DNA from: an uncultured Chloroflexia bacterium
GTDB lineage: Bacteria > Chloroflexota > Limnocylindria > Limnocylindrales > CSP1-4
Assembly (NCBI GenBank): GCA_963768655.1
Contig: CAVYIM010000004.1
Coordinates: 704,001-768,000, forward strand
Length of the DNA: 64,000 bases
Direction: 5' to 3'
Shown piece after piece: positions 1 to 64,000 of the stretch (position 1 is its first letter; each line of letters opens with the position of its first letter). Under the pieces are notes generated by a model that saw only the letters and a program-made list of their open reading frames with translations, was not told the origin of the DNA and made no database searches. The position numbers and the translations under genes are program-made.

Positions 1-476
1 GCTCGGACGGCCGACGTGGGTCCCCACCACCAGGCTATCGCCTCGGTGCGCTCGAAGTCGGCCGAGCTCTTGGGCCCCTCGGCCGCGATCGCCGCCAGCA
101 GCTTGTCGGCCAGCTCGGCTTGTTCGGCCAGCAGACCGCTCGACCAGCCGGCGCCGAGCGTCGTCCATGAGATCCGGTAGTAGGGCAGCTCCCGCGTGGG
201 CAGCAGGTTGAGCGACTTGTTGTAGGTCTCGAAGAGCAGGCGCCGGCCGTATAGCAGCTCGTCGGTCAATTCGCGCCGGTAGCCGCCGATCCGAGCCGCC
301 AGGACCAGGTCGTGGTTCCGCCCGGCTACCTCCAGCGGGTCGAACTGGAGCGAGCCGAGGCGATCCACTACGGCCATGACGCTCTCGGGCGTGGCCGGCA
401 GCGCCCGCGGCGGAGCGAGGAGATGGCGAATCGCGAGGAAGCGGCGTGCCACGGGGAGACTGATGTGGGTGGTCAT
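1..476 (-). CDS. YcaQ/AlkZ-like winged-helix DNA glycosylase (crosslink repair), 5' part; runs off the window edge
   Basis: Manual translation from ATG at 476 gives MTTHISLPVARRFLAIRHLL...VVDRLGSLQFDPLEVAGRNHDLVLAARI. The QxD motif context is typical of the YcaQ (HTH_42) family. Confidence 0.8.
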   Translation of the reverse strand, partial: MTTHISLPVARRFLAIRHLLAPPRALPATPESVMAVVDRLGSLQFDPLEVAGRNHDLVLAARIGGYRRELTDELLYGRRLLFETYNKSLNLLPTRELPYYRISWTTLGAGWSSGLLAEQAELADKLLAAIAAEGPKSSADFERTEAIAWWWGPTSAVR

Positions 477-525
477 GGTGGGATTGTGCGCGACCCCGAT
501 GCCGACGGCTGGCGGGAATCGCCGC

Positions 526-2664
526 TCAGCCGCCGGCCCGGCTGGCCCTCAGCAACACTACCGACCGCGGGCCCACGCTGATCGCGGCGCCGGCCGGGCC
601 GGCGGTCCCAGCGGCGCTCCCGAATAGCCCGCTGAATGCGTCCAGCTCGTATTCCCAGGCTCGCGGCGACCCCACGTCGGGCAACGTGAAGGTCAGCGGC
701 TCCGACCAGCCGTTGACCAGCAAGAGCAGATCGTCGTCGAGCATGGGCCGGCCGCGCTCGTCGCGGTCCGCGTCGCGGACGCCGTCGAGGTACGCCACGA
801 CGCTGCGCGTCCAGCCCGCCTGCCAGTCGGAGTCGGTCATGGTGGATCCAGCCGGAGTGAACCACTGGATGTCGCCCGCCATCGCCCCGGTCACGAACCG
901 CCGGCGCCTCAGCACGTGGTGACGCCGCCTCAGCCCGACGAGCCGGCTGGTGAAGGCCAGCAGGTCCGCGTCGGCCGCCTGCCAGTCGTACCAGGAGATC
1001 TCGTTGTCCTGGCAGTAGGCATTGTTGTTGCCCCGCTGGGTGCGGCCCATCTCGTCGCCGCCGAGAAGCATCGGCACGCCCAGGCTCAGCAGCAGAGTGG
1101 CCAGGATCGCCCGCGACTGGCGCGCGCGTAGCTCCGTCACGCCGGCGTCGTCGGTCGGACCTTCGACTCCGCAGTTCCAGGAGCGGTTGTCGTCCGTGCC
1201 GTCGTTGTTCGATTCGCCGTTCGCCTCGTTGTGCTTGCGGCCGTAGCTGACCAGGTCGGCGAGTGTGAAGCCGTCGTGGCAGGTCACGTAGTTGATGGAG
1301 GCGTTGGGCCGCCGGTGCGAAGGCCCATAGAGATCCGACGAGCCGGTCAGCCGCGTCGCCAGATCCGGCAGAGTCCCCGGCAGGCCGCGCCAGAAATCAC
1401 GAGCGCTGTCGCGATACTTGCCGTTCCACTCGCTCCACATGTCCGGGAAGCGACCAAGGTCGTAGCTGTCCGGCTGGCCGATGTCCCACGGTTCGGCGAT
1501 CAGCTTCACGCGCGAGATCACGGGATCCTGCGACACGAGGTCGAAGAAGGCCGAGACGCTGTCGAACGCGCCGTGCTCGCGCGCCAGTGCGACCGCGAGG
1601 TCGAACCGGAAACCGTCGACGTGCATCTCGCTCACCCAGTACCGCAGCGAATCGATCACGAGCCGCAGGCAGACCGGGGAGTCGACGTTGAGGCTGTTGC
1701 CCGTGCCCGTCGTGTCGAAGTAGTAGCGCGGCTGGTCGGCGGTCAGGCGGTAGTAGGTCGGGTTGTCGAAGCCGCGGAACGAGAGCGTCGGGCCGAGGTG
1801 ATTGCCCTCCGCGGTGTGGTTGAAGACGACGTCGAGGACGACTTCGATGCCGGCGGCATGGAGGGCTCTGACCATTGCCTTGAACTCGGCCACCTGCCCG
1901 CCCGGCCGCCCGGCCCGGACCTCGGCCGAGTAGCCGGCGTGCGGGGCGAAGAAGCCGAGCGTGCTGTAACCCCAGTAGTTCTCAAGCCCCTTGGATCGCA
2001 GGAAGCCGTCATCGACGTGGTGGTGGACCGGCAGCAGCTCGACGGCGGTCACTCCCAGCGACCGCAGGTGGTCGAGGGCGGCCGGCGTGCCCAGGCCGGC
2101 GTACGTCCCGCGCAGAGCCTCGGGCACGCCGGGATGCCGGTAGGTGAACCCCTTGACGTGGGTTTCGTAGATGATCGTGTCGGAGTAGGGGATCGCCGGC
2201 GGTCGATCGCCGTCCCAGTCGAAACCATCCCCGAGGACCAGGCCGCGCGGCACGCACGGTGCCGAGTCGAGGTCACTGTAGCCGTCGGGGTTGCCCGGCG
2301 GGTAGCCCATGACTTCGTCGCCCCACGTGACGTTGCCGTCTATCGCCCGCGCATACGGATCGAGGAGCAGCTTGTTGGCATTGCAGCGGAGACCGCGGGC
2401 GGGTGCGTATGGCCCCACGACACGGTAGCCATAGCGCCGTCCCGCACCCACGCCGGGCACGAAGCCGTGCCAGACCCCGCCGTCTTCCTCCTGGAGCTGC
2501 AGCTGCTCCTCGTGCCCGGCCTCATCGAACAGGCACAGGACCACGCTGTCGGCGAGGTCCGAGGCAACGGCGAAGTTGGTGCCCGCCTCCGAAGGCGTCG
2601 CGCCCAACGGAAATGGCTTCCCCGGCCACAACTCCATCTCGAGATGACCCCCGCTGGCTGACAT
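526..2664 (-). CDS. glgX: Glycogen debranching enzyme (isoamylase, GH13)
   Basis: PFPLGAT N-terminus, [46 protein letters not shown] and [11 protein letters not shown] motifs. Confidence 0.97.
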
Positions 2665-2766
2665 CGGACGGCCGTGAGGCGCCAGACTGACACACTGCGC
2701 GGCGGCGGTCCAGACAGGGCACGTCCCTGGCGAGGCTTCCGCGGCGGAGCATTTCCGCGGCCCGGC

Positions 2767-5388
2767 TCAAACGGCCGCCGGTGTCCTCTCTTCCTCGGCT
2801 TCGATCGGGATCGAGTCGACCAGGCCGGTCGTGATCGAAGCCGGTTCGGCGCCTTCATCTTTCCCTGCCTCGTCGGCCGGCGCGGCCAGCGTGGCGGCGG
2901 GGCCCATGACCGCGTCAACGGCCGCGAGCAGGGTCTCGGGCGAGAATGGCTTCGCCAGGAGCGGATCTTCGTGACGGTCGCTGTCGACGATCTCCTGCGC
3001 GTACCCGGACGCGAGCAGCACGCGCAAATCGGGTTTCGAGTTGCGCAGCCGGCGCGCCAGCTCCGGGCCCCGCATGCCGGGCATCACCACGTCCGTCAGC
3101 AGCAGATCGAACGGCTCCGGGCCGGTTTCGGCGGCGATGATCGCCTCGCCGGGATCGGCGGCGGCGGTGACGTCGAAGCCCGCCCGAACCAGGACACGCT
3201 GGGCAATCTCACGCAGCACCGGCTCGTCCTCGACCAGGAGAATGCGACCCGTTCGACGACCGACCGGGCGCGGCGCCTCCTCGCTGATCGCCGCCTCGCG
3301 CTCCGCGCTGGGAAAGAAGAGCTTGAAGGTGGTTCCCAGTCCCGGCGTCGAGTCGACCAGGACCGAGCCCTCGGACTGCTTGATGATGCCGTAGGTCGTG
3401 GCCAGGCCGAGGCCGGTTCCGCGCCCCTGGCCCTTGGTCGTGAAGAACGGCTCGAAGATGTGGTCGCGCGTCTGGGCGTCCATGCCCAGACCCGTGTCGG
3501 TGACCGAGATCACGGCATATTCGCCCGGACCGATCTCTCGCGGTCGCGAGCGATTCCCGGACGTGTACCGCTGGTGGCCGGTGCCGATGACGAGCTGTCC
3601 GCCCGACGGCATCGCATCGCGGCTGTTGAGGGCCAGGTTGAGGAGGACCTGCTCGAGCTGGGTCCGGTCCGCTCGGAGACAGCCGGCCGCCGGGTCGGGG
3701 GCGATCTTGAGCACGATCTGCTCGCCGATCAGGCGCCGCAGCATCGACTCGAGCCCGCCGATGACTTCGTTCACGTCCAGGACCTGAGGCTGGAGGATCT
3801 GGCGTCGGCTGAAGGCCAGGAGCTGCTGGGTCAAGCCCGCCGCGCGCTCGGCCGCGTCCCGGATTCCAACCACATACTCGCTGACGTCGGTCCCGGGCGG
3901 CTCGTCAAGTGAGAGGTCGGCATAGCCGATCACGGCCGTCAGGATGTTGTTGAAGTCGTGGGCGATGCCGCCCGCCAGGCGGCCGATCGATTCGAGCTTG
4001 CGAGCCTCGAAGAGCTGGGCCTCCAGCAGCTCGACCTCGCTCGTGTCCTCCATGAGCGAGATGGCGCCACGAACCTTGCCGAGGTCGTCCCGGATCGGGG
4101 CGAAGTGGGCGCGGACCCTGATGACCTGGCCGTCCTTCGTCTGACACGGTAGCTCCTGCACCGCCATCGATTTGCCGGCCAGGACTCGCGGTACCAGCAT
4201 CCGGTTGGCGTCCTCGGCCGTGAGGATGGGCAGCCGCCGGCCCTGGGTCTCGTCGGCGCTGAAGCCGAAGAGCAGTTCCGCGGCGCGACTCCAGAACAGG
4301 ACGCGACGCTGGCGGTCGACGACGACGATCGGCAGAGGTGATGAGTCGAGGATCGCCCGCAGGGTTTCGGATGTCTCACGCAGCGCCGCCTCGAGCGTGA
4401 GGCGCCCCTGCATCGCGGCCGTCTGCTCCCCGATCAGGTCCGCCATCGTCGCGATCACCAGGGCCACGATCGCGACGCTGCCCAGGCTGATGGCCGGAAA
4501 GTCGATCTTGCCTTCGATGCCCTGGAGCGCCAGGACCGCCGGCGCGACGAGCGCCGCCGCCATCAGGGCGGCCAGCCGGCGCGGCGTAATGCGCTGCTGC
4601 TTGTTCTCGCTCGGGGCCGAGGAGATGGCGATCGACGGATGGAGAGCTGCCGCGGCCCACAGCGCGTACTGGGCGAAGTAGGCCGTCTCCGCCAGCGGGA
4701 CCTTGAGCCAGCCCGGACCGGAACCCGAGAATCCGTCGGCAATCAGGAGGGCCACGACGCTGCCGGCGAAGAGGCGCATCGCCGGCGTCCCCGCCTCGGA
4801 ATCGAGGACCAGGCACGCGACCACGCCGACGAGCGCGGTGTCGGCGACCAGATAGACGACCGAGATGGCCTGGCCCAGAGGGCTGTAGTTACCCGATGAG
4901 AGCAGAGGATCGGCGAAGGCCACCCAGACCACGAGCACCAGACCGACCGTCAGGATCCCGCCGTCGAGCAGCACCCCGAATCCAGGGCCCGGGTTTCGGC
5001 GCAGGACCAGCCTGGCGAAGCCGAGCGTGATGATCGGGTACCCGATCAGGTAGAAGAGATCGGCGACGCCCGGATATGACGCGGCGCCAGACGCATGGTA
5101 GACGGACTGGCCGGCCAGATCGCCGATCGCGAAGAACAACTGCCCGGCGGCGAGCAGCAACCACGGACCTCGGGGTTCGGGCTCGTGGAGATAGATGCCC
5201 ACCGCAACGGCCAGGACCGAGCCCGCCGAGAGGATCAGGCCGAACGGAGTCTGCAGGGCTGGGGCGACGGTCGCGGAAACGACGAACAGCGCCACAGCGG
5301 CCGAGAGATAGGCTGCCCACAGCCAGTCTCCGACGGACGAGGGCACTTGGAGCCGTCTGATCACCCGGAAAGGATCGCGCCGGCGCAC
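2767..5388 (-). CDS. Membrane-bound hybrid sensor histidine kinase (multi-TM sensor, PAS, HisKA, HATPase, receiver)
   Basis: About 300 aa of hydrophobic N-terminus, a PAS domain, GIAHDFNN H-box, FEPFFTTK-GTGLGL, and a C-terminal receiver (LLVEDE...LLTDVVMP...AKPF). Confidence 0.93.
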   Translation of the reverse strand: MRRRDPFRVIRRLQVPSSVGDWLWAAYLSAAVALFVVSATVAPALQTPFGLILSAGSVLAVAVGIYLHEPEPRGPWLLLAAGQLFFAIGDLAGQSVYHASGAASYPGVADLFYLIGYPIITLGFARLVLRRNPGPGFGVLLDGGILTVGLVLVVWVAFADPLLSSGNYSPLGQAISVVYLVADTALVGVVACLVLDSEAGTPAMRLFAGSVVALLIADGFSGSGPGWLKVPLAETAYFAQYALWAAAALHPSIAISSAPSENKQQRITPRRLAALMAAALVAPAVLALQGIEGKIDFPAISLGSVAIVALVIATMADLIGEQTAAMQGRLTLEAALRETSETLRAILDSSPLPIVVVDRQRRVLFWSRAAELLFGFSADETQGRRLPILTAEDANRMLVPRVLAGKSMAVQELPCQTKDGQVIRVRAHFAPIRDDLGKVRGAISLMEDTSEVELLEAQLFEARKLESIGRLAGGIAHDFNNILTAVIGYADLSLDEPPGTDVSEYVVGIRDAAERAAGLTQQLLAFSRRQILQPQVLDVNEVIGGLESMLRRLIGEQIVLKIAPDPAAGCLRADRTQLEQVLLNLALNSRDAMPSGGQLVIGTGHQRYTSGNRSRPREIGPGEYAVISVTDTGLGMDAQTRDHIFEPFFTTKGQGRGTGLGLATTYGIIKQSEGSVLVDSTPGLGTTFKLFFPSAEREAAISEEAPRPVGRRTGRILLVEDEPVLREIAQRVLVRAGFDVTAAADPGEAIIAAETGPEPFDLLLTDVVMPGMRGPELARRLRNSKPDLRVLLASGYAQEIVDSDRHEDPLLAKPFSPETLLAAVDAVMGPAATLAAPADEAGKDEGAEPASITTGLVDSIPIEAEEERTPAAV

Positions 5389-5525
5389 CAGCTCACGAAT
5401 AACCTATTTGTCCTACGTTGTTTGCAGGGTTCGCGGCGCACCGATCATAACCGGTCAAGACCTCACCGCAGCGGGCGCTGCCGGGCGCCGCCCGCGCGGT
5501 CCGCCCGCGCGACTTTCCGGCGGCG

Positions 5526-6166
5526 CTAATACCAGCCGTGCGCCTGCCAGAAGTCCCACGCGGCGCAGGCCGAGCCGTAGCGGTCGTCGACGTACCAGAT
5601 GCCCCATTTCACCTGTGTGATCGGGCTGGTGCGCCAGTTCGACCCAAACGTGGCCATCTTCGATCCAGGGAAGGCCTGCGGGATCCCGTAAGCTGACGTC
5701 ACCGTGCCGGCGCGCGGGTTCCACTGGGATTCGCGCGTGAAGATGGCATTGATGCAGCTGTACTGCCGCGCCCCGATGCGAGCCCTGACGTACGCCCGAG
5801 CCCCAGCGACCGTGTTCGCGTAGGTCACCGGCTTCGGCTCCGCCTTGGGCTGGGGTTCGCCGGCGTGGCGGTCGGGGTCGCCGTCGCGCTCGTCGTCACC
5901 GAAGAGGTGATCGGCATCATGATCGCCGAGGTGATCGGCGTCGCTGTCGCCGAAGGAGTGGCGGTGGCGGGCGCGGCCGTCCATGTGGGCAACTGGTCCC
6001 GCCAGCTGGCCTGGTCGCGCGCGCCGATCGCCAGGAGAGAGCCACTCGCAGACGGCGGACCATCCGGCGAGTCCGAGAACGCGGGCAGGACTGAGACGAC
6101 GGACCCGACGAAGACGACGGCCGTCACCAGTGCCGCAATGCCTGCCGCTCTCGGGGTAGGTTTCAA
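5526..6166 (-). CDS. Secreted lytic-transglycosylase-like protein (aggregation-promoting-factor-like C-terminus), interrupted by a frameshift near 5850
   Basis: Signal/TM segment and Thr/Pro linker lie in one frame (ORF 5825..6403; TTG at 6166 after AAGGAGG). The catalytic part RESQWNPRA...AYGIPQAFPGSKMA...WGIWYVDDRYGS...WY lies in another (ORF 5526..5984). Confidence 0.75.
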
Positions 6167-6481
6167 GAGCCTCCTTGGGGTCCGAGTCCCGCGCCGGTGG
6201 AGACAGTGACGGTCACCGGCAGCGTGACGAGTGTGGTGGCGGACTTCGGTGTCGAGATGGCGGCGGCAGTCGGACCGCCGGCGGCCGGCAGGATAGCACG
6301 GTTCTATCGGCGAAACGATCCCGCCAGATGGGCTATGCGGGCAGACCCTCATGGGGCTCCTGCGCCGCCTGCCTTCCGCGAAATGGCGCGCCACCTCCGG
6401 CACATCGAGCCGCGGGGATGCGTCCGCTTCCGGTCAATTGTGCCGGCACAGGTCCGAAGCGGACGGGCAAGGGGGTAGCAG

Positions 6482-7837
6482 ATGAGCCGGGTTGTCGGAA
6501 TCGATCGCCAAGGGATCTCTCACTGGCGGTGGCACGCCTTCGCCCCAGGGCTCGTGGGCGCCCTCGCCATCTTCGCCGCCGCCGGCTGCGTGGGTCGTGC
6601 AGCGACCCCCACCCCGAACGCCGGCGCCATTTCATCGGCGACGGCATGGGCCATCGCGCCGGCCACCGCCTCGGTGGCGCCCACCTCGCCGCCAACGGCT
6701 ACGCCCACGCTTCAGCTGACCGCGGCGCCGACGTCTGCGCCTACGGCCGCGCCGACCGTGGCCCCATCCAAGACGCCGACCGGAACGCCCATGCCGACCG
6801 CGGTTGCCACGTCGGCCCCGTCGAAACTCCCCTTATCGGGCGCGTTCGTCCAGACCGGCTCGATGGTCTGCGGCGGCGGCGGCGAGGCGCCGACCCAGCT
6901 GGCGGACGGCCGGGTCCTCTTCACGGGCGGGTTCGGTTGCCAGCTGAAGACCAAATATCCGGTCATGCCTGTGACCACTGCCTCGGCCCAGCTGTACGAC
7001 CCCGCCGACGGCAAGTTCACGTCAACGGGATCGATGGCGAGGCCGCGCACCGGCCACACTGCTACCTTGCTTCAAGATGGACAGGTACTCGTCGCCGGTG
7101 GCGGCTTCGATGAGTACGATCCGTTCGACACCGCCGAGCTCTACGACCCCGCCACCGGCAAGTTCCGAGCGACCGGCTCCATGACCACGGTTCGCGAGGG
7201 GCACACGGCCACGCTCCTTCAGGACGGCCGTGTCCTCATCACTGGCGGATGGAAGATGGTCTGGACGCCGTCGGAAGGGCTTGAGACGCCGCTCGCCTCG
7301 GCTGAGCTGTACGACCCCCAGACCGGCAAGTTCACCGCCACGGGCTCCATGACCACGGCTCGAGAGGGGCAGACGGCCACCTTGCTTCAGGATGGCCGGG
7401 TTCTGATCGCGGGAGGGGATGCCTCGGGCGATGGCCCGACGACATCGGAGCTGTACGACCCCGCGACGGGGCTCTTCACGCCGACGCGCTCGATGCCGGC
7501 GCTCACGTACATACAGACGGCGACGCTTCTGAACGATGGCCGGGTCCTCGTGGCGGGCGGAACCGAGGCAGAGATCTTTGATCCCACGACCCAGGCCTAT
7601 GCCTCTGTCGCGTGGGTTCCGGACGCGTGCACGACTCACAGCGTGGCCCTGACAGGCACCGGCAGCGTCCTGGTGCTCGACAAATGCGGCGGGGACGCAC
7701 ACCTGTTCGACCCGACCACCGGCAAGGTGAGTCCGGCAGCCGCCAAAGTGCCCGACGAAGTGGGTCCCGGCACGGCCACACCCCTGAGCGATGGTCGCAT
7801 CCTGACCTGCGACGGCCCTGCCTGGCCCTATCTGTAG
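6482..7837 (+). CDS. Kelch-repeat beta-propeller lipoprotein
   Basis: Lipobox-like AAGC, Thr/Pro/Ala linker, and repeated TGSM...R.GHTATLL.DGRVL..GG...AELYDP units. Confidence 0.9.
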   Translation: MSRVVGIDRQGISHWRWHAFAPGLVGALAIFAAAGCVGRAATPTPNAGAISSATAWAIAPATASVAPTSPPTATPTLQLTAAPTSAPTAAPTVAPSKTPTGTPMPTAVATSAPSKLPLSGAFVQTGSMVCGGGGEAPTQLADGRVLFTGGFGCQLKTKYPVMPVTTASAQLYDPADGKFTSTGSMARPRTGHTATLLQDGQVLVAGGGFDEYDPFDTAELYDPATGKFRATGSMTTVREGHTATLLQDGRVLITGGWKMVWTPSEGLETPLASAELYDPQTGKFTATGSMTTAREGQTATLLQDGRVLIAGGDASGDGPTTSELYDPATGLFTPTRSMPALTYIQTATLLNDGRVLVAGGTEAEIFDPTTQAYASVAWVPDACTTHSVALTGTGSVLVLDKCGGDAHLFDPTTGKVSPAAAKVPDEVGPGTATPLSDGRILTCDGPAWPYL

Positions 7838-7970
7838 CAGCGGCCGCCTCGTCCAGAGCCGCCGGGATCGCGTCGTGCGCCGGACCTCGAAGAGGGGCGT
7901 CCGCATCTGGTCACATGGCCTTGCGCCGCGCAAGATGAGCTCGGGCCGCTTCAGCCCCCCGCGTCCGCGT

Positions 7971-8012
7971 TTGACGGTTCGGCGGCTAATCCCGATAATA
8001 GGGGTCGGAATT
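7971..8012 (+). promoter_or_regulatory. Sigma-70 promoter of sufB (TTGACG-N17-GATAAT), overlapped by an Rrf2/IscR-like inverted repeat
   Basis: TTGACG 7971-7976 and GATAAT 7994-7999. AATCCCGA-N9-TCGGAATT spans 7988-8012. Confidence 0.7.
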
Positions 8013-8079
8013 CAGCACGAACTGCGGTCGAGATTCGGCGCCTCCCGCCGCCCGAACCCACGGCCGCCCAAGGAGCGCG

Positions 8080-9480
8080 ATGGCGACCAGCCGAGAGATC
8101 GTCTCCAGCGAGTACAAGTACGGCTTCCACGACGAGGTCGACTATCTCGAGGAGACCAAAGCCGGCCTGACCCGAGAGACGGTCGAGGCGATCAGCCGCT
8201 TCAAGGGCGAGCCGCAATGGATGCTCGACTTCCGCCTGCGCGCCTACGAGCACTTCCTGTCGAGGCCGATGCCGCAGTGGGGCGGCGATCTCAATCAGAT
8301 CGACCTGAGCAAGATCGTCTACTACCGCAAGCCCTCTCAGGGTGAGGAGAAGTCCTGGGACGACGTCCCGGACAAGATCAAGAAGACGTTCGAGCGCCTC
8401 GGCATCCCGGAGGCGGAGCGGAAGTTCCTGGCCGGCGTCGGCGCGCAATACGACTCCGAGGTCGTCTACCACAGCGTCCGTGAGGAGCTCTCGAAGATCG
8501 GCGTCGTCTTCATGGGCACCGATCAGGGCCTCAAGGAGTACCCGGATCTCTTCAAGAAGTACTTCGCCACGGTCGTGCCGCCCGAGGACAACAAGTTCGC
8601 GGCCCTGAACAGCGCGGTCTGGTCCGGCGGGTCGTTCGTGTACGTGCCCAAGGGCGTCGAGGTCCCGCTGCCGCTGCAGGCCTACTTCCGCATCAACGCC
8701 GAGAACACGGGCCAGTTCGAGCGGACGCTGATCATCGTCGACGAGGGCGCCAAGGTTCACTACATAGAGGGTTGCACTGCCCCCATCTACACCACGGACG
8801 CGCTCCATGCGGCTGTCGTCGAGGTCATCGCGCTACCGCACTCCAAGGTCCGATACACCACCATCCAGAACTGGTCGAACGACGTCTACAACCTCGTGAC
8901 CAAACGAGCCCACGCCCACGCCCACGCCACGGTCGAATGGATAGACGCGAATACTGGCTCGAAACTAACTATGAAGTATCCCAGTATTTATTTACGCGGC
9001 GAGGGCGCCACCGCCGAGGTCATTTCGGTCGCCGTGGCCGGCCGCGGTCAGCACCAGGACACCGGCGCCAAGGCGATCCACCTGGCCCCCAACACACGCA
9101 GCCGAATCATCAGCAAGTCGATCTCCAAGGACGGCGGCCGGACGACTTATCGCGGCAATCTCAAGGTGGTGCCGGGCGCCACGGGTGTCGTGGCGAGCGT
9201 CCGCTGCGACGCGCTGCTGCTCGACGAGGGCAGCCGCTCCGACACGTACCCTTACATCGACATCCAGGAAGACGACACGACGATGACCCACGAGGCCACC
9301 GTCGGCAAGATCAGCCAGGACCAGGTCTTCTACCTGATGAGCCGCGGCCTGACCGAGAACGAGGCCACGAACCTGGTGGTCCAGGGTTTCCTGGAGGTCT
9401 TCACCAAAGAGCTGCCGATGGAGTACGCCATCGAGTTCAACCGCCTGGTCAAGCTCGAAATGGAGGGTTCGCTCGGATGA
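8080..9480 (+). CDS. sufB: Fe-S cluster assembly protein SufB
   Basis: [56 protein letters not shown] and ELPMEYA motifs. Confidence 0.98.
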
Positions 9481-10982
9481 CCGCCACAGAGGGGGCCGAG
9501 GTGGCCGAGGTGGCCGTCGCGACGCAGCCCGTCGCAGGCCAGCCTGCCGCTCGACCGACGCCGCCGATCCGCCAGGCGCCGACGGACCTGACCCTGAGCT
9601 TCGTCGACGAGGCGACCGTTCGGGCGGTGGCCGCCGCCGCGGCCGATCCGGCGTGGCTGCTCGCGGATCGCCTGGCCGGGTTGCGTGGATTCGAGGCGCT
9701 CCCGATCGAGTCGAATCAGCTGTACACGACGTACGTGGATCTGCGCAACGCCCATCTCTCGGCCGTGCGGCCGTATCCGGCCGGTGCCACTGCCGGGGCC
9801 GCGGCAGTTGGCGGGGCCGGGGCCGGCGCAGCGGGCGCAGCGCAGCTTCCCGAGGGAGCGGCCGCGTACGCCGAATTCGCCGAGGATCGCCCGACGGCGC
9901 TCGTGCTCGCGCCGGAGACGCGGGATGCGGGCGTCGTTCTCGAGACGCTGGCATCGCTGGCGGCGCGCGACCCGGACCTGTTGCGCGGCCTCCTCGAGGG
10001 CGGCTGCACGCTTCCCGAGAACGACAAACTCGGGCAGATGACGCGGGCCCTCTGGACCCACGGCCTGCACCTGCACGTCCCGGACGGCGTTCGCCTGGAG
10101 CGGCCGATCGTGCTGCGCTGGGCGATGGGCGCGCCGAACCGCGCCTTGCTCTCGCGGACGATCATCTCGATCGGTGACGACGCGGAGGCGTCCATCGTCG
10201 AGGAGCAGGTGGCCGCGACTCCGGCTTCGGCCGCTGCCGAGCCCCAGTCGTTCTTCGCCGGCACGACCGAGGTCAAGCTGGGCGCTGGCTCGACCCTTTC
10301 GTTCGCCGGCCTCCAGGACTTCGGAGCCAACCAGATCGCCTTCCAGCATCGTTCGGCGGTCGTCGGCCGCGGGTCGAGCCTTCGCTGGGCGCTGGCTCAG
10401 CTCGGCTGCCGGGTCATTCGGAGCCGCATCGACAACACCCTGGAGGGCGACGGCTGCTCCGTCGAGCAGGCGGAGATCGTCTTCGGATCGACCGACCAGC
10501 TCTTCGACCTGACCTCCTACACCCGCCACCTCGGCCGCGACACGACTGGCAATCTGCTTTCCAAAGGTGCGCTGTCCGACCGCTCCCGCGCCTACTTCAA
10601 GGGCTTGATCACGATCGACAGGCCGGCGCACGGCACCGACAGCTTCCTCGGCGAGTTCGCGATGCTCCTCTCGAAGCAGGCTCGCTCCGTCGCCATTCCC
10701 AGCCTGGAGATCGACCAGCCGGATTGCCGCCGCGTGGCCCACGCGAGCTCCGTCGGCCCGGTCGACGATACGCAGCTCTTCTACCTTGAGAGCCGCGGCC
10801 TCGATCCGGACGAAGCTCGCAAGTTCATCGTCCTCGGCTACCTGGAGCCGGTCGTCGCCCGAGTCTCATTGGCGGCCGCGCAGGATCGCCTCCGCGACCT
10901 GCTGGAGGCCAAATGGGCGGCCCGGACGGGCGCGACGACGCATCCGGACATCGGGCCGGCAGCCGCCGCAGCCGTGGCCTGA
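9477..10982 (+). CDS. sufD: Fe-S cluster assembly protein SufD (SufBD family)
   Basis: ATGA overlap with the sufB stop; C-terminal AIPSLEID...[21 protein letters not shown]. Confidence 0.9.
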
Positions 10983-10989
10983 AGTCGCC

Positions 10990-11340
10990 GTGACCGCCGC
11001 CTCAGCCCTCCGCAGGGTCGACCTCTGCGCCCTCGACGAGGTCCCGCCGGGCACGATGAGGCTGTGCGAGGTCGGGGACGATCTGGTCCTGGTGGTCAAT
11101 CTGAACGGTGAGCTGCACGCGACCCAGGGCATCTGCAGTCATCAGTACTTCGAGCTGGACAAGGGCTTCCTGACCGGCGACTCGATCACGTGCGCCCTGC
11201 ATCTGTCGCGCTTCTCTCTTGCGGACGGCGAGTCACTCGATCCGCCGGCCGAGCTGCCGTTGGCCGTCTACGCGGTTGTCGTCGAGGGCGGGCGCGTGCT
11301 GATCGAGGTTCCTCCGGGGCCGCTCGAGGTGAACCGGTAG
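10990..11340 (+). CDS. Rieske [2Fe-2S] ferredoxin
   Basis: CSH...CALH (CxH-CxxH) motif; GTG start directly after sufD. Confidence 0.9.
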   Translation: MTAASALRRVDLCALDEVPPGTMRLCEVGDDLVLVVNLNGELHATQGICSHQYFELDKGFLTGDSITCALHLSRFSLADGESLDPPAELPLAVYAVVVEGGRVLIEVPPGPLEVNR

Positions 11341-11342
11341 GG

Positions 11343-12836
11343 CTACTCGAGCCCCTGGCCGACGAGGAGCTCAAGGTTGCCTGTCGGGTCGACGAAGGCT
11401 ACGACCACGTGCTTCCCGTCTCCGACGACGGCGAGGACCTGGGACTCTGGGAGCGACGAAAGCCCGGGGAGAGGCTTCCAGATGCGTCCATTGGCGGACG
11501 TCCACACTCCAAGCGGCCCATTCACAGGGGTGTAGGCCGGCTGAGTCTCTGTGCCCGCCATCGCAAACCCCCCGGCGATTGGAACGGGGTCGCCACCCCA
11601 CCCGGGAGTCTTGACGCTGCCGGTCATGGTCCAGCGGGTCATGTCGGTGCTGGTCCAGATAGTCGTGTCTTCCAGCGCGGCGATCGGCTGCCCTTCGCCG
11701 GTTCCGGTGTAGATCCCTCCGAACGAGCGGAAGCTGCCGTCCGGCGCCTTGACGATCGGCCCCATGTAGTACACCGACATCCCCGACAACGCCGGTGCAT
11801 GGTATGTCTCCGTCCATCGCGTGCCATCCGCCGAGTACCAGACCTGGGCCGGCATGGACTGAGCGAGGACGTACCCGGTGGCGTTGCTCGAGAGCGCCGG
11901 TTGATTCACATCGGACGAGATGCCCGACACCGCGACCGCATGCCAGGCAGTTCCATCGGCAGACGCCCAGATCGCAGTTCCGCCGGTGGGGCCCGACCCG
12001 CTGGCCAGAAAGCCGCCGGGTCCTACCGCGACGTGGTCCGCGGACGAGCCGTCCGCCGTGGACAGCTCCGTGGTTTGCCATGAATGCCCGAAGGACATCG
12101 TCCAGGCCACCGCCGAATCGAGGCCACCGCTCTCGCCCTGAACCGTGCCAACGGCGACGATGGCCCCAGCCGGCGACTGCGTTATGTCGTTCACGGTGGC
12201 GCCGCCGGCCGGCAGCTCAGCCAGTCGGCCCCACGAGATGCCGTCGGCCGACACGAAGACTGGGACGCCTCCGGAGTCCGCGGTCCCCAACGCTACGAAC
12301 CCGCCCGATGGGAGCACGAAGAGCGGTTGCTCGTACCCGAACTGCGCCATAGTCGGTGGCGGCAGGGCGCCACTGACCAGGTTCCAGCTCGAACCCGGCA
12401 ACTGCGTGACCGTTTCCGAGGGCGTTGCGCCAATCGTCGGCGAGGGCGTTGCGCCAGTGGTGGGCGAGGGCGAGATGGCGAGCGAGGGAGAGGTCGAGGC
12501 AACGCAGGCCGCCGACGCGCCGCCCGCCACCGGGCACATCGACGCAGAGGGCGAGGGCGGCGCCGTGCCGTGGTCCGGCCCCGGTGCCGCGGCTCGGCCG
12601 TTGGCGTAGAGGTAAGCGCTGGTCGCGACGAGCACCATGGCTACGACGGCCGCCGCGGCGCGGGCGACCAGAGTGAATTGGCGTTGCATGGCGTTGTGCC
12701 ACGGTCCCGGATGCTCGGGCGGACGGGACGTGACGTCTTCGAGGGTGTCCCTGAGCGACGCGGGCGCCCGGTCCGGTGCCGAGTCCGCCAGCCAGTCGCG
12801 AATGACCTGTTCGGCATCCGGACGCTTGCTGCTCAT
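11343..12836 (-). CDS. Probable anti-sigma factor: single TM plus extracellular repeat (BNR/beta-propeller-like) domain
   Basis: Overlaps the ECF sigma stop. Short N-terminal domain, TM helix, and repeated W.S.DG..W motifs. Confidence 0.7.
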   Translation of the reverse strand: MSSKRPDAEQVIRDWLADSAPDRAPASLRDTLEDVTSRPPEHPGPWHNAMQRQFTLVARAAAAVVAMVLVATSAYLYANGRAAAPGPDHGTAPPSPSASMCPVAGGASAACVASTSPSLAISPSPTTGATPSPTIGATPSETVTQLPGSSWNLVSGALPPPTMAQFGYEQPLFVLPSGGFVALGTADSGGVPVFVSADGISWGRLAELPAGGATVNDITQSPAGAIVAVGTVQGESGGLDSAVAWTMSFGHSWQTTELSTADGSSADHVAVGPGGFLASGSGPTGGTAIWASADGTAWHAVAVSGISSDVNQPALSSNATGYVLAQSMPAQVWYSADGTRWTETYHAPALSGMSVYYMGPIVKAPDGSFRSFGGIYTGTGEGQPIAALEDTTIWTSTDMTRWTMTGSVKTPGWGGDPVPIAGGFAMAGTETQPAYTPVNGPLGVWTSANGRIWKPLPGLSSLPESQVLAVVGDGKHVVVAFVDPTGNLELLVGQGLE

Positions 12837-13486
12837 GGGCGAGCCTCCTCGGACGACTCGATGGCTGCGCGCAGCGACTTGAGCGCGTAGTGGAGACGGG
12901 ACTTGACCGTGCCGGCGGGTATGCCCAGCCTCTCGGCTATCTCCCCGACCGGCAGGTCACGCCAGAACCTCAGCACGACGATGATCCGCTGCTCGGGCGT
13001 CAGGGCGGCGAAGGCGGGCTCCAGGGCCAGCCGGGCGACCGTCGGCGCGTGGGAGTCTCGGGCGGCCGCATCGTACGCATCGTCGAGCGCGACGACGCGG
13101 ATCGTCCTGACGTGGCGCATGCGATTGCGACAGACGTTGACGAGGATCCGATCGAACCAGGCGTCGAACCGATTCTCGTCGCGCAGCGTTCCCCAGCTCG
13201 ACCAGGCTCGAGCGATCGCCTCCTGAGTCGCGTCTTCGGCTTCGTCGCGGTCGCGCAGGATCAGTGTGGCGAGCCGGTAGCTCGCCAGGAGCCGAGATTC
13301 GTCAATGGCGGCGAAAGCCGCAAGGCGCCGGCGACGCCAGGCATCGGACGGGTTGGCCGCGATGCCCCCGGCGCTACTCCCGGAGCTGGTCCGGGCTTCG
13401 CCTGGCCCGTCCTGGACCGGTGGCGTCGCGGGGCGCCCCGGTAGCCCTCGAAGTCCCCTCAACAGTGGCAACTCCGCCTCCCACAT
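12833..13486 (-). CDS. ECF RNA polymerase sigma-70 factor
   Basis: DEAEDATQEA...FDAWFDRILVN (region 2) and EIAERLGIPAGTVKSRLHYA (region 4). Confidence 0.93.
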   Translation of the reverse strand: MWEAELPLLRGLRGLPGRPATPPVQDGPGEARTSSGSSAGGIAANPSDAWRRRRLAAFAAIDESRLLASYRLATLILRDRDEAEDATQEAIARAWSSWGTLRDENRFDAWFDRILVNVCRNRMRHVRTIRVVALDDAYDAAARDSHAPTVARLALEPAFAALTPEQRIIVVLRFWRDLPVGEIAERLGIPAGTVKSRLHYALKSLRAAIESSEEARP

Positions 13487-13585
13487 CCCTGCTGCCTCCG
13501 TGTCCCGCTTCCGCGGCGTCTGCAGCTATGACACGCGGGGTCCCCGAAACGTTCAGGACCGATGTGGCGGCTTCCCCGTGCCGCC

Positions 13586-14578
13586 TCAGCGCTCGAGCAG
13601 CACACCGAGGCCGAGTTCTTCGGCTCGCTTCAGGATCGCCGACGCGAAGACGACGTCCGCGAGCCCAACGCCCAGGTGCGACACGAGGACCCGGCCGGCG
13701 GGCCGGGCCATGCCCTCGCGCAACGCCTCTCCCAGCGTCGTCGCCGGGTCCGGATAGCCGTCGAAGCCGCCGCCGGCGCGAGTCGCCAGGAACTGGTCGC
13801 GCTCGTCGACGACGAAGAGTGCCTCGCGGGCGAGCGCGGCCGGGGCCTGCATGTCGTAGTCGACGGCGACGAATAGCGTTTCGGGGCCGAGCCAGCGCCG
13901 ATCCAGCGCCTGGTGATCCGGACCGAACGAGACGACCGAGACGACCACGTCCGCGCCTTCGACGGCCTGCCGCACGCCTGGAGCGACCCGGACTTCGCCG
14001 ATGCCCCCGATAGGCCGCGCCTCCTCGACCAATGCCTCCGCCCGCGTCCGGTCGACATCCGTGACTCGGATCGAGGCGCCCGGCAGCAACCGGCCGATCA
14101 CCGGCAGGTGGCTGCGTGCCTGAGTCCCGGCGCCAAGAACGGCGACGGCGGCGGCCTGCCCGCGCGGATCCGGCGCGAAGAGCTTGATGGCCGCTCCGCT
14201 GACGGCCGCCGTTCGCTGGGCCGTGATCGCGCCGGCGTCTAGGATCGCCAGGGGCAGCCCGTTTCGAGGGTCGTTCAAGATCACCTGGGCGTGGTAGGTC
14301 GGAAGCCCGATCGCCGGGTTCTCCGGGAAGCCAACGATCCATTTGACGCCGATCAGATCCCCGCCGCCGTCGTCTGCCGAGCCGCGCAGCAGGGCCGGCA
14401 TGGCGTGGGCGAGCGAGCCCGGCTGGCGTGGATGAACCCCGATCTTGGCGGGCAGTTCGGCGCCCTGCCCCAATGCCCGGAGAGTGATCTCGGCCAGCTG
14501 GAGCCGCTCCGCCAGGGGTGGCATGGCCGCCGCGACGTCGGCGGCGGACAAATACCGAAGGAGCGGCGAGACTGTCAC
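13586..14578 (-). CDS. Ornithine cyclodeaminase/mu-crystallin family protein
   Basis: HAMPA, GVKW, ITAQRTAAVS, GAGTQARSH and GVGLADV motifs. Confidence 0.88.
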   Translation of the reverse strand: MTVSPLLRYLSAADVAAAMPPLAERLQLAEITLRALGQGAELPAKIGVHPRQPGSLAHAMPALLRGSADDGGGDLIGVKWIVGFPENPAIGLPTYHAQVILNDPRNGLPLAILDAGAITAQRTAAVSGAAIKLFAPDPRGQAAAVAVLGAGTQARSHLPVIGRLLPGASIRVTDVDRTRAEALVEEARPIGGIGEVRVAPGVRQAVEGADVVVSVVSFGPDHQALDRRWLGPETLFVAVDYDMQAPAALAREALFVVDERDQFLATRAGGGFDGYPDPATTLGEALREGMARPAGRVLVSHLGVGLADVVFASAILKRAEELGLGVLLER

Positions 14579-14725
14579 GACCGCAGTCTACCGGCTAGGA
14601 TGGGCAGGCCACCGCATTCAAGGCCTCTGCCGCGGTCGTGCCGGCCGGGGCGATTGTCGAGGCCGGCGATTCCGGGTCCGGTCCGACCCCGAGCCGGCGG
14701 CTCCGGCGCCAGGAAAAGGAGACCG

Positions 14726-15106
14726 ATGAGGGCGCTGCAGAGCCTGGGCTCGGCGATTGTCGTTGGGAGCGTGTTCTCCTTCTTCCTCGTCGGGCTGCTG
14801 GGCGCCACCTGGCCGTTCGCCATCTTCTCGAGTCTCGTGCTCGGGATCGGGATCATCGCCGTCGTCGCGACGCGGGCCAGCGAAACCGAAGGCGCGGCAG
14901 ATGTCGCCTGGCAGGAGGCAGCTCCGGACCTCCCCCCCGGTTCCGATCGACGAGCCATGGAGGCGGCCCAGGCCACCATGCCGGGCCCCGAGAAGACCCG
15001 GCGAAGCGGCGATCGAGCCGCGGGCACGCCCGGAGCTGGCGCGAGCGGCGCGGGTGCGGGCGAAGCGGGCAAGGGCGGGCCGGCGAAGCAGGCGGCCAGC
15101 CGATGA
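14726..15106 (+). CDS. Small two-TM membrane protein, hypothetical
   Basis: AAGGAG RBS, two hydrophobic helices, and translational coupling to the downstream cupin gene. Confidence 0.65.
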   Translation: MRALQSLGSAIVVGSVFSFFLVGLLGATWPFAIFSSLVLGIGIIAVVATRASETEGAADVAWQEAAPDLPPGSDRRAMEAAQATMPGPEKTRRSGDRAAGTPGAGASGAGAGEAGKGGPAKQAASR

Positions 15107-15429
15107 GTTCGATCGATCGAACCAATCTGGAAGCCAGAATGCGCGCCCAGGGATTGGAGCCGGCCGCCTGGTCGAACCTCGCGGGTGAGCGGTTCGAGGC
15201 GCACGCCCACGACTACGACAAGATCGTGGTCGTCGTAGAGGGTACCATCACGTTCGGCATGCCCGGCTACGGCGTGGGTTTCGTGCTCGGGCCGGGCGAG
15301 CGGCTCGATCTGCCGGCCGCCGTGCGCCACGACGCGGTCGTCGGGCCCAAGGGCGTGACCTGCCTCGAGGCGCATGTACCGGCCGGCAAGCTCGGTGCCG
15401 GGGCGAAGGGACGCGGCTACCGCTGGTAG
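15103..15429 (+). CDS. Cupin-domain protein
   Basis: HAHDYDK...VVEGTI...LGPGERLDLPAAVRHDA cupin motifs. Confidence 0.85.
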   Translation: MSSIDRTNLEARMRAQGLEPAAWSNLAGERFEAHAHDYDKIVVVVEGTITFGMPGYGVGFVLGPGERLDLPAAVRHDAVVGPKGVTCLEAHVPAGKLGAGAKGRGYRW

Positions 15430-15655
15430 ATCGCCGCCAGCGAAGGTTCGTCCGGCAGTTCCGACTGCTGCCGGCGCCGGTCCGCAGGCCGCCTTCGCTG
15501 TCGATTTCTCAGGGATAGGCTAGGCTGCTATCGCATCGCGGCCCAGGCGGGTTCGCCCGTGGGGCGAATTACGCCGCTCTGGCGTCCTATCGCCTCGTCG
15601 GGTCCGTGGGCAGGTCAGGGAGCGACAGGCCACCGCGCCTGAGGGAACGACGAAC

Positions 15656-16168
15656 ATGGGCTCACTGGAAAGGATCGACGAGACAGACGCGCGGATCCTG
15701 GAACTGCTGCAGCGGGACGGGCGCGAGTCATACGCCGAAGTCGGGCAGGCCGTCGGCATGAGCGGGCCTTCGGCTCATGAGCGCGTCAAGAAGCTGGAGG
15801 CCCGGGGCGTCATACGCGGCTACTCGGCCCAGGTCGATCCCACGCTTCTCGGCTACGGCGTGCTCGCCTTCATCTTCATCAAGCAGGTCCCCGGCACCAT
15901 CTCTACGGATCTCACGGGCGATTTCGGCGAGATCGACGAGATCGAGGAATGCCACCACATCGCCGGCGAGGCGGACTATCTGCTGAAGGTGCGATCCACC
16001 GACACTCGCCACCTCGAGCGGGTCCTGCACGAAATCCAGGCCATGCCCCACGTCTTCACGACCGAGACCCAGGTCGTCTTCTCCAGCGCGTTCGAGCGCC
16101 GACCGCTCCGCCTGGGACGCGAGGTGGATCCGCAGGCGGCTGGCAACTTCGGCAACTCGGGCTCATGA
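15656..16168 (+). CDS. Lrp/AsnC family transcriptional regulator
   Basis: IDETDARILELLQRDGRESYAEVG...RVKKLE HTH; ECHHIAGEADYLLKV RAM domain. Confidence 0.95.
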   Translation: MGSLERIDETDARILELLQRDGRESYAEVGQAVGMSGPSAHERVKKLEARGVIRGYSAQVDPTLLGYGVLAFIFIKQVPGTISTDLTGDFGEIDEIEECHHIAGEADYLLKVRSTDTRHLERVLHEIQAMPHVFTTETQVVFSSAFERRPLRLGREVDPQAAGNFGNSGS

Positions 16169-16950
16169 GCGAGGCGGGGCGCCCGGCCGAGGTGGGGCGC
16201 CCGGCCGAGGCGGTGGATCCCTCCCAGGTCTACACCCCGCACCCGAGTCGAAGCGGCAATCCCGTGCCCGAGCCGCGCGTGGCGTCGATGTTCGATTCGA
16301 TCGCGCCGGTCTACGACCGCATGAACACCATCATGACCGCCGGCCGCGATGGAGGCTGGCGCCGCGCCGCCGTCCGAGCCGCGCGCGTCGCCGCTGGCGG
16401 CTCAGCCCTGGACGTGGCCTGCGGCACCGGCAAGCTGACCGCGGCCCTGGCCGCGGCCGTCGGCCCGACCGGCCGTGTCGTCGGAGTCGACCTGTCGACG
16501 GCGATGCTCGAGGAGGCGCGGCGCGCATTCGGTGGGCTTGGCCAGGTCGAGTTCGTCGCCGGCAACGCGCTCGCCCTGCCGTTCGAGGCGAACGTCTTCG
16601 ACGCCGCCACTATCGGCTTCGGGCTGCGAAACCTGGCCAGCTTCGAGGACGGCTTCCGCGAGATGGCGAGGGTCGTGCGGCCGGGCGGCCGGGTAGTCTG
16701 CCTGGAACTCACGACGCCGCGCCCGAAGATCGCGGGGCGCCTCTACTCGGCCGTGTTCGGGAGGATGGCCCCGTCCGTCGGCAGAGTCTTCGGACGGCGG
16801 GACGCCTACGCCTATCTGCCCCACTCGCTGGACGGATTCCCGAGCGCCGAGGAGCTGGCGGAGACGATGCGCCAGGTTGGACTGACCAACGTCACTGTGC
16901 GGCGGCTGGCCCTCGGGGCGGTGGCGCTGCACTCGGGCGACGTTCGCTAG
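16165..16950 (+). CDS. menG: Demethylmenaquinone methyltransferase (UbiE/MenG)
   Basis: MFDSIAPVYDRMN, LDVACGTG, IGFGLRN and EMARVVRPGG motifs. Confidence 0.9.
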   Translation: MSEAGRPAEVGRPAEAVDPSQVYTPHPSRSGNPVPEPRVASMFDSIAPVYDRMNTIMTAGRDGGWRRAAVRAARVAAGGSALDVACGTGKLTAALAAAVGPTGRVVGVDLSTAMLEEARRAFGGLGQVEFVAGNALALPFEANVFDAATIGFGLRNLASFEDGFREMARVVRPGGRVVCLELTTPRPKIAGRLYSAVFGRMAPSVGRVFGRRDAYAYLPHSLDGFPSAEELAETMRQVGLTNVTVRRLALGAVALHSGDVR

Positions 16951-17036
16951 ACGCGTCCTGCCGGCGCGGCCCGCCGCCGGATTCCGCCCCGACCCTCCGT
17001 GGCGGTGGCCCTGGACGGCGGCTCGACGTGGTCGCT

Positions 17037-17369
17037 CTAGGAGGCGTCCTTGGGTGCCGTCTCCTGCGCCAGCCGCGCTCGCTCCGCTTCGAGGCGGGCG
17101 GCCTCGGCGGCGGCCAGGCTCTCGTTGATCTTGCCGTCGACATAGGCGCCGTGAAGCTGGAGCAGCCTGGTGATCGTGTCCTCGTCGATGGGGTGGCCGC
17201 TGTCCGCCATCTGCTTCGCCAGCAGGGAAGCTTCGGCCGCATCGACCGGCCCACCCGGAGTCTCGAGCGACTCGAAGGGGTGTTCGGCGAGCAGGAACCA
17301 CACCACCAGGCCGCCGGCAACCAACCCGACGATGCCAAAGAAGAAGTAGAACGGCATGTCGAGGCTCAT
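17037..17369 (-). CDS. Small membrane-anchored hypothetical protein
   Basis: N-terminal TM helix followed by an acidic helical domain; GC-ending codon usage. Confidence 0.65.
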   Translation of the reverse strand: MSLDMPFYFFFGIVGLVAGGLVVWFLLAEHPFESLETPGGPVDAAEASLLAKQMADSGHPIDEDTITRLLQLHGAYVDGKINESLAAAEAARLEAERARLAQETAPKDAS

Positions 17370-17528
17370 CGGGCTTCCATTCCCCAGCTATCGGTTCGTA
17401 GGGCGACCGGCAATCGCCGGGTCGTACAGTTGCGATAGAGTCGCCTTGTCGGCGCCTGCCGGCGACATCTGCTCCAGGCCAGTATACGAATGGCGCGGAC
17501 GCGGGGCCTCGGCCCGTCTCGCCGGACG

Positions 17529-17576
17529 CGAATCCACCGCTCCCCGCCGGACCGAATCCGCCGCTCCCCGCCGGGC
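17529..17576. repeat. 24-bp tandem direct repeat (2 copies) upstream of lgt
   Basis: CGAATCCACCGCTCCCCGCCGGAC followed by CGAATCCGCCGCTCCCCGCCGGGC. Confidence 0.7.
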
Positions 17577-17604
17577 CGGCCGATCCGGGTAAACTGACGC
17601 GACC

Positions 17605-18513
17605 ATGATCGACTTCACGCCCAACCCGGTCGCGCTTTCCATCGGCTCGCTCGAGATCCGCTGGTACGGCATCGCGTACGTGGTTGCCATCGTCGCCGGC
17701 GCGTGGCTCGCGATGCGCGAAGCGCGCCGCCGCGGCGAGCGGACCGACATGATCGTGGACGCGCTGATCGTGATCGCCGTCGCCGCGCTGATCGGCGGCC
17801 GCGCCTATCACGTCATCGACCAGTGGTCCACCGGACCTGACTACAAGGACCACCTGCTCCAGATCATCCTGCCGCCATACAGCGGGCTGGGCATCTACGG
17901 CGGGCTCTTCACCGGGCTGCTGGCGACCATCTGGCTGGCCCGCCACTACAAGGTCAGCTTCTGGCGCTGGGGCGACATCATGGCGCCGTGCATCCTGCTG
18001 GCGCAGGTCATCGGTCGCTGGGGCAACTTTGCCAACCAGGAGCTGTACGGCCCGCCGACTACGCTGCCGTGGGGCATCGCCATCCAGTGTCAGTACCGGG
18101 TGGCCCAGTACGCCTGCCCGGCCGGCTCCGATCCGAACGCCACGCTTGGCCAGCACTTCATTCCGCTCTTCTTCTACGAGTCGATGCTAAGTCTGATTGG
18201 CGTGTTCGTGATGCTCTGGCTGTGGCGGCACTTCACGGCGCGCGGCCGGCTCCTGATCGCCGGCGACGTGGGCCTGCTCTATTTCGTCTGGTACGGCGTG
18301 GAGCGGAGCCTGCTCGAACTGCTGCGGAGCGGCTGGGACTGGACGATCTTCGGCATCCCGACGGCGCAGATCGTGGGGCTGGGGGGCGCCGCCGCGGCCT
18401 TCGTCGCGATCTTGATCCGGCACTGGTACGTTCGCCGGCATCCCCTGGCGGCGACTGGAGACCAGGCGCCGCCGCCCCGGCAGGCGGAGTCTGAGCTGAC
18501 GCCCGCTTCCTGA
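17605..18513 (+). CDS. lgt: Prolipoprotein diacylglyceryl transferase
   Basis: IRWYG, GGRAYHV, GLGIYGG and the GRWGNFANQELYG signature. Confidence 0.95.
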   Translation: MIDFTPNPVALSIGSLEIRWYGIAYVVAIVAGAWLAMREARRRGERTDMIVDALIVIAVAALIGGRAYHVIDQWSTGPDYKDHLLQIILPPYSGLGIYGGLFTGLLATIWLARHYKVSFWRWGDIMAPCILLAQVIGRWGNFANQELYGPPTTLPWGIAIQCQYRVAQYACPAGSDPNATLGQHFIPLFFYESMLSLIGVFVMLWLWRHFTARGRLLIAGDVGLLYFVWYGVERSLLELLRSGWDWTIFGIPTAQIVGLGGAAAAFVAILIRHWYVRRHPLAATGDQAPPPRQAESELTPAS

Positions 18514-18801
18514 CCGGTTCCCGGATCACGCTTCGCGGTAGCCGTCTCTACCAGCGTTTGCCCGGCCGTCCTCGAATCGGACCTCTATCTCGATCTGGCG
18601 CGGCCGCAGGATCTCGCACTCCATTCGAAGCGGGCAGGCCCCGACGAACCACACGCCGCCGCGGCGCGCGGGCCATCGCCAGCTCCCGAGATGCTCCACA
18701 GCCGCGCTCGTCCAGGCCGCCCGGCCGCGCCGGAATTCCCGCCCACGGCCGGTAGACTGAATCCATCGCATCGAACCTCCTCCGACTCCAGGCTAAAGGA
18801 G

Positions 18802-18856
18802 GCCGATCGCCGGCCGCTTATCTGCCGATCGCCGGCCGCTTATCTACGGCTTATCT
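18802..18856. repeat. 22-bp tandem repeat (x2) plus a third GCTTATCT core
   Basis: GCCGATCGCCGGCCGCTTATCT at 18802-18823 and 18824-18845; GCTTATCT again at 18849-18856. Confidence 0.8.
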
Positions 18857-19100
18857 AAACCCCGGCCCACGAGCCTCGCCTGCTGGCGCGGGCGGATCGA
18901 AGGCCGGGCACGGGTGTCGCCCGGCGAGCCAGTGATCGCCCGATGCCGGACGCCCTACCCGAAAGCAGCCCGACGGGGGAGCCTGCGCGAAGCGCCGCCG
19001 GCTTCGGTACAATTCGGCCCGTTCCCAAAATCGTCGCAAGTCGAGACAGAAACCGAGACTGCGCTCTAGCGGCGCTCCCAGAGTGAGACGAGGAGAGACC

Positions 19101-20930
19101 GTGGCTACCACCGGCGCAAGAGTCGAAGGGCGACCGCAGAACCTGCCCGAGGATCATCCAGTCGTTCGCTGGGTGGGCGAGGTCGCGGCCCTGACGACGC
19201 CGGACGCCGTCCACTGGTGCGACGGCTCTGATTCGGAGAACGAACGCCTCTGCCGGGAGCTCGTCGAGGCCGGGACATTCATCCGGCTCAACGAGAAGCT
19301 CCGCCCCAACAGTTTCCTGGCCCGCTCCGATCCGTCCGACGTGGCGCGCGTCGAGGACAGGACGTTCATCTGCTCCGAAAAGGAAGAGGATGCCGGGCCC
19401 ACCAACAACTGGCGCGATCCCCGGGACATGCGGGCGACGCTGACGGGCCTGTTCAAGGGTTCGATGCGCGGCCGGACGATGTACGTGATTCCGTTCTCGA
19501 TGGGCCCGGTCGGCTCTCCGATCGGCCGGCTCGGCATCGAGATCACCGACTCCCCGTACGTGGTCGTGAACATGCGGATCATGACCCGTATGGGCACGGC
19601 GGCCCTGCATGAGATCGTGCGGACCGGCGATTTCGTGCCCGCCATCCACTCCGTCGGCAAGCCGCTCGCCCCCGGCGAGAAGGACGTTGCCTGGCCGTGC
19701 GACCCGGACACGAAGTACATCGTCCACTACCCCGAAACCCGCGAGATCTGGTCGTACGGCTCTGGCTACGGCGGCAATGCTCTGCTCGGCAAGAAGTGCC
19801 TTGCCCTGCGGATCGCCTCTGTCATCGCCCGCGACGAGGGCTGGCTGGCCGAGCACATGCTGATCATCAAAGTGACGGCTCCCGACGGCCGCGTAAAGCA
19901 CATGGCCGGCGCCTTTCCATCGGCCTGCGGCAAGACCAACCTGGCCATGCTCGAGCCGACGATCCCGGGCTGGAAGGTCGAGACGATCGGCGACGACATA
20001 TGCTGGATGAAGTTCGGCCCCGATGGGCACCTATACGCCATCAATCCCGAGGCCGGCTTCTTCGGTGTGGCGCCCGGGACCGGCATGGCGACGAATGCCA
20101 ACGCCATCCGCACCCTCTACGCCAACTGCATCTACACGAACTGCGCGCTGACGGACGACGGCGACGTGTGGTGGGAAGGCTTGACCCCGGAGCCGCCCGC
20201 CCACCTCATCGACTGGACCGGCCACGATTGGGCGCCAGGCTCCGACAAGCCGGCCGCTCACGCCAACGCGCGCTTCACAGCCCCCGCCGCCCAGGACCCG
20301 GCGATCGCGCCGAACTGGGAGGATCCGGCCGGCGTCCCGATCGACGCCATCATGTTCGGCGGCCGCCGCGCCTCCAGCGTCCCGCTCGTCCGCGAGGGGT
20401 TCGACTGGGAGCACGGCGTCTTCCTGGGATCGATCATGAGTTCGGAGATGACGGCCGCGGCCTTCGGAACCATCGGCAAGCTCCGCTTCGACCCGTTCGC
20501 CATGCTGCCGTTCTGCGGCTACAACATGGCGGACTACTGGGCCCACTGGCTCGAAATCGGTCGCAAGGCGGGCGCCCGGCTGCCGCGGATCTACCTGGTC
20601 AACTGGTTCCGCAAGAACGCCGAGGGCAAGTTCATGTGGCCCGGCTTCGGCGAGAACAGCCGCGTCATCGAGTGGATCTTCGGGCGCTGTTCGGGCGAGG
20701 ACGACGCCGTCGAGACGCCGATCGGACTGCTGCCCGCACCCGGCGCGCTCGACACTCGGGGCCTGAAGATCGCGCCAGCGGACCTCGAGGCGCTGCTCTC
20801 GGTCGACCCGGCGACGTGGATCCAGGAGGCCGCGGCGATCGAGGAGCACTACGCCAAGTTCGGCTCGAAGCTGCCGGCTGGGCTGGCGGCGCGGTTGGAG
20901 CAGATGAAGAAGGCCATCGCCGCCGCCTGA
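19101..20930 (+). CDS. pckG: Phosphoenolpyruvate carboxykinase (GTP)
   Basis: [42 protein letters not shown] and [12 protein letters not shown] motifs. TACAAT -10 at 19008-19013. Confidence 0.97.
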
Positions 20931-21028
20931 CGGCAGACTAACGCCGCTTCCCCGGGCCGCCGCGTCAGCGGTGGTCGCGCCGGCCGACGCGTCGTCTCGC
21001 GGGGTGTAGCGCCTACCGCATCAGGTAG

Positions 21029-22066
<1,038 letters not shown>

Positions 22067-22154
22067 CCGCGAGCGACCTTGGCTGCCTCCAGCCGGCGGC
22101 GGCGCCCGAACTGAGGCGGCGGCCGAATTCACCGGAGGCCGTCCGGCAGACACA

Positions 22155-22191
22155 AGGAAGCCCCGGCGGTCCCGTCCGGCCGGGGCTTCCT
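22155..22191. terminator. Stem-loop downstream of mdh (probable terminator)
   Basis: 13-bp perfect stem AGGAAGCCCCGGC/GCCGGGGCTTCCT. A second 13-bp stem lies at 22210-22248. Confidence 0.6.
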
Positions 22192-22304
22192 GGGCAGTAC
22201 GCAATTAGGGCGCCGGTTCCGGACCCCCCGGAACCCCGGAACCGGCGCGTTCGCCCGTCCGATCCCCCTCGGAACGGCTCGCGCCGCGCATCGGGCGATA
22301 CTCC

Positions 22305-22475
22305 CCCCGGATGCACATCGACGGTCCCGGGATCTGATCCTGAAGCCGACGACACGTATATCAAGCCATGGCGGGTCGTTGATGCGGAGCGGCTGGACGA
22401 CAGGCGCGGTGTCGGCTGGGCGACACAGGAGCCCGGTGCCGCGAGCTGTCGGTCGATGCTTCCCGAGGACGGGGG
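22305..22475 (+). ncRNA. Probable 6S RNA (ssrS)-like rod-shaped RNA
   Basis: Nested pairings CATCGAC/GTCGATG, CCGGG/CCCGG, TCCTG/CAGGA and AGCCGAC/GTCGGCT. An AT-rich unpaired segment (ACGTATATCAA) follows CCTGAAGCCGAC, and GATACT -10 lies at 22297-22302. Strand is inferred. Confidence 0.55.
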
Positions 22476-22520
22476 CTCGCCGCACAACCCGGAAATCCAG
22501 GGCCCGGTACACTGCGGGCC

Positions 22521-23519
22521 GTGTCGGATGTGATCCGCTTCCAATTCGATCCAACAATCGCCCCATTCGGTCTGACCGTCCGGGTGGAGACTCTGGCGCT
22601 CGCCGGCGTCGTCTTCATCGTCCTGGTCCTCGCGGCGCTGGGCGCCGGCCGGATGCGCTCCCGGTTCGAGGCCAACCCGGACGGCGTTCCCAGGGACGCG
22701 GCCCGCCTCCGCCGCGACGACCTGATTCTCATTGCCTTCGGAGTCGTGCCCGGCGCGGTGGTCGGGGGCCGGCTCGACTATGGGCTGATCCACTTCGACT
22801 ACTTCAGCCTCGACCCGGGCCGCCTCACCGACCCGGGGCAGGGCGGCCTGGCATTGTCGCTGGCGGTGGTTTTCGGCACCGTCACTGCGATTGCCGTGGC
22901 CCTCCTTCTGGGGGCGCCGATCAGTCGCTGGCTGCACGTGGCCAGTGGGCCCCTCCTCGTGGGGCTGGGTCTGGGCAAGCTGGCGATGATCCTTGGCGCG
23001 GATGGCCAGGGCCAGTTCTCGGACGCCTGGTGGGCGACCGCCTATCTGCGACCCGGGCCGTGGCAGAGCATCAGCGCGAGCAGCCCGGCGCTGCCGTCGC
23101 AGGCCGTCGAGGGCGGCCTCGTTCTGCTGGCCCTGTTGGCGATGCTGATTGTCCCGTTCGCGTTGAGGTTCCGTCTGCGGCGCTGGCACTTTGTCGTTCG
23201 GCCGGGCATGGCCCCGCGGCGCGCGTGGTGGATGCTGACCGGCTACCGCCGCTTCCTGACCGCGCTGTGCCTGTGGTCGGTGGCGCGATTCGCGGCCGCG
23301 TTCACATGGCGCGACGCCGAGGTCGCCGGTCCGTTCCGGGCGGAGCAGCTCGTCCTCATGTGCGTCTTCGGGTCCTGCGTGCTCGTCTTCCTCGCCGGCG
23401 GCCTGTGGGACTGGCGACGAGCGCGCTCCTCGAGGACGGCCGCCAGGCTGGCGGCGGCAGCGCAGGGCGGGGCTGATCTACCCCAGCCCAGGAGCATCGT
23501 GGAGGCGGCTCCGCGGTAG
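22521..23519 (+). CDS. Divergent Lgt-family membrane protein (catalytic signature degenerate)
   Basis: Lgt-like topology (FDPTIAPFGLTVR, GAVVGGRLDY, LPSQAVEG). WYG, H/YGG and GRxGNF are replaced. Confidence 0.75.
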   Translation: MSDVIRFQFDPTIAPFGLTVRVETLALAGVVFIVLVLAALGAGRMRSRFEANPDGVPRDAARLRRDDLILIAFGVVPGAVVGGRLDYGLIHFDYFSLDPGRLTDPGQGGLALSLAVVFGTVTAIAVALLLGAPISRWLHVASGPLLVGLGLGKLAMILGADGQGQFSDAWWATAYLRPGPWQSISASSPALPSQAVEGGLVLLALLAMLIVPFALRFRLRRWHFVVRPGMAPRRAWWMLTGYRRFLTALCLWSVARFAAAFTWRDAEVAGPFRAEQLVLMCVFGSCVLVFLAGGLWDWRRARSSRTAARLAAAAQGGADLPQPRSIVEAAPR

Positions 23520-23596
23520 CTCGCTGGTTCCGTGGCCGGTCCGTTGTCGCTCCTGCCCGGTCTGGCGATACCGGAGTATCCTCGGACCATCGACCG

Positions 23597-24874
23597 ATGG
23601 AGACTCGGATGTCGCCGCCAACCCCCCGCCCGGAAAGGAACAGGACCCTGGCCTCCGGGCCGGGCGGCACGTCAAGTCGCGTGGGGCCGGGCGGCAAGGG
23701 GCCGGGTTCCGGCGGCGACGATCGGAGGCGGCAGGCCGCGCCTCAATCCCACGGTGCACATGCCAGCGCCGGCCGGCCCGCGACCAAGCGTCCCGAGTCG
23801 ACCAGGCCCGCGCCAGTCCTGGTGCGCCAGGTTCGGGGCGGCGTAGTCGAGAGCCGCCATCGAGGCTCGATCGTCCAGGTGGACGTCGACGGCACCGTCC
23901 AGCGAGCGCTTGGCGACCCGGACCTCCTAGTCAATCTGAGGTCGGCTGTGAAGCCGTTTGGCCTGGTCGCGCTCGTGGAGGCCCGCGGCATCGAGGCTTT
24001 CGACCTCTCGAGTGCCGAGCTGGCGATCATGGCCGGATCCCATTCGGGCGAGGATCTCCACGTCCGGACTCTGCAGGCAATCTTCCGACGATCGGGCATC
24101 TCGCAGCAGGCGCTCGGCTGCGGCTCGGTGGGGGCGCCGCTCGATGCCCTGACGGCGGCCCGCCTGGCGCGCGACGGTGAGAAGGCGGGCCAGATCCGGC
24201 ACATGTGCTCGGGCCAGCACACGTCGTTGTTGCTCCTGTGCAGGATCAACGATTGGCCCCTGGAGGAGTACTGGCGCCCCGACCATCCGGTTCAGCGCCT
24301 GTACTCGGCGACGATCGCGCGAGCCTTCAGCACCAGCTCGGCGCTGCTGGTGACCTCGACCGACGCCTGCGGCGTTCCCACGTATGCCTTCCCGCTGGCG
24401 GAGGTGGCGCGCGCGTTCGCCATGCTGGCGGATCCGAGCGGGGTCCGGCCGACCGATTCGCGCTTCAGCCTGGTCGAGCCCCTGACTCGCGTTCGCGACG
24501 CAATGCTCGCCAATCCCGAGATGGTGGCCGGCAGCCGCGACCGGCTCGACACTTCGGTCATGAAAGCCCTGCCGGCCCGGCTGGTCGCCAAGGGCGGCGC
24601 CGAGGGGTTGCGTGGCTTCGCCATCCTGCCCGAGGCCGGCAACGGCCGGCCGAGACCGTCGGGTGTGGCAATCAAGATCGAGGACGGCGGAGGGTTCGAC
24701 CGGGCCGCCGGCGCGGCTTCGGTGGAGACGCTCCGCCAGATCGGCGTTCTGGACTCCGCGGCCCTGCGCGCCCTCGCCCGCTACCATCGACCGCTGGCGC
24801 TCGATCCACGCGGCGAGCCGGTCGGGGAAGCGGTCGCGGAGTTCGAGCTGGCGCCCATGGGCGAGTTGCTGTAG
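23597..24874 (+). CDS. Asparaginase II family protein (rhizobial-type AnsA fold)
   Basis: RGGVVESRHRG, RSAVKPF, SHSGE, CSGQH, DACG, KGGAEG and KIEDG motifs. Confidence 0.88.
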   Translation: METRMSPPTPRPERNRTLASGPGGTSSRVGPGGKGPGSGGDDRRRQAAPQSHGAHASAGRPATKRPESTRPAPVLVRQVRGGVVESRHRGSIVQVDVDGTVQRALGDPDLLVNLRSAVKPFGLVALVEARGIEAFDLSSAELAIMAGSHSGEDLHVRTLQAIFRRSGISQQALGCGSVGAPLDALTAARLARDGEKAGQIRHMCSGQHTSLLLLCRINDWPLEEYWRPDHPVQRLYSATIARAFSTSSALLVTSTDACGVPTYAFPLAEVARAFAMLADPSGVRPTDSRFSLVEPLTRVRDAMLANPEMVAGSRDRLDTSVMKALPARLVAKGGAEGLRGFAILPEAGNGRPRPSGVAIKIEDGGGFDRAAGAASVETLRQIGVLDSAALRALARYHRPLALDPRGEPVGEAVAEFELAPMGELL

Positions 24875-24941
24875 ACGCAAGCTCGGCCGCCAGGCGGCGC
24901 TGGCGCCCTGAGTCCCGGCGCCGCTCCCGTACACTAGTGGT

Positions 24942-26451
24942 ATGGCAGAGGTCCGCGTTCGCATCGCGCCCAGCCCCACGGGGCCGCTGCACCTTGGGAC
25001 CGCCCGGACGGCACTCTTCAACTACCTGTTCGCGCGCCATCTCGGCGGAACGTTCATCTTCCGCCTGGAGGACACGGATCAGGCCCGCTCGACGGAGGCC
25101 TACGAGCTCGACATCCTGGAGGGCCTCCACTGGCTGGGGATTCGATGGGACGAGGGGCCGGGCATCGGTGACGAGCCGGAGCGCGGCTCGTACGGCCCGT
25201 ATCGCCAGATGCAGCGCCTGGAGCGCTACACGGAAGCCGCCACGCGGTTGCTGGCCGAGGACAAGGCCTACTACTGCTACTGCACCCCGGACGAGCTCGA
25301 CGCCGAGCGCAAGCTCCAGGAGGCCGCCCGTGAGACGCTGCGGTACAGCGGGCGCTGCGCCCAGCTGACTCAGGCGGAGCGGGCCGCCTTCGAGGTCGAG
25401 GGGCGCTCGCCGGTCGTGCGCTTCCGCATCCCGCCCAACCGGACGATAGCCTTCGACGACATCGTGCGCGGGCACGTGGAGATAGACACGAACGCCCTGG
25501 GCGGTGACCTGGTGATCGTGCGCTCCGATGGCAGCCCGCTCTACCACTTCACTGTGGCGGTGGACGACGCGGCGATGGCGATCAGCCACGTCATCCGCGG
25601 CGAGGACCACCTCTCGAACACGCCCAAGCACATCCTGCTCTTCGAGGCGATGGGCGCGGTCGTGCCCCAGTTTGCCCACCTGCCGCTCATCCTCAACCCC
25701 GACCGAACCAAGATGAGCAAACGCAAGAGCCAGACGGCCGTGGCGGACTATCGGGCCCAGGGGTTCATCCCGGAGGCCTTCGTCAACTACCTGGCGCTCC
25801 TGGGCTGGTCGACCGGCACCGAGGAGGAGGTCCTCTCGCTGGCCGAGCTGGTCGAGCGATTCGAGCTTTCGGCCGTCAACAGGGCCGCTGCCGTCTTCGA
25901 CCGCGAACCGGCTCGAATGGCTGAACGGCCAGTGGATCCGGCGGCTCTCGGCGGAGGATCTGATCGATCGGCTGCGGCCGTTCATGGAGGCCGAACTGGC
26001 GGCCGGCCGCATCGACTGGCTGCCGTCGGACGAGGAGATGAGGGCCTTGCTGCCGGTCCTGCAAGAGCGCCTGCCGACGCTTTCCGCCGTCGGTGACATC
26101 GTCGGCTTCCTGTTCGTCAAGAACCTGGAACCGGACCCGGCGCTGATCGTTCCGAAGCGCTGGGACGCGGCGACGACCGCGGCCGCCCTCGCGGCGGCTA
26201 GCCAGACGATCGCCGACGTCGGCCAGGTCAGCTGGGAGGCCGACGAGATCGAGCCGCCACTGCGACGCCTCGTGGAGGAGCGCGGCTGGAAGGCCGGTGA
26301 CCTGTTCATGTCGATTCGGGTCGCGATCACCGGCCGAACTGCTACGCCGCCGCTCTTCGATACCATGGTGGCGCTCGGCTACGAGCGGACCCTTACCCGG
26401 CTGGACCGGGCGATCGAGCGGCTCGTGGCTCAGGCGGCCCCGACGCCTTAG
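24942..26451 (+). CDS. gltX: Glutamate--tRNA ligase; +1 frameshift near 25908 (probable sequence error)
   Basis: RIAPSPTG-HLG, RLEDTD, IRGEDH and KMSKR motifs. The anticodon-binding domain continues in ORF 25984..26451 after GAA-CC-GG. Confidence 0.95.
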
Positions 26452-26470
26452 GGACGTCACAGGAGAGAAG

Positions 26471-27169
26471 ATGGCGCGCACCATCCTGGTCGTCGATGAC
26501 GAGAAGACCCTGCGCGAGACGCTGGCCGAGAGTCTCGAGACGGAAGGCTTCGCCGTCGTTCAGGCGGCCGACGGCCGGGAGGCCGTCGAGGCGTTCCGGC
26601 GCCACCGCCCGGACCTGATCCTGCTCGACCTCATGCTGCCCGAGCTGAGCGGCACCGAGGTGTGCAGGATCATCCGGGCCGAATCGGGCGTGCCGATCCT
26701 GATGCTGACGGCCAAGAGCGCCGAGGTGGACAAGGTCGTCGGGCTGGAGCTGGGGGCGGACGACTACGTCACCAAGCCCTTCAGCTTCCGCGAGCTGCTG
26801 GCTCGCATTCGCGCCTTGCTGCGCCGGTCGGAGACGCAGGCGCAGGCACCCGAGTCGGAGACGATCGAGCTGGGAGCCGTCCGCGTCGACCTCGCGGGGC
26901 GGCGGCTGCTTCGAGGAAGTGAGGTCCTCCCGGTCAAGCCCAAGGCCTTCGAGCTGCTGCTCTTCCTCGTTCACAATGCCGGCCACGTCTTCACCCGCGA
27001 CCAGCTGCTGGAGCGGGTCTGGGGCTACGACTACGCCGGCGAGACGCGCACGGTGGACGTCCACGTCCACTGGCTGCGGGCCCAGATCGAGGCCGACCCG
27101 GCCAACCCGATCTACCTCGAGACCGTGCGCGGCGTGGGCTACGTGCTGAGGCGGCCGGAGGCCGGCTGA
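26471..27169 (+). CDS. OmpR/PhoB-family response regulator (PhoB/RegX3-like)
   Basis: LVVDDE, LILLDLMLP, LTAK, GADDYVTKPF and winged-helix TRTVDVHVHWLR; AGGAG RBS. Confidence 0.93.
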   Translation: MARTILVVDDEKTLRETLAESLETEGFAVVQAADGREAVEAFRRHRPDLILLDLMLPELSGTEVCRIIRAESGVPILMLTAKSAEVDKVVGLELGADDYVTKPFSFRELLARIRALLRRSETQAQAPESETIELGAVRVDLAGRRLLRGSEVLPVKPKAFELLLFLVHNAGHVFTRDQLLERVWGYDYAGETRTVDVHVHWLRAQIEADPANPIYLETVRGVGYVLRRPEAG

Positions 27170-27182
27170 AGCGGAGAGGGTG

Positions 27183-27238
27183 CCCGCGCCCCGGCCGCGG
27201 GCCGGGCGGCCGCGGCGCCGGGCGGTCGGGGCGCGGGT
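27183..27238. terminator. GC-rich stem-loop between the convergent regulator and pit genes
   Basis: CCCGCGCCCCGGCCGC ... GCGGTCGGGGCGCGGG inverted repeat. Confidence 0.5.
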
Positions 27239-27264
27239 AGTTCGTCGCCGGCTGCCGCGGCGCG

Positions 27265-28398
27265 CTACACGCCGAACAGGTGGAGGATCGCGGCGATCGG
27301 GCCAGACAGGACCTGCAGCACGAAGAACGCGCCCGCTGCGATGAGGGCGGCGCAAGGAATCGTCAGGATCCAGGCCGTGACGATGCTTCGCGCCACTCCC
27401 CAGTGAACCGCGTTGGGCCGGTCGCTCGAGCCGACGCCCATGATCGCCGTCGAGATGACGTGTGTGGTCGAGACGGGCATTCCAAAGTGGCCCGCGCCGA
27501 GGATGATCGTGGCCGCCGTCGTCTCCGCGGCGAAGCCATGTACCGGATCCAGCCTCACGACCTTCTGACCCATCGTCTTCATGATCCGCCAGCCGCCGGC
27601 GGCTGTGCCAAAAGACATGGCCGTGGCTGCCATCAGGATCACCCAAACGGGCACCGTCTTGTCGTGAATGGCGCCAGCGCTGTAGAGGGCCAGCGTCAGG
27701 ATTCCCATGGTCTTTTGGGCGTCGTTGGAGCCGTGGCTCAGGGCCATGTAGGTCGCGGACAGGATCTGGATGCGGCGGAAGCGATCGCTGATTCGGCGAG
27801 GGCTGACCCCCTGGGGTTCGGTCGGGTCGGGCTGTCCGGGTGTGCCACCGGCGCGGCGACGGTGGAAGTAGAGCCTGATGTGGTTCGGCCCGGCGCGGAC
27901 GATCCAGTTCAGCAGCAGAACCATGAAGCCGAACCCGATGATCAGGCCAAGGATCGGCGAGGTGACCAGCGGAAACAGCACCTTGCCGGCGAAGCTGCCC
28001 CACTGCACTGCGTTCGGGCCTGCGGAGGCCCAGGCGGCGCCGATCAAGCCGCCGACCAGAGCATGGCTGCTGGAGCTGGGGATGGCCAGAGCCCACGTGA
28101 TCAGGTTCCACACGATCGCTCCGAGCAACGCCGCGGCCAGGACTTCGGCGCCGTTGCCCAGGACCATGTTGTCCTGGACGATCCCGCTGCCGATCGTTGT
28201 CGCCACCGCGGTGCCGAACACCAGGGCGCCGACGAAGTTAGCCGAGGCGGACAAGAAGATCGCGTACTCGGGCTTGAGGGCCCGCGTCGCCACCGAAGTC
28301 GCGATCGCGTTGGCGGTGTCGTGGAAGCCGTTGATGTAGTCGAACGAGACGCCCAGCGCGAAAATCGCGATCAACCCAAGGATCTGACTCTCGGTCAA
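27265..28398 (-). CDS. pit: Inorganic phosphate transporter, PiT family
   Basis: NGFHDTANAIAT, PSSSSHAL, HGSNDAQK and PVSTTH signature motifs. Confidence 0.95.
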   Translation of the reverse strand: MTESQILGLIAIFALGVSFDYINGFHDTANAIATSVATRALKPEYAIFLSASANFVGALVFGTAVATTIGSGIVQDNMVLGNGAEVLAAALLGAIVWNLITWALAIPSSSSHALVGGLIGAAWASAGPNAVQWGSFAGKVLFPLVTSPILGLIIGFGFMVLLLNWIVRAGPNHIRLYFHRRRAGGTPGQPDPTEPQGVSPRRISDRFRRIQILSATYMALSHGSNDAQKTMGILTLALYSAGAIHDKTVPVWVILMAATAMSFGTAAGGWRIMKTMGQKVVRLDPVHGFAAETTAATIILGAGHFGMPVSTTHVISTAIMGVGSSDRPNAVHWGVARSIVTAWILTIPCAALIAAGAFFVLQVLSGPIAAILHLFGV

Positions 28399-28609
28399 AC
28401 CTGCTCGCTCTCACGGTGACAACGCGACCGCGACGGGGGTCGCGCAATCGAAGAGGCTATCAGGTCGAGAGCGCCCCTGCTCCGCCTCTCCCGCCACTTG
28501 CCTCGGACGCGAGTCCCGCGGTTCTCACAGCGCGGCTGTCCGCGACGGCGACCGAAGGGGAGTGCGGTCGGGACCCGGCGGACCTCAGCCGACTGCCCAT
28601 GCCGCAGAC

Positions 28610-28653
28610 GTTGACCGCCTGTTAACACCGGCCTAACGAGGGGCAGAGAGTCT
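28610..28653 (+). promoter_or_regulatory. Putative Pho-box promoter of the ABC operon
   Basis: GTTGAC-N5-GTTAAC-N5-CCTAAC-N10-GAGTCT. Confidence 0.7.
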
Positions 28654-28767
28654 ATCGCTGGTTGGCTGCCGTCCCACGGTCCACCACCGCCCCAGGGCTT
28701 GTCAGCGAGCGTGGCCGCCGGAAGACGATCCGGTGCGTCCGCTCGAAGGAATTGAAGGAGGATACCC

Positions 28768-30042
28768 GTGGCGTACGATCCACTGCTCGAACGCATCGAC
28801 CACCTCAGCGGCGCGTTCAACGCCGGTCAGATCGACCGCCGGCAGTTCCTGAAGGGGCTTGTTGGCCTGGGGCTTAGCCTGTCGGCCATCAGCGTGGTCA
28901 TAGCCGCCTGCAGCAGCGCGGCCACTCCGTCGCCGGCCACGTCCGTCCCCGCCACTACCGTTCCTGCCACTCCCGTCCCGGCAACCGCTGCGGCCACCGC
29001 ATCCCTGGCGGCGATGTCGCCGACGGCGATGGCGACGGCCGACCTGACGGCCCTCATCGCGGCCGCCAAAGGTGAAGGCAGCATCTACCAGACCGGCATT
29101 CCGCCAGAGTGGGTCAACTATCAGGCGATCTTCAACCTCTGGCAGCAGGACTACGGGATCCCGATCAACGGCACGTCCACTGAAGGCGAATACAGCTCGG
29201 GCCAGGAGCTCGACTCGATCAAGAACACCGGCAAGCCGGACGTCGGCGACGTCGGAATCGCCTTCGCCGTGCAGGCCAAGACGCAGGGCCTGTCGGCCCC
29301 CTACAAGAACTCCTTCTGGGCGGACATCCCCGACACCGCCAAGGACGCCGACGGCTACTGGTGCTGCAACTACTGGGGCGCCCAGGCCTTCGCCGTCAAC
29401 ACGGACGCGGTCACGATCCCGATCAAGGACTGGAACGACCTTCTCGATCCGTCGCTGAAGAACGCGGTCGGAATCGACGGCGACCCCACCAAGGCGAACG
29501 ACGCTTTCTTCGCCGTGTGGTCGGCGGCCATCGCCAACGGTGGCGGAGTCGACAACATCCAACCCGGCATCGACTTCTTCAACAAGCTGCAGCAGTCGGG
29601 CAACCTGACCGCCGCCCGGGCGAGCGACGCCAACATCCTCAGCGGCGAAGTGAAGGTCGCCATCAAGTGGGACTACCTTGGCCTGGCCGTTCGCGACAAG
29701 GCTGCCGGTGCCCCGAACATAACCGTGACGATCCCCTCGAGCGGATCGCTTGCCAGCCCCTATGCGGACATCATCGCCGCGAAGGCGCCCCATCCGAATG
29801 CGGCCAAGCTCTGGCAGGAGCTCGTCTACAGCGACGCCGCGCAGCTCCTCTTCCTCGCCGGCTACGCGCATCCCATTCGATACGACGTCCTGAACACGGC
29901 CGGAAAGATCCCGGCTGACCTGGCGGCCAAGCTCCCGTCCGCCGACCTCTACAAGAAGGTCACGCTCGTGACCGACATCGACAAGATCACGGCCGCCCAG
30001 ACCGCCCTCGGGACCGGCTGGACGATCGTCATCAACCAGTAG
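28768..30042 (+). CDS. ABC transporter substrate-binding lipoprotein (Tat signal; AfuA/PotD-like fold, likely organophosphate ligand)
   Basis: DRRQFLK Tat motif and IAAC lipobox; PPEWVNY, SSGQEL, DVGDVG, AKDADGYW and APHPNAAKLW motifs. Confidence 0.88.
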   Translation: MAYDPLLERIDHLSGAFNAGQIDRRQFLKGLVGLGLSLSAISVVIAACSSAATPSPATSVPATTVPATPVPATAAATASLAAMSPTAMATADLTALIAAAKGEGSIYQTGIPPEWVNYQAIFNLWQQDYGIPINGTSTEGEYSSGQELDSIKNTGKPDVGDVGIAFAVQAKTQGLSAPYKNSFWADIPDTAKDADGYWCCNYWGAQAFAVNTDAVTIPIKDWNDLLDPSLKNAVGIDGDPTKANDAFFAVWSAAIANGGGVDNIQPGIDFFNKLQQSGNLTAARASDANILSGEVKVAIKWDYLGLAVRDKAAGAPNITVTIPSSGSLASPYADIIAAKAPHPNAAKLWQELVYSDAAQLLFLAGYAHPIRYDVLNTAGKIPADLAAKLPSADLYKKVTLVTDIDKITAAQTALGTGWTIVINQ

Positions 30043-30069
30043 CGACCGAACCAGTCTCGGAGCACCGGC

Positions 30070-30966
30070 GTGCTTTCGACAACTCCTGCGAGCTTCGTCC
30101 GCACGCCCGCCACGGCCAAGATCCGCGGCGGGCGTGCGGCTCTCGCCCTGTTACCGTTCGCCGCCCTGGTCTTGCTCTTCCTCGTGCTGCCGACGCTGTC
30201 GCTGATCTGGGGCAGCCTCCATAACAGCAGGACGGGCGGTTTCACCCTGGGGAATTACTCGTACCTCGGGCATCCGCTCGATCTGGTCCCGTTCGCCAAC
30301 TCGCTCGAACTCTCGCTGGCCGCGACGGTGCTGGGCGGCATGATCGGTCTGCTCATCGCCCAGGCGATCGTGTCGTCGCGCCGGCCCATCGTCCAGGAGA
30401 TCGCAACTACCTTCAGCAGCGTGGCCGCCAACTTCGCCGGCGTGCCCCTGGCCTTCGCCTTCATAGCGACGCTCGGCGCCAACGGGCTGCTGACGAAGGA
30501 GCTGCTCAACGCCGGCGTGGATATCTACGGCGGCGGATTCAAGCTCTATTCGGTCCTCGGCCTCACGGTCGTATACGCGTACTGGGAAATACCCCTGATG
30601 GTGCTCGTAATGCTGCCGCCGCTTCAGGCGATGAAGCCGGCCTGGCGCGAGGCGGCGGAGATCCTTGGCGCCACCAGATGGCAGTACCTGCGGTCAGTCG
30701 CCATCCCGATCCTCATGACGCCGTTCATCTCCTCGCTACTGCTCCTCTACGCCAATGCGTTTGGAGCGTATGCCACGGCGTACGGGTTGACGACCGGGTT
30801 CGTGCCGCTCGTCCCCCTTCAGATCTCGAACCTGGTCAATGGCGACGTCAACTTCGATCCAGGCCTGGCGGACGCGCTGGCGATCGGACTGGCCGTGATC
30901 ATGGCCGTCTGCATTGGGGGCCGGGCCGTCCTGGAGCGGCGGTCGGCCCGGTGGCTGGCGCGGTGA
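30070..30966 (+). CDS. ABC transporter permease
   Basis: Multi-TM with EAA loop WREAAEILGA; NFAGVPLAFAF. Confidence 0.9.
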   Translation: MLSTTPASFVRTPATAKIRGGRAALALLPFAALVLLFLVLPTLSLIWGSLHNSRTGGFTLGNYSYLGHPLDLVPFANSLELSLAATVLGGMIGLLIAQAIVSSRRPIVQEIATTFSSVAANFAGVPLAFAFIATLGANGLLTKELLNAGVDIYGGGFKLYSVLGLTVVYAYWEIPLMVLVMLPPLQAMKPAWREAAEILGATRWQYLRSVAIPILMTPFISSLLLLYANAFGAYATAYGLTTGFVPLVPLQISNLVNGDVNFDPGLADALAIGLAVIMAVCIGGRAVLERRSARWLAR

Positions 30967-30976
30967 GGAGGATGGC

Positions 30977-31870
30977 ATGAGCAGCCCATCGATCACCGGC
31001 GAAGCGACCGAAGAGGCGATCGCCATCCTCCCCGGAGCCCGCGCCAGGGAGAAAGCTGCGCGGCGAACGGGACGCGCTCGCCGGACCCCGGTCTGGGCGA
31101 TAGTCGTGCTGGCGGTGGCGATCGTCTATTTCCTGCTGCCGCTGTACGCGACGGCCGTGTTCGGGTTCTCGACCGGAAAGCACTTCACCCTGCAGCCTCT
31201 TTGGGACGGGCTGGGCGACGACGGCTTTCATTCGGCGCTGATCCTGAGCCTGACCTACTCGATCGTGACGACCGTGCTTGCCCTCGTTGTGGTCGCCCCG
31301 ACGGCCTATCTGGTGGAGCTCCGCTTCCCACGCCTGCGCGCCACGGTCGAGTTCCTGACGATCCTCCCGTTCGTGATCCCGCCCATCATCCTGGCCGTTG
31401 GGCTCGAGACGGTCTACGGCATCAACTCGCCCGTAAACCTGATCAGCTCGTCCTGGGCGCCCGTCCTGCTCACCGGTGGCTATTTCGTTCTGACCCTGCC
31501 GTTCGTGTTCCGCGCCATCGACAACGCGCTGCGCGCCGTGGACGTTCGGATGCTGAGCGAGGCCGCGGCCAGCCTGGGCGCCAGCCCGACGCGCGCGTTC
31601 CTGCAGGTGATCGTGCCCTCCATTTCGCTGGGGTTGGTTTCGGGGGCGCTCCTCGCGTTCACCACTGCCATGGGAGAGTTCACGCTGGCTGCCCTGCTCG
31701 GCTATGCCACGTTCCCCGTCTACCTCTTGAACCTGAATGGCTACCTGCCGCGAATGGGTGAGGCGCTCGTTCTGGTTAGCTTCCTCATCACCTGGGCGGG
31801 CGTGATCGCGCTGGCCGTCGTGGCCCGCAGGACACCCGGCACGCAGGTCATCCGCGGCGGCCCAATGTAA
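30977..31870 (+). CDS. ABC transporter permease
   Basis: EAA loop SEAAASLGAS; MGEFT. Confidence 0.9.
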   Translation: MSSPSITGEATEEAIAILPGARAREKAARRTGRARRTPVWAIVVLAVAIVYFLLPLYATAVFGFSTGKHFTLQPLWDGLGDDGFHSALILSLTYSIVTTVLALVVVAPTAYLVELRFPRLRATVEFLTILPFVIPPIILAVGLETVYGINSPVNLISSSWAPVLLTGGYFVLTLPFVFRAIDNALRAVDVRMLSEAAASLGASPTRAFLQVIVPSISLGLVSGALLAFTTAMGEFTLAALLGYATFPVYLLNLNGYLPRMGEALVLVSFLITWAGVIALAVVARRTPGTQVIRGGPM

Positions 31871-31894
31871 GCAGCTGTAAGGGCAGGATCGGCC

Positions 31895-33073
31895 ATGTCT
31901 CGTCTCGAACTGATCAACGTCAGCAAACGCTTCGGCGCCCAGGTTGCCGTGTCTGACTTCAACCTGACCGTCGAAGACGGTGAGCTCGTCTCGTTCCTCG
32001 GCCCGTCCGGATGCGGCAAAACGACGACGCTGCGCATGGCGGCCGGGTTCGAATCGCCAGACGCCGGCTCCGTCGTGGTCGACGGCGTCGACGTCACCGA
32101 CGTCCCCACGAACAAACGCGGGATGGGGATGGTCTTTCAGGGGTACGCGCTCTTCCCGAATATGACGGCCGCCGAGAACGTCGAGTTCGGTCTCGCCGTG
32201 CGCAAGCGGCCGCCAGCCCAGCGGCGGACGCGGGTCGCGGAACTCCTCGAACTGTTCGGGCTGGCCCACGTGGCCGGCAGCTACCCGCACCAGCTGTCCG
32301 GCGGGCAGCAGCAGCGCGTGGCTCTGGCGCGGGCCGTCGCGATCCAGCCGGGAGTGCTGCTGCTCGATGAGCCTCTGAGCGCCGTCGACGCCAAGGTGCG
32401 AGAGGAGCTGCGGACCGAGATCCGCCGCATGCAGGTCCAGCTGCACATCACCACGATCCTGGTCACGCACGACCAGTCCGAGGCGCTGTCCATCAGCGAC
32501 CGAGTGGTGGTCATGAATCGCGGCGCGATCGAGGAGGTCGGTACGCCGGCTCAGGTCTACGCCGAGCCGCGATCGGCGTTCACCGCCGGCTTCATCGGGG
32601 CGATGAACGAAATCCCCGTTCGAATCGTGTCCGGCACGCAGGGCGTCGTCGAACGTGGCGGACGTCGCGTCACGGCTCCGGGAGCCGCCGGACTCAGCGA
32701 TGGGGAACTGGCGCTCTTGCTCGTCCGGCCCGAATTGCTGGAGCCCCTCGGGGCTGCGAGCGCGGCGCTCAATGGCGACCTGACGATGTTGGGGCGGGTG
32801 GAGGTCCAAACGTTCCTCGGGGCCACCACCAGGCTTCTCCTGCGGGAGGTGTCGCGAGGCGCGGGCGACCTAGTTGCGCCGCCGTCGACTCGCCTGCTCG
32901 CCGTCGACGTTCCGAGCGCGAGTGCCGCAAGCTGGCCGGCCGGCACCGAGATGGAAGTCAGAATCCCCGTCAAGTCGAGCCGTGTGATTGCCGGGCAATC
33001 GGCGGCCAGAGGCATCGCCTGGTCGACGTCGGCGCCGGATGCATCGGGCCCGACTGCCATGCCACACGCATGA
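31895..33073 (+). CDS. ABC transporter ATP-binding protein (PotA/MalK-like, TOBE domain)
   Basis: [29 protein letters not shown] and VTHDQ motifs. Confidence 0.95.
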   Translation: MSRLELINVSKRFGAQVAVSDFNLTVEDGELVSFLGPSGCGKTTTLRMAAGFESPDAGSVVVDGVDVTDVPTNKRGMGMVFQGYALFPNMTAAENVEFGLAVRKRPPAQRRTRVAELLELFGLAHVAGSYPHQLSGGQQQRVALARAVAIQPGVLLLDEPLSAVDAKVREELRTEIRRMQVQLHITTILVTHDQSEALSISDRVVVMNRGAIEEVGTPAQVYAEPRSAFTAGFIGAMNEIPVRIVSGTQGVVERGGRRVTAPGAAGLSDGELALLLVRPELLEPLGAASAALNGDLTMLGRVEVQTFLGATTRLLLREVSRGAGDLVAPPSTRLLAVDVPSASAASWPAGTEMEVRIPVKSSRVIAGQSAARGIAWSTSAPDASGPTAMPHA

Positions 33074-33113
33074 TCGTGCCCGCAGCAGTCCTACGCCACA
33101 CGAGAGGAGCTCC

Positions 33114-34049
33114 GTGAACCGCCTACCGTTCGCCATGCCCGGCCAATTCTGGCGGGGCAACCTGCACACGCACTCGACCCGCTCGGACGGGCACCTGGAT
33201 CCGGCGGCGACGGTGGCGTGGTATCGAGACAACGGCTACGACTTCGTCGCTCTGACCGATCACTTCGTCCGGCGCTTCGGCTACGGGATCACAGATACGA
33301 GGTCCCTGCGCACGGGTGGATTCACGACGCTGATCGGCGCCGAGATGCACGCCCCACGGACGCAAGTCGGGAACCTGTGGCACCTCGTAGCCGCCGGCCT
33401 GCCGATCGACTTCGCCCCGCCGGCGCCGGGCGAGACTGGCCCCCAGCTGGCGGCCCGGGCAGCGGCCGAGGGTGCGTTCGTGATCGTGGCGCATCCGGCC
33501 TACTACGGTCTGACGGTAGCCGACATCGAGACCGTCGACGCGGCCCACGCGCTGGAGATCTACAACGGGGCATCCGCGCTCGCCTACGAGATGGGGGATA
33601 GCGGCCACATCCTTGATGTCCTCATCTCGCGCGGCAGGCGCATCGACGCGTGCGCCACTGACGACGCCCATTTCGAGTATCCGGACTATCCCGATCACGG
33701 TCTCGGATGGGTGGAAGTCAAAGCCGAGGAGAACGACCCGGACGCGATCGTCGCGGCACTTCGAGCCGGTCACTTCTACGCCAGCGAGGGGCCGAAGCTC
33801 CTCGACGTGGCCATCGACGGAGACGAAGTCGTCGTCGCCAGCTCGAGCGTGATGAAGGTGATCGTCTCGGGGGGCGGCGAGCGGTATGAGTGCCGCTACG
33901 GCATCGATCTCACGGAGACTCGCGTGCCCCTCGCGACGTTCCACAACGAAGGCTTCCAGGTGGACCCGGTCCTCGGTACCCACATTCGGATCACCGTGGT
34001 GGACGCGCATGGCAAGCGAGCCTGGACAAACCCCATCTGGCTGAGCTGA
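33114..34049 (+). CDS. PHP-domain metallohydrolase (CehA/McbA-like), probable phosphoesterase
   Basis: GNLHTHSTRSDG, LTDH, GAE, AHP, DDAH and AWTNPIW motifs; GAGGAG RBS before GTG. Confidence 0.88.
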   Translation: MNRLPFAMPGQFWRGNLHTHSTRSDGHLDPAATVAWYRDNGYDFVALTDHFVRRFGYGITDTRSLRTGGFTTLIGAEMHAPRTQVGNLWHLVAAGLPIDFAPPAPGETGPQLAARAAAEGAFVIVAHPAYYGLTVADIETVDAAHALEIYNGASALAYEMGDSGHILDVLISRGRRIDACATDDAHFEYPDYPDHGLGWVEVKAEENDPDAIVAALRAGHFYASEGPKLLDVAIDGDEVVVASSSVMKVIVSGGGERYECRYGIDLTETRVPLATFHNEGFQVDPVLGTHIRITVVDAHGKRAWTNPIWLS

Positions 34050-34143
34050 GGCGCCCATCGGCGGAACAAGCGATCGGGATGAACATGTGGCCGGGTGGCG
34101 CGCGGGCCTACCGGTATGACACGCGGTTCAAGGAGGTTGCGAG

Positions 34144-34356
34144 ATGAACGTTGCGGTTCTCGAGCCTTTCGCCTCCCCAGCGCAAGATGCCGACGCCCGC
34201 GGGTGCGGGCTCGACGCGATCGTCGGCCAGGTCAGCGAATGGATCGACCCCGAAGGCGACGACTGGTTCGCCGCGATCTACCACGAGCTGGCGCAGGAGT
34301 CGCCACAGGCGACTGGCGATCGGCCGGCGTACGAGCTGGAGCACTGGTTCGAGTAG
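34144..34356 (+). CDS. Small acidic hypothetical protein (70 aa)
   Basis: AAGGAGG RBS 7 nt before ATG; GC-ending codons. Confidence 0.6.
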   Translation: MNVAVLEPFASPAQDADARGCGLDAIVGQVSEWIDPEGDDWFAAIYHELAQESPQATGDRPAYELEHWFE

Positions 34357-34475
34357 GCCAGGACGGGCCCGGCGAGTAGGATCAGGCCGACCGGCGGCAT
34401 CGGCCGCGACGGGCCCAACTGGCGCCGGCATCGACGGCGATCGCAAACAGGCGCATCGCCAGGAAGGACTTCGGC

Positions 34476-35000
34476 ATGCACGTCCTCGTCGCCTATGCGA
34501 GCCGCCACGGTGCGACCCAGGGGATCGCCGAGCGCATCGCGGAGACGCTCCGAACGGCCGGCCTGGATGCCGACGCCAGGCCGGCGGCGGCGGTCGAAAG
34601 CCTGAAAGGGTACGACGCGTTCGTGATCGGCAGCGCCGCCTACATGTTCCACTGGGACAAGCGGGCCGCGCGGTTCGTGCGCCGCAACCGCGCGATCCTG
34701 GCCGTGAAGCCTGTCTGGCTGTTCAGCAGCGGACCGCTGGGTGGCGCTCTGGACGCGCAGGGCCGGGACCAGAAGACCGCCGCCGTCCCCAAGGATGTAG
34801 CCGAGTTCATCGCCGCGGTCAACGCCCGTGAGCACCGTGTCTTCTTCGGCGCCTACGAGGGAGGTCGCAAGCCGATCGGGTTTGCCGAACGGTTCGTGTC
34901 GATGATGCCGGCGGCCCGGGAGGCTTTGCCCACGGGCGATTTCCGAGACTGGCCGGAGATCGAAGCCTGGGCTGCCAGCATCGCCCACGACCTCGCCTGA
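34476..35000 (+). CDS. Flavodoxin-domain protein (HemG/Flavodoxin_5-like)
   Basis: YASRHGAT, VIGSAAY, WLFSSGP and GDFRDW motifs. Confidence 0.88.
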   Translation: MHVLVAYASRHGATQGIAERIAETLRTAGLDADARPAAAVESLKGYDAFVIGSAAYMFHWDKRAARFVRRNRAILAVKPVWLFSSGPLGGALDAQGRDQKTAAVPKDVAEFIAAVNAREHRVFFGAYEGGRKPIGFAERFVSMMPAAREALPTGDFRDWPEIEAWAASIAHDLA

Positions 35001-35035
35001 CGCCTGGCGGCCGGCGTCCCCACGAACGACCGAAG

Positions 35036-36214
35036 TCAGCGTCCGGCGTCGGGTGGAAGCTCGACCGATTCCTGGTGCACGAGGATGCCACGGCGCGCGA
35101 GGTCGGCGAAGACCAGGTGCGGCCTGAAGGCCTCCTCGGGCGTGATCACTCCGGTGCGGGCGACCTCGCCCCGGGCCAGCATCTGCGCGCCGATCGCCAT
35201 TGGAATGCCGACGTTTCGAGTGTAGGCGCGCAGCTTCTCCCATCCTGGCACGGATCCGTCCGAGGCCGGGTGAGTGTGCGTCAGCGTGTGGCGCCAGCGG
35301 CGGCCATCGGCTATCCCGGTCACCTCGACGTGCAGGGCATAGCCGTAGAGGTCCGTTTCGGTGCCCTCCCTGGAGTTGAGCAGGTATTCGGCGATGCAAT
35401 CGAGGACGCCGGCGCTGGTGTCCCCGACGCTGATCCGGTCGTTGCGCATGAAGCCCCAGTCGTACAGGGCTCGCATCAGCTGCATGTTCCTGGCCGGCCA
35501 CGTGCCGCGCACCTCGATCAGGCGCACGCCTTTGTGCCCGAGCGCCTTCGCCAGCGTCTTCGTCTCCGCATGCGGAACTACGTACTGCGTCGTCAGGCCG
35601 TAGGGTTCGGGCAGCCGAACTTCGCGTGGCCTGGCAAACGGCGGAACCTGCAGGAAGTGCCCATCCTCGAACACCACCCTGCCCGGGAGGGCGGGATCGT
35701 ACTCGTACGTGGTGGTTTCCGCGATCGAGCGCGAGAAGGCGATCGGTCTATAGGCGCCGTGGCTCACCCTTACGGTGTCGACTGCGTCGAGTTGGTCCGC
35801 CGCAGTCATGGCCATCATCTGGGTCACGCCCGGCGTCATCCCGAAGCCAGGCACGCAGGTCCGGCGATGCTCGCGGAACACCGGATCCGAGGCGTCCTCC
35901 TCGCCGAAGCCGTTGAGGTTGATGGCGTGGCAGCCGGCCCGGGCGATGAGCGCGGTGGAGAGCCCGTTCAGGGCAATGGTGGTGCCGTCCAGCACGACGT
36001 CGTAGCCGCTCATCCTGGCCATCGCCTCGTCGGCATTGTGGATGTCTATATGGGCGAAATCCACGCGCGCATCGTCGAGCTGGGCGACCACCGCCCGGGC
36101 CACGGGCTCGTTGGTGTCGGCCACGGTTATCTGCTCGAAATCGGAGAACTGGACCAGGTCGAGCGCAGCTTCCCGGCAGATCCTGCCGGCACCACCGAGG
36201 CAGAGAGCTCTCAT
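35036..36214 (-). CDS. Saccharopine dehydrogenase/lysine 6-dehydrogenase-family NAD(P) oxidoreductase
   Basis: LGGAGRI Rossmann motif with an acidic residue after beta2 (VADTN); GFGMTPG, PH.ET and GVITPEEAF motifs. Confidence 0.85.
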   Translation of the reverse strand: MRALCLGGAGRICREAALDLVQFSDFEQITVADTNEPVARAVVAQLDDARVDFAHIDIHNADEAMARMSGYDVVLDGTTIALNGLSTALIARAGCHAINLNGFGEEDASDPVFREHRRTCVPGFGMTPGVTQMMAMTAADQLDAVDTVRVSHGAYRPIAFSRSIAETTTYEYDPALPGRVVFEDGHFLQVPPFARPREVRLPEPYGLTTQYVVPHAETKTLAKALGHKGVRLIEVRGTWPARNMQLMRALYDWGFMRNDRISVGDTSAGVLDCIAEYLLNSREGTETDLYGYALHVEVTGIADGRRWRHTLTHTHPASDGSVPGWEKLRAYTRNVGIPMAIGAQMLARGEVARTGVITPEEAFRPHLVFADLARRGILVHQESVELPPDAGR

Positions 36215-36347
36215 GCTGGCGATCCCTTTCGAGCTGGGAGCGTGCGTGTCGGGTGGCCCCCGGCTCCCTCAGATACAGCCGCCGAGCATGCAACCAGGCC
36301 GGGCATGGAGCCAAGATCGAATGACCCGGTGATGGTCAGCGCCACGC

Positions 36348-37178
36348 TCAGGGTCGCTCGCCGAGGGCCACGCGGATTTCGATGTCGTCGAGAACGGGCG
36401 GCAGCTCGGCGATCGACTCGACCAGATAGTGAGCTCCCTGGGCGCGCAGGATCCCGGACGCCTCGCGAATGAGGCCGGCCCGTTCGCGCGGCTTCAGAGA
36501 TGCCAGCTCGTCTTCGGACAATCCCACGTAGGTCCCGGTTCGGGTCACGCCCACGGTCCAGGTTCCGGCGTTGATGCCCTCGTCGATGTCCGCCTTCGTG
36601 TCGCCGACCTTGGCCACGGCCCACGGCGGGAACACCCGCAGCGCCTCCATGACCCGCAGCAACATCCACGGCTCGGGCCGCCCGGCCGGGACCTCGTCCG
36701 CGCAGACCATCACGTCGGGCTCGTAGCCCCGACTCGCGGCCTCGCGGGCGGCGATGTCGCCGACGCTGCGCGGATAGCCCGTCGTCGATCCGACGCGATA
36801 GCCGCGCGCCCGGATCTCCGCGATGGCCTCCACGGTTCCGGGGATCAGATCGCAGAAGCGCGGCAGCACCGCCTCCTGGATCGGGACCAGGGCCTGGTAG
36901 ATCGCCTGGACATCGGTCTCGGTGCATGGGGCGTCGTGGACTCGTTGCCACTCCGCCGCCACCGCGGGATCGGCCGCGATGGCCCGGATGTGGTCGAGCT
37001 TGTATATGCCCATCGGCCCGCGCGCCTGGGCAATGGTGATCTCCACCCCGAACTGGCCGAAGGCCGAAACGAAGGCCCCAACCGGCGCCAGTGAGCCGTG
37101 ATCCTGGGTCGTTCCCGCCCAATCGAGCACGACCGCGCGCAGTCGCCGGCGAGGGTGCCTCGGCTCGGTCGCGGTCAT
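36348..37178 (-). CDS. phnX: Phosphonoacetaldehyde hydrolase (phosphonatase)
   Basis: DWAGTTQDHGS, PMGIYKLDHI (Schiff-base Lys), STTGY, GRPEPW and VGDT..DIDEGINAG motifs. Confidence 0.95.
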   Translation of the reverse strand: MTATEPRHPRRRLRAVVLDWAGTTQDHGSLAPVGAFVSAFGQFGVEITIAQARGPMGIYKLDHIRAIAADPAVAAEWQRVHDAPCTETDVQAIYQALVPIQEAVLPRFCDLIPGTVEAIAEIRARGYRVGSTTGYPRSVGDIAAREAASRGYEPDVMVCADEVPAGRPEPWMLLRVMEALRVFPPWAVAKVGDTKADIDEGINAGTWTVGVTRTGTYVGLSEDELASLKPRERAGLIREASGILRAQGAHYLVESIAELPPVLDDIEIRVALGERP

Positions 37179-38842
37179 CGGCCGGCCCCGGCGCTCGAGC
37201 TTCCCTGCGCAACTGCGTCCGCCCTCGCGGACGTGCCGGCTCCGCTCGACAACTGAGCTGCCGCGTTGACCAGCCTGGCTTCGGCGAGGGCCCGTCCCAG
37301 GGACTCGACGAAGCCGCCGAGGACCTCGAGCTCCAGTGCCCCGAGCGTGCAGACCCGGAAGGTCGTCTTCGCCGCCTGTCCGAGCCCGGCGTAGATGACG
37401 TACCCGTCGCGCTTGACGGCGTCATGCAGACGGTCGTAGTCGACGCCGTCCGGCAGCCTCAGGCTTCGAACGGATGACGACCGGTCGGCGGCGGCGACCG
37501 TCGCTTCCAGGCCCATCTTCGCGAACGCGAGGTCCAGGTAGGCGCCTCGCGCTCGGTACTCGCTGCGGCGGTGGTCGAGGCCCTCATCGAGGAGCTCATC
37601 GAGGGCCGCCTCCAGGCCATACACCGCCGGCACGGCCGGCGTGAATGGAACGCTCGACTTGCTCTGAGCCTCGAGGTAACCGGGTATGTCCAGGTACAGC
37701 GAGTGCCGTGGCGCCTCGTAGGCCCGCGCGGCACCGGCGGGGGAGAGGAGCACGAAGGCCGTTCCGGGCAAACCGTGGAGGCACTTGTTGGAAGTGCACG
37801 CCATCAGGTCGATGCCGGTGCCGGCCAGTCGCAGTTCCTCAGCCCCGAACGAGCTTATGGCGTCCACCGCGACGCGAACGTCTCGAGCTCCGGCCATTGC
37901 CGCGATCTCTTGGACGGGGTTCAGCAGGCCGGTCGTGGTCTCGTGATGGACGACCGCCACGGCGTCGATGGTGGGGTCGGCATCGAGGGCAGCGGCAACG
38001 GCCACCGGGTCGATCGGCTCGGTCTCCGCCGCGCGTAACGGCACGACGCCGATCCCCAACCGCTCGGCGATCGTGGCGAGGCGGTCGCCATAGACGCCGT
38101 TGCGGCAGACGAGCAGTCGCCGGCCTTCACGGACCGACGCACCGACCATCGCCTCCATCGCGGCCGTCCCTGATCCCGCGATCAGGGCCAGGCTCCAGTC
38201 GGAGTCGACACCCGCCACACGGAGGAGCTTCTCCTTGATGCGGACGAAGATCTCCGAGTATTCGGGTTCACGGTGGCAGAGATCCGGCCCGGCTACAGCG
38301 TGATGGATCCGATCGCTGACCACCGCAGGGCCCGGATTGAGCAGCACACGCTGGCGATGGCGCCTATCGCTCCCGTACAGAGTGGCGTCGGTGGCGGCGA
38401 GATCGTCTGGCCCGATGATGCGGTCGGGCTGACCGCGCAGCAGGGCCAGCCGGGCCGCGGATCCGTTCGTCGCGATCCCGATGACGGCCCCGGCTCCGGC
38501 GCGCCGGCCGGCCTCCAACGCGTCGCGCGAGCCGCCCAGCAGCCCCAGGCGCCGGACATCGGGCACATCCGCCGCGGCCAGTGCCACGAGGAGTCCGAAC
38601 GGCGCCGGCGGCAGCGGCCCGCGGACCACGACGTCGGCCAGCCGTCGCTCGACTGGCGTGGGCATGACATCGTCCGGGACGACCAGGACCACTGCTGCGC
38701 CATCCTTGCGGACTCGCTCCAACTCGGAGGCGAGGGTCGTCTGGGCGATCGGCGGCAGGTCGCCCGCGAACAAGGTCCATACCGAGATGGCGCGGTCCTC
38801 GGCCCAGGATCGAACGGTCGCGACGGTGTCGGCGTAGGGCAT
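37175..38842 (-). CDS. phnW: 2-aminoethylphosphonate-pyruvate transaminase with an N-terminal degenerate HAD (phosphonatase-like) domain
   Basis: LLNPGP, CHREPEY, GSGTAAME, NGVYGDR, VHHETTTGLLNP, DAISSFG, SNKCLHG and PFTP motifs. About 165 extra N-terminal residues; start may be 38842 or 38878. Confidence 0.88.
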   Translation of the reverse strand: MPYADTVATVRSWAEDRAISVWTLFAGDLPPIAQTTLASELERVRKDGAAVVLVVPDDVMPTPVERRLADVVVRGPLPPAPFGLLVALAAADVPDVRRLGLLGGSRDALEAGRRAGAGAVIGIATNGSAARLALLRGQPDRIIGPDDLAATDATLYGSDRRHRQRVLLNPGPAVVSDRIHHAVAGPDLCHREPEYSEIFVRIKEKLLRVAGVDSDWSLALIAGSGTAAMEAMVGASVREGRRLLVCRNGVYGDRLATIAERLGIGVVPLRAAETEPIDPVAVAAALDADPTIDAVAVVHHETTTGLLNPVQEIAAMAGARDVRVAVDAISSFGAEELRLAGTGIDLMACTSNKCLHGLPGTAFVLLSPAGAARAYEAPRHSLYLDIPGYLEAQSKSSVPFTPAVPAVYGLEAALDELLDEGLDHRRSEYRARGAYLDLAFAKMGLEATVAAADRSSSVRSLRLPDGVDYDRLHDAVKRDGYVIYAGLGQAAKTTFRVCTLGALELEVLGGFVESLGRALAEARLVNAAAQLSSGAGTSARADAVAQGSSSAGAGR

Positions 38843-38902
38843 CGTGGCAAGAACCTCGCTGTCGGCGCGGCCGCACATAGAATCACCGCCGCCTCTGCGC
38901 GA

Positions 38903-38962
38903 AGGGTGCCGGGACAGCATTAACGCGCCGCGAACGCCCGGTTAACTGGCGTCGCCCACGCT
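38903..38962. promoter_or_regulatory. Bidirectional putative Pho-box promoter (phnW leftward, hydrolase rightward)
   Basis: Plus strand: ATTAAC-N5-GCGAAC-N5-GTTAAC-N10-CACGCT. Minus strand: GTTAAC-N5-GTTCGC-N5-GTTAAT-N10-CACCCT. Confidence 0.75.
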
Positions 38963-38996
38963 CACTGGGTTGAGCACGACATCGTTGAGGTCGGGC

Positions 38997-40115
38997 ATGG
39001 CAGACACTCCTCGGATCGTCCTCCTGGCCTTCGATGGGTTTCCGCTTCGACACTTCCGACCGACTGTCACGCCGAACCTCTGGCGCCTGGGTCAGGAAGG
39101 CGGGTTCAGTCCGGAAGGCGGCCGAAGCGGTCTCCCGTCCACGACGTATCCGGGTTTTGCGTCATTGCTCACAGGCGCGAGGCAGGGAACGACGGGAGTA
39201 CGGACCACAGCTCAGAGGTCAGGGCCAGTTCCGGGATGGGCAGGCAAGGATCGGATCCTCGTCCCGACTATCGTCCACGCGGCCAATGAGGCCGGGCTGA
39301 AGACCGCAGCCGTCGTCGGCGACCACAAGCTTGCCCGAGTGCTTCGCTTCGATCAGCTGGAGCGGGCCTGGCCACCGGGGGCGACGGTGCCCGTCGGAAC
39401 GGAGCTGGACGCGCACGGCTACCCGACGAATTCCGCCGTCCGCGGTCCCGCCCTGGAGGCAATCGCCGACTCGAGTGTCGACCTGGTGTTCGTCCACCTC
39501 AACGAGACCGACACGCTCGGCCACGACCTGGGGCCGAGCGCCCCGGCAACCGCAGAGTGCGTCCGGGCCGCCGACGCGCTGGTGAGCGAGATGATCGACG
39601 CCCTGAGTCCGGATTGGGACCGGACGCTGGTGGCCGTCGTCTCCGACCACGACATGGCGCGGCGCCTGCCGCTGCCCCCCATCGACCCGAGCGCCGGCCG
39701 CGACTGCGCCGGGCTCGTCGACGACTGGATCGCGGACGGATGTGCCGCGTGGGTCCGCCTGACCCCCGGCGCCGATCATCACATGGCCATCAGCAGGCTC
39801 GCGGGGCTGGAGGGCGTCGAAAGCTGGCGCTGGCGCGAGCCCGCCACTCTTCTGCTGCTGGCCGCTCCGGGCCGCGTCTTTGCGGCTCCACGGATCCCCG
39901 CCGCGGGCGTGCACGGGTCCGCGCAGACGGCTCGAACCCTGGCCATCGTCGGCGGTGGCCATCCGGTCGCGGTCGAGCTTGGGCGCGCCATCGGCGTGCG
40001 GCCGCCGCGGCTGCGGGATTGGGCGCCGACGCTCGCGCCGGTGCTGGGCATCGACCTCCCCGACGCCGACGGGCTGAACATGCTCGAAGCGTGTGAGATC
40101 GCCTCTGCCGGCTGA
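38997..40115 (+). CDS. Alkaline-phosphatase-superfamily hydrolase (NPP/phosphodiesterase or PhnA-like), cytoplasmic
   Basis: LAFDG, PSTTYP (Thr nucleophile), DTLGH, SDH and GVHGS metal motifs; no signal peptide. Confidence 0.85.
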   Translation: MADTPRIVLLAFDGFPLRHFRPTVTPNLWRLGQEGGFSPEGGRSGLPSTTYPGFASLLTGARQGTTGVRTTAQRSGPVPGWAGKDRILVPTIVHAANEAGLKTAAVVGDHKLARVLRFDQLERAWPPGATVPVGTELDAHGYPTNSAVRGPALEAIADSSVDLVFVHLNETDTLGHDLGPSAPATAECVRAADALVSEMIDALSPDWDRTLVAVVSDHDMARRLPLPPIDPSAGRDCAGLVDDWIADGCAAWVRLTPGADHHMAISRLAGLEGVESWRWREPATLLLLAAPGRVFAAPRIPAAGVHGSAQTARTLAIVGGGHPVAVELGRAIGVRPPRLRDWAPTLAPVLGIDLPDADGLNMLEACEIASAG

Positions 40116-40242
40116 GCCGGCCGCACCGGGGGGTCGTGCCAGGTGCCAGGGTGGGTCGCGCCGTGACCCGTCGGCGCCCGCTTGCCGCCGATGCGCTACC
40201 CTCGCGGTGGTTGCCCACAGGCGAGCGAGGTATCGCGCGAAA

Positions 40243-41202
40243 ATGAGTCGTCCCCGGCCATCCGGCTTCCAGGCGATCGCTCTCGCCCTGGTCGTCGCCG
40301 TGGCGGCCTGCTCGAACGCGGCGGGAACGTCGCCGCGCCCCAGCCCCGTTCCCTCGTCGGCGGCGCCGAGCGAGGCGCTCGGTTCATCCACGCCCACGCC
40401 GCCGGTCGCCGGGGACTCACTCCCGACCGATACGTCATCCCCGACGACGCCGGTTCCGGTCCAGCCCTCGACGCCCGCGCCGAGCCCGAAGGCAGCGTCC
40501 GGCACCTGGACCCTCGACGTCTACGACGCTCGAGCCGTGCGCTGGCAGAATCCCGACCTGGACGCATGTACCGCCGCCTCGGCTCTGATCATGCTCAACA
40601 TGGCGGACTACTGGCCGGACTACCTGCCATTGGGTGCCCTCGATCCGGTGCCGTCGCCACCGCGCGACTGGAAGCCGGACGTCACCTATGCGCGCCAGGA
40701 ATCGATCCTGGCCTATCAGCGGGCGACTGGCACGATGTCGCTCTCGTGGCCTGGTGCGGACGCTCACGGCTGGCGCAACTCGCTCAACTACTACGGCTGG
40801 GGCAGCATCAAGGCGGGCGTCTACGCCGACCAGGCATTCACCTCGTTCGACGCTGCCGTCCGAGCGACCGTCACGGCAATCGCGCTGTACCGCAAGCCCG
40901 TCGGGATCCTGAGCATGGCGGGGAATCACGCCCAGATCGTCACCGGCTACAAAGTCACGGGCGGGGATCCCCGGACGGGCACGACCAGCTTCACTGTCGT
41001 CGGCGTCTACCTGACCGATCCCCTGCAATCCCACGGCTACCGCGACTACTACGCACCTCTCGCGACCTTGAAGTCGGGTGGCAAGACGATCAGATTCACG
41101 CCCTACGAGATGACGAATTCGCCCAAGGTGGACCCCATCGACGGCCAGCAGGGCAACGCCGAATGGGACGGTAAGTGGGTGACGGTCGCGCCGGTTCGGT
41201 AG
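40243..41202 (+). CDS. Lipoprotein with a papain-like (C39-like) peptidase domain
   Basis: VAAC lipobox and Ser/Pro linker; Q...ACTAAS, GNHAQIVTGY and LTDP give a Cys-His-Asp triad pattern. Confidence 0.65.
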   Translation: MSRPRPSGFQAIALALVVAVAACSNAAGTSPRPSPVPSSAAPSEALGSSTPTPPVAGDSLPTDTSSPTTPVPVQPSTPAPSPKAASGTWTLDVYDARAVRWQNPDLDACTAASALIMLNMADYWPDYLPLGALDPVPSPPRDWKPDVTYARQESILAYQRATGTMSLSWPGADAHGWRNSLNYYGWGSIKAGVYADQAFTSFDAAVRATVTAIALYRKPVGILSMAGNHAQIVTGYKVTGGDPRTGTTSFTVVGVYLTDPLQSHGYRDYYAPLATLKSGGKTIRFTPYEMTNSPKVDPIDGQQGNAEWDGKWVTVAPVR

Positions 41203-41254
41203 GCGGCGCCCTCGCCTGGCCCGCGCCCGCGGCCGAGGCGCCGCCGCCGCGGTC

Positions 41255-42043
41255 TCAAGGATTCAGGTCTTCGACCTCGCCCGTAGCCAGGAAAACCACG
41301 TCCTCCGCGATGTTCGTGACACGGTCGCCGATGCGCTCGAGGTAGTGCGCCGCGAACAGGATCCGCGTGCCGGGGTCGACCTTGGCCGGGTCGGTCCGCA
41401 TCTCGGCCAGGACGTCGTCGAAGCACTGGTGGTAGAGGCGATCGATCTCGTCGTCCCGAGCGGCCACCTCGCGGGCGCGCTTCTCGTCGATGTCGACCAG
41501 GGCCATCACGACGTCCCGGACCTGCCGGGCGGCAAGCGTCGCCATGGGAGTGAGCTCGTCGTAGGTCACCATGCTCACGATGCCGGCGAGCTTGCGAGCC
41601 TGCTTGGCCACAGACCCGGCGTGGTCGCCCATCCTCTCGAGTTCGTACGTAACCCGATCAAGGGCCAGCAGGAAGCGCAGGTCGCGCGCCACCGGCGCCT
41701 GGGTCGCGATCGTCATGGCCACCAGCGCCGACACGCCGCGCTGGACCTCGTTGATGCGACCGTCGGATACGATGACCTGTCGGGCCAGCTCCGCGTCGCG
41801 GTTCACGATCGACTCGAGCGCGGCCAGGATCTGCTCCTCGACATAGGTCCCCATTCGCAGAACGCCGTCCTTGACGTCCCTCATCTCCGTGTCGAGGCTC
41901 TCGCGCATGTGCTGGGCGTGTCGTTCCGCCTCGGACATCGCGTCGTCGAAGGCTGAGGTGGCAGTTCCGGATTCGGCAACCGGGGCGCCGGCCGCCCGAT
42001 CGAGTGACTGCATCGTCGACTCCTCGTGCTGCTGGGCGCTCAT
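41255..42043 (-). CDS. phoU: Phosphate signalling protein PhoU
   Basis: [24 protein letters not shown] and [13 protein letters not shown] motifs; coupled to pstB. Confidence 0.95.
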
Positions 42044-42921
42044 CCGAACCGCCCGGAGATGTAGTCCTCGGTCAGGCGCTCGTTGGGCCGGGTGAAGATG
42101 CGGCCGGTGGGGCCGACTTCGACGAGGTACCCGGCCCGGTCCTCGGCCATCGTGAAGAAGGCCGTGATGTCGCTCACGCGGGCTGCCTGCTGCATGTTGT
42201 GGGTGACGATGACGATGGTGTAGGCCTCGCGAAGCTCGCGCATCAGCTCCTCGATGCGGAGGGTCGAAACAGGGTCGAGAGCCGAGGCCGGCTCGTCCAT
42301 CAGGATGACCTCGGGGTCGGTCGCGAGGACCCGGGCGATGCAAAGGCGCTGTTGCTGGCCGCCCGAGAGGGCCAGGCCGGACTTTCGACGCAGGTCGTCC
42401 TTGACCTCGTCCCATAGCGCCGCCCGCTTGAGGCTGGTCTCGACCAGCTCGTCGAGCTTGCGTTTGTCGTTCTGGCCACGCCGCCGCGGGCCGTAGGCGA
42501 CGTTCTCGAAGATCGACATCGGAAACGGGTTGGGCCGCTGGAAGACCATGCCGACGCGGCGTCGGAGCTCGACGACGCTCACGTCCGGATCCATGACGTT
42601 CTCGCCGTCCAGGCAGACTTCGCCCCGAACGCTGGCTCCGGGGATGAGGTCGTTCATGCGGTTGAAGCAACGCAGGAACGTGCTCTTGCCGCTGCCCGAC
42701 GGGCCGATCAGGGCCAGTATCGAGCGCTCCTGGATGGTGAGCGACACGTCTCGCACGGCTACCTTTTCGCCATACGAGATCGACACGTGCTCCGTGGCGA
42801 TCTTCACTTCGGCCGGTTGTGCCGCCATGTCTTCGGCAACGCGGGACGCCGTCACCTCGACGCGCCGGAGTACGGGTTCTGGGTAGAGGGCGGTTGTGGG
42901 CATCTCGTCTCCGGTGCTCAT
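42040..42921 (-). CDS. pstB: Phosphate ABC transporter ATPase
   Basis: [33 protein letters not shown] and YISGRFG motifs. Confidence 0.97.
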
Positions 42922-43874
42922 GCTGCGGTCAGCTTGCGGGTCAGGATGCGGCCGACGCCGCGCGCCCCGAGGTTGAATATCAGGACCATCGAGATGAGGA
43001 CGGCGGCGGAGCCGTCCACGATCTGGTTCTTGTAGGCGCCGAGGCCTTCGGAGTTGAGCTTGTAGATGTAGACCGAGAGGGTCGTGGCCGGCCGGAACGG
43101 GCTCCAGGGCGAGGCCGGGCTGAGCAGATCGAAGTTGGCGAAGTTGTAGTGGGGCGGCGTTCCGATCCCGGCCGTGAAGAGCAACACGGCGGCTTCGCCG
43201 AACACCCGGCCCGCGGTGAGGATCACGCCGGTTATCAGGCCGGGGATGGCGAGCGGTACCACCACGTGTCGGATGGTCTGCCACCTGGTAGCCCCGAGGG
43301 CGAGGCTGGCGGTGCGTTCCTCCTGGGGCACGGCCCGGAGCGCCTGTTCGGACAGGCGGGTCATGAGCGGCAGGTTGAAGAAAGTCAGGGCCAGCGCACC
43401 CGCCAGGGCAGTGAAGCCCCAGTGGGCGTCGTCGACGAAGAGGATCAAGCCGAACAGGCCCACCACGATCGATGGGACCGAGCTGATTGCCTCTTCGGCA
43501 AACCGGATGGCGCTGGTCACCGCGTTCTCGCCGGCGTATTCGGACATGTAGATGCCGCCCAGGACGCCCACGGGAACGGCGATCAGCATCGTCAGGACGA
43601 GCATGTAGCTCGAGTTCCACAGCACCGGCAGGATGCCGCCCAGCGCGGTCTCGCTCGGGTCGCTCAGGATGAAGCTCGGCGACACCACTCCCCACGCCGC
43701 GAGCGCGAAGTGGAGAAGGATGCTGCCGAGGATCAACAGGACCAGCATGCCCGTGCCCCACAGGGCCGCGGTCGCTGCCCGGTCGGCCAGGATGCTGCCC
43801 CGGGAGCCCTGGCGTCGCAGGCTGGGCTTCGGGCCGCTCGGGCGGGTGAGAGTCTGGCCGGCAGGCGCGGTCAC
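42918..43874 (-). CDS. pstA: Phosphate ABC transporter permease
   Basis: [23 protein letters not shown] and GRVFGEAA motifs. Confidence 0.95.
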
Positions 43875-44851
43875 GAGGCAAACCTCCGCTTGTTGATCAC
43901 CCGTACCAGCACGACCGAGGTGATCGAGATCATCAGCAGGACCAGGCTCATGGTCCAGAGGGCGTCCTGCCAGGGCTCGCCGAAGACCGTGTTGCCCATG
44001 TCGAGCGTGATCTGCGAGGTCAGCGTCGTCAGCGGCTGGGTGATCGCCGCCGGCATCGTGGGCGAGTTACCGATGACCATCTGAACCGCGAGAGCCTCGC
44101 CGGCGGCTCGAGTCATGCCCAGAACCACGGCCGTCAGGACGCCGCTGAGAGCGGATGGCAGCAGGAGATGGCGGATCATCTGCCAGCGGGTGGTGCCCAG
44201 GGCCAGCGAGCCCGTTCGCAGCTCCTGGGGCACGGCGCGAAACGCGTCGTACGAGACGCTGGTGATCGTTGGCAGAACCATGATCGACAGCACCAGCGAG
44301 CCCGCCAGCCACGAGAAGCCGGTCAGGAACCCGGGCATGGCGAAGACCTGGCCCACGATCGGTAGTGAGATGACGAGGGGATCATGGAATGTGTCGGCCA
44401 GGAAGGGGACGAGAACCGTGATGCCGAGCCATCCCCACACCACGCTCGGAATGCCAACGAAGATCTCGAGGGACGGCTGCACGATTGCCTTGGCCCAGTT
44501 CGGCGCGACCTCAGAGAGGAACAGGGCGAGGCCTACCGACAGGGGCGTGGAGATCAACAGCGCCACGCCCGTCACGCAGATCGTGGCGGCGATGAAGGGC
44601 AGGAGGCCGAACTGTGGTCCGGCGTCGGCCAGAGGATCCCACGTCGGCGAGAAGATCTCACCGACGGACACTCCGTCCTTCACGAAGAGCTGGATGCCCT
44701 GCCAGGCTATGAATGTCATCAGCAGGGCGACGATGGCGATCATCGAGGCCGCCGCCAGGAACACGACACGCTGGGGAACGTCGATCCGTTCGAGCAGGCC
44801 CGGTCGGGCCCGCAGCCCGGTCAGGCTGTCAGTTGTCGCCAGTTGAGCCAT
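43871..44851 (-). CDS. pstC: Phosphate ABC transporter permease
   Basis: [20 protein letters not shown] and [15 protein letters not shown] motifs. Confidence 0.95.
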
Positions 44852-44880
44852 CGGCACTGCCTCGACTCGATGAGTTCGTG

Positions 44881-44927
44881 AAAAGGGAAAGGCTCCGGGT
44901 CCCGATGCGAACGGCGGGACCCGGAGC
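44881..44927 (-). terminator. Intra-operon terminator or stabilising hairpin between pstS and pstC
   Basis: 13-bp stem GCTCCGGGTCCCG/CGGGACCCGGAGC followed on the minus strand by CTTTCCCTTTT. Confidence 0.7.
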
Positions 44928-44940
44928 GGAGGAGAGGAAC

Positions 44941-45891
44941 CTACGACATGGAGACAGGGCCGTAGGAGTCCTTAGGGATGATCGTTCCCTGGACTTCGGG
45001 TCCCATCATGAAATCGAGGAAGGCGGCGGTCAGGCCGGTGGCCGCGCCCTTGGTGTAGAGGTTGCCGTCGGCGGCGAGCTTATACGTGCCGTTGCCGACG
45101 TTGGCGATGGTGGCGTTGACGCCGTCGAGTTGCAGGCCGTTGAGCAGAGGCTTGTTGGCCGGATCGTTGTAGTAGGAGAAGCCGATGACGCTGACGGCAC
45201 CGTTGGTCGTCGTGACCGCGGTCGTGACCGCGCCGTTCGAGTCCTCGGTCAGGGTCTGGCCGCCGGTGGCCTCAGTCGCGCCGCCGAGGACGATCTTCTT
45301 GAAGGTGGCTCGAGTGCCGGACGACTGCGGGCGGAAGATCAACACGATCGGGAGGTTCGGGCCGCCAACCTGGTTCCAGTTGGTGTCCACACCGGTCCAG
45401 ATGGCGATGTTCTGCTGGGTGGTCAGGTTGGTGACCCCAGTAACATCCAGGTTGGTGACGACGATCCAGCCCTGGCGGCAAACGACGTGGTCGACGAGCG
45501 TGTCGGCGTCGGGCGTTGCCAGCTTCGTGTTGGCGAGAACGTCGGACGCGCCGATCTGGACGGAGCCCGCATCCACCTGGCTGAGGCCGGTGCCGGAGCC
45601 GCCGCCGTTGACGGTGATCGTGGCGCCCGGGCAGGCTGCGTCATAGGCGGTCGCGGCGTCCTGGATCAGCGGCTGGAGGGCGGTCGAGCCCGCTGTCGTG
45701 ATGCTGCCGGCGACGCAGTTGACGGTGGCGGCCGCACTGGGGGCGGTGGTGGGGGCGGTGGTAGCTGCCGGTTGGGTGGCAGCCGGGGGGTTCGTGGGCG
45801 CCGGGCTCGGGGTCGCGCTGGCCGAACACCCGGCCAATATCACCGTGGCCGCGACGGCCAGCGCGCTGAAGCGACGCATTCCGTTTATCAA
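44941..45891 (-). CDS. pstS: Phosphate-binding lipoprotein
   Basis: LAGC lipobox; GSTALQP, GGGSGTG, GASD and RPQSSGTR motifs. Confidence 0.95.
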   Translation of the reverse strand: MINGMRRFSALAVAATVILAGCSASATPSPAPTNPPAATQPAATTAPTTAPSAAATVNCVAGSITTAGSTALQPLIQDAATAYDAACPGATITVNGGGSGTGLSQVDAGSVQIGASDVLANTKLATPDADTLVDHVVCRQGWIVVTNLDVTGVTNLTTQQNIAIWTGVDTNWNQVGGPNLPIVLIFRPQSSGTRATFKKIVLGGATEATGGQTLTEDSNGAVTTAVTTTNGAVSVIGFSYYNDPANKPLLNGLQLDGVNATIANVGNGTYKLAADGNLYTKGAATGLTAAFLDFMMGPEVQGTIIPKDSYGPVSMS

Positions 45892-45953
45892 CTCAGTGTC
45901 TCCTCATCTGTTGGGCAACCGACGATCTCTTCCTGCTTCCAGGTTCCACCCGG

Positions 45954-45997
45954 ATGGTCGGAACCCGGGCTTAACGCTGTGTTGGCGGTTCGTTAAC
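45954..45997 (-). promoter_or_regulatory. Putative Pho-box promoter of pstSCAB-phoU
   Basis: Minus strand: GTTAAC-N5-GCCAAC-N5-GTTAAG-N10-GACCAT. Confidence 0.75.
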
Positions 45998-46801
45998 GTT
46001 CGAAGGGTTGTCCTCGTCCGCCGACGGCGGATCGAACAGGTACCCCGAGCCGCGCACAGTCAACAGGTGGGCGGGATTGGCCGGGTCGCGCTCGATCTTG
46101 GTCCGGAGCCAGAAGACGTAGACGTCGACCGTCCGCTCGTTCCCGGGGACGCCGCGCCACACGTTCTTGAGCAACTCCTCGCGAGAGAAGGCCCGACCTG
46201 GATGCAGGGCCAGGAATTCCAACAAGGCCAGCTCTTTGGGCCGGAGAGAGAGGAGGTGACCGTCGCGGCGGATCGCCCGGGCTCGCAGATCGAGCTCCAC
46301 GCCGGGACCGACCGGGACTCGCTGGCTCAACGGTTGTCCGGCGCCGGGCATGCGGCGACCCGCGATGGAGAGGCGGCCCACGACCTCCATCGGGTCCGAC
46401 GCGAGGTCGACTGCGTCGTCGAAGCCCAGTTCGAGGGCGTGGAGTCGGGCTGCAACGGCCTGATGCGAACTCAGAAGGACGGCACAGGAGCGGTGGTGAG
46501 TGGCCAGCCAGCCAGCGACGCGCTGCAGATCGCCCGGCCCGGCCGGCGGGGCGATCAGCACCACCAGGCTCGGCTCAACCTCCGCCAGAGCCTCGGCGAA
46601 GGCCATCGAGCTCTCCTCGACGCGCACTTCGATATCCGGAAACAGGCGCGTGAGATCGATCGGGCCGTCGGGGTCGGCGAGGGCCAGCCAGCCCGCAACG
46701 GATTCATTGTCCGGGGGCTCGGGCGCGGGCGGGATGCGGAGCCTGCCAACCGCGAGGGTGGCTTCGGCCGCGGCAGGGACGTCGCTGTGGGCCCGCATCA
46801 T
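45971..46801 (-). CDS. Atypical OmpR-family regulator (degenerate receiver plus winged helix)
   Basis: ALELGFDD remnant and ERTVDVYVFWLRTKIERDPANP...VRGSGY. The phospho-acceptor position reads PSLVVLI, not PDLxLLD. Confidence 0.85.
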   Translation of the reverse strand: MMRAHSDVPAAAEATLAVGRLRIPPAPEPPDNESVAGWLALADPDGPIDLTRLFPDIEVRVEESSMAFAEALAEVEPSLVVLIAPPAGPGDLQRVAGWLATHHRSCAVLLSSHQAVAARLHALELGFDDAVDLASDPMEVVGRLSIAGRRMPGAGQPLSQRVPVGPGVELDLRARAIRRDGHLLSLRPKELALLEFLALHPGRAFSREELLKNVWRGVPGNERTVDVYVFWLRTKIERDPANPAHLLTVRGSGYLFDPPSADEDNPSNVNEPPTQR

Positions 46802-46807
46802 CCGCCA

Positions 46808-46851
46808 AATCTGGCCAGGTGCTGTTAACGCCGTGTTCCAGCGACGTGAAC
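46808..46851 (-). promoter_or_regulatory. Putative Pho-box promoter (leaderless) of the atypical regulator
   Basis: Minus strand: GTTCAC-N5-TGGAAC-N5-GTTAAC-N10-CAGATT-N6-ATG. Confidence 0.7.
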
Positions 46852-46951
46852 GTTGGGACAGGAGCTACGGCTGCGCGGCCGGAGTCATAGGCGACCAGGT
46901 GGGACCGCAGATCGCCGAGCCGCGAGACTCCGGCCCCCCCGACCGCCAAAC

Positions 46952-47593
46952 CTAGGCGTGGGTCACGACGATCCGCTCGATCAGGTCCGCGACGTCCTCG
47001 CACTTGTCTATGGTGTCTTCCAGGAGGGCGTAGACATCCTTCCATTTGAGGACGTCGATCGTCTTGGTCCCATCGTCGAAGAGGCCCGCTATGGCGGACC
47101 GGACCAGCCGATCGCCTTCGTTCTCCAGGCGGTGGATCTCGACCAGGAATGGCTCCAGGCCCTTGAAGCCGCGCAGATTGGAGAGGGCCTCGTGGAGCTT
47201 CTCGCAGGCCTGGACGATCAGCGCCGCCTGCTTGACCGCGGTCTTCGTGGGGGCCTCGATGCGATACAGGATGAACGTGTCGGCGACTTCCTCGATCAGA
47301 TCCAGGATGTCGTCCAGGCCGGCGATGAGGGCGTGGATCTCGTCGCGGTCGAAGGGGGTGACGAAGGTCTGCTCGAGGCGATGGCCGATGTCGTGGCTGA
47401 TCTCGTCGCCACGGTGCTCCGTCTCACGGATCTTCTTGGCGGCCTTGTCGACGTTGTCGTACGAACGAAGCATCGCCTCCAGCTGGCGAGCACCATCGAG
47501 GACATTCGCCGCATCCTGGACGAAGAGGTCGAAGAAGCGCTCTTCGCGCGGGATCAGTCGAAAAGACGGCACCTGTACCTCCGGGAGCGTCAC
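46952..47593 (-). CDS. DUF47 family phosphate transport regulator (Pit accessory protein)
   Basis: LIPREERFFDLF, EHRGD, TFVTPFDRDEI, LENEGD, WKDVY and DKCEDVAD motifs. Confidence 0.93.
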   Translation of the reverse strand: MTLPEVQVPSFRLIPREERFFDLFVQDAANVLDGARQLEAMLRSYDNVDKAAKKIRETEHRGDEISHDIGHRLEQTFVTPFDRDEIHALIAGLDDILDLIEEVADTFILYRIEAPTKTAVKQAALIVQACEKLHEALSNLRGFKGLEPFLVEIHRLENEGDRLVRSAIAGLFDDGTKTIDVLKWKDVYALLEDTIDKCEDVADLIERIVVTHA

Positions 47594-47743
47594 CGTGCGT
47601 CCAGGGCCCGGGCGAGCTCCGGCCTGGGGGGACGCGCCTGCTTTCAGTACTGCCTAGGTTAGCGGCATGTGGGCGCGGCCGCCAGCGAGCCCCAGCTGGC
47701 GGCGCCGGTCCCACCTTCACTGTCGACATGTCGGCTCTGGCCA

Positions 47744-47855
47744 TTGCCCCGAGTTCTAGACTCTTTGATAATGCGGCCCTCTCTCGTCCTCCGGAGGGCC
47801 GTTCCCCCGGGCCCCCGCTTCCTGTCCCCACCGGCGGCGGGGGCCGCGGTGTTTG
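47744..47855 (+). ncRNA. Candidate small RNA with two pyrimidine-rich-loop hairpins (promoter included)
   Basis: TTGCCC-N17-GATAAT, then hairpin GGCCCTC/GAGGGCC with a TCCTCC loop, then hairpin GGCCCCCGC/GCGGGGGCC with a TTCCTGTCCCC loop, then TGTTT. Confidence 0.5.
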
Positions 47856-48016
47856 GTGCCCGCAGATCCAGGTTTGGCCCCGTAGGAGTCATCGCCTCCG
47901 CGGCCGACCGACCGGCGCGGACGGTGAGTTTGGAAAACAACCGCTGGTCAGGGTGGTTCGCACCGCCCTTGGGCGTGGCGGGCTGCCTCATATCGCTGCC
48001 TGGGGACCTTTGTGCG

Positions 48017-48874
48017 CTACAGGCCGGCTACGAAACGGGCGAGAACACGTGCCAGCCGCGGCCCGGCGGCTTCGGCGGCCGCAAGTACCTCGGCGTGGTC
48101 CAACCGGGCCCCGGTCAGGCCGGCCGCAGGGTTGGTCACCAGCGAGATGCCGCAGACCCGCATGCCCGCCCAATGGGCCGCGATCGCCTCGAGCACCGTT
48201 GACATCCCCACGGCGTCGGCGCCGAGCCCACCGAGCATGCGGACCTCCGCCGGAGTCTCGTAGCTCGGACCTGGTAGACACGCGTACACACCCTCTTCGA
48301 GTCGGACCTCTTCGGCTGCCGCCGCATCGTGCAGCCGCCTTCGCAACGCCGCGTCCCAGACCTCGGTCATGTCCGGAAAGCGCGGCCCGATCTCCGGTGC
48401 ACCCGGACCGATAAGTGGGTGCCTCCCAGTGAGGTTCAGATGGTCGGCGATGACCATGAGCGTGCCGGCGCCATACCGGGGGTTGACGCCGCCGGCCGAG
48501 TTCGTGAGCACGACCGTCTTCGCACCGAGGCGGCCCATCAGGAGCACGGGCTGGACCACGAAACCGGCCGCGTGTCCCTCGTACAGGTGGAAGCGGCCCT
48601 GCTGGACGACGGCCGGCACGCCAGAGAGGCGCCCGAAGAGGAGCCGTCCGGCGTGGCCCGGTGCGGTCGCCGGCGGCCATCCCGGTAGCTCGGCGAACGG
48701 GATCGAGATCTCCAGCTCGAGTGCGTTGGCCAGGCCGCCAAGGCCGGAGCCGAGCACGAGGCCCAACCTCGGCCGAAGATCTGTACAGCTGCGAACGGCG
48801 CGCTCGAGCGCGCCGAGGCACGCCGGCTGATCGGCCGGCGATATCTCTCGCCCGAGCTCGACCGGTGAACTCAT
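48017..48874 (-). CDS. punA: Purine nucleoside phosphorylase (trimeric type)
   Basis: VLGSGLG, PGHAG, GRFHLYEG, GPSYETPAE, VGMSTV and TNPAAG motifs. Confidence 0.93.
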   Translation of the reverse strand: MSSPVELGREISPADQPACLGALERAVRSCTDLRPRLGLVLGSGLGGLANALELEISIPFAELPGWPPATAPGHAGRLLFGRLSGVPAVVQQGRFHLYEGHAAGFVVQPVLLMGRLGAKTVVLTNSAGGVNPRYGAGTLMVIADHLNLTGRHPLIGPGAPEIGPRFPDMTEVWDAALRRRLHDAAAAEEVRLEEGVYACLPGPSYETPAEVRMLGGLGADAVGMSTVLEAIAAHWAGMRVCGISLVTNPAAGLTGARLDHAEVLAAAEAAGPRLARVLARFVAGL

Positions 48875-49341
48875 CAGCTCGCCTCGTCCAGGTTCTTTGC
48901 CCGGAAGGCCTGGGGGAGCAAGTCGCCCAGGCGGGCAGCCATCACGCGGTCGCCAACACTGGAGGCCGCGAAGATCGCCACGTCGGGACCGAACTCGGCC
49001 AAGAGCTGGCGGCAGATGCCGCACGGACTGGACGGCTCCGCCGTCGAAGTGACCACCACACAGGCTCGAATTGTCGTCTCGCCGGCGGCCACGGCCGCGA
49101 CGACCGCGCTCCGCTCGGCGCAGATCGTGGCCCCGTATGACGCCGACTCGACGTTGCACCCGGCGAACGCGGCGCCGCTGCCGCCGAGGACGGCCGCACC
49201 CACCTTGAACTTCGAGTAGGGAGCCCTGGCGCGTTCCTGGACAGTCAGAGCCAGGCGGAGCAGTTCGCTGAACTCGGGAAGAAGGGCGGCGGCCTCCGCC
49301 CGGTCGATCAGCTCTATCCCTCTTCCCGTCATGACGGACAC
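48874..49341 (-). CDS. cdd: Cytidine deaminase (tetrameric)
   Basis: APYSKFKVGAA, GCNVE, CAER and PCGICRQ motifs. Confidence 0.95.
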   Translation of the reverse strand: MSVMTGRGIELIDRAEAAALLPEFSELLRLALTVQERARAPYSKFKVGAAVLGGSGAAFAGCNVESASYGATICAERSAVVAAVAAGETTIRACVVVTSTAEPSSPCGICRQLLAEFGPDVAIFAASSVGDRVMAARLGDLLPQAFRAKNLDEAS

Positions 49342-49420
49342 CTCACCTGCGACTGCCGTCCTGGAGTGATAGCGTCTGCGGCGACTACCGGGTCACTGCG
49401 GACGGAGGATAGGACGACCG

Positions 49421-50284
49421 ATGGACACCAGCGGCCCCAATCAGTCTCCGGCCAGGCGCCGGGCGGACGCTCCGACCAACGAGACTGGGGCACAGTACCA
49501 CCTGCATCTCTCGGCCGGTCAGATCCCTGCCACGGTGCTGATGCCCGGCGACCCGGGCCGGGTCGAGAGGATGCGGGCAACCTGGGACGGCGGCGTCGAG
49601 CTGGCCTTCCACCGCGAGTACCGCTCTGCGCGCGGGACGTTCAAGGGCGTGCCGATCGGCGCCATCTCCAGCGGTGTCGGGGCCCCGAGCCTGGAGATCG
49701 CTACTCACGAGTTCGCCGTCATCGGTGGCGAGACTGTGATCCGCGTCGGCACGACCGGCGCCCTTGAGGCCGAGATCCGGTGCGGCGACCTGATCGTCCC
49801 GACGGCTGCCGTCCGGCGCGACGGGACGGCCGATCGCTACCTGCCTCTCGAGCACCCGGCCTTCGCCGATCCCGAAGTCTCAATGGCGCTGATCGAAGCC
49901 TGTGAGCGACTCGGCTACGCATACCACGTCGGCATCGTCTGCAGCGTCGGCTCCTTCTATGTTGGCCAGGAGCGCCCGGTCAAGGGCGGTTTCTGGCAGA
50001 CGGCGGCCGATGGCCTGATCGAGGATCTTCGCAAAGCTGGCGTGGCCTGCCTGGAGATGGAGTGCTCGGCCCTGTTCGTGCTGGCGCGGCTGTTCGGGAT
50101 GCGCAGCGGCGCCATCCTCGGCGCGGTCGCCAACCGCCAGACGAACGAGTTCGGCGACTGCGGCGCCGAGGAGCGTGCCATCAACGCCGCCAACGAGGCC
50201 GTCGTCATCCTGGACGAATGGGGACGGCTCAAGACGGCGGCCGGTAAGGCGACCTTCTTCCCGTCGCTCCTCACGCGCGGCTGA
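49421..50284 (+). CDS. udp: Uridine phosphorylase-like nucleoside phosphorylase
   Basis: QYHL, PGDPGRV, REY, GVGAPS, IRVGTTG, SFYVGQER and EME motifs. Confidence 0.9.
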   Translation: MDTSGPNQSPARRRADAPTNETGAQYHLHLSAGQIPATVLMPGDPGRVERMRATWDGGVELAFHREYRSARGTFKGVPIGAISSGVGAPSLEIATHEFAVIGGETVIRVGTTGALEAEIRCGDLIVPTAAVRRDGTADRYLPLEHPAFADPEVSMALIEACERLGYAYHVGIVCSVGSFYVGQERPVKGGFWQTAADGLIEDLRKAGVACLEMECSALFVLARLFGMRSGAILGAVANRQTNEFGDCGAEERAINAANEAVVILDEWGRLKTAAGKATFFPSLLTRG

Positions 50285-50325
50285 GCCCGGCGGCCCGACG
50301 AGCGGCCCCGCAGTGGCGCCGACCC

Positions 50326-51405
50326 TCAGGTCGCCGACTCCCGTTCGTAGGGTTGGCCGTCCGCGGCCGGAGCGATGCTCCGCCCGATCAGCCCTGCCAG
50401 GATGATGATCGTGATGATGTAAGGAAGCGCCTCCCAGAACTCGCCCGGGACGTACCCCATCAGCTGGCCCAGGTCGCCGGTGGGCGGCGAGATCTGGAGC
50501 GACGTGCTGAGACCAGTGGCCGAGGCGAACAGCAGGGCGGCGCCGAAGGCCCCGAGCGGCGTCCAGCGGCCGACGATCATCGCCGCCAGGCCGATGAAGC
50601 CACGTCCGGCGGTCATGTCCGCGTTGAAGTTGTTGGTCTGCTCCATGCTCAACCAGGCGCCGCCGAGCGCAGCCAGAGCGCCCGACATCACGACGTTTCG
50701 ATAGCGAAGCCGGATCACGTCGATGCCGACCGTCTCGGCAGCCCGGGGGTGCTCACCAGCCGCCCGCGTACGCAGGCCCCAGCGAGATCGGAACAGCATG
50801 ACCTGCAGGAAGATCACGATTACGATCGTCGTCAGGCCGATCGGGCCCTGGCTGAACACCGCGTTGATCAGCCAGCCCACCACCGGCAGATTGGCCACCT
50901 GGCTCGGAACCTGGAACTGGGCGAAGCTGCCGGCGCTGGTCGGCGCCTGGGAAGCGATGAGTGTGTAGAGGTAGCCGGTCACCCCGGCGGCGCCGATGTT
51001 GATGATCGTGCCGCTGATGATCTGGTCGACCCGCATCGAGATCGCCAGCCAGGCGTGCAGCAGTGACACGGCCATGCCGACCAGGATGGCCGCCGCCAGG
51101 CCCATGAGGAGCGGCAGGGTGATGCCGAAGAACGGCAGGGGCGTGCCGGCGCCCAGCACTCCTGAGGCAGCGACGCCGACTACCCAGCCGACGAACGCCG
51201 CCGACAGCATGATGCCCTCGATGCCGATGTTGACCACGCCCGAACGCTCGCACATGACGCCGGTCAGGGCGGCCAGCGTGATCGGTACCGCGACGGCGAC
51301 CGTGGTCTGTGACATGTAGCCCAAATTCGCGAGCATGTAACCGAGGAACTGGAAGAGGAGGCCGAGGACCGGCAGGGCATCCAGGGCTTGCGGGACGCCG
51401 TTCAT
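50326..51405 (-). CDS. Nucleoside ABC transporter permease (NupC-like)
   Basis: ERSGVVNIGIEG, GEHPRAA and GRGFIGLAA motifs. Confidence 0.9.
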   Translation of the reverse strand: MNGVPQALDALPVLGLLFQFLGYMLANLGYMSQTTVAVAVPITLAALTGVMCERSGVVNIGIEGIMLSAAFVGWVVGVAASGVLGAGTPLPFFGITLPLLMGLAAAILVGMAVSLLHAWLAISMRVDQIISGTIINIGAAGVTGYLYTLIASQAPTSAGSFAQFQVPSQVANLPVVGWLINAVFSQGPIGLTTIVIVIFLQVMLFRSRWGLRTRAAGEHPRAAETVGIDVIRLRYRNVVMSGALAALGGAWLSMEQTNNFNADMTAGRGFIGLAAMIVGRWTPLGAFGAALLFASATGLSTSLQISPPTGDLGQLMGYVPGEFWEALPYIITIIILAGLIGRSIAPAADGQPYERESAT

Positions 51406-52603
51406 GCGACGCCCTCCGCCGCCTGGGCAGTGCCGGCGCCAATCGATGGCGTCGGTTTCGCCGCTCTGCGATCCAGCCAGCGCCTCAACGCGTTCACCAC
51501 GAGGAAGACGAGGATGATCGCCTGAAGCGCGTCCACGAGCTCGGCCGGAACTCCGGCCTGAATCTGCATGGTCTGGGAGCCGGCCCGCATCGCTCCCAAC
51601 AGAAGGCCGGCAAAGAGGACGCCCACGGGGTTGGACCGTCCCAGCAACGCCACGGTGATGGCGTCGAATCCGACCGTCGTGTCGTAGCCTGGCTCGATCT
51701 GATGGACGACGCCCAGGAGAGTCGTCGCGCCGGCCAGGCCGCACATCAGGCCGGCGATCGACATGGTCAGCACGATCAGCCGGTTGGTCTTCATCCCGCC
51801 ATAGCGGGCCGCGTCGGGGTTTGCGCCGGCAGACTCGGATCTCGAACCCGAGCGTCGTCCGATAGAGCAGGAACCACATGACCGGCACCGCCAACAGCGC
51901 GATCAGGATCCCGACATGGCCGCCCCGGCCGAAGTTGATGAGCCCGTCCGGGCCAAGGAGGATCGGCAGGGCCGCGTTCCGATTGCTCACGTCGGCGGTG
52001 ATTGGCTGGTGAGCGTTGGGCAGGACCAGCGGCCCGCTGATGGCCCAGTAGGTCACGAACACGAAGACGTAGTTGAGCATGATCGTGGTCACGACCTCGT
52101 GGGCCCCTGACGTGGCCTTGAGGAAGCCCGGGATGAACCCTGCCGCGGCTCCGAACAGCGCCCCGACGACGAGGGCTAGCGGCACCGTGATGTACGAGCT
52201 CTGGGTCGATCCCACCGTCGTGGCCACGGCCATAGCCCCGACAGTGCCGAACAGGAACTGGCCGCGCCCGCCGATGTTGAACAGTCCGGCCTTGAAGCCC
52301 AGGCCCACGCCCAGACCAGCGAGTATCAGCGGCGTGGCGTAGACGAGCGTCGACGTGAGGCCGTTTGGGCTTGCCACTCCTGCCAGCAGGGCGCTGTAAG
52401 CGGCCACGGGCAAGCCGATGTCGAAGCTCGAATGGCCAGCCGGCGAGACCGCTGAACGCGGTGATGCCGACGGCCCCCACGAGGAGTGCAAGGACGATGG
52501 CGACGAGAGGCTCGGCGATCGGCTGGACCGACGCAGCCACGACGCGGAAGACGACCTTCCGAGCGCGAGCCGGCGGCGGATCGATGGGATCGGAAGGTCT
52601 CAC
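51402..52603 (-). CDS. Nucleoside ABC transporter permease (NupB-like), two frameshifts (about 52438 and 51834)
   Basis: GLFNIGGRGQ, HEVVTTIMLNY and GFDAITVALLG are spread over three reading frames. Confidence 0.85.
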
Positions 52604-54168
52604 GCCAATGCCTCCTTCTGAGTCGCAACCCCATCGCTGCCCCCCGTGGCCATCAACAGGCCAACTTCGCTCTTGTCCGCGGTGCGTCCATCCAGCTCGG
52701 CCACCACTCGGCCGCGGTACATCACGACAATTCGGTCGGACATCTCCATGACCTCGTCGAGTTCGGCCGAGACCAGGAGCACGGCGGTACCCGCGTCGCG
52801 CTTGGCGATGATCTGGCGGTGAATGAACTCGATGCTGCCGACGTCCAGACCGCGTGTGGGCTGGTCAAGAATGAGCATCTTCAGCTCCCGGTCGAACTCC
52901 CGGGCTACGACCACCTTCTGCTGGTTCCCGCCCGAGAGAGTCGATGACCGCGCACTGGCCGACGGCGTACGAATGTCAAAGCGCTCGACCTGGGCGGCTG
53001 CGGACTCGAAGATGGCCGAATCGTTGCGCAGCGGGCCACGAGCGAAGGGCCGACGGTAGTAGCTGGTCAGAACCAGGTTGTCGTAGACCGGGAACGACAG
53101 GATCAAGCCGAAACGATGTCGGTCGCCCGGGACGTAGCCGACACCGGCTTCGTTCATCCGTCGCGGCGACAGACCCGTGACGTCACGACCCATCAACGTG
53201 ACCTTTCCACCCAGCGACCGTCGCAGGCCGATCAGGGCCTGGACCAGCTCGTCCTGGCCGTTGCCCGCGACGCCGGCCACGCCCAGGATCTCGCCGGCCC
53301 TTATTTCGAAGCTGACATCGGGGACGACTTCGTGATGGCGATCGTCCGCGACACGCAGTCCCTCGACCGTCAGGACAGGCTCGCCGGGATGCGACTCGCC
53401 TCGGTCTACGGTCAGCTCGACTTCGCGGCCGACCATCAACGCGGCGAGCTCCTCCTCCGTGGTTTCGCCGGGTCTCCTCTCGGCGATCACGCGGCCCCGA
53501 CGGATGACGGTGATTCTGTCGGCCACCTCCAGGACTTCGTAGAGCTTGTGGCTGATGAACACGATCGAACGCCCGTCGGCGGCCAGGCGTCGAAGCAGGG
53601 CGAAGATCTCTCCTGTCTCACCGGGCGTCAGAACCGCTGTCGGCTCGTCGAGGACCAGGATCCGGGCGTCTCGATAGAGCGCCTTGAGGATCTCGACTCG
53701 CTGTTGCAGTCCGACCGACAACGAGCCCACCTTCACGTCCGGGTCCAGGTTGAAGCCGAAGCGCGCGGCCAGGGCCGCGATCCGTTTGCTCGCCTCCCGT
53801 CGATCCACGAACACGGGGTTGGACATCGTCTCGCAGCCAAGGATCACGTTCTCGGCGACCGTCAGAACTGGCACCAGCATGAAGTGCTGATGGACCATGC
53901 TGATCCCCCGGGCGATCGCATCGGAGGGCCCGGCTATCTGCACCGTCTGGCCATCGATCAGGATCCGGCCCTCGTCCGGGCGAGCCAGCCCGTACAGCAC
54001 GTTCATGAGGGTCGTCTTGCCCGCGCCGTTCTCGCCCAGGAGGGCGTGGATCTCGCCTCGCCGAACGTCGAGGTCGATATGGTCGTTGGCCACGACGCCG
54101 GGGTAACGCTTGGTTATGCCCCGCATCTCCAGGGCTGGGGCGTTGCCGCCTTGGGCGACCTCGGACAT
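52600..54168 (-). CDS. Nucleoside/sugar ABC transporter ATPase (NupA-like, tandem NBDs)
   Basis: GENGAGKTT, MVHQHF, DEPTAVLTP, LSGGNQQK and QPTRGLDVG motifs. Confidence 0.95.
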   Translation of the reverse strand: MSEVAQGGNAPALEMRGITKRYPGVVANDHIDLDVRRGEIHALLGENGAGKTTLMNVLYGLARPDEGRILIDGQTVQIAGPSDAIARGISMVHQHFMLVPVLTVAENVILGCETMSNPVFVDRREASKRIAALAARFGFNLDPDVKVGSLSVGLQQRVEILKALYRDARILVLDEPTAVLTPGETGEIFALLRRLAADGRSIVFISHKLYEVLEVADRITVIRRGRVIAERRPGETTEEELAALMVGREVELTVDRGESHPGEPVLTVEGLRVADDRHHEVVPDVSFEIRAGEILGVAGVAGNGQDELVQALIGLRRSLGGKVTLMGRDVTGLSPRRMNEAGVGYVPGDRHRFGLILSFPVYDNLVLTSYYRRPFARGPLRNDSAIFESAAAQVERFDIRTPSASARSSTLSGGNQQKVVVAREFDRELKMLILDQPTRGLDVGSIEFIHRQIIAKRDAGTAVLLVSAELDEVMEMSDRIVVMYRGRVVAELDGRTADKSEVGLLMATGGSDGVATQKEALA

Positions 54169-54267
54169 GGCTTCCTCGATAGGCCGCAGACCGGCCGGAT
54201 GCAATGAGCGGGCCGCGCCGTCAGGGCACGACCCGCTCGAGGGTGTACTGGTGCTACCTGGACTCGA

Positions 54268-55488
54268 CTACTGACCGGACCAGGTGCCGCACTTGGCGGG
54301 GCACGTCGTAAGCGTGCCCGCCTTCATGCCGGCCAGCGCGGCGTCGAGCTTGCCCTGGAGGTCGGACGGGAACGTCACCGACGTATTCTCGTTGAGGGGC
54401 GCGTAGCCGACGCCGTTGTTGGCGGCGTTGAACTTCGCGATGCCGTCTTTGACGATCGTCCCGTTGGTGATCGTCCCATTGGCGATCGCGGTGACCGTCT
54501 GGTTCACGGCGGCAGAGACATTCTTCTCGGCCGACGTGACGATGCACTTGTCGGCGCTCGGGTAGGTCTGGAACTCGTCCACATCCACGCCGATGCCGTA
54601 GATGCCGGCAGCGCAGGCCGCGTCGAGGGCCCCGTTACCGGTGCTGCCCGCGACCTGGAAGAGAACGTCGACACCCTGCTGCTTGATGAACTGCGTGCTG
54701 TAGGTCTTGCCCCAGACGGGGTCGCCGTAGGCCTTGGTCAGGTCGCCGGTCGAGAACCAGCCGGTCTTGACCTTGATGCTGGGGTTGTAGGAGGCGGCGC
54801 CAAGCTCGTAGCCCTGCATGTAGCGGACGACGGCCGGGTTGTTGTCGATGCCGCCGATCTGGCCGACGACGCCGGTCTTGCTCACGGCTGCGGCGACGAT
54901 GCCCGCGAGGTAGCCCGCCTGGTCCTCTTCGAACTGGATCCCGATCAGCTTGGGCAGCAGCGTGGCCGCGTCGCCCTTGCAGGCAAACGTGTCGTCGGGT
55001 GCGCCGGTCGCGTCCACGCACGGGGCCACGTCGACCGCGATGAACCAGATGTTGGGGTTGGCCTTGGCGGCGGTGACAGTGGCATCGCCCAGGTTGAAGC
55101 CCACCGTCACGATGATGTTGTAGTTCTGGTCCACGAACCCCTGGATGTCCTTGGTGTAGTCCGAGGCATCGGCCGGGACCGCGACATTGACGGTGGCGCC
55201 CAGAGCCGTGGCGGCTGCCTTGGCGCCTTCATACGAGTACTGGTTGAAGGTGTGGTCGGTGACCGAGCCGACATCTGTGACCACGCCGATCTTGAGATTC
55301 GAACTCGGCGCGGCGGTCGGCGCGGTCGTCGGGGCAGCGGTCGGCGCGGTCGTCGGGGCGGCGGTCGGCGCCATCGACGGGGCGGCGGTCGGCGCGGCAG
55401 TCGGCGCCGGGGTTGCAGTAGAGCTGCAGGCCGCCACCAATGCGGCTGTGGCAAGCAGCGCGAACGCTGTCCTGAGCTTTCCGGTCAT
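54268..55488 (-). CDS. BMP-family nucleoside-binding lipoprotein
   Basis: VAAC lipobox and (TAAP)n linker; VTDVGSVTDHTFNQ, EDQAGYLAG, IGVDVD and TSAEK motifs. Confidence 0.93.
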   Translation of the reverse strand: MTGKLRTAFALLATAALVAACSSTATPAPTAAPTAAPSMAPTAAPTTAPTAAPTTAPTAAPSSNLKIGVVTDVGSVTDHTFNQYSYEGAKAAATALGATVNVAVPADASDYTKDIQGFVDQNYNIIVTVGFNLGDATVTAAKANPNIWFIAVDVAPCVDATGAPDDTFACKGDAATLLPKLIGIQFEEDQAGYLAGIVAAAVSKTGVVGQIGGIDNNPAVVRYMQGYELGAASYNPSIKVKTGWFSTGDLTKAYGDPVWGKTYSTQFIKQQGVDVLFQVAGSTGNGALDAACAAGIYGIGVDVDEFQTYPSADKCIVTSAEKNVSAAVNQTVTAIANGTITNGTIVKDGIAKFNAANNGVGYAPLNENTSVTFPSDLQGKLDAALAGMKAGTLTTCPAKCGTWSGQ

Positions 55489-55644
55489 CTGACCCTCCCT
55501 GTGGTCGGAACGACTGAGGTTCTTGGGCGAACCTCCTCTATGCAGATTGTATAGCGGCCCGGCCGCGGTCCGCCGTCAGGACTGCCGGAGGCCGGCGATC
55601 GGTTGCTTGATGCCGAACGGCCCCGGGTATGCCATGCTCGATGC

Positions 55645-57762
55645 ATGGATGCTGTCGTGGTCCTGTTCATCGGCGTCCTTGCCTCCCTGCTGGGCTGGGC
55701 TCTCGCGGTGGCGGTATCGCGTGGGCGCACGCTGGAGCGCCTGCGCGACGCAACGGGCGCGATGGACACCGATGATGTCGAGCGGCGGGTCCGGGACGCC
55801 CTTGAACGGGCCGATGATGCCCGCTGGGAGGCCGGGCAGACGCTCCATGACACCGACTACCTGACGGAGCTCCTCACAGCCGGCGTCGTACGACTTCGGG
55901 ACGACCTCACCGTCCAGTTCGCCAACGGGGCCGCCCACGTGATGCTGGAACGGCGCCCGGGCACGATGGCCGGCCGATCGGCATTGGAGGCCTTCGTCGA
56001 CGCTCGAATCGAGGGCATAGCCCGAGCGGCTATGGAACTCGGATCGGCCAACGGCGAACTCACGATCCGTTCCAGCGGCGGCCCTACGGTCGCCGTCCGC
56101 GCCCGCCGCTCGCCGGTGTCGGGAGTGTGGCTGGTCCTGGAGGATGTCTCCGAGTTGCGGCGCCTCCAGAGGATCCGAGCGGAGTTCATCGACAACCTCT
56201 CGCACGAGCTGCGAACGCCGCTGACGACGATCAGCCTGCTGGCGGAAACGGCCGCCCGGGAGGCCGAGACGGCTACACCCCGACTGCGCGACCGCATCGC
56301 CAAGATCGAGGTCGAGACCGGGCACCTGACGCAGATGGTCAACGAGCTGCTCGACCTGACGCGCATCGAGAGCGGCACGGCCCAGCTGCTGCTGGACGAC
56401 GTGGACATGATCCGGCTGGTCCGGTCCACGGCTGAACGGCTGCGGCTCTTCGCCGAGCGGCAGGGCCTGCAGATCGCGCTGGAATTGCCGGACCGCGTTT
56501 CGCCGGTTCGCGGCGACGAGGATCGGCTGGGCCAGGTCCTGGTAAATCTGCTCCACAACGCCGTCAAGTTCAGCCCCAACGGCGGCACGATCGTCGTCGG
56601 CATGTCCGAGACCGCAGACGAAGTCACGGTCTGGGTCCGCGATCCCGGCATCGGCGTTCCGCGGGCCGATCTGACCCGCATATTCGAACGGTTCTACAAG
56701 GTCGACCGGGCGCGCGCCCGGGGCCGCGGAGGCACAGGCCTGGGTCTGTCCATCGCCCGGCACGTCGTCAACGCGCATGGTGGCCGCATCTGGGTGGAGT
56801 CGGAGGAGGGCCAGGGCTCGAAGTTCTCGTTCACAATTCCGGCCGCGCCCGGTGTTCCGACAGCGCCCGGTGAGACTTCCCCTGGCAGGGAGTTGCTCCA
56901 ACAGGCAACGGCATCGCCCAGGGCTGAGCCACCGCCTCCCGGCCATCGGCGGCGTGTCCGGTCTGCCCGCCTACGGGTTGAGATCTTCGACCGCACCGGT
57001 CGAGAGGAACACGACCTCCTCGGCGATGTTCGTGACTCGGTCGCCGATCCGCTCGAAGTGTTTGGCCGCGAACAGCAGGTGAGCGCCGGACTCGACCCAG
57101 CCGGGCTCGCCCCGCATCCGTTCGAGCGTGCGATCGAAGTAGGCGTGGTACAGCCGGTCGATGTCGTCATCCTGGGACGCGACCTTGCGGGCGGCCTCCG
57201 CGTCGAGGTCCACCAGTGCCAGCAGCACGCCATGCAGGATCGCGCTGGCCAGTTCGCCCATCCGGTCCAGGCCCGCAGCGCCACTGGCCCGCCTGCCATC
57301 GATTTCGCTCGCGACCAGTTTGGCGACCTGACGGGCCACGCCCGCCGCGTGGTCCCCGATGCGCTCCAGCTCGTACGTGACGTGGTACAGCGAGACCAGA
57401 AACTGCAGGTCACCGGCTACGGGGGACTGAGTGGCGATCGTCGTGATGATCAGCGACGTCAGCTCCGTCTGGGCGAGATTGATCGCGGCGTCGTTGGCCA
57501 CGACTGCGGCGGCCGCCTGCAGGTCTCTGCGCGACAGGGCGCCGATGGCCCCGTCGATGGCCGTGGCCACGAGCTCGCCCATGCGCACCACGCCGCCGCG
57601 AACCTGTTGCAGCTCGCTGTCGAAGACGTCCCGGTGACCATGAGCGACGAAGCGATCGCTGTCCTGCACACCCGACCCCAAGACCCTGGGCGAGGCGTCG
57701 GCCGGCGGGATTGCGGGTGCAATGAGATGCCGCACGGGGACGCTTACTGGCCGAAAGCATAG
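55645..57762 (+). CDS. PhoR/SenX3-like sensor histidine kinase (conserved domains end near 56845; the open frame runs antisense into phoU2)
   Basis: TM, PAS, FIDNLSHELRTPL, NLLHNAVKF and FERFYKVD...GGTGLGLSI motifs. Confidence 0.88.
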   Translation: MDAVVVLFIGVLASLLGWALAVAVSRGRTLERLRDATGAMDTDDVERRVRDALERADDARWEAGQTLHDTDYLTELLTAGVVRLRDDLTVQFANGAAHVMLERRPGTMAGRSALEAFVDARIEGIARAAMELGSANGELTIRSSGGPTVAVRARRSPVSGVWLVLEDVSELRRLQRIRAEFIDNLSHELRTPLTTISLLAETAAREAETATPRLRDRIAKIEVETGHLTQMVNELLDLTRIESGTAQLLLDDVDMIRLVRSTAERLRLFAERQGLQIALELPDRVSPVRGDEDRLGQVLVNLLHNAVKFSPNGGTIVVGMSETADEVTVWVRDPGIGVPRADLTRIFERFYKVDRARARGRGGTGLGLSIARHVVNAHGGRIWVESEEGQGSKFSFTIPAAPGVPTAPGETSPGRELLQQATASPRAEPPPPGHRRRVRSARLRVEIFDRTGREEHDLLGDVRDSVADPLEVFGREQQVSAGLDPAGLAPHPFERAIEVGVVQPVDVVILGRDLAGGLRVEVHQCQQHAMQDRAGQFAHPVQARSATGPPAIDFARDQFGDLTGHARRVVPDALQLVRDVVQRDQKLQVTGYGGLSGDRRDDQRRQLRLGEIDRGVVGHDCGGRLQVSARQGADGPVDGRGHELAHAHHAAANLLQLAVEDVPVTMSDEAIAVLHTRPQDPGRGVGRRDCGCNEMPHGDAYWPKA

Positions 57763-57801
57763 CGTTGTCGATGCGGTCGAAGGACTTCGTCCGGCGCGCA
57801 T
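56971..57801 (-). CDS. phoU: Second PhoU paralogue (start uncertain, possibly 57669)
   Basis: TQSPVAGDL, ELERIGDHA, DDDID and [12 protein letters not shown] motifs. Confidence 0.9.
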   Translation of the reverse strand: MRAGRSPSTASTTLCFRPVSVPVRHLIAPAIPPADASPRVLGSGVQDSDRFVAHGHRDVFDSELQQVRGGVVRMGELVATAIDGAIGALSRRDLQAAAAVVANDAAINLAQTELTSLIITTIATQSPVAGDLQFLVSLYHVTYELERIGDHAAGVARQVAKLVASEIDGRRASGAAGLDRMGELASAILHGVLLALVDLDAEAARKVASQDDDIDRLYHAYFDRTLERMRGEPGWVESGAHLLFAAKHFERIGDRVTNIAEEVVFLSTGAVEDLNP

Positions 57802-57817
57802 GCTCGTGGCTGGAGAG

Positions 57818-58018
57818 TTACGCGTCAGGTGCGCCCAGGAGCTCCAGGATGGCGCAATACGAGAGGTTCGTCCGGCGCGAGATCAGCGTGGCGACACGGC
57901 GCGGGTTGCGCCGGACCCGGCCGGGACGGGGATACTCGAGGCGAGGCCACAGCGCCAGGGCCCGGGCGTAGTAGTCGGGGGCGGGCGGTGGGGGCGTTCC
58001 GTCTACGGAGCTATTCAT
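57818..58018 (-). CDS. Small hypothetical protein (66 aa; weak CsbD-like pattern)
   Basis: Overlaps the upstream ORF stop by 8 nt; GAGGA RBS. Confidence 0.55.
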   Translation of the reverse strand: MNSSVDGTPPPPAPDYYARALALWPRLEYPRPGRVRRNPRRVATLISRRTNLSYCAILELLGAPDA

Positions 58019-58286
58019 CCATCCTCACTACCTCCAGCTCGTCGTCCGTATCCCCGGCCGATCTGTCAGACTCGAGCTCCAGCCAGCGCATGGCGTAGGC
58101 AAGGTCGAGAACCTCCGCGGCAGAGCCGGCAGCAAGGACCGGCGTCGCGAGCCGGCACAGCGACTCACGTCGATACGACTCCAGTAGAGCCACGCGGCTT
58201 CTGATTGGCTCGAGCTGAGCCCGAACGAGAGCGACACGGTCGGCCAGCGCCGGTGTGGCCACCGACTCCATTTCGACTGGCGGCAT
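58011..58286 (-). CDS. Small hypothetical protein (91 aa)
   Basis: AAGGAGG RBS; first gene after a Pho-box-like promoter. Confidence 0.6.
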   Translation of the reverse strand: MPPVEMESVATPALADRVALVRAQLEPIRSRVALLESYRRESLCRLATPVLAAGSAAEVLDLAYAMRWLELESDRSAGDTDDELEVVRMDE

Positions 58287-58352
58287 CGTCGATAGGCCTC
58301 CTTCTCCACCGGGCGCGGCTGGCGACGCGTGTCCGATCGGTGGACGAGGCCG

Positions 58353-58396
58353 AGCGTGGCCGGGGTTGTTGATCGGCCCGTGAACCGTGCGTTAAC
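58353..58396 (-). promoter_or_regulatory. Putative Pho-box promoter of orf91-orf66-phoU2
   Basis: Minus strand: GTTAAC-N5-GTTCAC-N5-GATCAA-N10-CACGCT. Confidence 0.7.
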
Positions 58397-58509
58397 GCGA
58401 CGTCATATCGCGCCCGACTTGGAGGCGGCGAGCAGGACGGCCCCAGCCTGCCTGGCGCTCACCCGGCGGGCAGGCAGGCCGCTCAGTATTGGATGTCGGC
58501 CGGCCAGAG

Positions 58510-59181
58510 CTAGCGGGCGGTGCGGCTGACCAGCTTGTAGAGCGCGGCGCCGCAGCTCGGGCAGGTTCCGGACAGCGCCGCCCCTCCGTTGGCGGTGACG
58601 ACAGGCTTTGGTTCCACCATCTGGACGCGCTTCTTCTCGCGCAGGCAGTAGGCTTCGATGGGCTGCTCGACAGAGGATGCCGGCGCGGCCTCGGCCCTCG
58701 GAGCGCGGCTCCTGGCGGTGGCCTTCGCCTTGGCCTCGGTGGTAGGCGCTGCCACCTTCGGGTCGGCCGCAGCCTTCGCGGCAGCCCGGCCAGCGGCCGC
58801 CTTGCCGTTCGAACGAGGCTCCGGCGCCGGCTTGGTGGCCGGGTTCGTCCCCGGCTTGGGCGCTTTCGCCGCTTTGCCCGGAACGGGCGAAGACGATGTC
58901 TTGACCGCGTCGAGGGTGGCCTCGAGGCGCTGCCGGCGCCAGCGCGCTTTCTCCAGTCTCCGAACTCGCTTCGCTTCTGCTCGGGCTGCGTCGGCCAGCT
59001 GCCGCTCGAGCCGCCGAAGCTGCTTGCGGGCCTTGCCGTCTGCTCTGGGCTTCGCCTCGGGAACCGACCCGGCCGCGGGAGTCTCGGCGGGCCCGGAGGT
59101 CCCGGTCTCGGACTTCACGCCGGCAGCGTCCGGCTTGGCCTGCTTCGACTTGCGAACGCGACGCTTGGCCATCGAGAGCAT
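58510..59181 (-). CDS. Basic Lys/Ala/Pro-rich protein with a C-terminal DUF5679-like zinc-ribbon domain
   Basis: EAYCLRE...GTCPSCGAALYK C-terminus, a coiled coil and histone-like low-complexity tracts. Confidence 0.75.
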   Translation of the reverse strand: MLSMAKRRVRKSKQAKPDAAGVKSETGTSGPAETPAAGSVPEAKPRADGKARKQLRRLERQLADAARAEAKRVRRLEKARWRRQRLEATLDAVKTSSSPVPGKAAKAPKPGTNPATKPAPEPRSNGKAAAGRAAAKAAADPKVAAPTTEAKAKATARSRAPRAEAAPASSVEQPIEAYCLREKKRVQMVEPKPVVTANGGAALSGTCPSCGAALYKLVSRTAR

Positions 59182-59420
59182 CTCCCCGTTATCGTCACGA
59201 CGGCGGCGCGCACTCGACTCCGGTGCGCCTGCGACGTCCGGGCGCAATAGTGCCACCACGTCGGGCTGCCGTACATACGTGCGCTTCGAGTCCGTGGTTC
59301 CAGGGGGAGCGGGCCGGCCGCCTCCCGCGCTCCGGCGGCCCGTCGCTCAGGCCTTCCGCGCCGCCGTCGCTCCGGCGCTCCTCGCCGGAGCGGCCGCCGG
59401 CCGCGCCCTCAGCCGCGCCC

Positions 59421-59921
59421 TCAGCCCCGCGCAGTCAGAAGATCGGGCGGGAGGAGCCAGCGGAGCACTCCGCCTCCAGGCTCGAGTGGACGCGTCAGAT
59501 CGATACGAACCAGGGCGCCCTTTCGAACTGGCAGTTCGGCGACTCCGATCAGCAGGGCCGCCAGCTCGCCGAAATCCGGGTCGTGGCCGACCAGCATCGG
59601 CCGCGCCGGATCCCCGGCCCCGGCCAGCAGAGCCTCCAGCGAGGCCATGTCCAGCCCGCCTGCCAGCACATCGTCCACCCTGACCGGCAGGCCGAGTGGC
59701 GCCGCCACGAGCCTGGCCGTCTCGAGAGCCCGCGTCTTGGGGGAGCTGACGATGGCGTCGGGCGCGAAGCCGGCGGCGGCGAGAAAGAGGCCCAGGCGCT
59801 CGGCCTGGAGGCGGCCCCTCTCGGAGAGCGGCCGGACGTCATCGGGCCCGGACCACTTGAGCGGGTCGCCGGCGTGGGCGTGGCGCAGGAGATGCAGCTG
59901 GATCTCGGAGCGGGCGTTCAC
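59421..59921 (-). CDS. sixA: SixA-like histidine phosphatase
   Basis: LLRHAHA, DDVRPLS, SSPKTRALETA and LVGHDPD motifs. Confidence 0.88.
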   Translation of the reverse strand: MNARSEIQLHLLRHAHAGDPLKWSGPDDVRPLSERGRLQAERLGLFLAAAGFAPDAIVSSPKTRALETARLVAAPLGLPVRVDDVLAGGLDMASLEALLAGAGDPARPMLVGHDPDFGELAALLIGVAELPVRKGALVRIDLTRPLEPGGGVLRWLLPPDLLTARG

Positions 59922-59990
59922 CGCCGGATCATCGCACCGGAGCCGGGTCGCCGCGAATCGGCGACGCCCCCTGCCGCCGAGGGGCTCCTG

Positions 59991-61763
59991 CTATAGCGCA
60001 GCAGTCGCTCGGCCAAGAGCTCGCCGGAAGGGGGCTCCCGCGACCGCGCGCCAGACCGGCCCGAGCGCCCGGCGGCGGCGCGCGAGCTCGCGCTCGCGCG
60101 AGTGGAGGTATGCGCCGATGGCCTCCGTCTCTGCTCGCGACAGTTCCCCGGCACGGGCCACCAGGACGTCGCGGGCCAGCTTGGCCGCGACGTCGGCGTC
60201 GTGCAGGCAGCCCAGGAAGTCCTGCAGGGCGACAACCCGCTCGAGAAGCCGATCCGAATCCCGGCCCAGCGTCTCGCCGAAGAACTCCAGGTCGTAGCGC
60301 AGCCACTTGGTCGCGATCCGCAGCTGATGGAGCGTCTCGACGTCCGCCCAGGGCAGCACCAGCTCGAACGCCCGGACCGCTTCGTAGGCGGCCCAGATTT
60401 GCGACGGGACGCGGTCCCTGATGCGATGGGGCAGAGTGGGGGAGGCGACGTTCGCGGCCTCGTTGGCGCCGGCGTCGAGGAATTCCTTCATCTCGTCGAG
60501 GAATTCCGCGTAGCGGCCGGAGTCCAGCTCGTCGACAAGCAGATCTCTGTCCGTGCTGCGCTGGCGGCGCCAGAGTGCCAGCAGGGGCTCCAGGCCCGGC
60601 TGCTGTTCCGGATCCAGGCCCCGCCGGTACGTCTCGAGGCCGTCGATCAACACGTCCAGATCTCGGACCGCGCCCAGGCGATCGGCCAGGATCCGCAGCC
60701 GGCGGCGCAGCTTCCGGGTCTTGCCCGGCTTGAAGGCGTCGTCGAAGACGCGCCATGCGGCGCGCATCCGTCGAGTGGCCACGCGCATGTCGTGGAGATC
60801 CTCCAGGTCCGATCCTTCGCGCGTACCGCGCTCCTTTGCCCGCATCCGGGCAAAGTTGTACTTGATCACCTTGCGGGCGGCCTCCGGCAGGCTGTCGTCG
60901 GGAAGGACCCCGATGGCCCGCGGCCCGTTCGCGTGAGCGGGCGCGGAGACGCGCTCAAGTTGAGGAGAGGTCGAGACGTCTGTGGATGACGTCTCGGGAG
61001 CCGTTTCGGCGGGCGGGGCCGTCTCTTCCGCACTCATTCGAGCTTCGGCCCGCGAGCGTCCCCGGCGGCCGCCGAGGAGTGCCGGCGGCGCCTCCAGCCA
61101 GTGCTGGTGGACTTCTTCCGGCAACGTGGGGAGCGCCTTGCGGACGGCCCGGATCGCCCGGTCCAGCTTGGATCGGGACGATCGGCGCAGGCCCTCGTCT
61201 CGATCGAGGATCTCGCCGACGGCCTGCAGCTGCTCCTCCGACCCGGCGTCCAGCTCCACTTCGAGCTCGTCGAAACGGTCGAGGGTCCGGTCGCCGACGA
61301 GCACTTCCACCGCGTCGACGCTGAGGTCGGCGGTCGTCTCAGCGGCTGCGAGCCGGCGGATTCGGCGCACCTGGCGGATCGTCAGCAGCTCCACCAGGGG
61401 GGCGTCGCCGCAATGCTCCAGAACGACCGAGCGGGCCGGCGAGGCAGGCCAGCTCGCCGGCGGCGCGCCGGCGTCCGCCGGCCCTTCGAGTTCCTCGCGA
61501 CGGTGCAGCCGGCCCTCCGGCGTGGCCCCGCGCTTGAGGCCGATGACGGTCTCTCCTCCGGTCCGTCGGAGCCTGGCGGCGAAACCTGCCCTGGTGAGGG
61601 CCCAGTCCGCCGAGTCGAGATAACGATCCTCTACCTGCACGATGCGGACCTGACCGGCCGGCTTGAACGGTCCCAGCTCGGGAGCCACCAGATAGCGATC
61701 GGCACTGTCAGGTGACCTGAGCTGATACTTCATCTCGACCTCGACCTTCCGCCCCGAAACCAT
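59991..61763 (-). CDS. CYTH (triphosphate tunnel) plus CHAD polyphosphate-binding protein
   Basis: EVEMKY and ELEVEL (CYTH); LHDMRVATRRMRA, RDLDV, LHQLRIATKWLRY and LQDFLGCLHD (CHAD). Confidence 0.92.
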   Translation of the reverse strand: MVSGRKVEVEMKYQLRSPDSADRYLVAPELGPFKPAGQVRIVQVEDRYLDSADWALTRAGFAARLRRTGGETVIGLKRGATPEGRLHRREELEGPADAGAPPASWPASPARSVVLEHCGDAPLVELLTIRQVRRIRRLAAAETTADLSVDAVEVLVGDRTLDRFDELEVELDAGSEEQLQAVGEILDRDEGLRRSSRSKLDRAIRAVRKALPTLPEEVHQHWLEAPPALLGGRRGRSRAEARMSAEETAPPAETAPETSSTDVSTSPQLERVSAPAHANGPRAIGVLPDDSLPEAARKVIKYNFARMRAKERGTREGSDLEDLHDMRVATRRMRAAWRVFDDAFKPGKTRKLRRRLRILADRLGAVRDLDVLIDGLETYRRGLDPEQQPGLEPLLALWRRQRSTDRDLLVDELDSGRYAEFLDEMKEFLDAGANEAANVASPTLPHRIRDRVPSQIWAAYEAVRAFELVLPWADVETLHQLRIATKWLRYDLEFFGETLGRDSDRLLERVVALQDFLGCLHDADVAAKLARDVLVARAGELSRAETEAIGAYLHSRERELARRRRALGPVWRAVAGAPFRRALGRATAAL

Positions 61764-61787
61764 CTGGCTGCCACCCCCGGATAGAGA

Positions 61788-63954
61788 CTACGCCCTGGGG
61801 TCGAGAGAGCCCGTACCGGCGTGAGGCCGTCGAGGCGCGACCGCCTCGACGGCAACGGAGGCAATCGACCGCGCCTGCAGAGTCTCGAACGTGTCGATCG
61901 TACCCGGAACGCCGGTCAATTCCTCGGTCCGATGATAGGCACCGTCCGCGCCGAGCTGCCACGAGCGGCGATCGTCTGAAAGCATCACCTCTACCAGCGA
62001 GCGGATCTTGGCCTGGGCCTCCAGATCCTCGACCGGCACGATGGCCTCCACGCGGCGGTCCAGGTTCCGCTCCATCAGGTCGGCGGAACCGATGTACCAC
62101 TCCGGCCGGCCGTCATTGGCGAAGCTGAAGATGCGCGAATGCTCGAGGTACTGGCCCACGATGGAGCGAACCCGGATCCCCTCGCTCACGCCCGTCAGAC
62201 CGGGCCACAGCGAGCAGATGCCGCGAATCAGCAGATCCACCTGGACGCCGGCCTGGGACGCCGCGTAGAGGGCGGCGACGCAGGCCGGATCGACGAGGGA
62301 GTTGAGCTTGAGGATGATTCGGGCTGGTTTGCCGGCGCGAGCGTGGTTCGCCTCGCGCTCGATCATCGACAGGATCCAGTTGCGTAGATTCATCGGCGCC
62401 ACGATCAGACGCCGGAAGTCTCGCTGACGCGACAGCCCCGTGAGGACGTTGAACAGGTCGCTGACGTCGGCGCCCAGCTCCGGCCGGGACGAGAGAAGGC
62501 CCAGGTCCGTATACAGGCGAGCCGTCCCCGGGTTGTAGTTGCCCGTGCCGATGTGAACGTAGCGGCGCAGCGCGGAGCCCTCGCGGCGGACCACCAGGCT
62601 GGTCTTGGAGTGCGTCTTGAGACCGACCAGCCCGTAGACGACGTGCGCCCCCGCCTGCTCGAGCTTGCGGGCCCATTCGATGTTGGCCTGCTCGTCGAAG
62701 CGGGCCTTGATCTCGACCAGGACCACCACCTGCTTGCCGCGCTCCGCGGCGGAGATCAGGTCGCGCACGATGGGCGAGTCGCCGCTGGTCCGATACAGGG
62801 TCATCTTGATGGAGAGGACTTCCGGATCCGCCGCCGCCTGGTTGATGAACCTCTGCGTGGACGCGGCGAAGCTCTCGTAGGGGTGGTGGACCAGAAGATC
62901 TCCGGACCGAATGGCGGCGAAGACGTCGGCCTGCTCGTCCTCGTCCGGCGGCGCGAGGCGCGGCGGCACGACCGGCGCGTAGGGAACGAGCTTGAGGTCC
63001 GGCCGGTCGAGGCTGGCCAGCTGCATCAGGCCGGTGTGGTCGAGCATGCCGCCGACCTCGTAGCAGTCCTCGGGGCCGACGCCGACGCCACGCTCCAGGA
63101 TCTGCCGCATCGACGCCGGCATGTCGCGGTCCACTTCCAGGCGCACGGCGTCGCCGAAGCGGCGCCGCCTCAACTCTTCCTCGATCGCGAGGAGCAGGTC
63201 GTCGGCCTCGTCCTCTTCGAGCTCCAGGTCGGCGTTGCGGGTGACGCGGAAGAAGTGCGTCTCGCGGATCGTCATGCCCGAGAAGAGCATGTCCAGGTTG
63301 GCGGCAATGACCTCCTCGACCAGGACGAACTTGCTCGGCTCGATCTCGATCAGGCGTGGGAGCAGGGAGGGCACCTTGACGCGGGCGAAGCGCTCCTCCC
63401 CGCCGTCGGGGTCCTCGATCCGGATCGCCAGCGACAGGCTGAGAGTGCTGATGTACGGGAACGGATGCCCGGGGTCGACGGCCAGCGGCGTGAGGACGGG
63501 ATAGATCTCATCGATGAAGCGCTGCCGCAGGGCTTCGTGGTGCTCGGGCACGTCGCCGTATCCCACGATCGAGATGCCCGCGTCGCTCAAGGCGGCGCAG
63601 ACTCGCTCGAAAGCCTGGCCCTGCTCCAGCAGCATCTCCCGGACCCGCGTCCGTATCGCTGCCAGCTGCTCAGCCGCGGGCTTGTCGCCCGGGACTCGAG
63701 GGCGCGGCTTTCGCCTGCGCCTGCTCCACCAGCCCCGAAACCCTGATCTGGAAGAACTCATCCATGTTGCTGGCGAAGATCGCCAGGAACTTGACCCTCT
63801 CCAGGAGCGGGTTTCGGTCGTCCCCGGCCTCGAACAGGACACGCCGGTTGAACTCGAGCGAGCTGAGCTCGCGATTGATGTACGGGAACTCGGGGCTCGC
63901 CTCGTGCGGGGGCGAGCTCTTCGGTGTCGAGTCCCTGCGAACGATTGCCGTCAC
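61788..63954 (-). CDS. ppk1: Polyphosphate kinase 1; frameshift near 63690 (probable sequence error)
   Basis: NRELS..FN.RV and SNMDEFF in ORF 63670..63954; HPFP, HHPYESF, KARFDE, KTHSK, TGNYN, LEHSR and SADLMERN in ORF 61788..63842. Confidence 0.96.
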
Positions 63955-64000
63955 TTCACCCCGCGCACTCGTGGCGCCGCTGTTTGCCCGGCGCCGCCGT

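Follow-up and report, generated by a model that had tools for sequence, protein, structure and literature searches.

A conserved saccharopine dehydrogenase-fold oxidoreductase recurs in 2-aminoethylphosphonate degradation clusters and is a candidate NAD+-dependent aminophosphonate dehydrogenase

Results

An oxidoreductase gene downstream of phnX

The DNA analyzed here, referred to as the window, is a stretch of 64,000 nucleotides from an uncultured Chloroflexia bacterium. Inside a phosphate-acquisition (Pho-type) region of the window lies a gene for a phosphonate-cluster-associated oxidoreductase of the saccharopine dehydrogenase fold, here designated SDH (Table 1). A preliminary description of this DNA placed the gene on the same strand as phnW-phnX, 133 bp downstream, with no strong terminator in between, and this was confirmed: a consensus scan of positions 34000 to 39200 returned neither terminator-like nor promoter-like sites, the phnX-SDH spacer folded no better than shuffled sequences (z = 0.29), and Rfam reported no families in positions 28000 to 41000, spacer included. 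The ribosome-binding-site-like sequence GAAAGGGA is located just 5' of the SDH ATG.

The phnW-like open reading frame (ORF) carries PF00266 at residues 216 to 512 and an N-terminal HAD-like extension of about 190 amino acids. It scores below the equivalog cutoffs (TIGR03301, 300.6 bits versus 360.8; NF010006, 238 bits versus 296) and is conserved over its whole length at locus L001 of another species (542 amino acids at 78% identity). The 2-aminoethylphosphonate (AEP)-type ABC importer, whose operon converges on that of SDH, and the NPP-family gene are likewise syntenic in L001. NPP-family or PhnA genes are also found near SDH at L010, L026, and L032, and PHP-type genes adjoin SDH at L001, L017, and L028.

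Table 1. Features of the window at and around the SDH gene
Feature	Position	Strand	Evidence or remarks
ABC importer, AEP type	28768..33073	+	Converges on SDH operon; syntenic in L001
Importer substrate-binding protein	28768-30042	+	Weak PhnS matches
Importer permeases	30070-30966 and 30914-31870	+	Weak PhnU2/PhnV matches
Importer ATPase	31895-33073	+	TIGR03265 (PhnT2), 380 bits; cutoff, 457.7
CehA/McbA-family PHP metallohydrolase	32988..34049	+	Last gene of ABC operon; NF038032, 103.8 bits; cutoff, 80
SDH gene	35036..36214	-	392 aa, ATG start; Pfam, homologs, AlphaFold2 model
His215-Ala216-Glu217, counterpart of CASDH catalytic His228-Glu229-Glu230	35564..35572	-	Alignment to 8deb
Glu171, counterpart of CASDH Glu188	35702..35704	-	Invariant; alignment
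GFGMTPG motif, residues 123-129, followed by Thr131	35828..35848	-	Alignment
Asp33, end of beta-strand 2, predicted selector of NAD+ (not NADP+)	36116..36118	-	Alignment
Rossmann dinucleotide-binding motif, G7-C13 (G8-x-G10-x-x-C13)	36176..36196	-	Translation, alignment
phnX-SDH spacer, 133 bp	36215..36347	-	RBS-like GAAAGGGA near 3' end
phnX, phosphonoacetaldehyde hydrolase, 276 aa	36348..37178	-	TIGR01422, 313.1 bits; cutoff, 220
phnW-like 2-aminoethylphosphonate aminotransferase, 581-aa ORF	37175..38920	-	4-nt overlap with phnX start
Type I phosphodiesterase/NPP-family metalloenzyme	38970..40115	+	PF01663, 79.8 bits; divergent from phnW

Homologs of up to 84% identity and a confident AlphaFold2 model (mean pLDDT 90.5, pTM 0.89) establish the SDH ORF as a real gene and rule out a high-GC artifact; its start codon is supported by 29 homologs that begin at the same Met. 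An alternative ORF of 404 amino acids (36211-37425), which runs in another frame across phnX, was rejected, being low in complexity and rich in Arg and Gly, whereas the phnX frame gives PhnX a score of 313 bits. No fused forms of SDH turned up in a search for longer proteins, in itself weak evidence.

Both Pfam domains of the saccharopine dehydrogenase-like superfamily exceed their gathering scores in SDH, namely, PF03435 (Sacchrp_dh_NADP; residues 4 to 100, 48.1 bits versus 25.1) and PF16653 (Sacchrp_dh_C; residues 125 to 377, 58.5 bits versus 31). They are its only Pfam domains; PF01266 (DAO, with an FAD site), typical of PbfB/C/D, is absent from the protein, which also matched no NCBIfam model at an E value of ≤0.01. 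When the AlphaFold2 model was compared by Foldseek with 8deb, 8h4z, 3abi, 5l76, and 1ff9, TM scores ranged from 0.71 to 0.82; carboxyspermidine dehydrogenases (CASDH) ranked first (0.80 to 0.82), followed by L-lysine dehydrogenase, saccharopine reductase, and homospermidine synthase. According to the available text of PMC10413350 and established knowledge, these relatives all form or cleave a C-N bond whose carbon is a terminal CH2. The domains and the fold match thus bear out the saccharopine dehydrogenase-type family originally proposed, and both the Rossmann fold and the GxG.TPG motif then noticed are present (G8-x-G10-x-x-C13 and G123-F-G-M-T-P-G129).

Conserved residues point to NAD+ and to a possible CASDH-like proton relay

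Residue conservation was read from an alignment of 30 sequences. In the Rossmann motif, which aligns to the GxGxxG of CASDH 8deb, G7 and G10 are invariant and G8 is almost so. Asp33, invariant in 30/30 sequences, aligns to Ser34 of the CASDH triplet Ser34-Arg35-Thr36, in which Ser34 and Thr36, together with an Arg, contact the NADP 2'-phosphate (PMC10413350, available text). SDH has Asp33-Thr34-Asn35 at this site and thus does not carry the residues by which NADPH specificity is recognized in CASDH. Since the binders of the 2'-phosphate are replaced by an invariant Asp, NAD+ is predicted; the sequence points to NAD+ rather than NADP+ as the cofactor, which agrees with the NAD preference suggested in the preliminary description.

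Further invariant positions are G123, G125, M126, T127, P128, G129, and T131. GFGMTPG aligns to the CASDH stretch G-C-G-F-D-P-G, the backbone of which secures the nicotinamide amide, and the aligned counterpart of Thr131 is Ser144, part of the proton relay of CASDH (PMC10413350, available text). H215 and E217 are invariant as well, and A216 is almost invariant. In CASDH, as far as the available text of PMC10413350 describes it, His228 is the proposed catalytic residue, Glu230 acts with Ser144 in the relay, and Glu188 positions the substrate. In a HMMER sequence alignment, His228, Glu230, Ser144, and Glu188 pair with the invariant H215, E217, T131, and E171 of SDH, their likely counterparts, with Ala216 in place of Glu229. 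The many invariant Arg and His residues of the family, among them R149, H152, R156, R236, H313, H315, R329, and R333, are only suggestive of an anion site.

SDH belongs to a tight family found in at least eight phyla

SDH represents a highly conserved, uncharacterized enzyme family. Homologs of SDH number about 1200. Members of the family share 60 to 84% identity across at least eight phyla, and the next relatives stand at about 35%; at 50% clustering there is a single full-length representative at 56% identity, below which values are ≤37%. None of the 55 nearest representatives reaches any NCBIfam cutoff, the ESM Atlas returned generic family names only, and some sources name the homologs "lysine 6-dehydrogenase." Carriers belong to Bacillales, Chloroflexota, Acidobacteriota, Verrucomicrobiota, Planctomycetota, Lentisphaerota, Pseudomonadota, and Thermodesulfobacteriota, and the lineages represented include Syntrophaceae, Desulfobacterales, Sedimentisphaerales, and Victivallales. 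We take these last four to be anaerobes, in which O2-using amine oxidases would be of no use. Culturable carriers include Brevibacillus fluminis (L002/L007), Paenibacillus alkaliterrae (L027), and Metabacillus bambusae (L023). In the sources that could be searched, the SDH family is covered neither by a curated family nor by a solved structure or a paper. Literature searches, which covered main texts, found nothing to connect the saccharopine dehydrogenase fold with phosphonates; the supplementary cluster tables of PMC10590968 and PMC8154272 might list the gene.

SDH recurs beside phosphonate degradation genes

Linkage was counted at 43 loci from other species, 30 of which have at least 5 kb on both flanks. 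PhnX was present at 16 of the 43, PhnW at 19, and either at 19; an AEP-type ABC ATPase was present at 22, and PhnX, PhnW, or the ATPase at 26. For loci with the longer flanks, the corresponding figures were 17/30 for PhnX or PhnW and 22/30 for any of the three. These neighbors scored well above their cutoffs (PhnX, 326 to 363 bits versus 220; PhnW, 472 to 605 versus 400.8; PhnS2, 480 versus 393; PbfA, 655 to 707 versus 525). Adjacency of PhnW/PhnX to SDH extends over eight phyla and both deep branches of the SDH tree. SDH thus recurs in AEP degradation clusters across taxa.

In a sample of 301 Bacillales genomes, 17 encode SDH and 32 encode PhnX. All 17 SDH-positive genomes are PhnX positive, with no SDH-positive genome devoid of PhnX among the 301, and in 17/17 SDH lies on the same strand, 1137 to 2543 bp downstream of PhnX. 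Thus, the functional link to phnW/phnX that had been put forward holds, and the contrary prospect, that close homologs never occur near phn genes, is clearly contradicted by the neighborhoods (PhnX and/or PhnW at 19/43 loci; PhnX upstream in 17/17 Bacillales).

Some loci depart from this pattern. PhnX was found above the cutoff elsewhere in the genome in 4/5 genomes whose SDH locus is without phnX, compared with 0/14 control genomes. In one genome (G004), an ABC-PhnW-PhnX cluster coexists with a separate PHP-SBP-ATPase-permease-SDH-DeoR operon, an arrangement that fits SDH acting on an imported compound. Canonical PhnX occurred in 0/5 Thermodesulfobacteriota genomes, where the partner hydrolase would therefore have to be PhnX-like or PhnA-like. 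No phosphonate gene was seen within 8 kb of SDH at L003 to L005, L011, L042, and several short contigs. Such loci (L003 to L005, L042), and the names given to homologs by sources, would suit an enzyme acting specifically on lysine, saccharopine, or polyamines. We consider such a role very improbable in view of the PhnX adjacency in all 17 Bacillales and the recurrence in eight phyla. Furthermore, the match to the solved lysine dehydrogenase is limited to the Rossmann part, no NCBIfam model matches, and the CASDH NADP site and Glu229 are not retained. Lysine or polyamine genes do not recur among the 121 + 98 + 48 neighbor proteins scanned, none of which has a carboxyspermidine decarboxylase domain; the same proteins include no member of PF01266 (the PbfB/C/D family), nor did they show PEP mutase or any other gene of phosphonate biosynthesis.

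In nearly all cases SDH has PhnW as its immediate neighbor, the order being PhnX-PhnW-SDH or, at L018 and L034, SDH-PhnW; at L015 and L025, the stop of PhnW and the start of SDH share 4 nt. Where flanks or genomes could be searched, SDH is mostly accompanied by PhnW or another aminotransferase, and no SDH-PhnX cluster without any aminotransferase was seen. This tight adjacency raises the alternative that SDH handles a by-product of the pathway, for instance by converting the alanine formed by PhnW to pyruvate, or acts on acetaldehyde. A true alanine dehydrogenase is present in L046, a Bacillales PhnX cluster without SDH, which indicates that clusters of this kind can encode acceptor recycling. 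Nevertheless, a by-product role appears quite improbable: SDH also occurs beside class-III aminotransferases and PbfA where the locus is without PhnW, and the characterized members of the fold work at terminal CH2-N carbons rather than at an amino acid alpha-carbon or on plain aldehydes (PMC10413350, available text, and established knowledge).

Of the 32 Bacillales genomes with PhnX in the sample, 17, or about half, carry SDH, and the gene comes and goes between otherwise near-identical operons. This patchiness and the usual company of an aminotransferase both temper the view of SDH as a mere replacement for PhnW. Displacement of SDH by a flavin oxidase was considered and rejected, as no PF01266 gene occupies the SDH position in 15 SDH-negative PhnX loci from 14/15 such Bacillales genomes; these loci have either an operon merely without SDH or a different architecture. 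A transporter specificity tied to SDH was likewise rejected. In PhnW and binding-protein trees, SDH-positive and SDH-negative Bacillales operons interleave rather than separate (6 to 7 changes, with shuffles as good), which gives no sign of a dedicated transporter specificity for SDH operons. L060 and L045 are natural near-identical operons with and without SDH.

Discussion

A probable oxygen-independent step of AEP breakdown

No natural phosphonate is more common than AEP, whose breakdown gives phosphorus and nitrogen back to ecosystems. Entry to the hydrolytic pathway is known to occur through PhnW, a transaminase that depends on pyruvate, and through flavin oxidases requiring O2 or an unknown acceptor. 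SDH adjoins AEP breakdown genes in many phyla and is very conserved; it is therefore probably a missing, oxygen-independent step of this pathway. Our preferred reading, to which we assign a probability of about 0.5, is that SDH is an NAD+-dependent aminophosphonate C-N oxidoreductase that converts AEP or N-substituted AEP to phosphonoacetaldehyde. In broader terms, and at similarly even odds, SDH would be an accessory enzyme of hydrolytic AEP catabolism with a saccharopine reductase/carboxyspermidine dehydrogenase fold, for which we infer cofactor, direction, substrate, and product.

In the proposed mechanism, the aminophosphonate would be imported via the PhnS2-type ABC system and bind SDH with its C2-N bond above the nicotinamide ring. 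A hydride would then pass from C2 to NAD+ and a proton to the His215-Glu217-Thr131 relay, and hydrolysis of the resulting imine would yield phosphonoacetaldehyde, with ammonia or a small amine as the second product. The aldehyde would then be removed irreversibly by PhnX, replaced in other lineages by a PhnX-like enzyme or the PhnY/PhnA route. The equilibrium of NAD-linked amine oxidation lies toward the amine, and such irreversible removal would pull the otherwise unfavorable reaction forward.

As to the substrate, a secondary amine that PhnW cannot use, such as N-methyl-AEP or another N-substituted AEP, is a tentative candidate. AEP itself ranks somewhat below it and is doubtful: if plain deamination of AEP were the role of SDH, one would expect SDH and PhnX to share some clusters that have no aminotransferase, and the absence of such clusters from our sample counts against it.

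SDH might instead cleave an N-substituted AEP conjugate, opine-like or an alkylated N-(2-phosphonoethyl) compound, on the other side of the nitrogen, freeing AEP and an aldehyde or keto acid and leaving AEP to PhnW and PhnX. The near-constant proximity of PhnW, the usual presence of an aminotransferase, and the separate transporter of SDH in G004 would all accord with this, as would the use of secondary amines by the closest characterized relatives, carboxyspermidine dehydrogenase and saccharopine reductase. However, we know of no natural AEP conjugate of that kind, and the binding proteins of SDH-positive operons do not differ as a group from those of SDH-negative ones. Moreover, the precedent in the fold, as we read the available text of PMC10413350, is hydride transfer at the carbon of a small anionic aldehyde partner, which favors phosphonoacetaldehyde as the product. 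On balance, cleavage on the other side is unlikely.

Reversal of the reaction is improbable. Here, SDH would join phosphonoacetaldehyde to ammonia or an amine with NAD(P)H, either to detoxify the aldehyde or to make N-(2-phosphonoethyl) amines, a reaction comparable to carboxyspermidine synthesis. The position of the equilibrium would favor this direction, and the nearest characterized enzymes are physiologically reductive and condensing (PMC10413350, available text). Yet the surroundings are consistently catabolic (importer, PhnX, PbfA, PhnA, and Pho-type neighborhood), the predicted cofactor is NAD+ and not NADPH, and the neighbor proteins scanned include no biosynthetic phosphonate gene such as PEP mutase.

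If aminophosphonate oxidation by SDH is correct, a widespread and unrecognized step would be added to AEP breakdown, misleading automatic names such as "lysine 6-dehydrogenase" would be corrected, and the substrate range of the saccharopine dehydrogenase fold would extend to phosphonates. At somewhat less than even odds, the family may constitute the first NAD+-linked, O2-independent aminophosphonate dehydrogenase. It would then give AEP or N-alkylated AEP access to the phosphonatase pathway in eight or more phyla, including lineages that we take to be strict anaerobes of sediments and digesters. In Desulfobacterales, it would operate alongside a corrinoid-dependent demethylation module, which would suggest that N-methylated aminophosphonates can be degraded anaerobically. 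SDH is a concrete, easily expressed target for assay, and the L060/L045 pair offers a ready comparison.

Comparison with known enzymes

The flavoenzymes PbfC and PbfD (PF01266) have the same place in the pathway as that proposed for SDH. According to the available texts of PMC10590968 and PMC13576164, they are FAD-dependent accessory enzymes of AEP clusters and produce phosphonoacetaldehyde from AEP or its N-methylated form; PbfD uses O2, and PbfC gave no NAD(P)+ reduction in the available account (PMC10590968). Their fold and cofactor are unrelated to those of SDH, which is predicted to be NAD linked. PbfD is also reported to be able to replace PhnW (PMC13576164, available text), whereas SDH is mostly found beside an aminotransferase.

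PbfF (PF02826), an HAEP racemase, and PbfG/PhpC, Zn or Fe alcohol dehydrogenases that oxidize HEP (PMC12366243 and PMC13576164, available texts), are NAD-dependent accessory enzymes found by genomic context in phosphonate degradation clusters, and they supply phosphonoacetaldehyde or a precursor to PhnX or PhnY-PhnA. They differ from SDH in fold and in chemistry (racemization, alcohol oxidation), and none belongs to PF03435. Saccharopine reductase (LYS9 type) matched SDH by profile over C-terminal stretches only (E = 0.017 for 1e5l and 0.0096 for 2axq), which does not amount to a sequence relation.

CASDH (PDB 8DEB, 8H4Z, 4RL6, and 4INA) is both the best fold match and the best profile match of SDH (8deb, E = 2.8e-16) and shares its three-domain architecture with PF03435 and PF16653. 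Identity is only 17 to 19%, however, and the CASDH equivalog NF043000 (cutoff, 800 bits) gave no match with the SDH of the window and at best 167 bits with a nearby representative. CASDH Glu229 is Ala in SDH, and Ser34-Arg35-Thr36 is Asp-Thr-Asn. The contexts differ as well, SDH occurring with catabolic phosphonate genes and CASDH serving polyamine biosynthesis. CASDH uses aspartate semialdehyde as its aldehyde substrate, which may be likened to phosphonoacetaldehyde as a small anionic aldehyde.

L-Lysine 6-dehydrogenase of Pyrococcus horikoshii (PDB 3ABI) has the same fold as SDH (TM 0.71 query normalized and 0.80 target normalized). Its profile match is confined to the Rossmann residues 1 to 143 (E = 0.0044), and phmmer found no match at an E value of ≤0.01. 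SDH appears to keep the His and the second Glu of the His-Glu-Glu motif, unlike the lysine enzyme, which is without this motif according to the available text of PMC10413350. In its NAD-linked reaction, which turns a terminal primary amine into an aldehyde by oxidative deamination, L-lysine 6-dehydrogenase provides the closest chemical analogy for the conversion of AEP to phosphonoacetaldehyde.

The SDH gene lies downstream of phnX in a phosphate-acquisition region

Because the G+C content of the window is ~69%, long spurious ORFs are abundant in it; despite this background, the ORF encoding the 392-amino-acid protein with the saccharopine-dehydrogenase fold (SDH) is a genuine gene. Its start Met is common to 29 aligned homologues, and the predicted fold model had a pTM of 0.89 and a mean pLDDT of 90.5. 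The window's own genome carries one copy. SDH starts 133 bp downstream of phnX, the gene for phosphonoacetaldehyde hydrolase. In this spacer, a consensus scan found neither a terminator-like nor a promoter-like site, folding was not unusual (z = 0.29), no Rfam family matched, and an RBS-like GAAAGGGA stands at the end. The ORF, domain, and spacer scans thus confirm the preliminary description, which had placed the gene at this distance from phnX, on the same strand and with no strong terminator between them; cotranscription with phnX is plausible.

phnX overlaps by 4 nt the gene for PhnW, the aminotransferase of 2-aminoethylphosphonate (AEP). The PhnW-like protein (581 amino acids) carries an N-terminal HAD-like extension of ~190 residues, the aminotransferase domain starting near residue 190. 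The extension has a weak PhnX-like/HAD match (TIGR03351, residues 105 to 165) with no obvious DxD nucleophile motif, and is kept in a Chloroflexia relative (L001; 78% identity over 542 aligned amino acids). A full PhnX-PhnW fusion of 648 amino acids occurs in Brevibacillus fluminis (locus L002), and the extension may have arisen by decay of a fusion of this type. An AEP-type ABC importer and a CehA/McbA PHP hydrolase are convergent on the phnW-phnX-SDH operon, and an NPP-family phosphodiesterase gene is divergent from phnW. The surroundings of the phn cluster, from 26297 to 46801, are a phosphate-acquisition region.

Features of the window around the SDH gene
Feature	Position	Strand	Remarks
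OmpR/PhoB-type response regulator	26297-27169		
PitA-like transporter	27265-28398		
Flavodoxin_5 ORF	34476-35000	+	174 aa, weakly HemG-like; between CehA-like hydrolase and SDH end; convergent with SDH, stops ~35 bp apart
SDH	35036-36214	-	PF03435 (residues 4-100) and PF16653 (residues 125-377), both above cut-offs
phnX	36348-37178	-	TIGR01422, 313 bits (cut-off 220)
phnW-like, class-V aminotransferase	37175-38920	-	TIGR03301, 300.6 bits, below cut-off 360.8
ORF	40093-41202	+	369 aa, between NPP gene and PhoU; N-terminal half Pro/Ser/Thr-rich; neither Pfam nor NCBIfam match
PhoU	C-terminal part of ORF 41255-42670		
PstB, PstA, PstC, PstS	42040-45891		
Second regulator-like ORF	45971-46801		

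SDH resembles carboxyspermidine dehydrogenase and probably prefers NAD+

Foldseek placed carboxyspermidine dehydrogenases (CASDH; 8deb, 8h4z, 4ina, and 4rl6) at the top for the SDH model (TM 0.80 to 0.82, 17 to 19% identity), followed by Pyrococcus L-lysine dehydrogenase 3abi (TM 0.71/0.80); the saccharopine dehydrogenase domain of human AASS and fungal saccharopine reductase reached TM 0.73 to 0.79, and homospermidine synthase 0.56 to 0.64. By sequence profile, only CASDH matched over the full length (E = 2.8e-16 to 6e-6), whereas L-lysine dehydrogenase matched in the Rossmann part only (E = 0.0044) and saccharopine reductase gave E = 0.017. PF03435, PF16653, and TM values of 0.71 to 0.82 to CASDH and lysine dehydrogenase bear out the family first assigned to this protein.

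In the account of CASDH in PMC10413350, His228 is assigned as the general base, connected to solvent via Glu230 and Ser144; Glu188 and Glu229 position the substrates; Ser34 and Thr36, together with an Arg, contact the NADP 2'-phosphate; and the His-Glu-Glu motif is described as absent from lysine dehydrogenase and saccharopine reductase. We combined an HMMER alignment with a conservation table of 30 sequences: His228, Glu230, Ser144, and Glu188 correspond to H215, E217, T131, and E171 of SDH, all invariant, and Glu229 to the nearly invariant A216. From this alignment, SDH is predicted to retain the catalytic machinery of imine/amine redox chemistry. Ser34-Arg35-Thr36 corresponds to D33-T34-N35, of which D33 is invariant. 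An acidic residue ending beta-2 is the classical sign of a preference for NAD over NADP; since D33 occupies the Ser34 position, cofactor preference has probably switched to NAD+, as a catabolic oxidation would lead one to expect. As a prediction, the NAD-type cofactor proposed earlier therefore stands, the invariant D33 replacing the 2'-phosphate binders of CASDH. Ten further residues (R149, H152, R156, R195, R236, H295, H313, H315, R329, and R333) are invariant in SDH, the aligned CASDH residue not being Arg; judged from sequence, this set would suit an anionic substrate.

The SDH family is discrete and widespread

A word-indexed search in which 8000 candidates were scored yielded 1192 relatives at E <= 0.001. 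The best 120 of these, from Brevibacillus, Paenibacillus, Aneurinibacillus, Bacillus, Acidimicrobiales, Terracidiphilus, and Clostridia, share 65 to 100% identity over at least 93% of the query, and mean column identity was 73% in an alignment of 30 sequences from eight phyla. In a library clustered at 50% identity, the family was reduced to fragments and a single full-length sequence (56% identity, 474 bits), and beyond the family identity was at most 37%. The query matched no NCBIfam model at E <= 0.01, and none of its 55 nearest representatives reached any NCBIfam cut-off, the top score being 167 bits against 800 for carboxynorspermidine synthase. Database names of the homologues are generic or "lysine 6-dehydrogenase."

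In a sample of 251 genomes from the window's phylum, the gene was found in only 2, one of them the window's own, and in 0/5 same-genus and 0/6 further same-family genomes; a separate sample of the window's family had PhnX in 2/16. In this lineage the whole phn cluster has a patchy distribution, consistent with lateral acquisition.

SDH is linked to phosphonate genes in eight phyla

At 43 SDH loci of other species, we found PhnX at 16, PhnW at 19, either at 19, an AEP-type ABC ATPase at 22, and any of these at 26. Restricting the count to the 30 loci flanked on each side by 5 kb or more left 17 with PhnX or PhnW and 22 with any, ABC ATPase included. These phosphonate neighbours are genuine: PhnX scored 326 to 363 bits (cut-off 220), PhnW 472 to 605 (400.8), PhnS2 480 (393), PbfA 655 to 707 (525), and PhnA at locus L010 475 (408).

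The typical order in Bacillota is PhnS2-ATPase-permease-PhnX-(PbfA)-PhnW-SDH-DeoR; in Terracidiphilus, TonB-type porin-PhnX-MFS-PhnW-SDH; in one Pseudomonadota and one Syntrophobacteraceae MAG, ABC-PhnX-PbfA-PhnW-SDH; and in Sedimentisphaerales, PhnW-PbfA-SDH. Syntrophaceae and relatives combine a PhnX-like hydrolase, two class-III aminotransferases, ABC genes, and SDH. The Desulfobacterales arrangement has a divergent GntR/UTRA regulator, and in L026 PbfA, a PhnA-like protein, SDH, an MtgC-like corrinoid protein, an MtaA/CmuA-like methyltransferase, and a PhnS2-like binding protein follow one another, the last three all scoring below cut-offs. At two loci (L015 and L025), the SDH start overlaps the PhnW stop by 4 nt.

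The Desulfobacterales corrinoid and methyltransferase genes lie 3' of SDH (L026:9333-11593 and L016:8616-9695; 206 bits against a cut-off of 370, and 101 to 111 against 235), the PhnS2-like gene coming after them. The position of such a demethylation module next to phosphonate genes is a hint that N- or O-methylated phosphonates may be used anaerobically. In a Sedimentisphaerales MAG (L009:9145-12544), two citryl-CoA-lyase-like genes and a SauS-like acylating aldehyde dehydrogenase (511 bits, cut-off 600) come after PhnW-PbfA-SDH and may represent a CoA-dependent fate of the aldehyde product.

In a maximum-likelihood tree built from 44 SDH sequences, both deep branches include genes adjacent to PhnW/PhnX, and such genes come from 8 phyla. 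The prospect raised in the preliminary description, of close homologues never lying near phn genes, is set aside, and the functional link to phn genes proposed there is upheld, by the 19 of 43 loci with PhnX or PhnW and by all 17 SDH-bearing Bacillales. Five loci (L003 to L005, L011, and L042) had no phosphonate gene within 8 kb of SDH, and canonical PhnX was found in 0/5 Thermodesulfobacteriota genomes, two of which had PhnW above cut-off and two more near-cut-off or split matches; both groups speak against SDH-PhnX linkage as a universal rule. Altogether, the SDH family is a new, discrete, widespread form of the saccharopine-reductase fold that was probably enlisted for phosphonate catabolism.

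SDH is an optional accessory of phn operons

We sampled 301 Bacillales genomes without bias and counted PhnX above cut-off. SDH was present in 17 and PhnX in 32: 17 had both, none had SDH without PhnX, 15 had PhnX without SDH, and 269 had neither (one-sided Fisher p = 2e-19, overstated because relatives are not independent). In all 17, SDH lies downstream of PhnX on the same contig and strand, at 1137 to 1166 bp (14 genomes) or 2528 to 2543 bp (3 genomes). Where an SDH locus lacked phnX, PhnX above cut-off was encoded elsewhere in 4/5 genomes, against 0/14 control genomes. Brevibacillus sp. SIMBA_040 has a lone SDH gene with a full phn cluster ~13 kb off on the same contig; its two phn clusters are both without SDH. 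One B. fluminis strain has two complete paralogous ABC-PhnX-PhnW-SDH clusters on two contigs (L002 and L007), each with its own SDH. In one genome (G004), SDH forms an operon apart from PhnW and PhnX, joined by a PHP hydrolase, binding protein, ATPase, permease, and DeoR regulator of its own; PhnW and PhnX are placed with another ABC system.

For comparison, we took 15 PhnX loci, which cover all but one of the 15 PhnX-positive, SDH-negative genomes. Six had the same operon minus SDH, ABC-PhnX-(class-III aminotransferase)-PhnW-DeoR; six had another order, permease-SBP-PhnW-PhnX; two had amino-acid permease-PhnX-TPP enzyme, with a true alanine dehydrogenase in one; and one (L048) fell outside these types. 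In the third type, the TPP-dependent enzyme is followed by alanine dehydrogenase in L046 (4581-8783) and by a class-III aminotransferase in L059, neither having PhnW within the scanned stretch. SDH-positive and SDH-negative operons interleave in the PhnW and binding-protein trees (7 and 6 changes, not better than with shuffled labels), L045 (negative) and L060 (positive) being near neighbours in both; SDH has therefore been gained and lost without visible transporter change. Thus, the gene is an optional accessory.

SDH is a candidate aminophosphonate dehydrogenase

Hydride transfer between NAD(P) and a terminal CH2-N carbon is the chemistry of this fold, and the aldehyde partner of CASDH, aspartate semialdehyde, is like phosphonoacetaldehyde small and anionic. 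Given this chemistry, this likeness, and the phosphonoacetaldehyde-consuming neighbours, we propose SDH as a candidate NAD+-dependent aminophosphonate dehydrogenase, with a probability of roughly one-half. It would oxidize an aminophosphonate to phosphonoacetaldehyde, whose irreversible consumption by PhnX, PhnX-like, or PhnA routes would drive the NAD-linked amine oxidation forward.

The closest characterized relatives act on secondary amines, N-methyl-AEP is not usable by a PLP transaminase, and no SDH-PhnX cluster without an aminotransferase was seen among those examined. Because of these relatives, the accompanying aminotransferase, and the adjoining Desulfobacterales module, we lean toward an N-substituted AEP such as N-methyl-AEP as substrate; AEP itself is possible. 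The interpretation in the preliminary description, an NAD-linked conversion of N-alkyl-AEP or AEP to phosphonoacetaldehyde, is supported in part, by linkage, fold, catalytic residues, and the predicted cofactor, its substrate and product being putative. The main alternative, that SDH cleaves the other side of the nitrogen and frees AEP for PhnW, would account for PhnW so often being its immediate neighbour, and we consider it unlikely beside formation of phosphonoacetaldehyde. A reductive role is improbable, recycling of a by-product marginally more so, and an unrelated lysine or polyamine function the least probable of all.

Comparison with described accessory enzymes

Full-text searches turned up no main text tying the saccharopine-dehydrogenase fold or PF03435 to phosphonate catabolism, though supplementary tables might list the gene; the sole co-occurrence of the two subjects was an Acinetobacter genome paper. 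No PF01266 flavin oxidase (PbfB/C/D family) occurred among the 121 + 98 + 48 neighbour proteins scanned. The accessory enzymes of AEP catabolism described in the literature are PbfA, the FAD-dependent PbfB/C/D (PMC10590968), the PF02826 racemase PbfF (PMC12366243), and the alcohol dehydrogenases PhpC and PbfG (PMC13576164). None of these is in PF03435, unlike SDH, whose family offers a well-supported, readily testable candidate for a new step in phosphonate catabolism.
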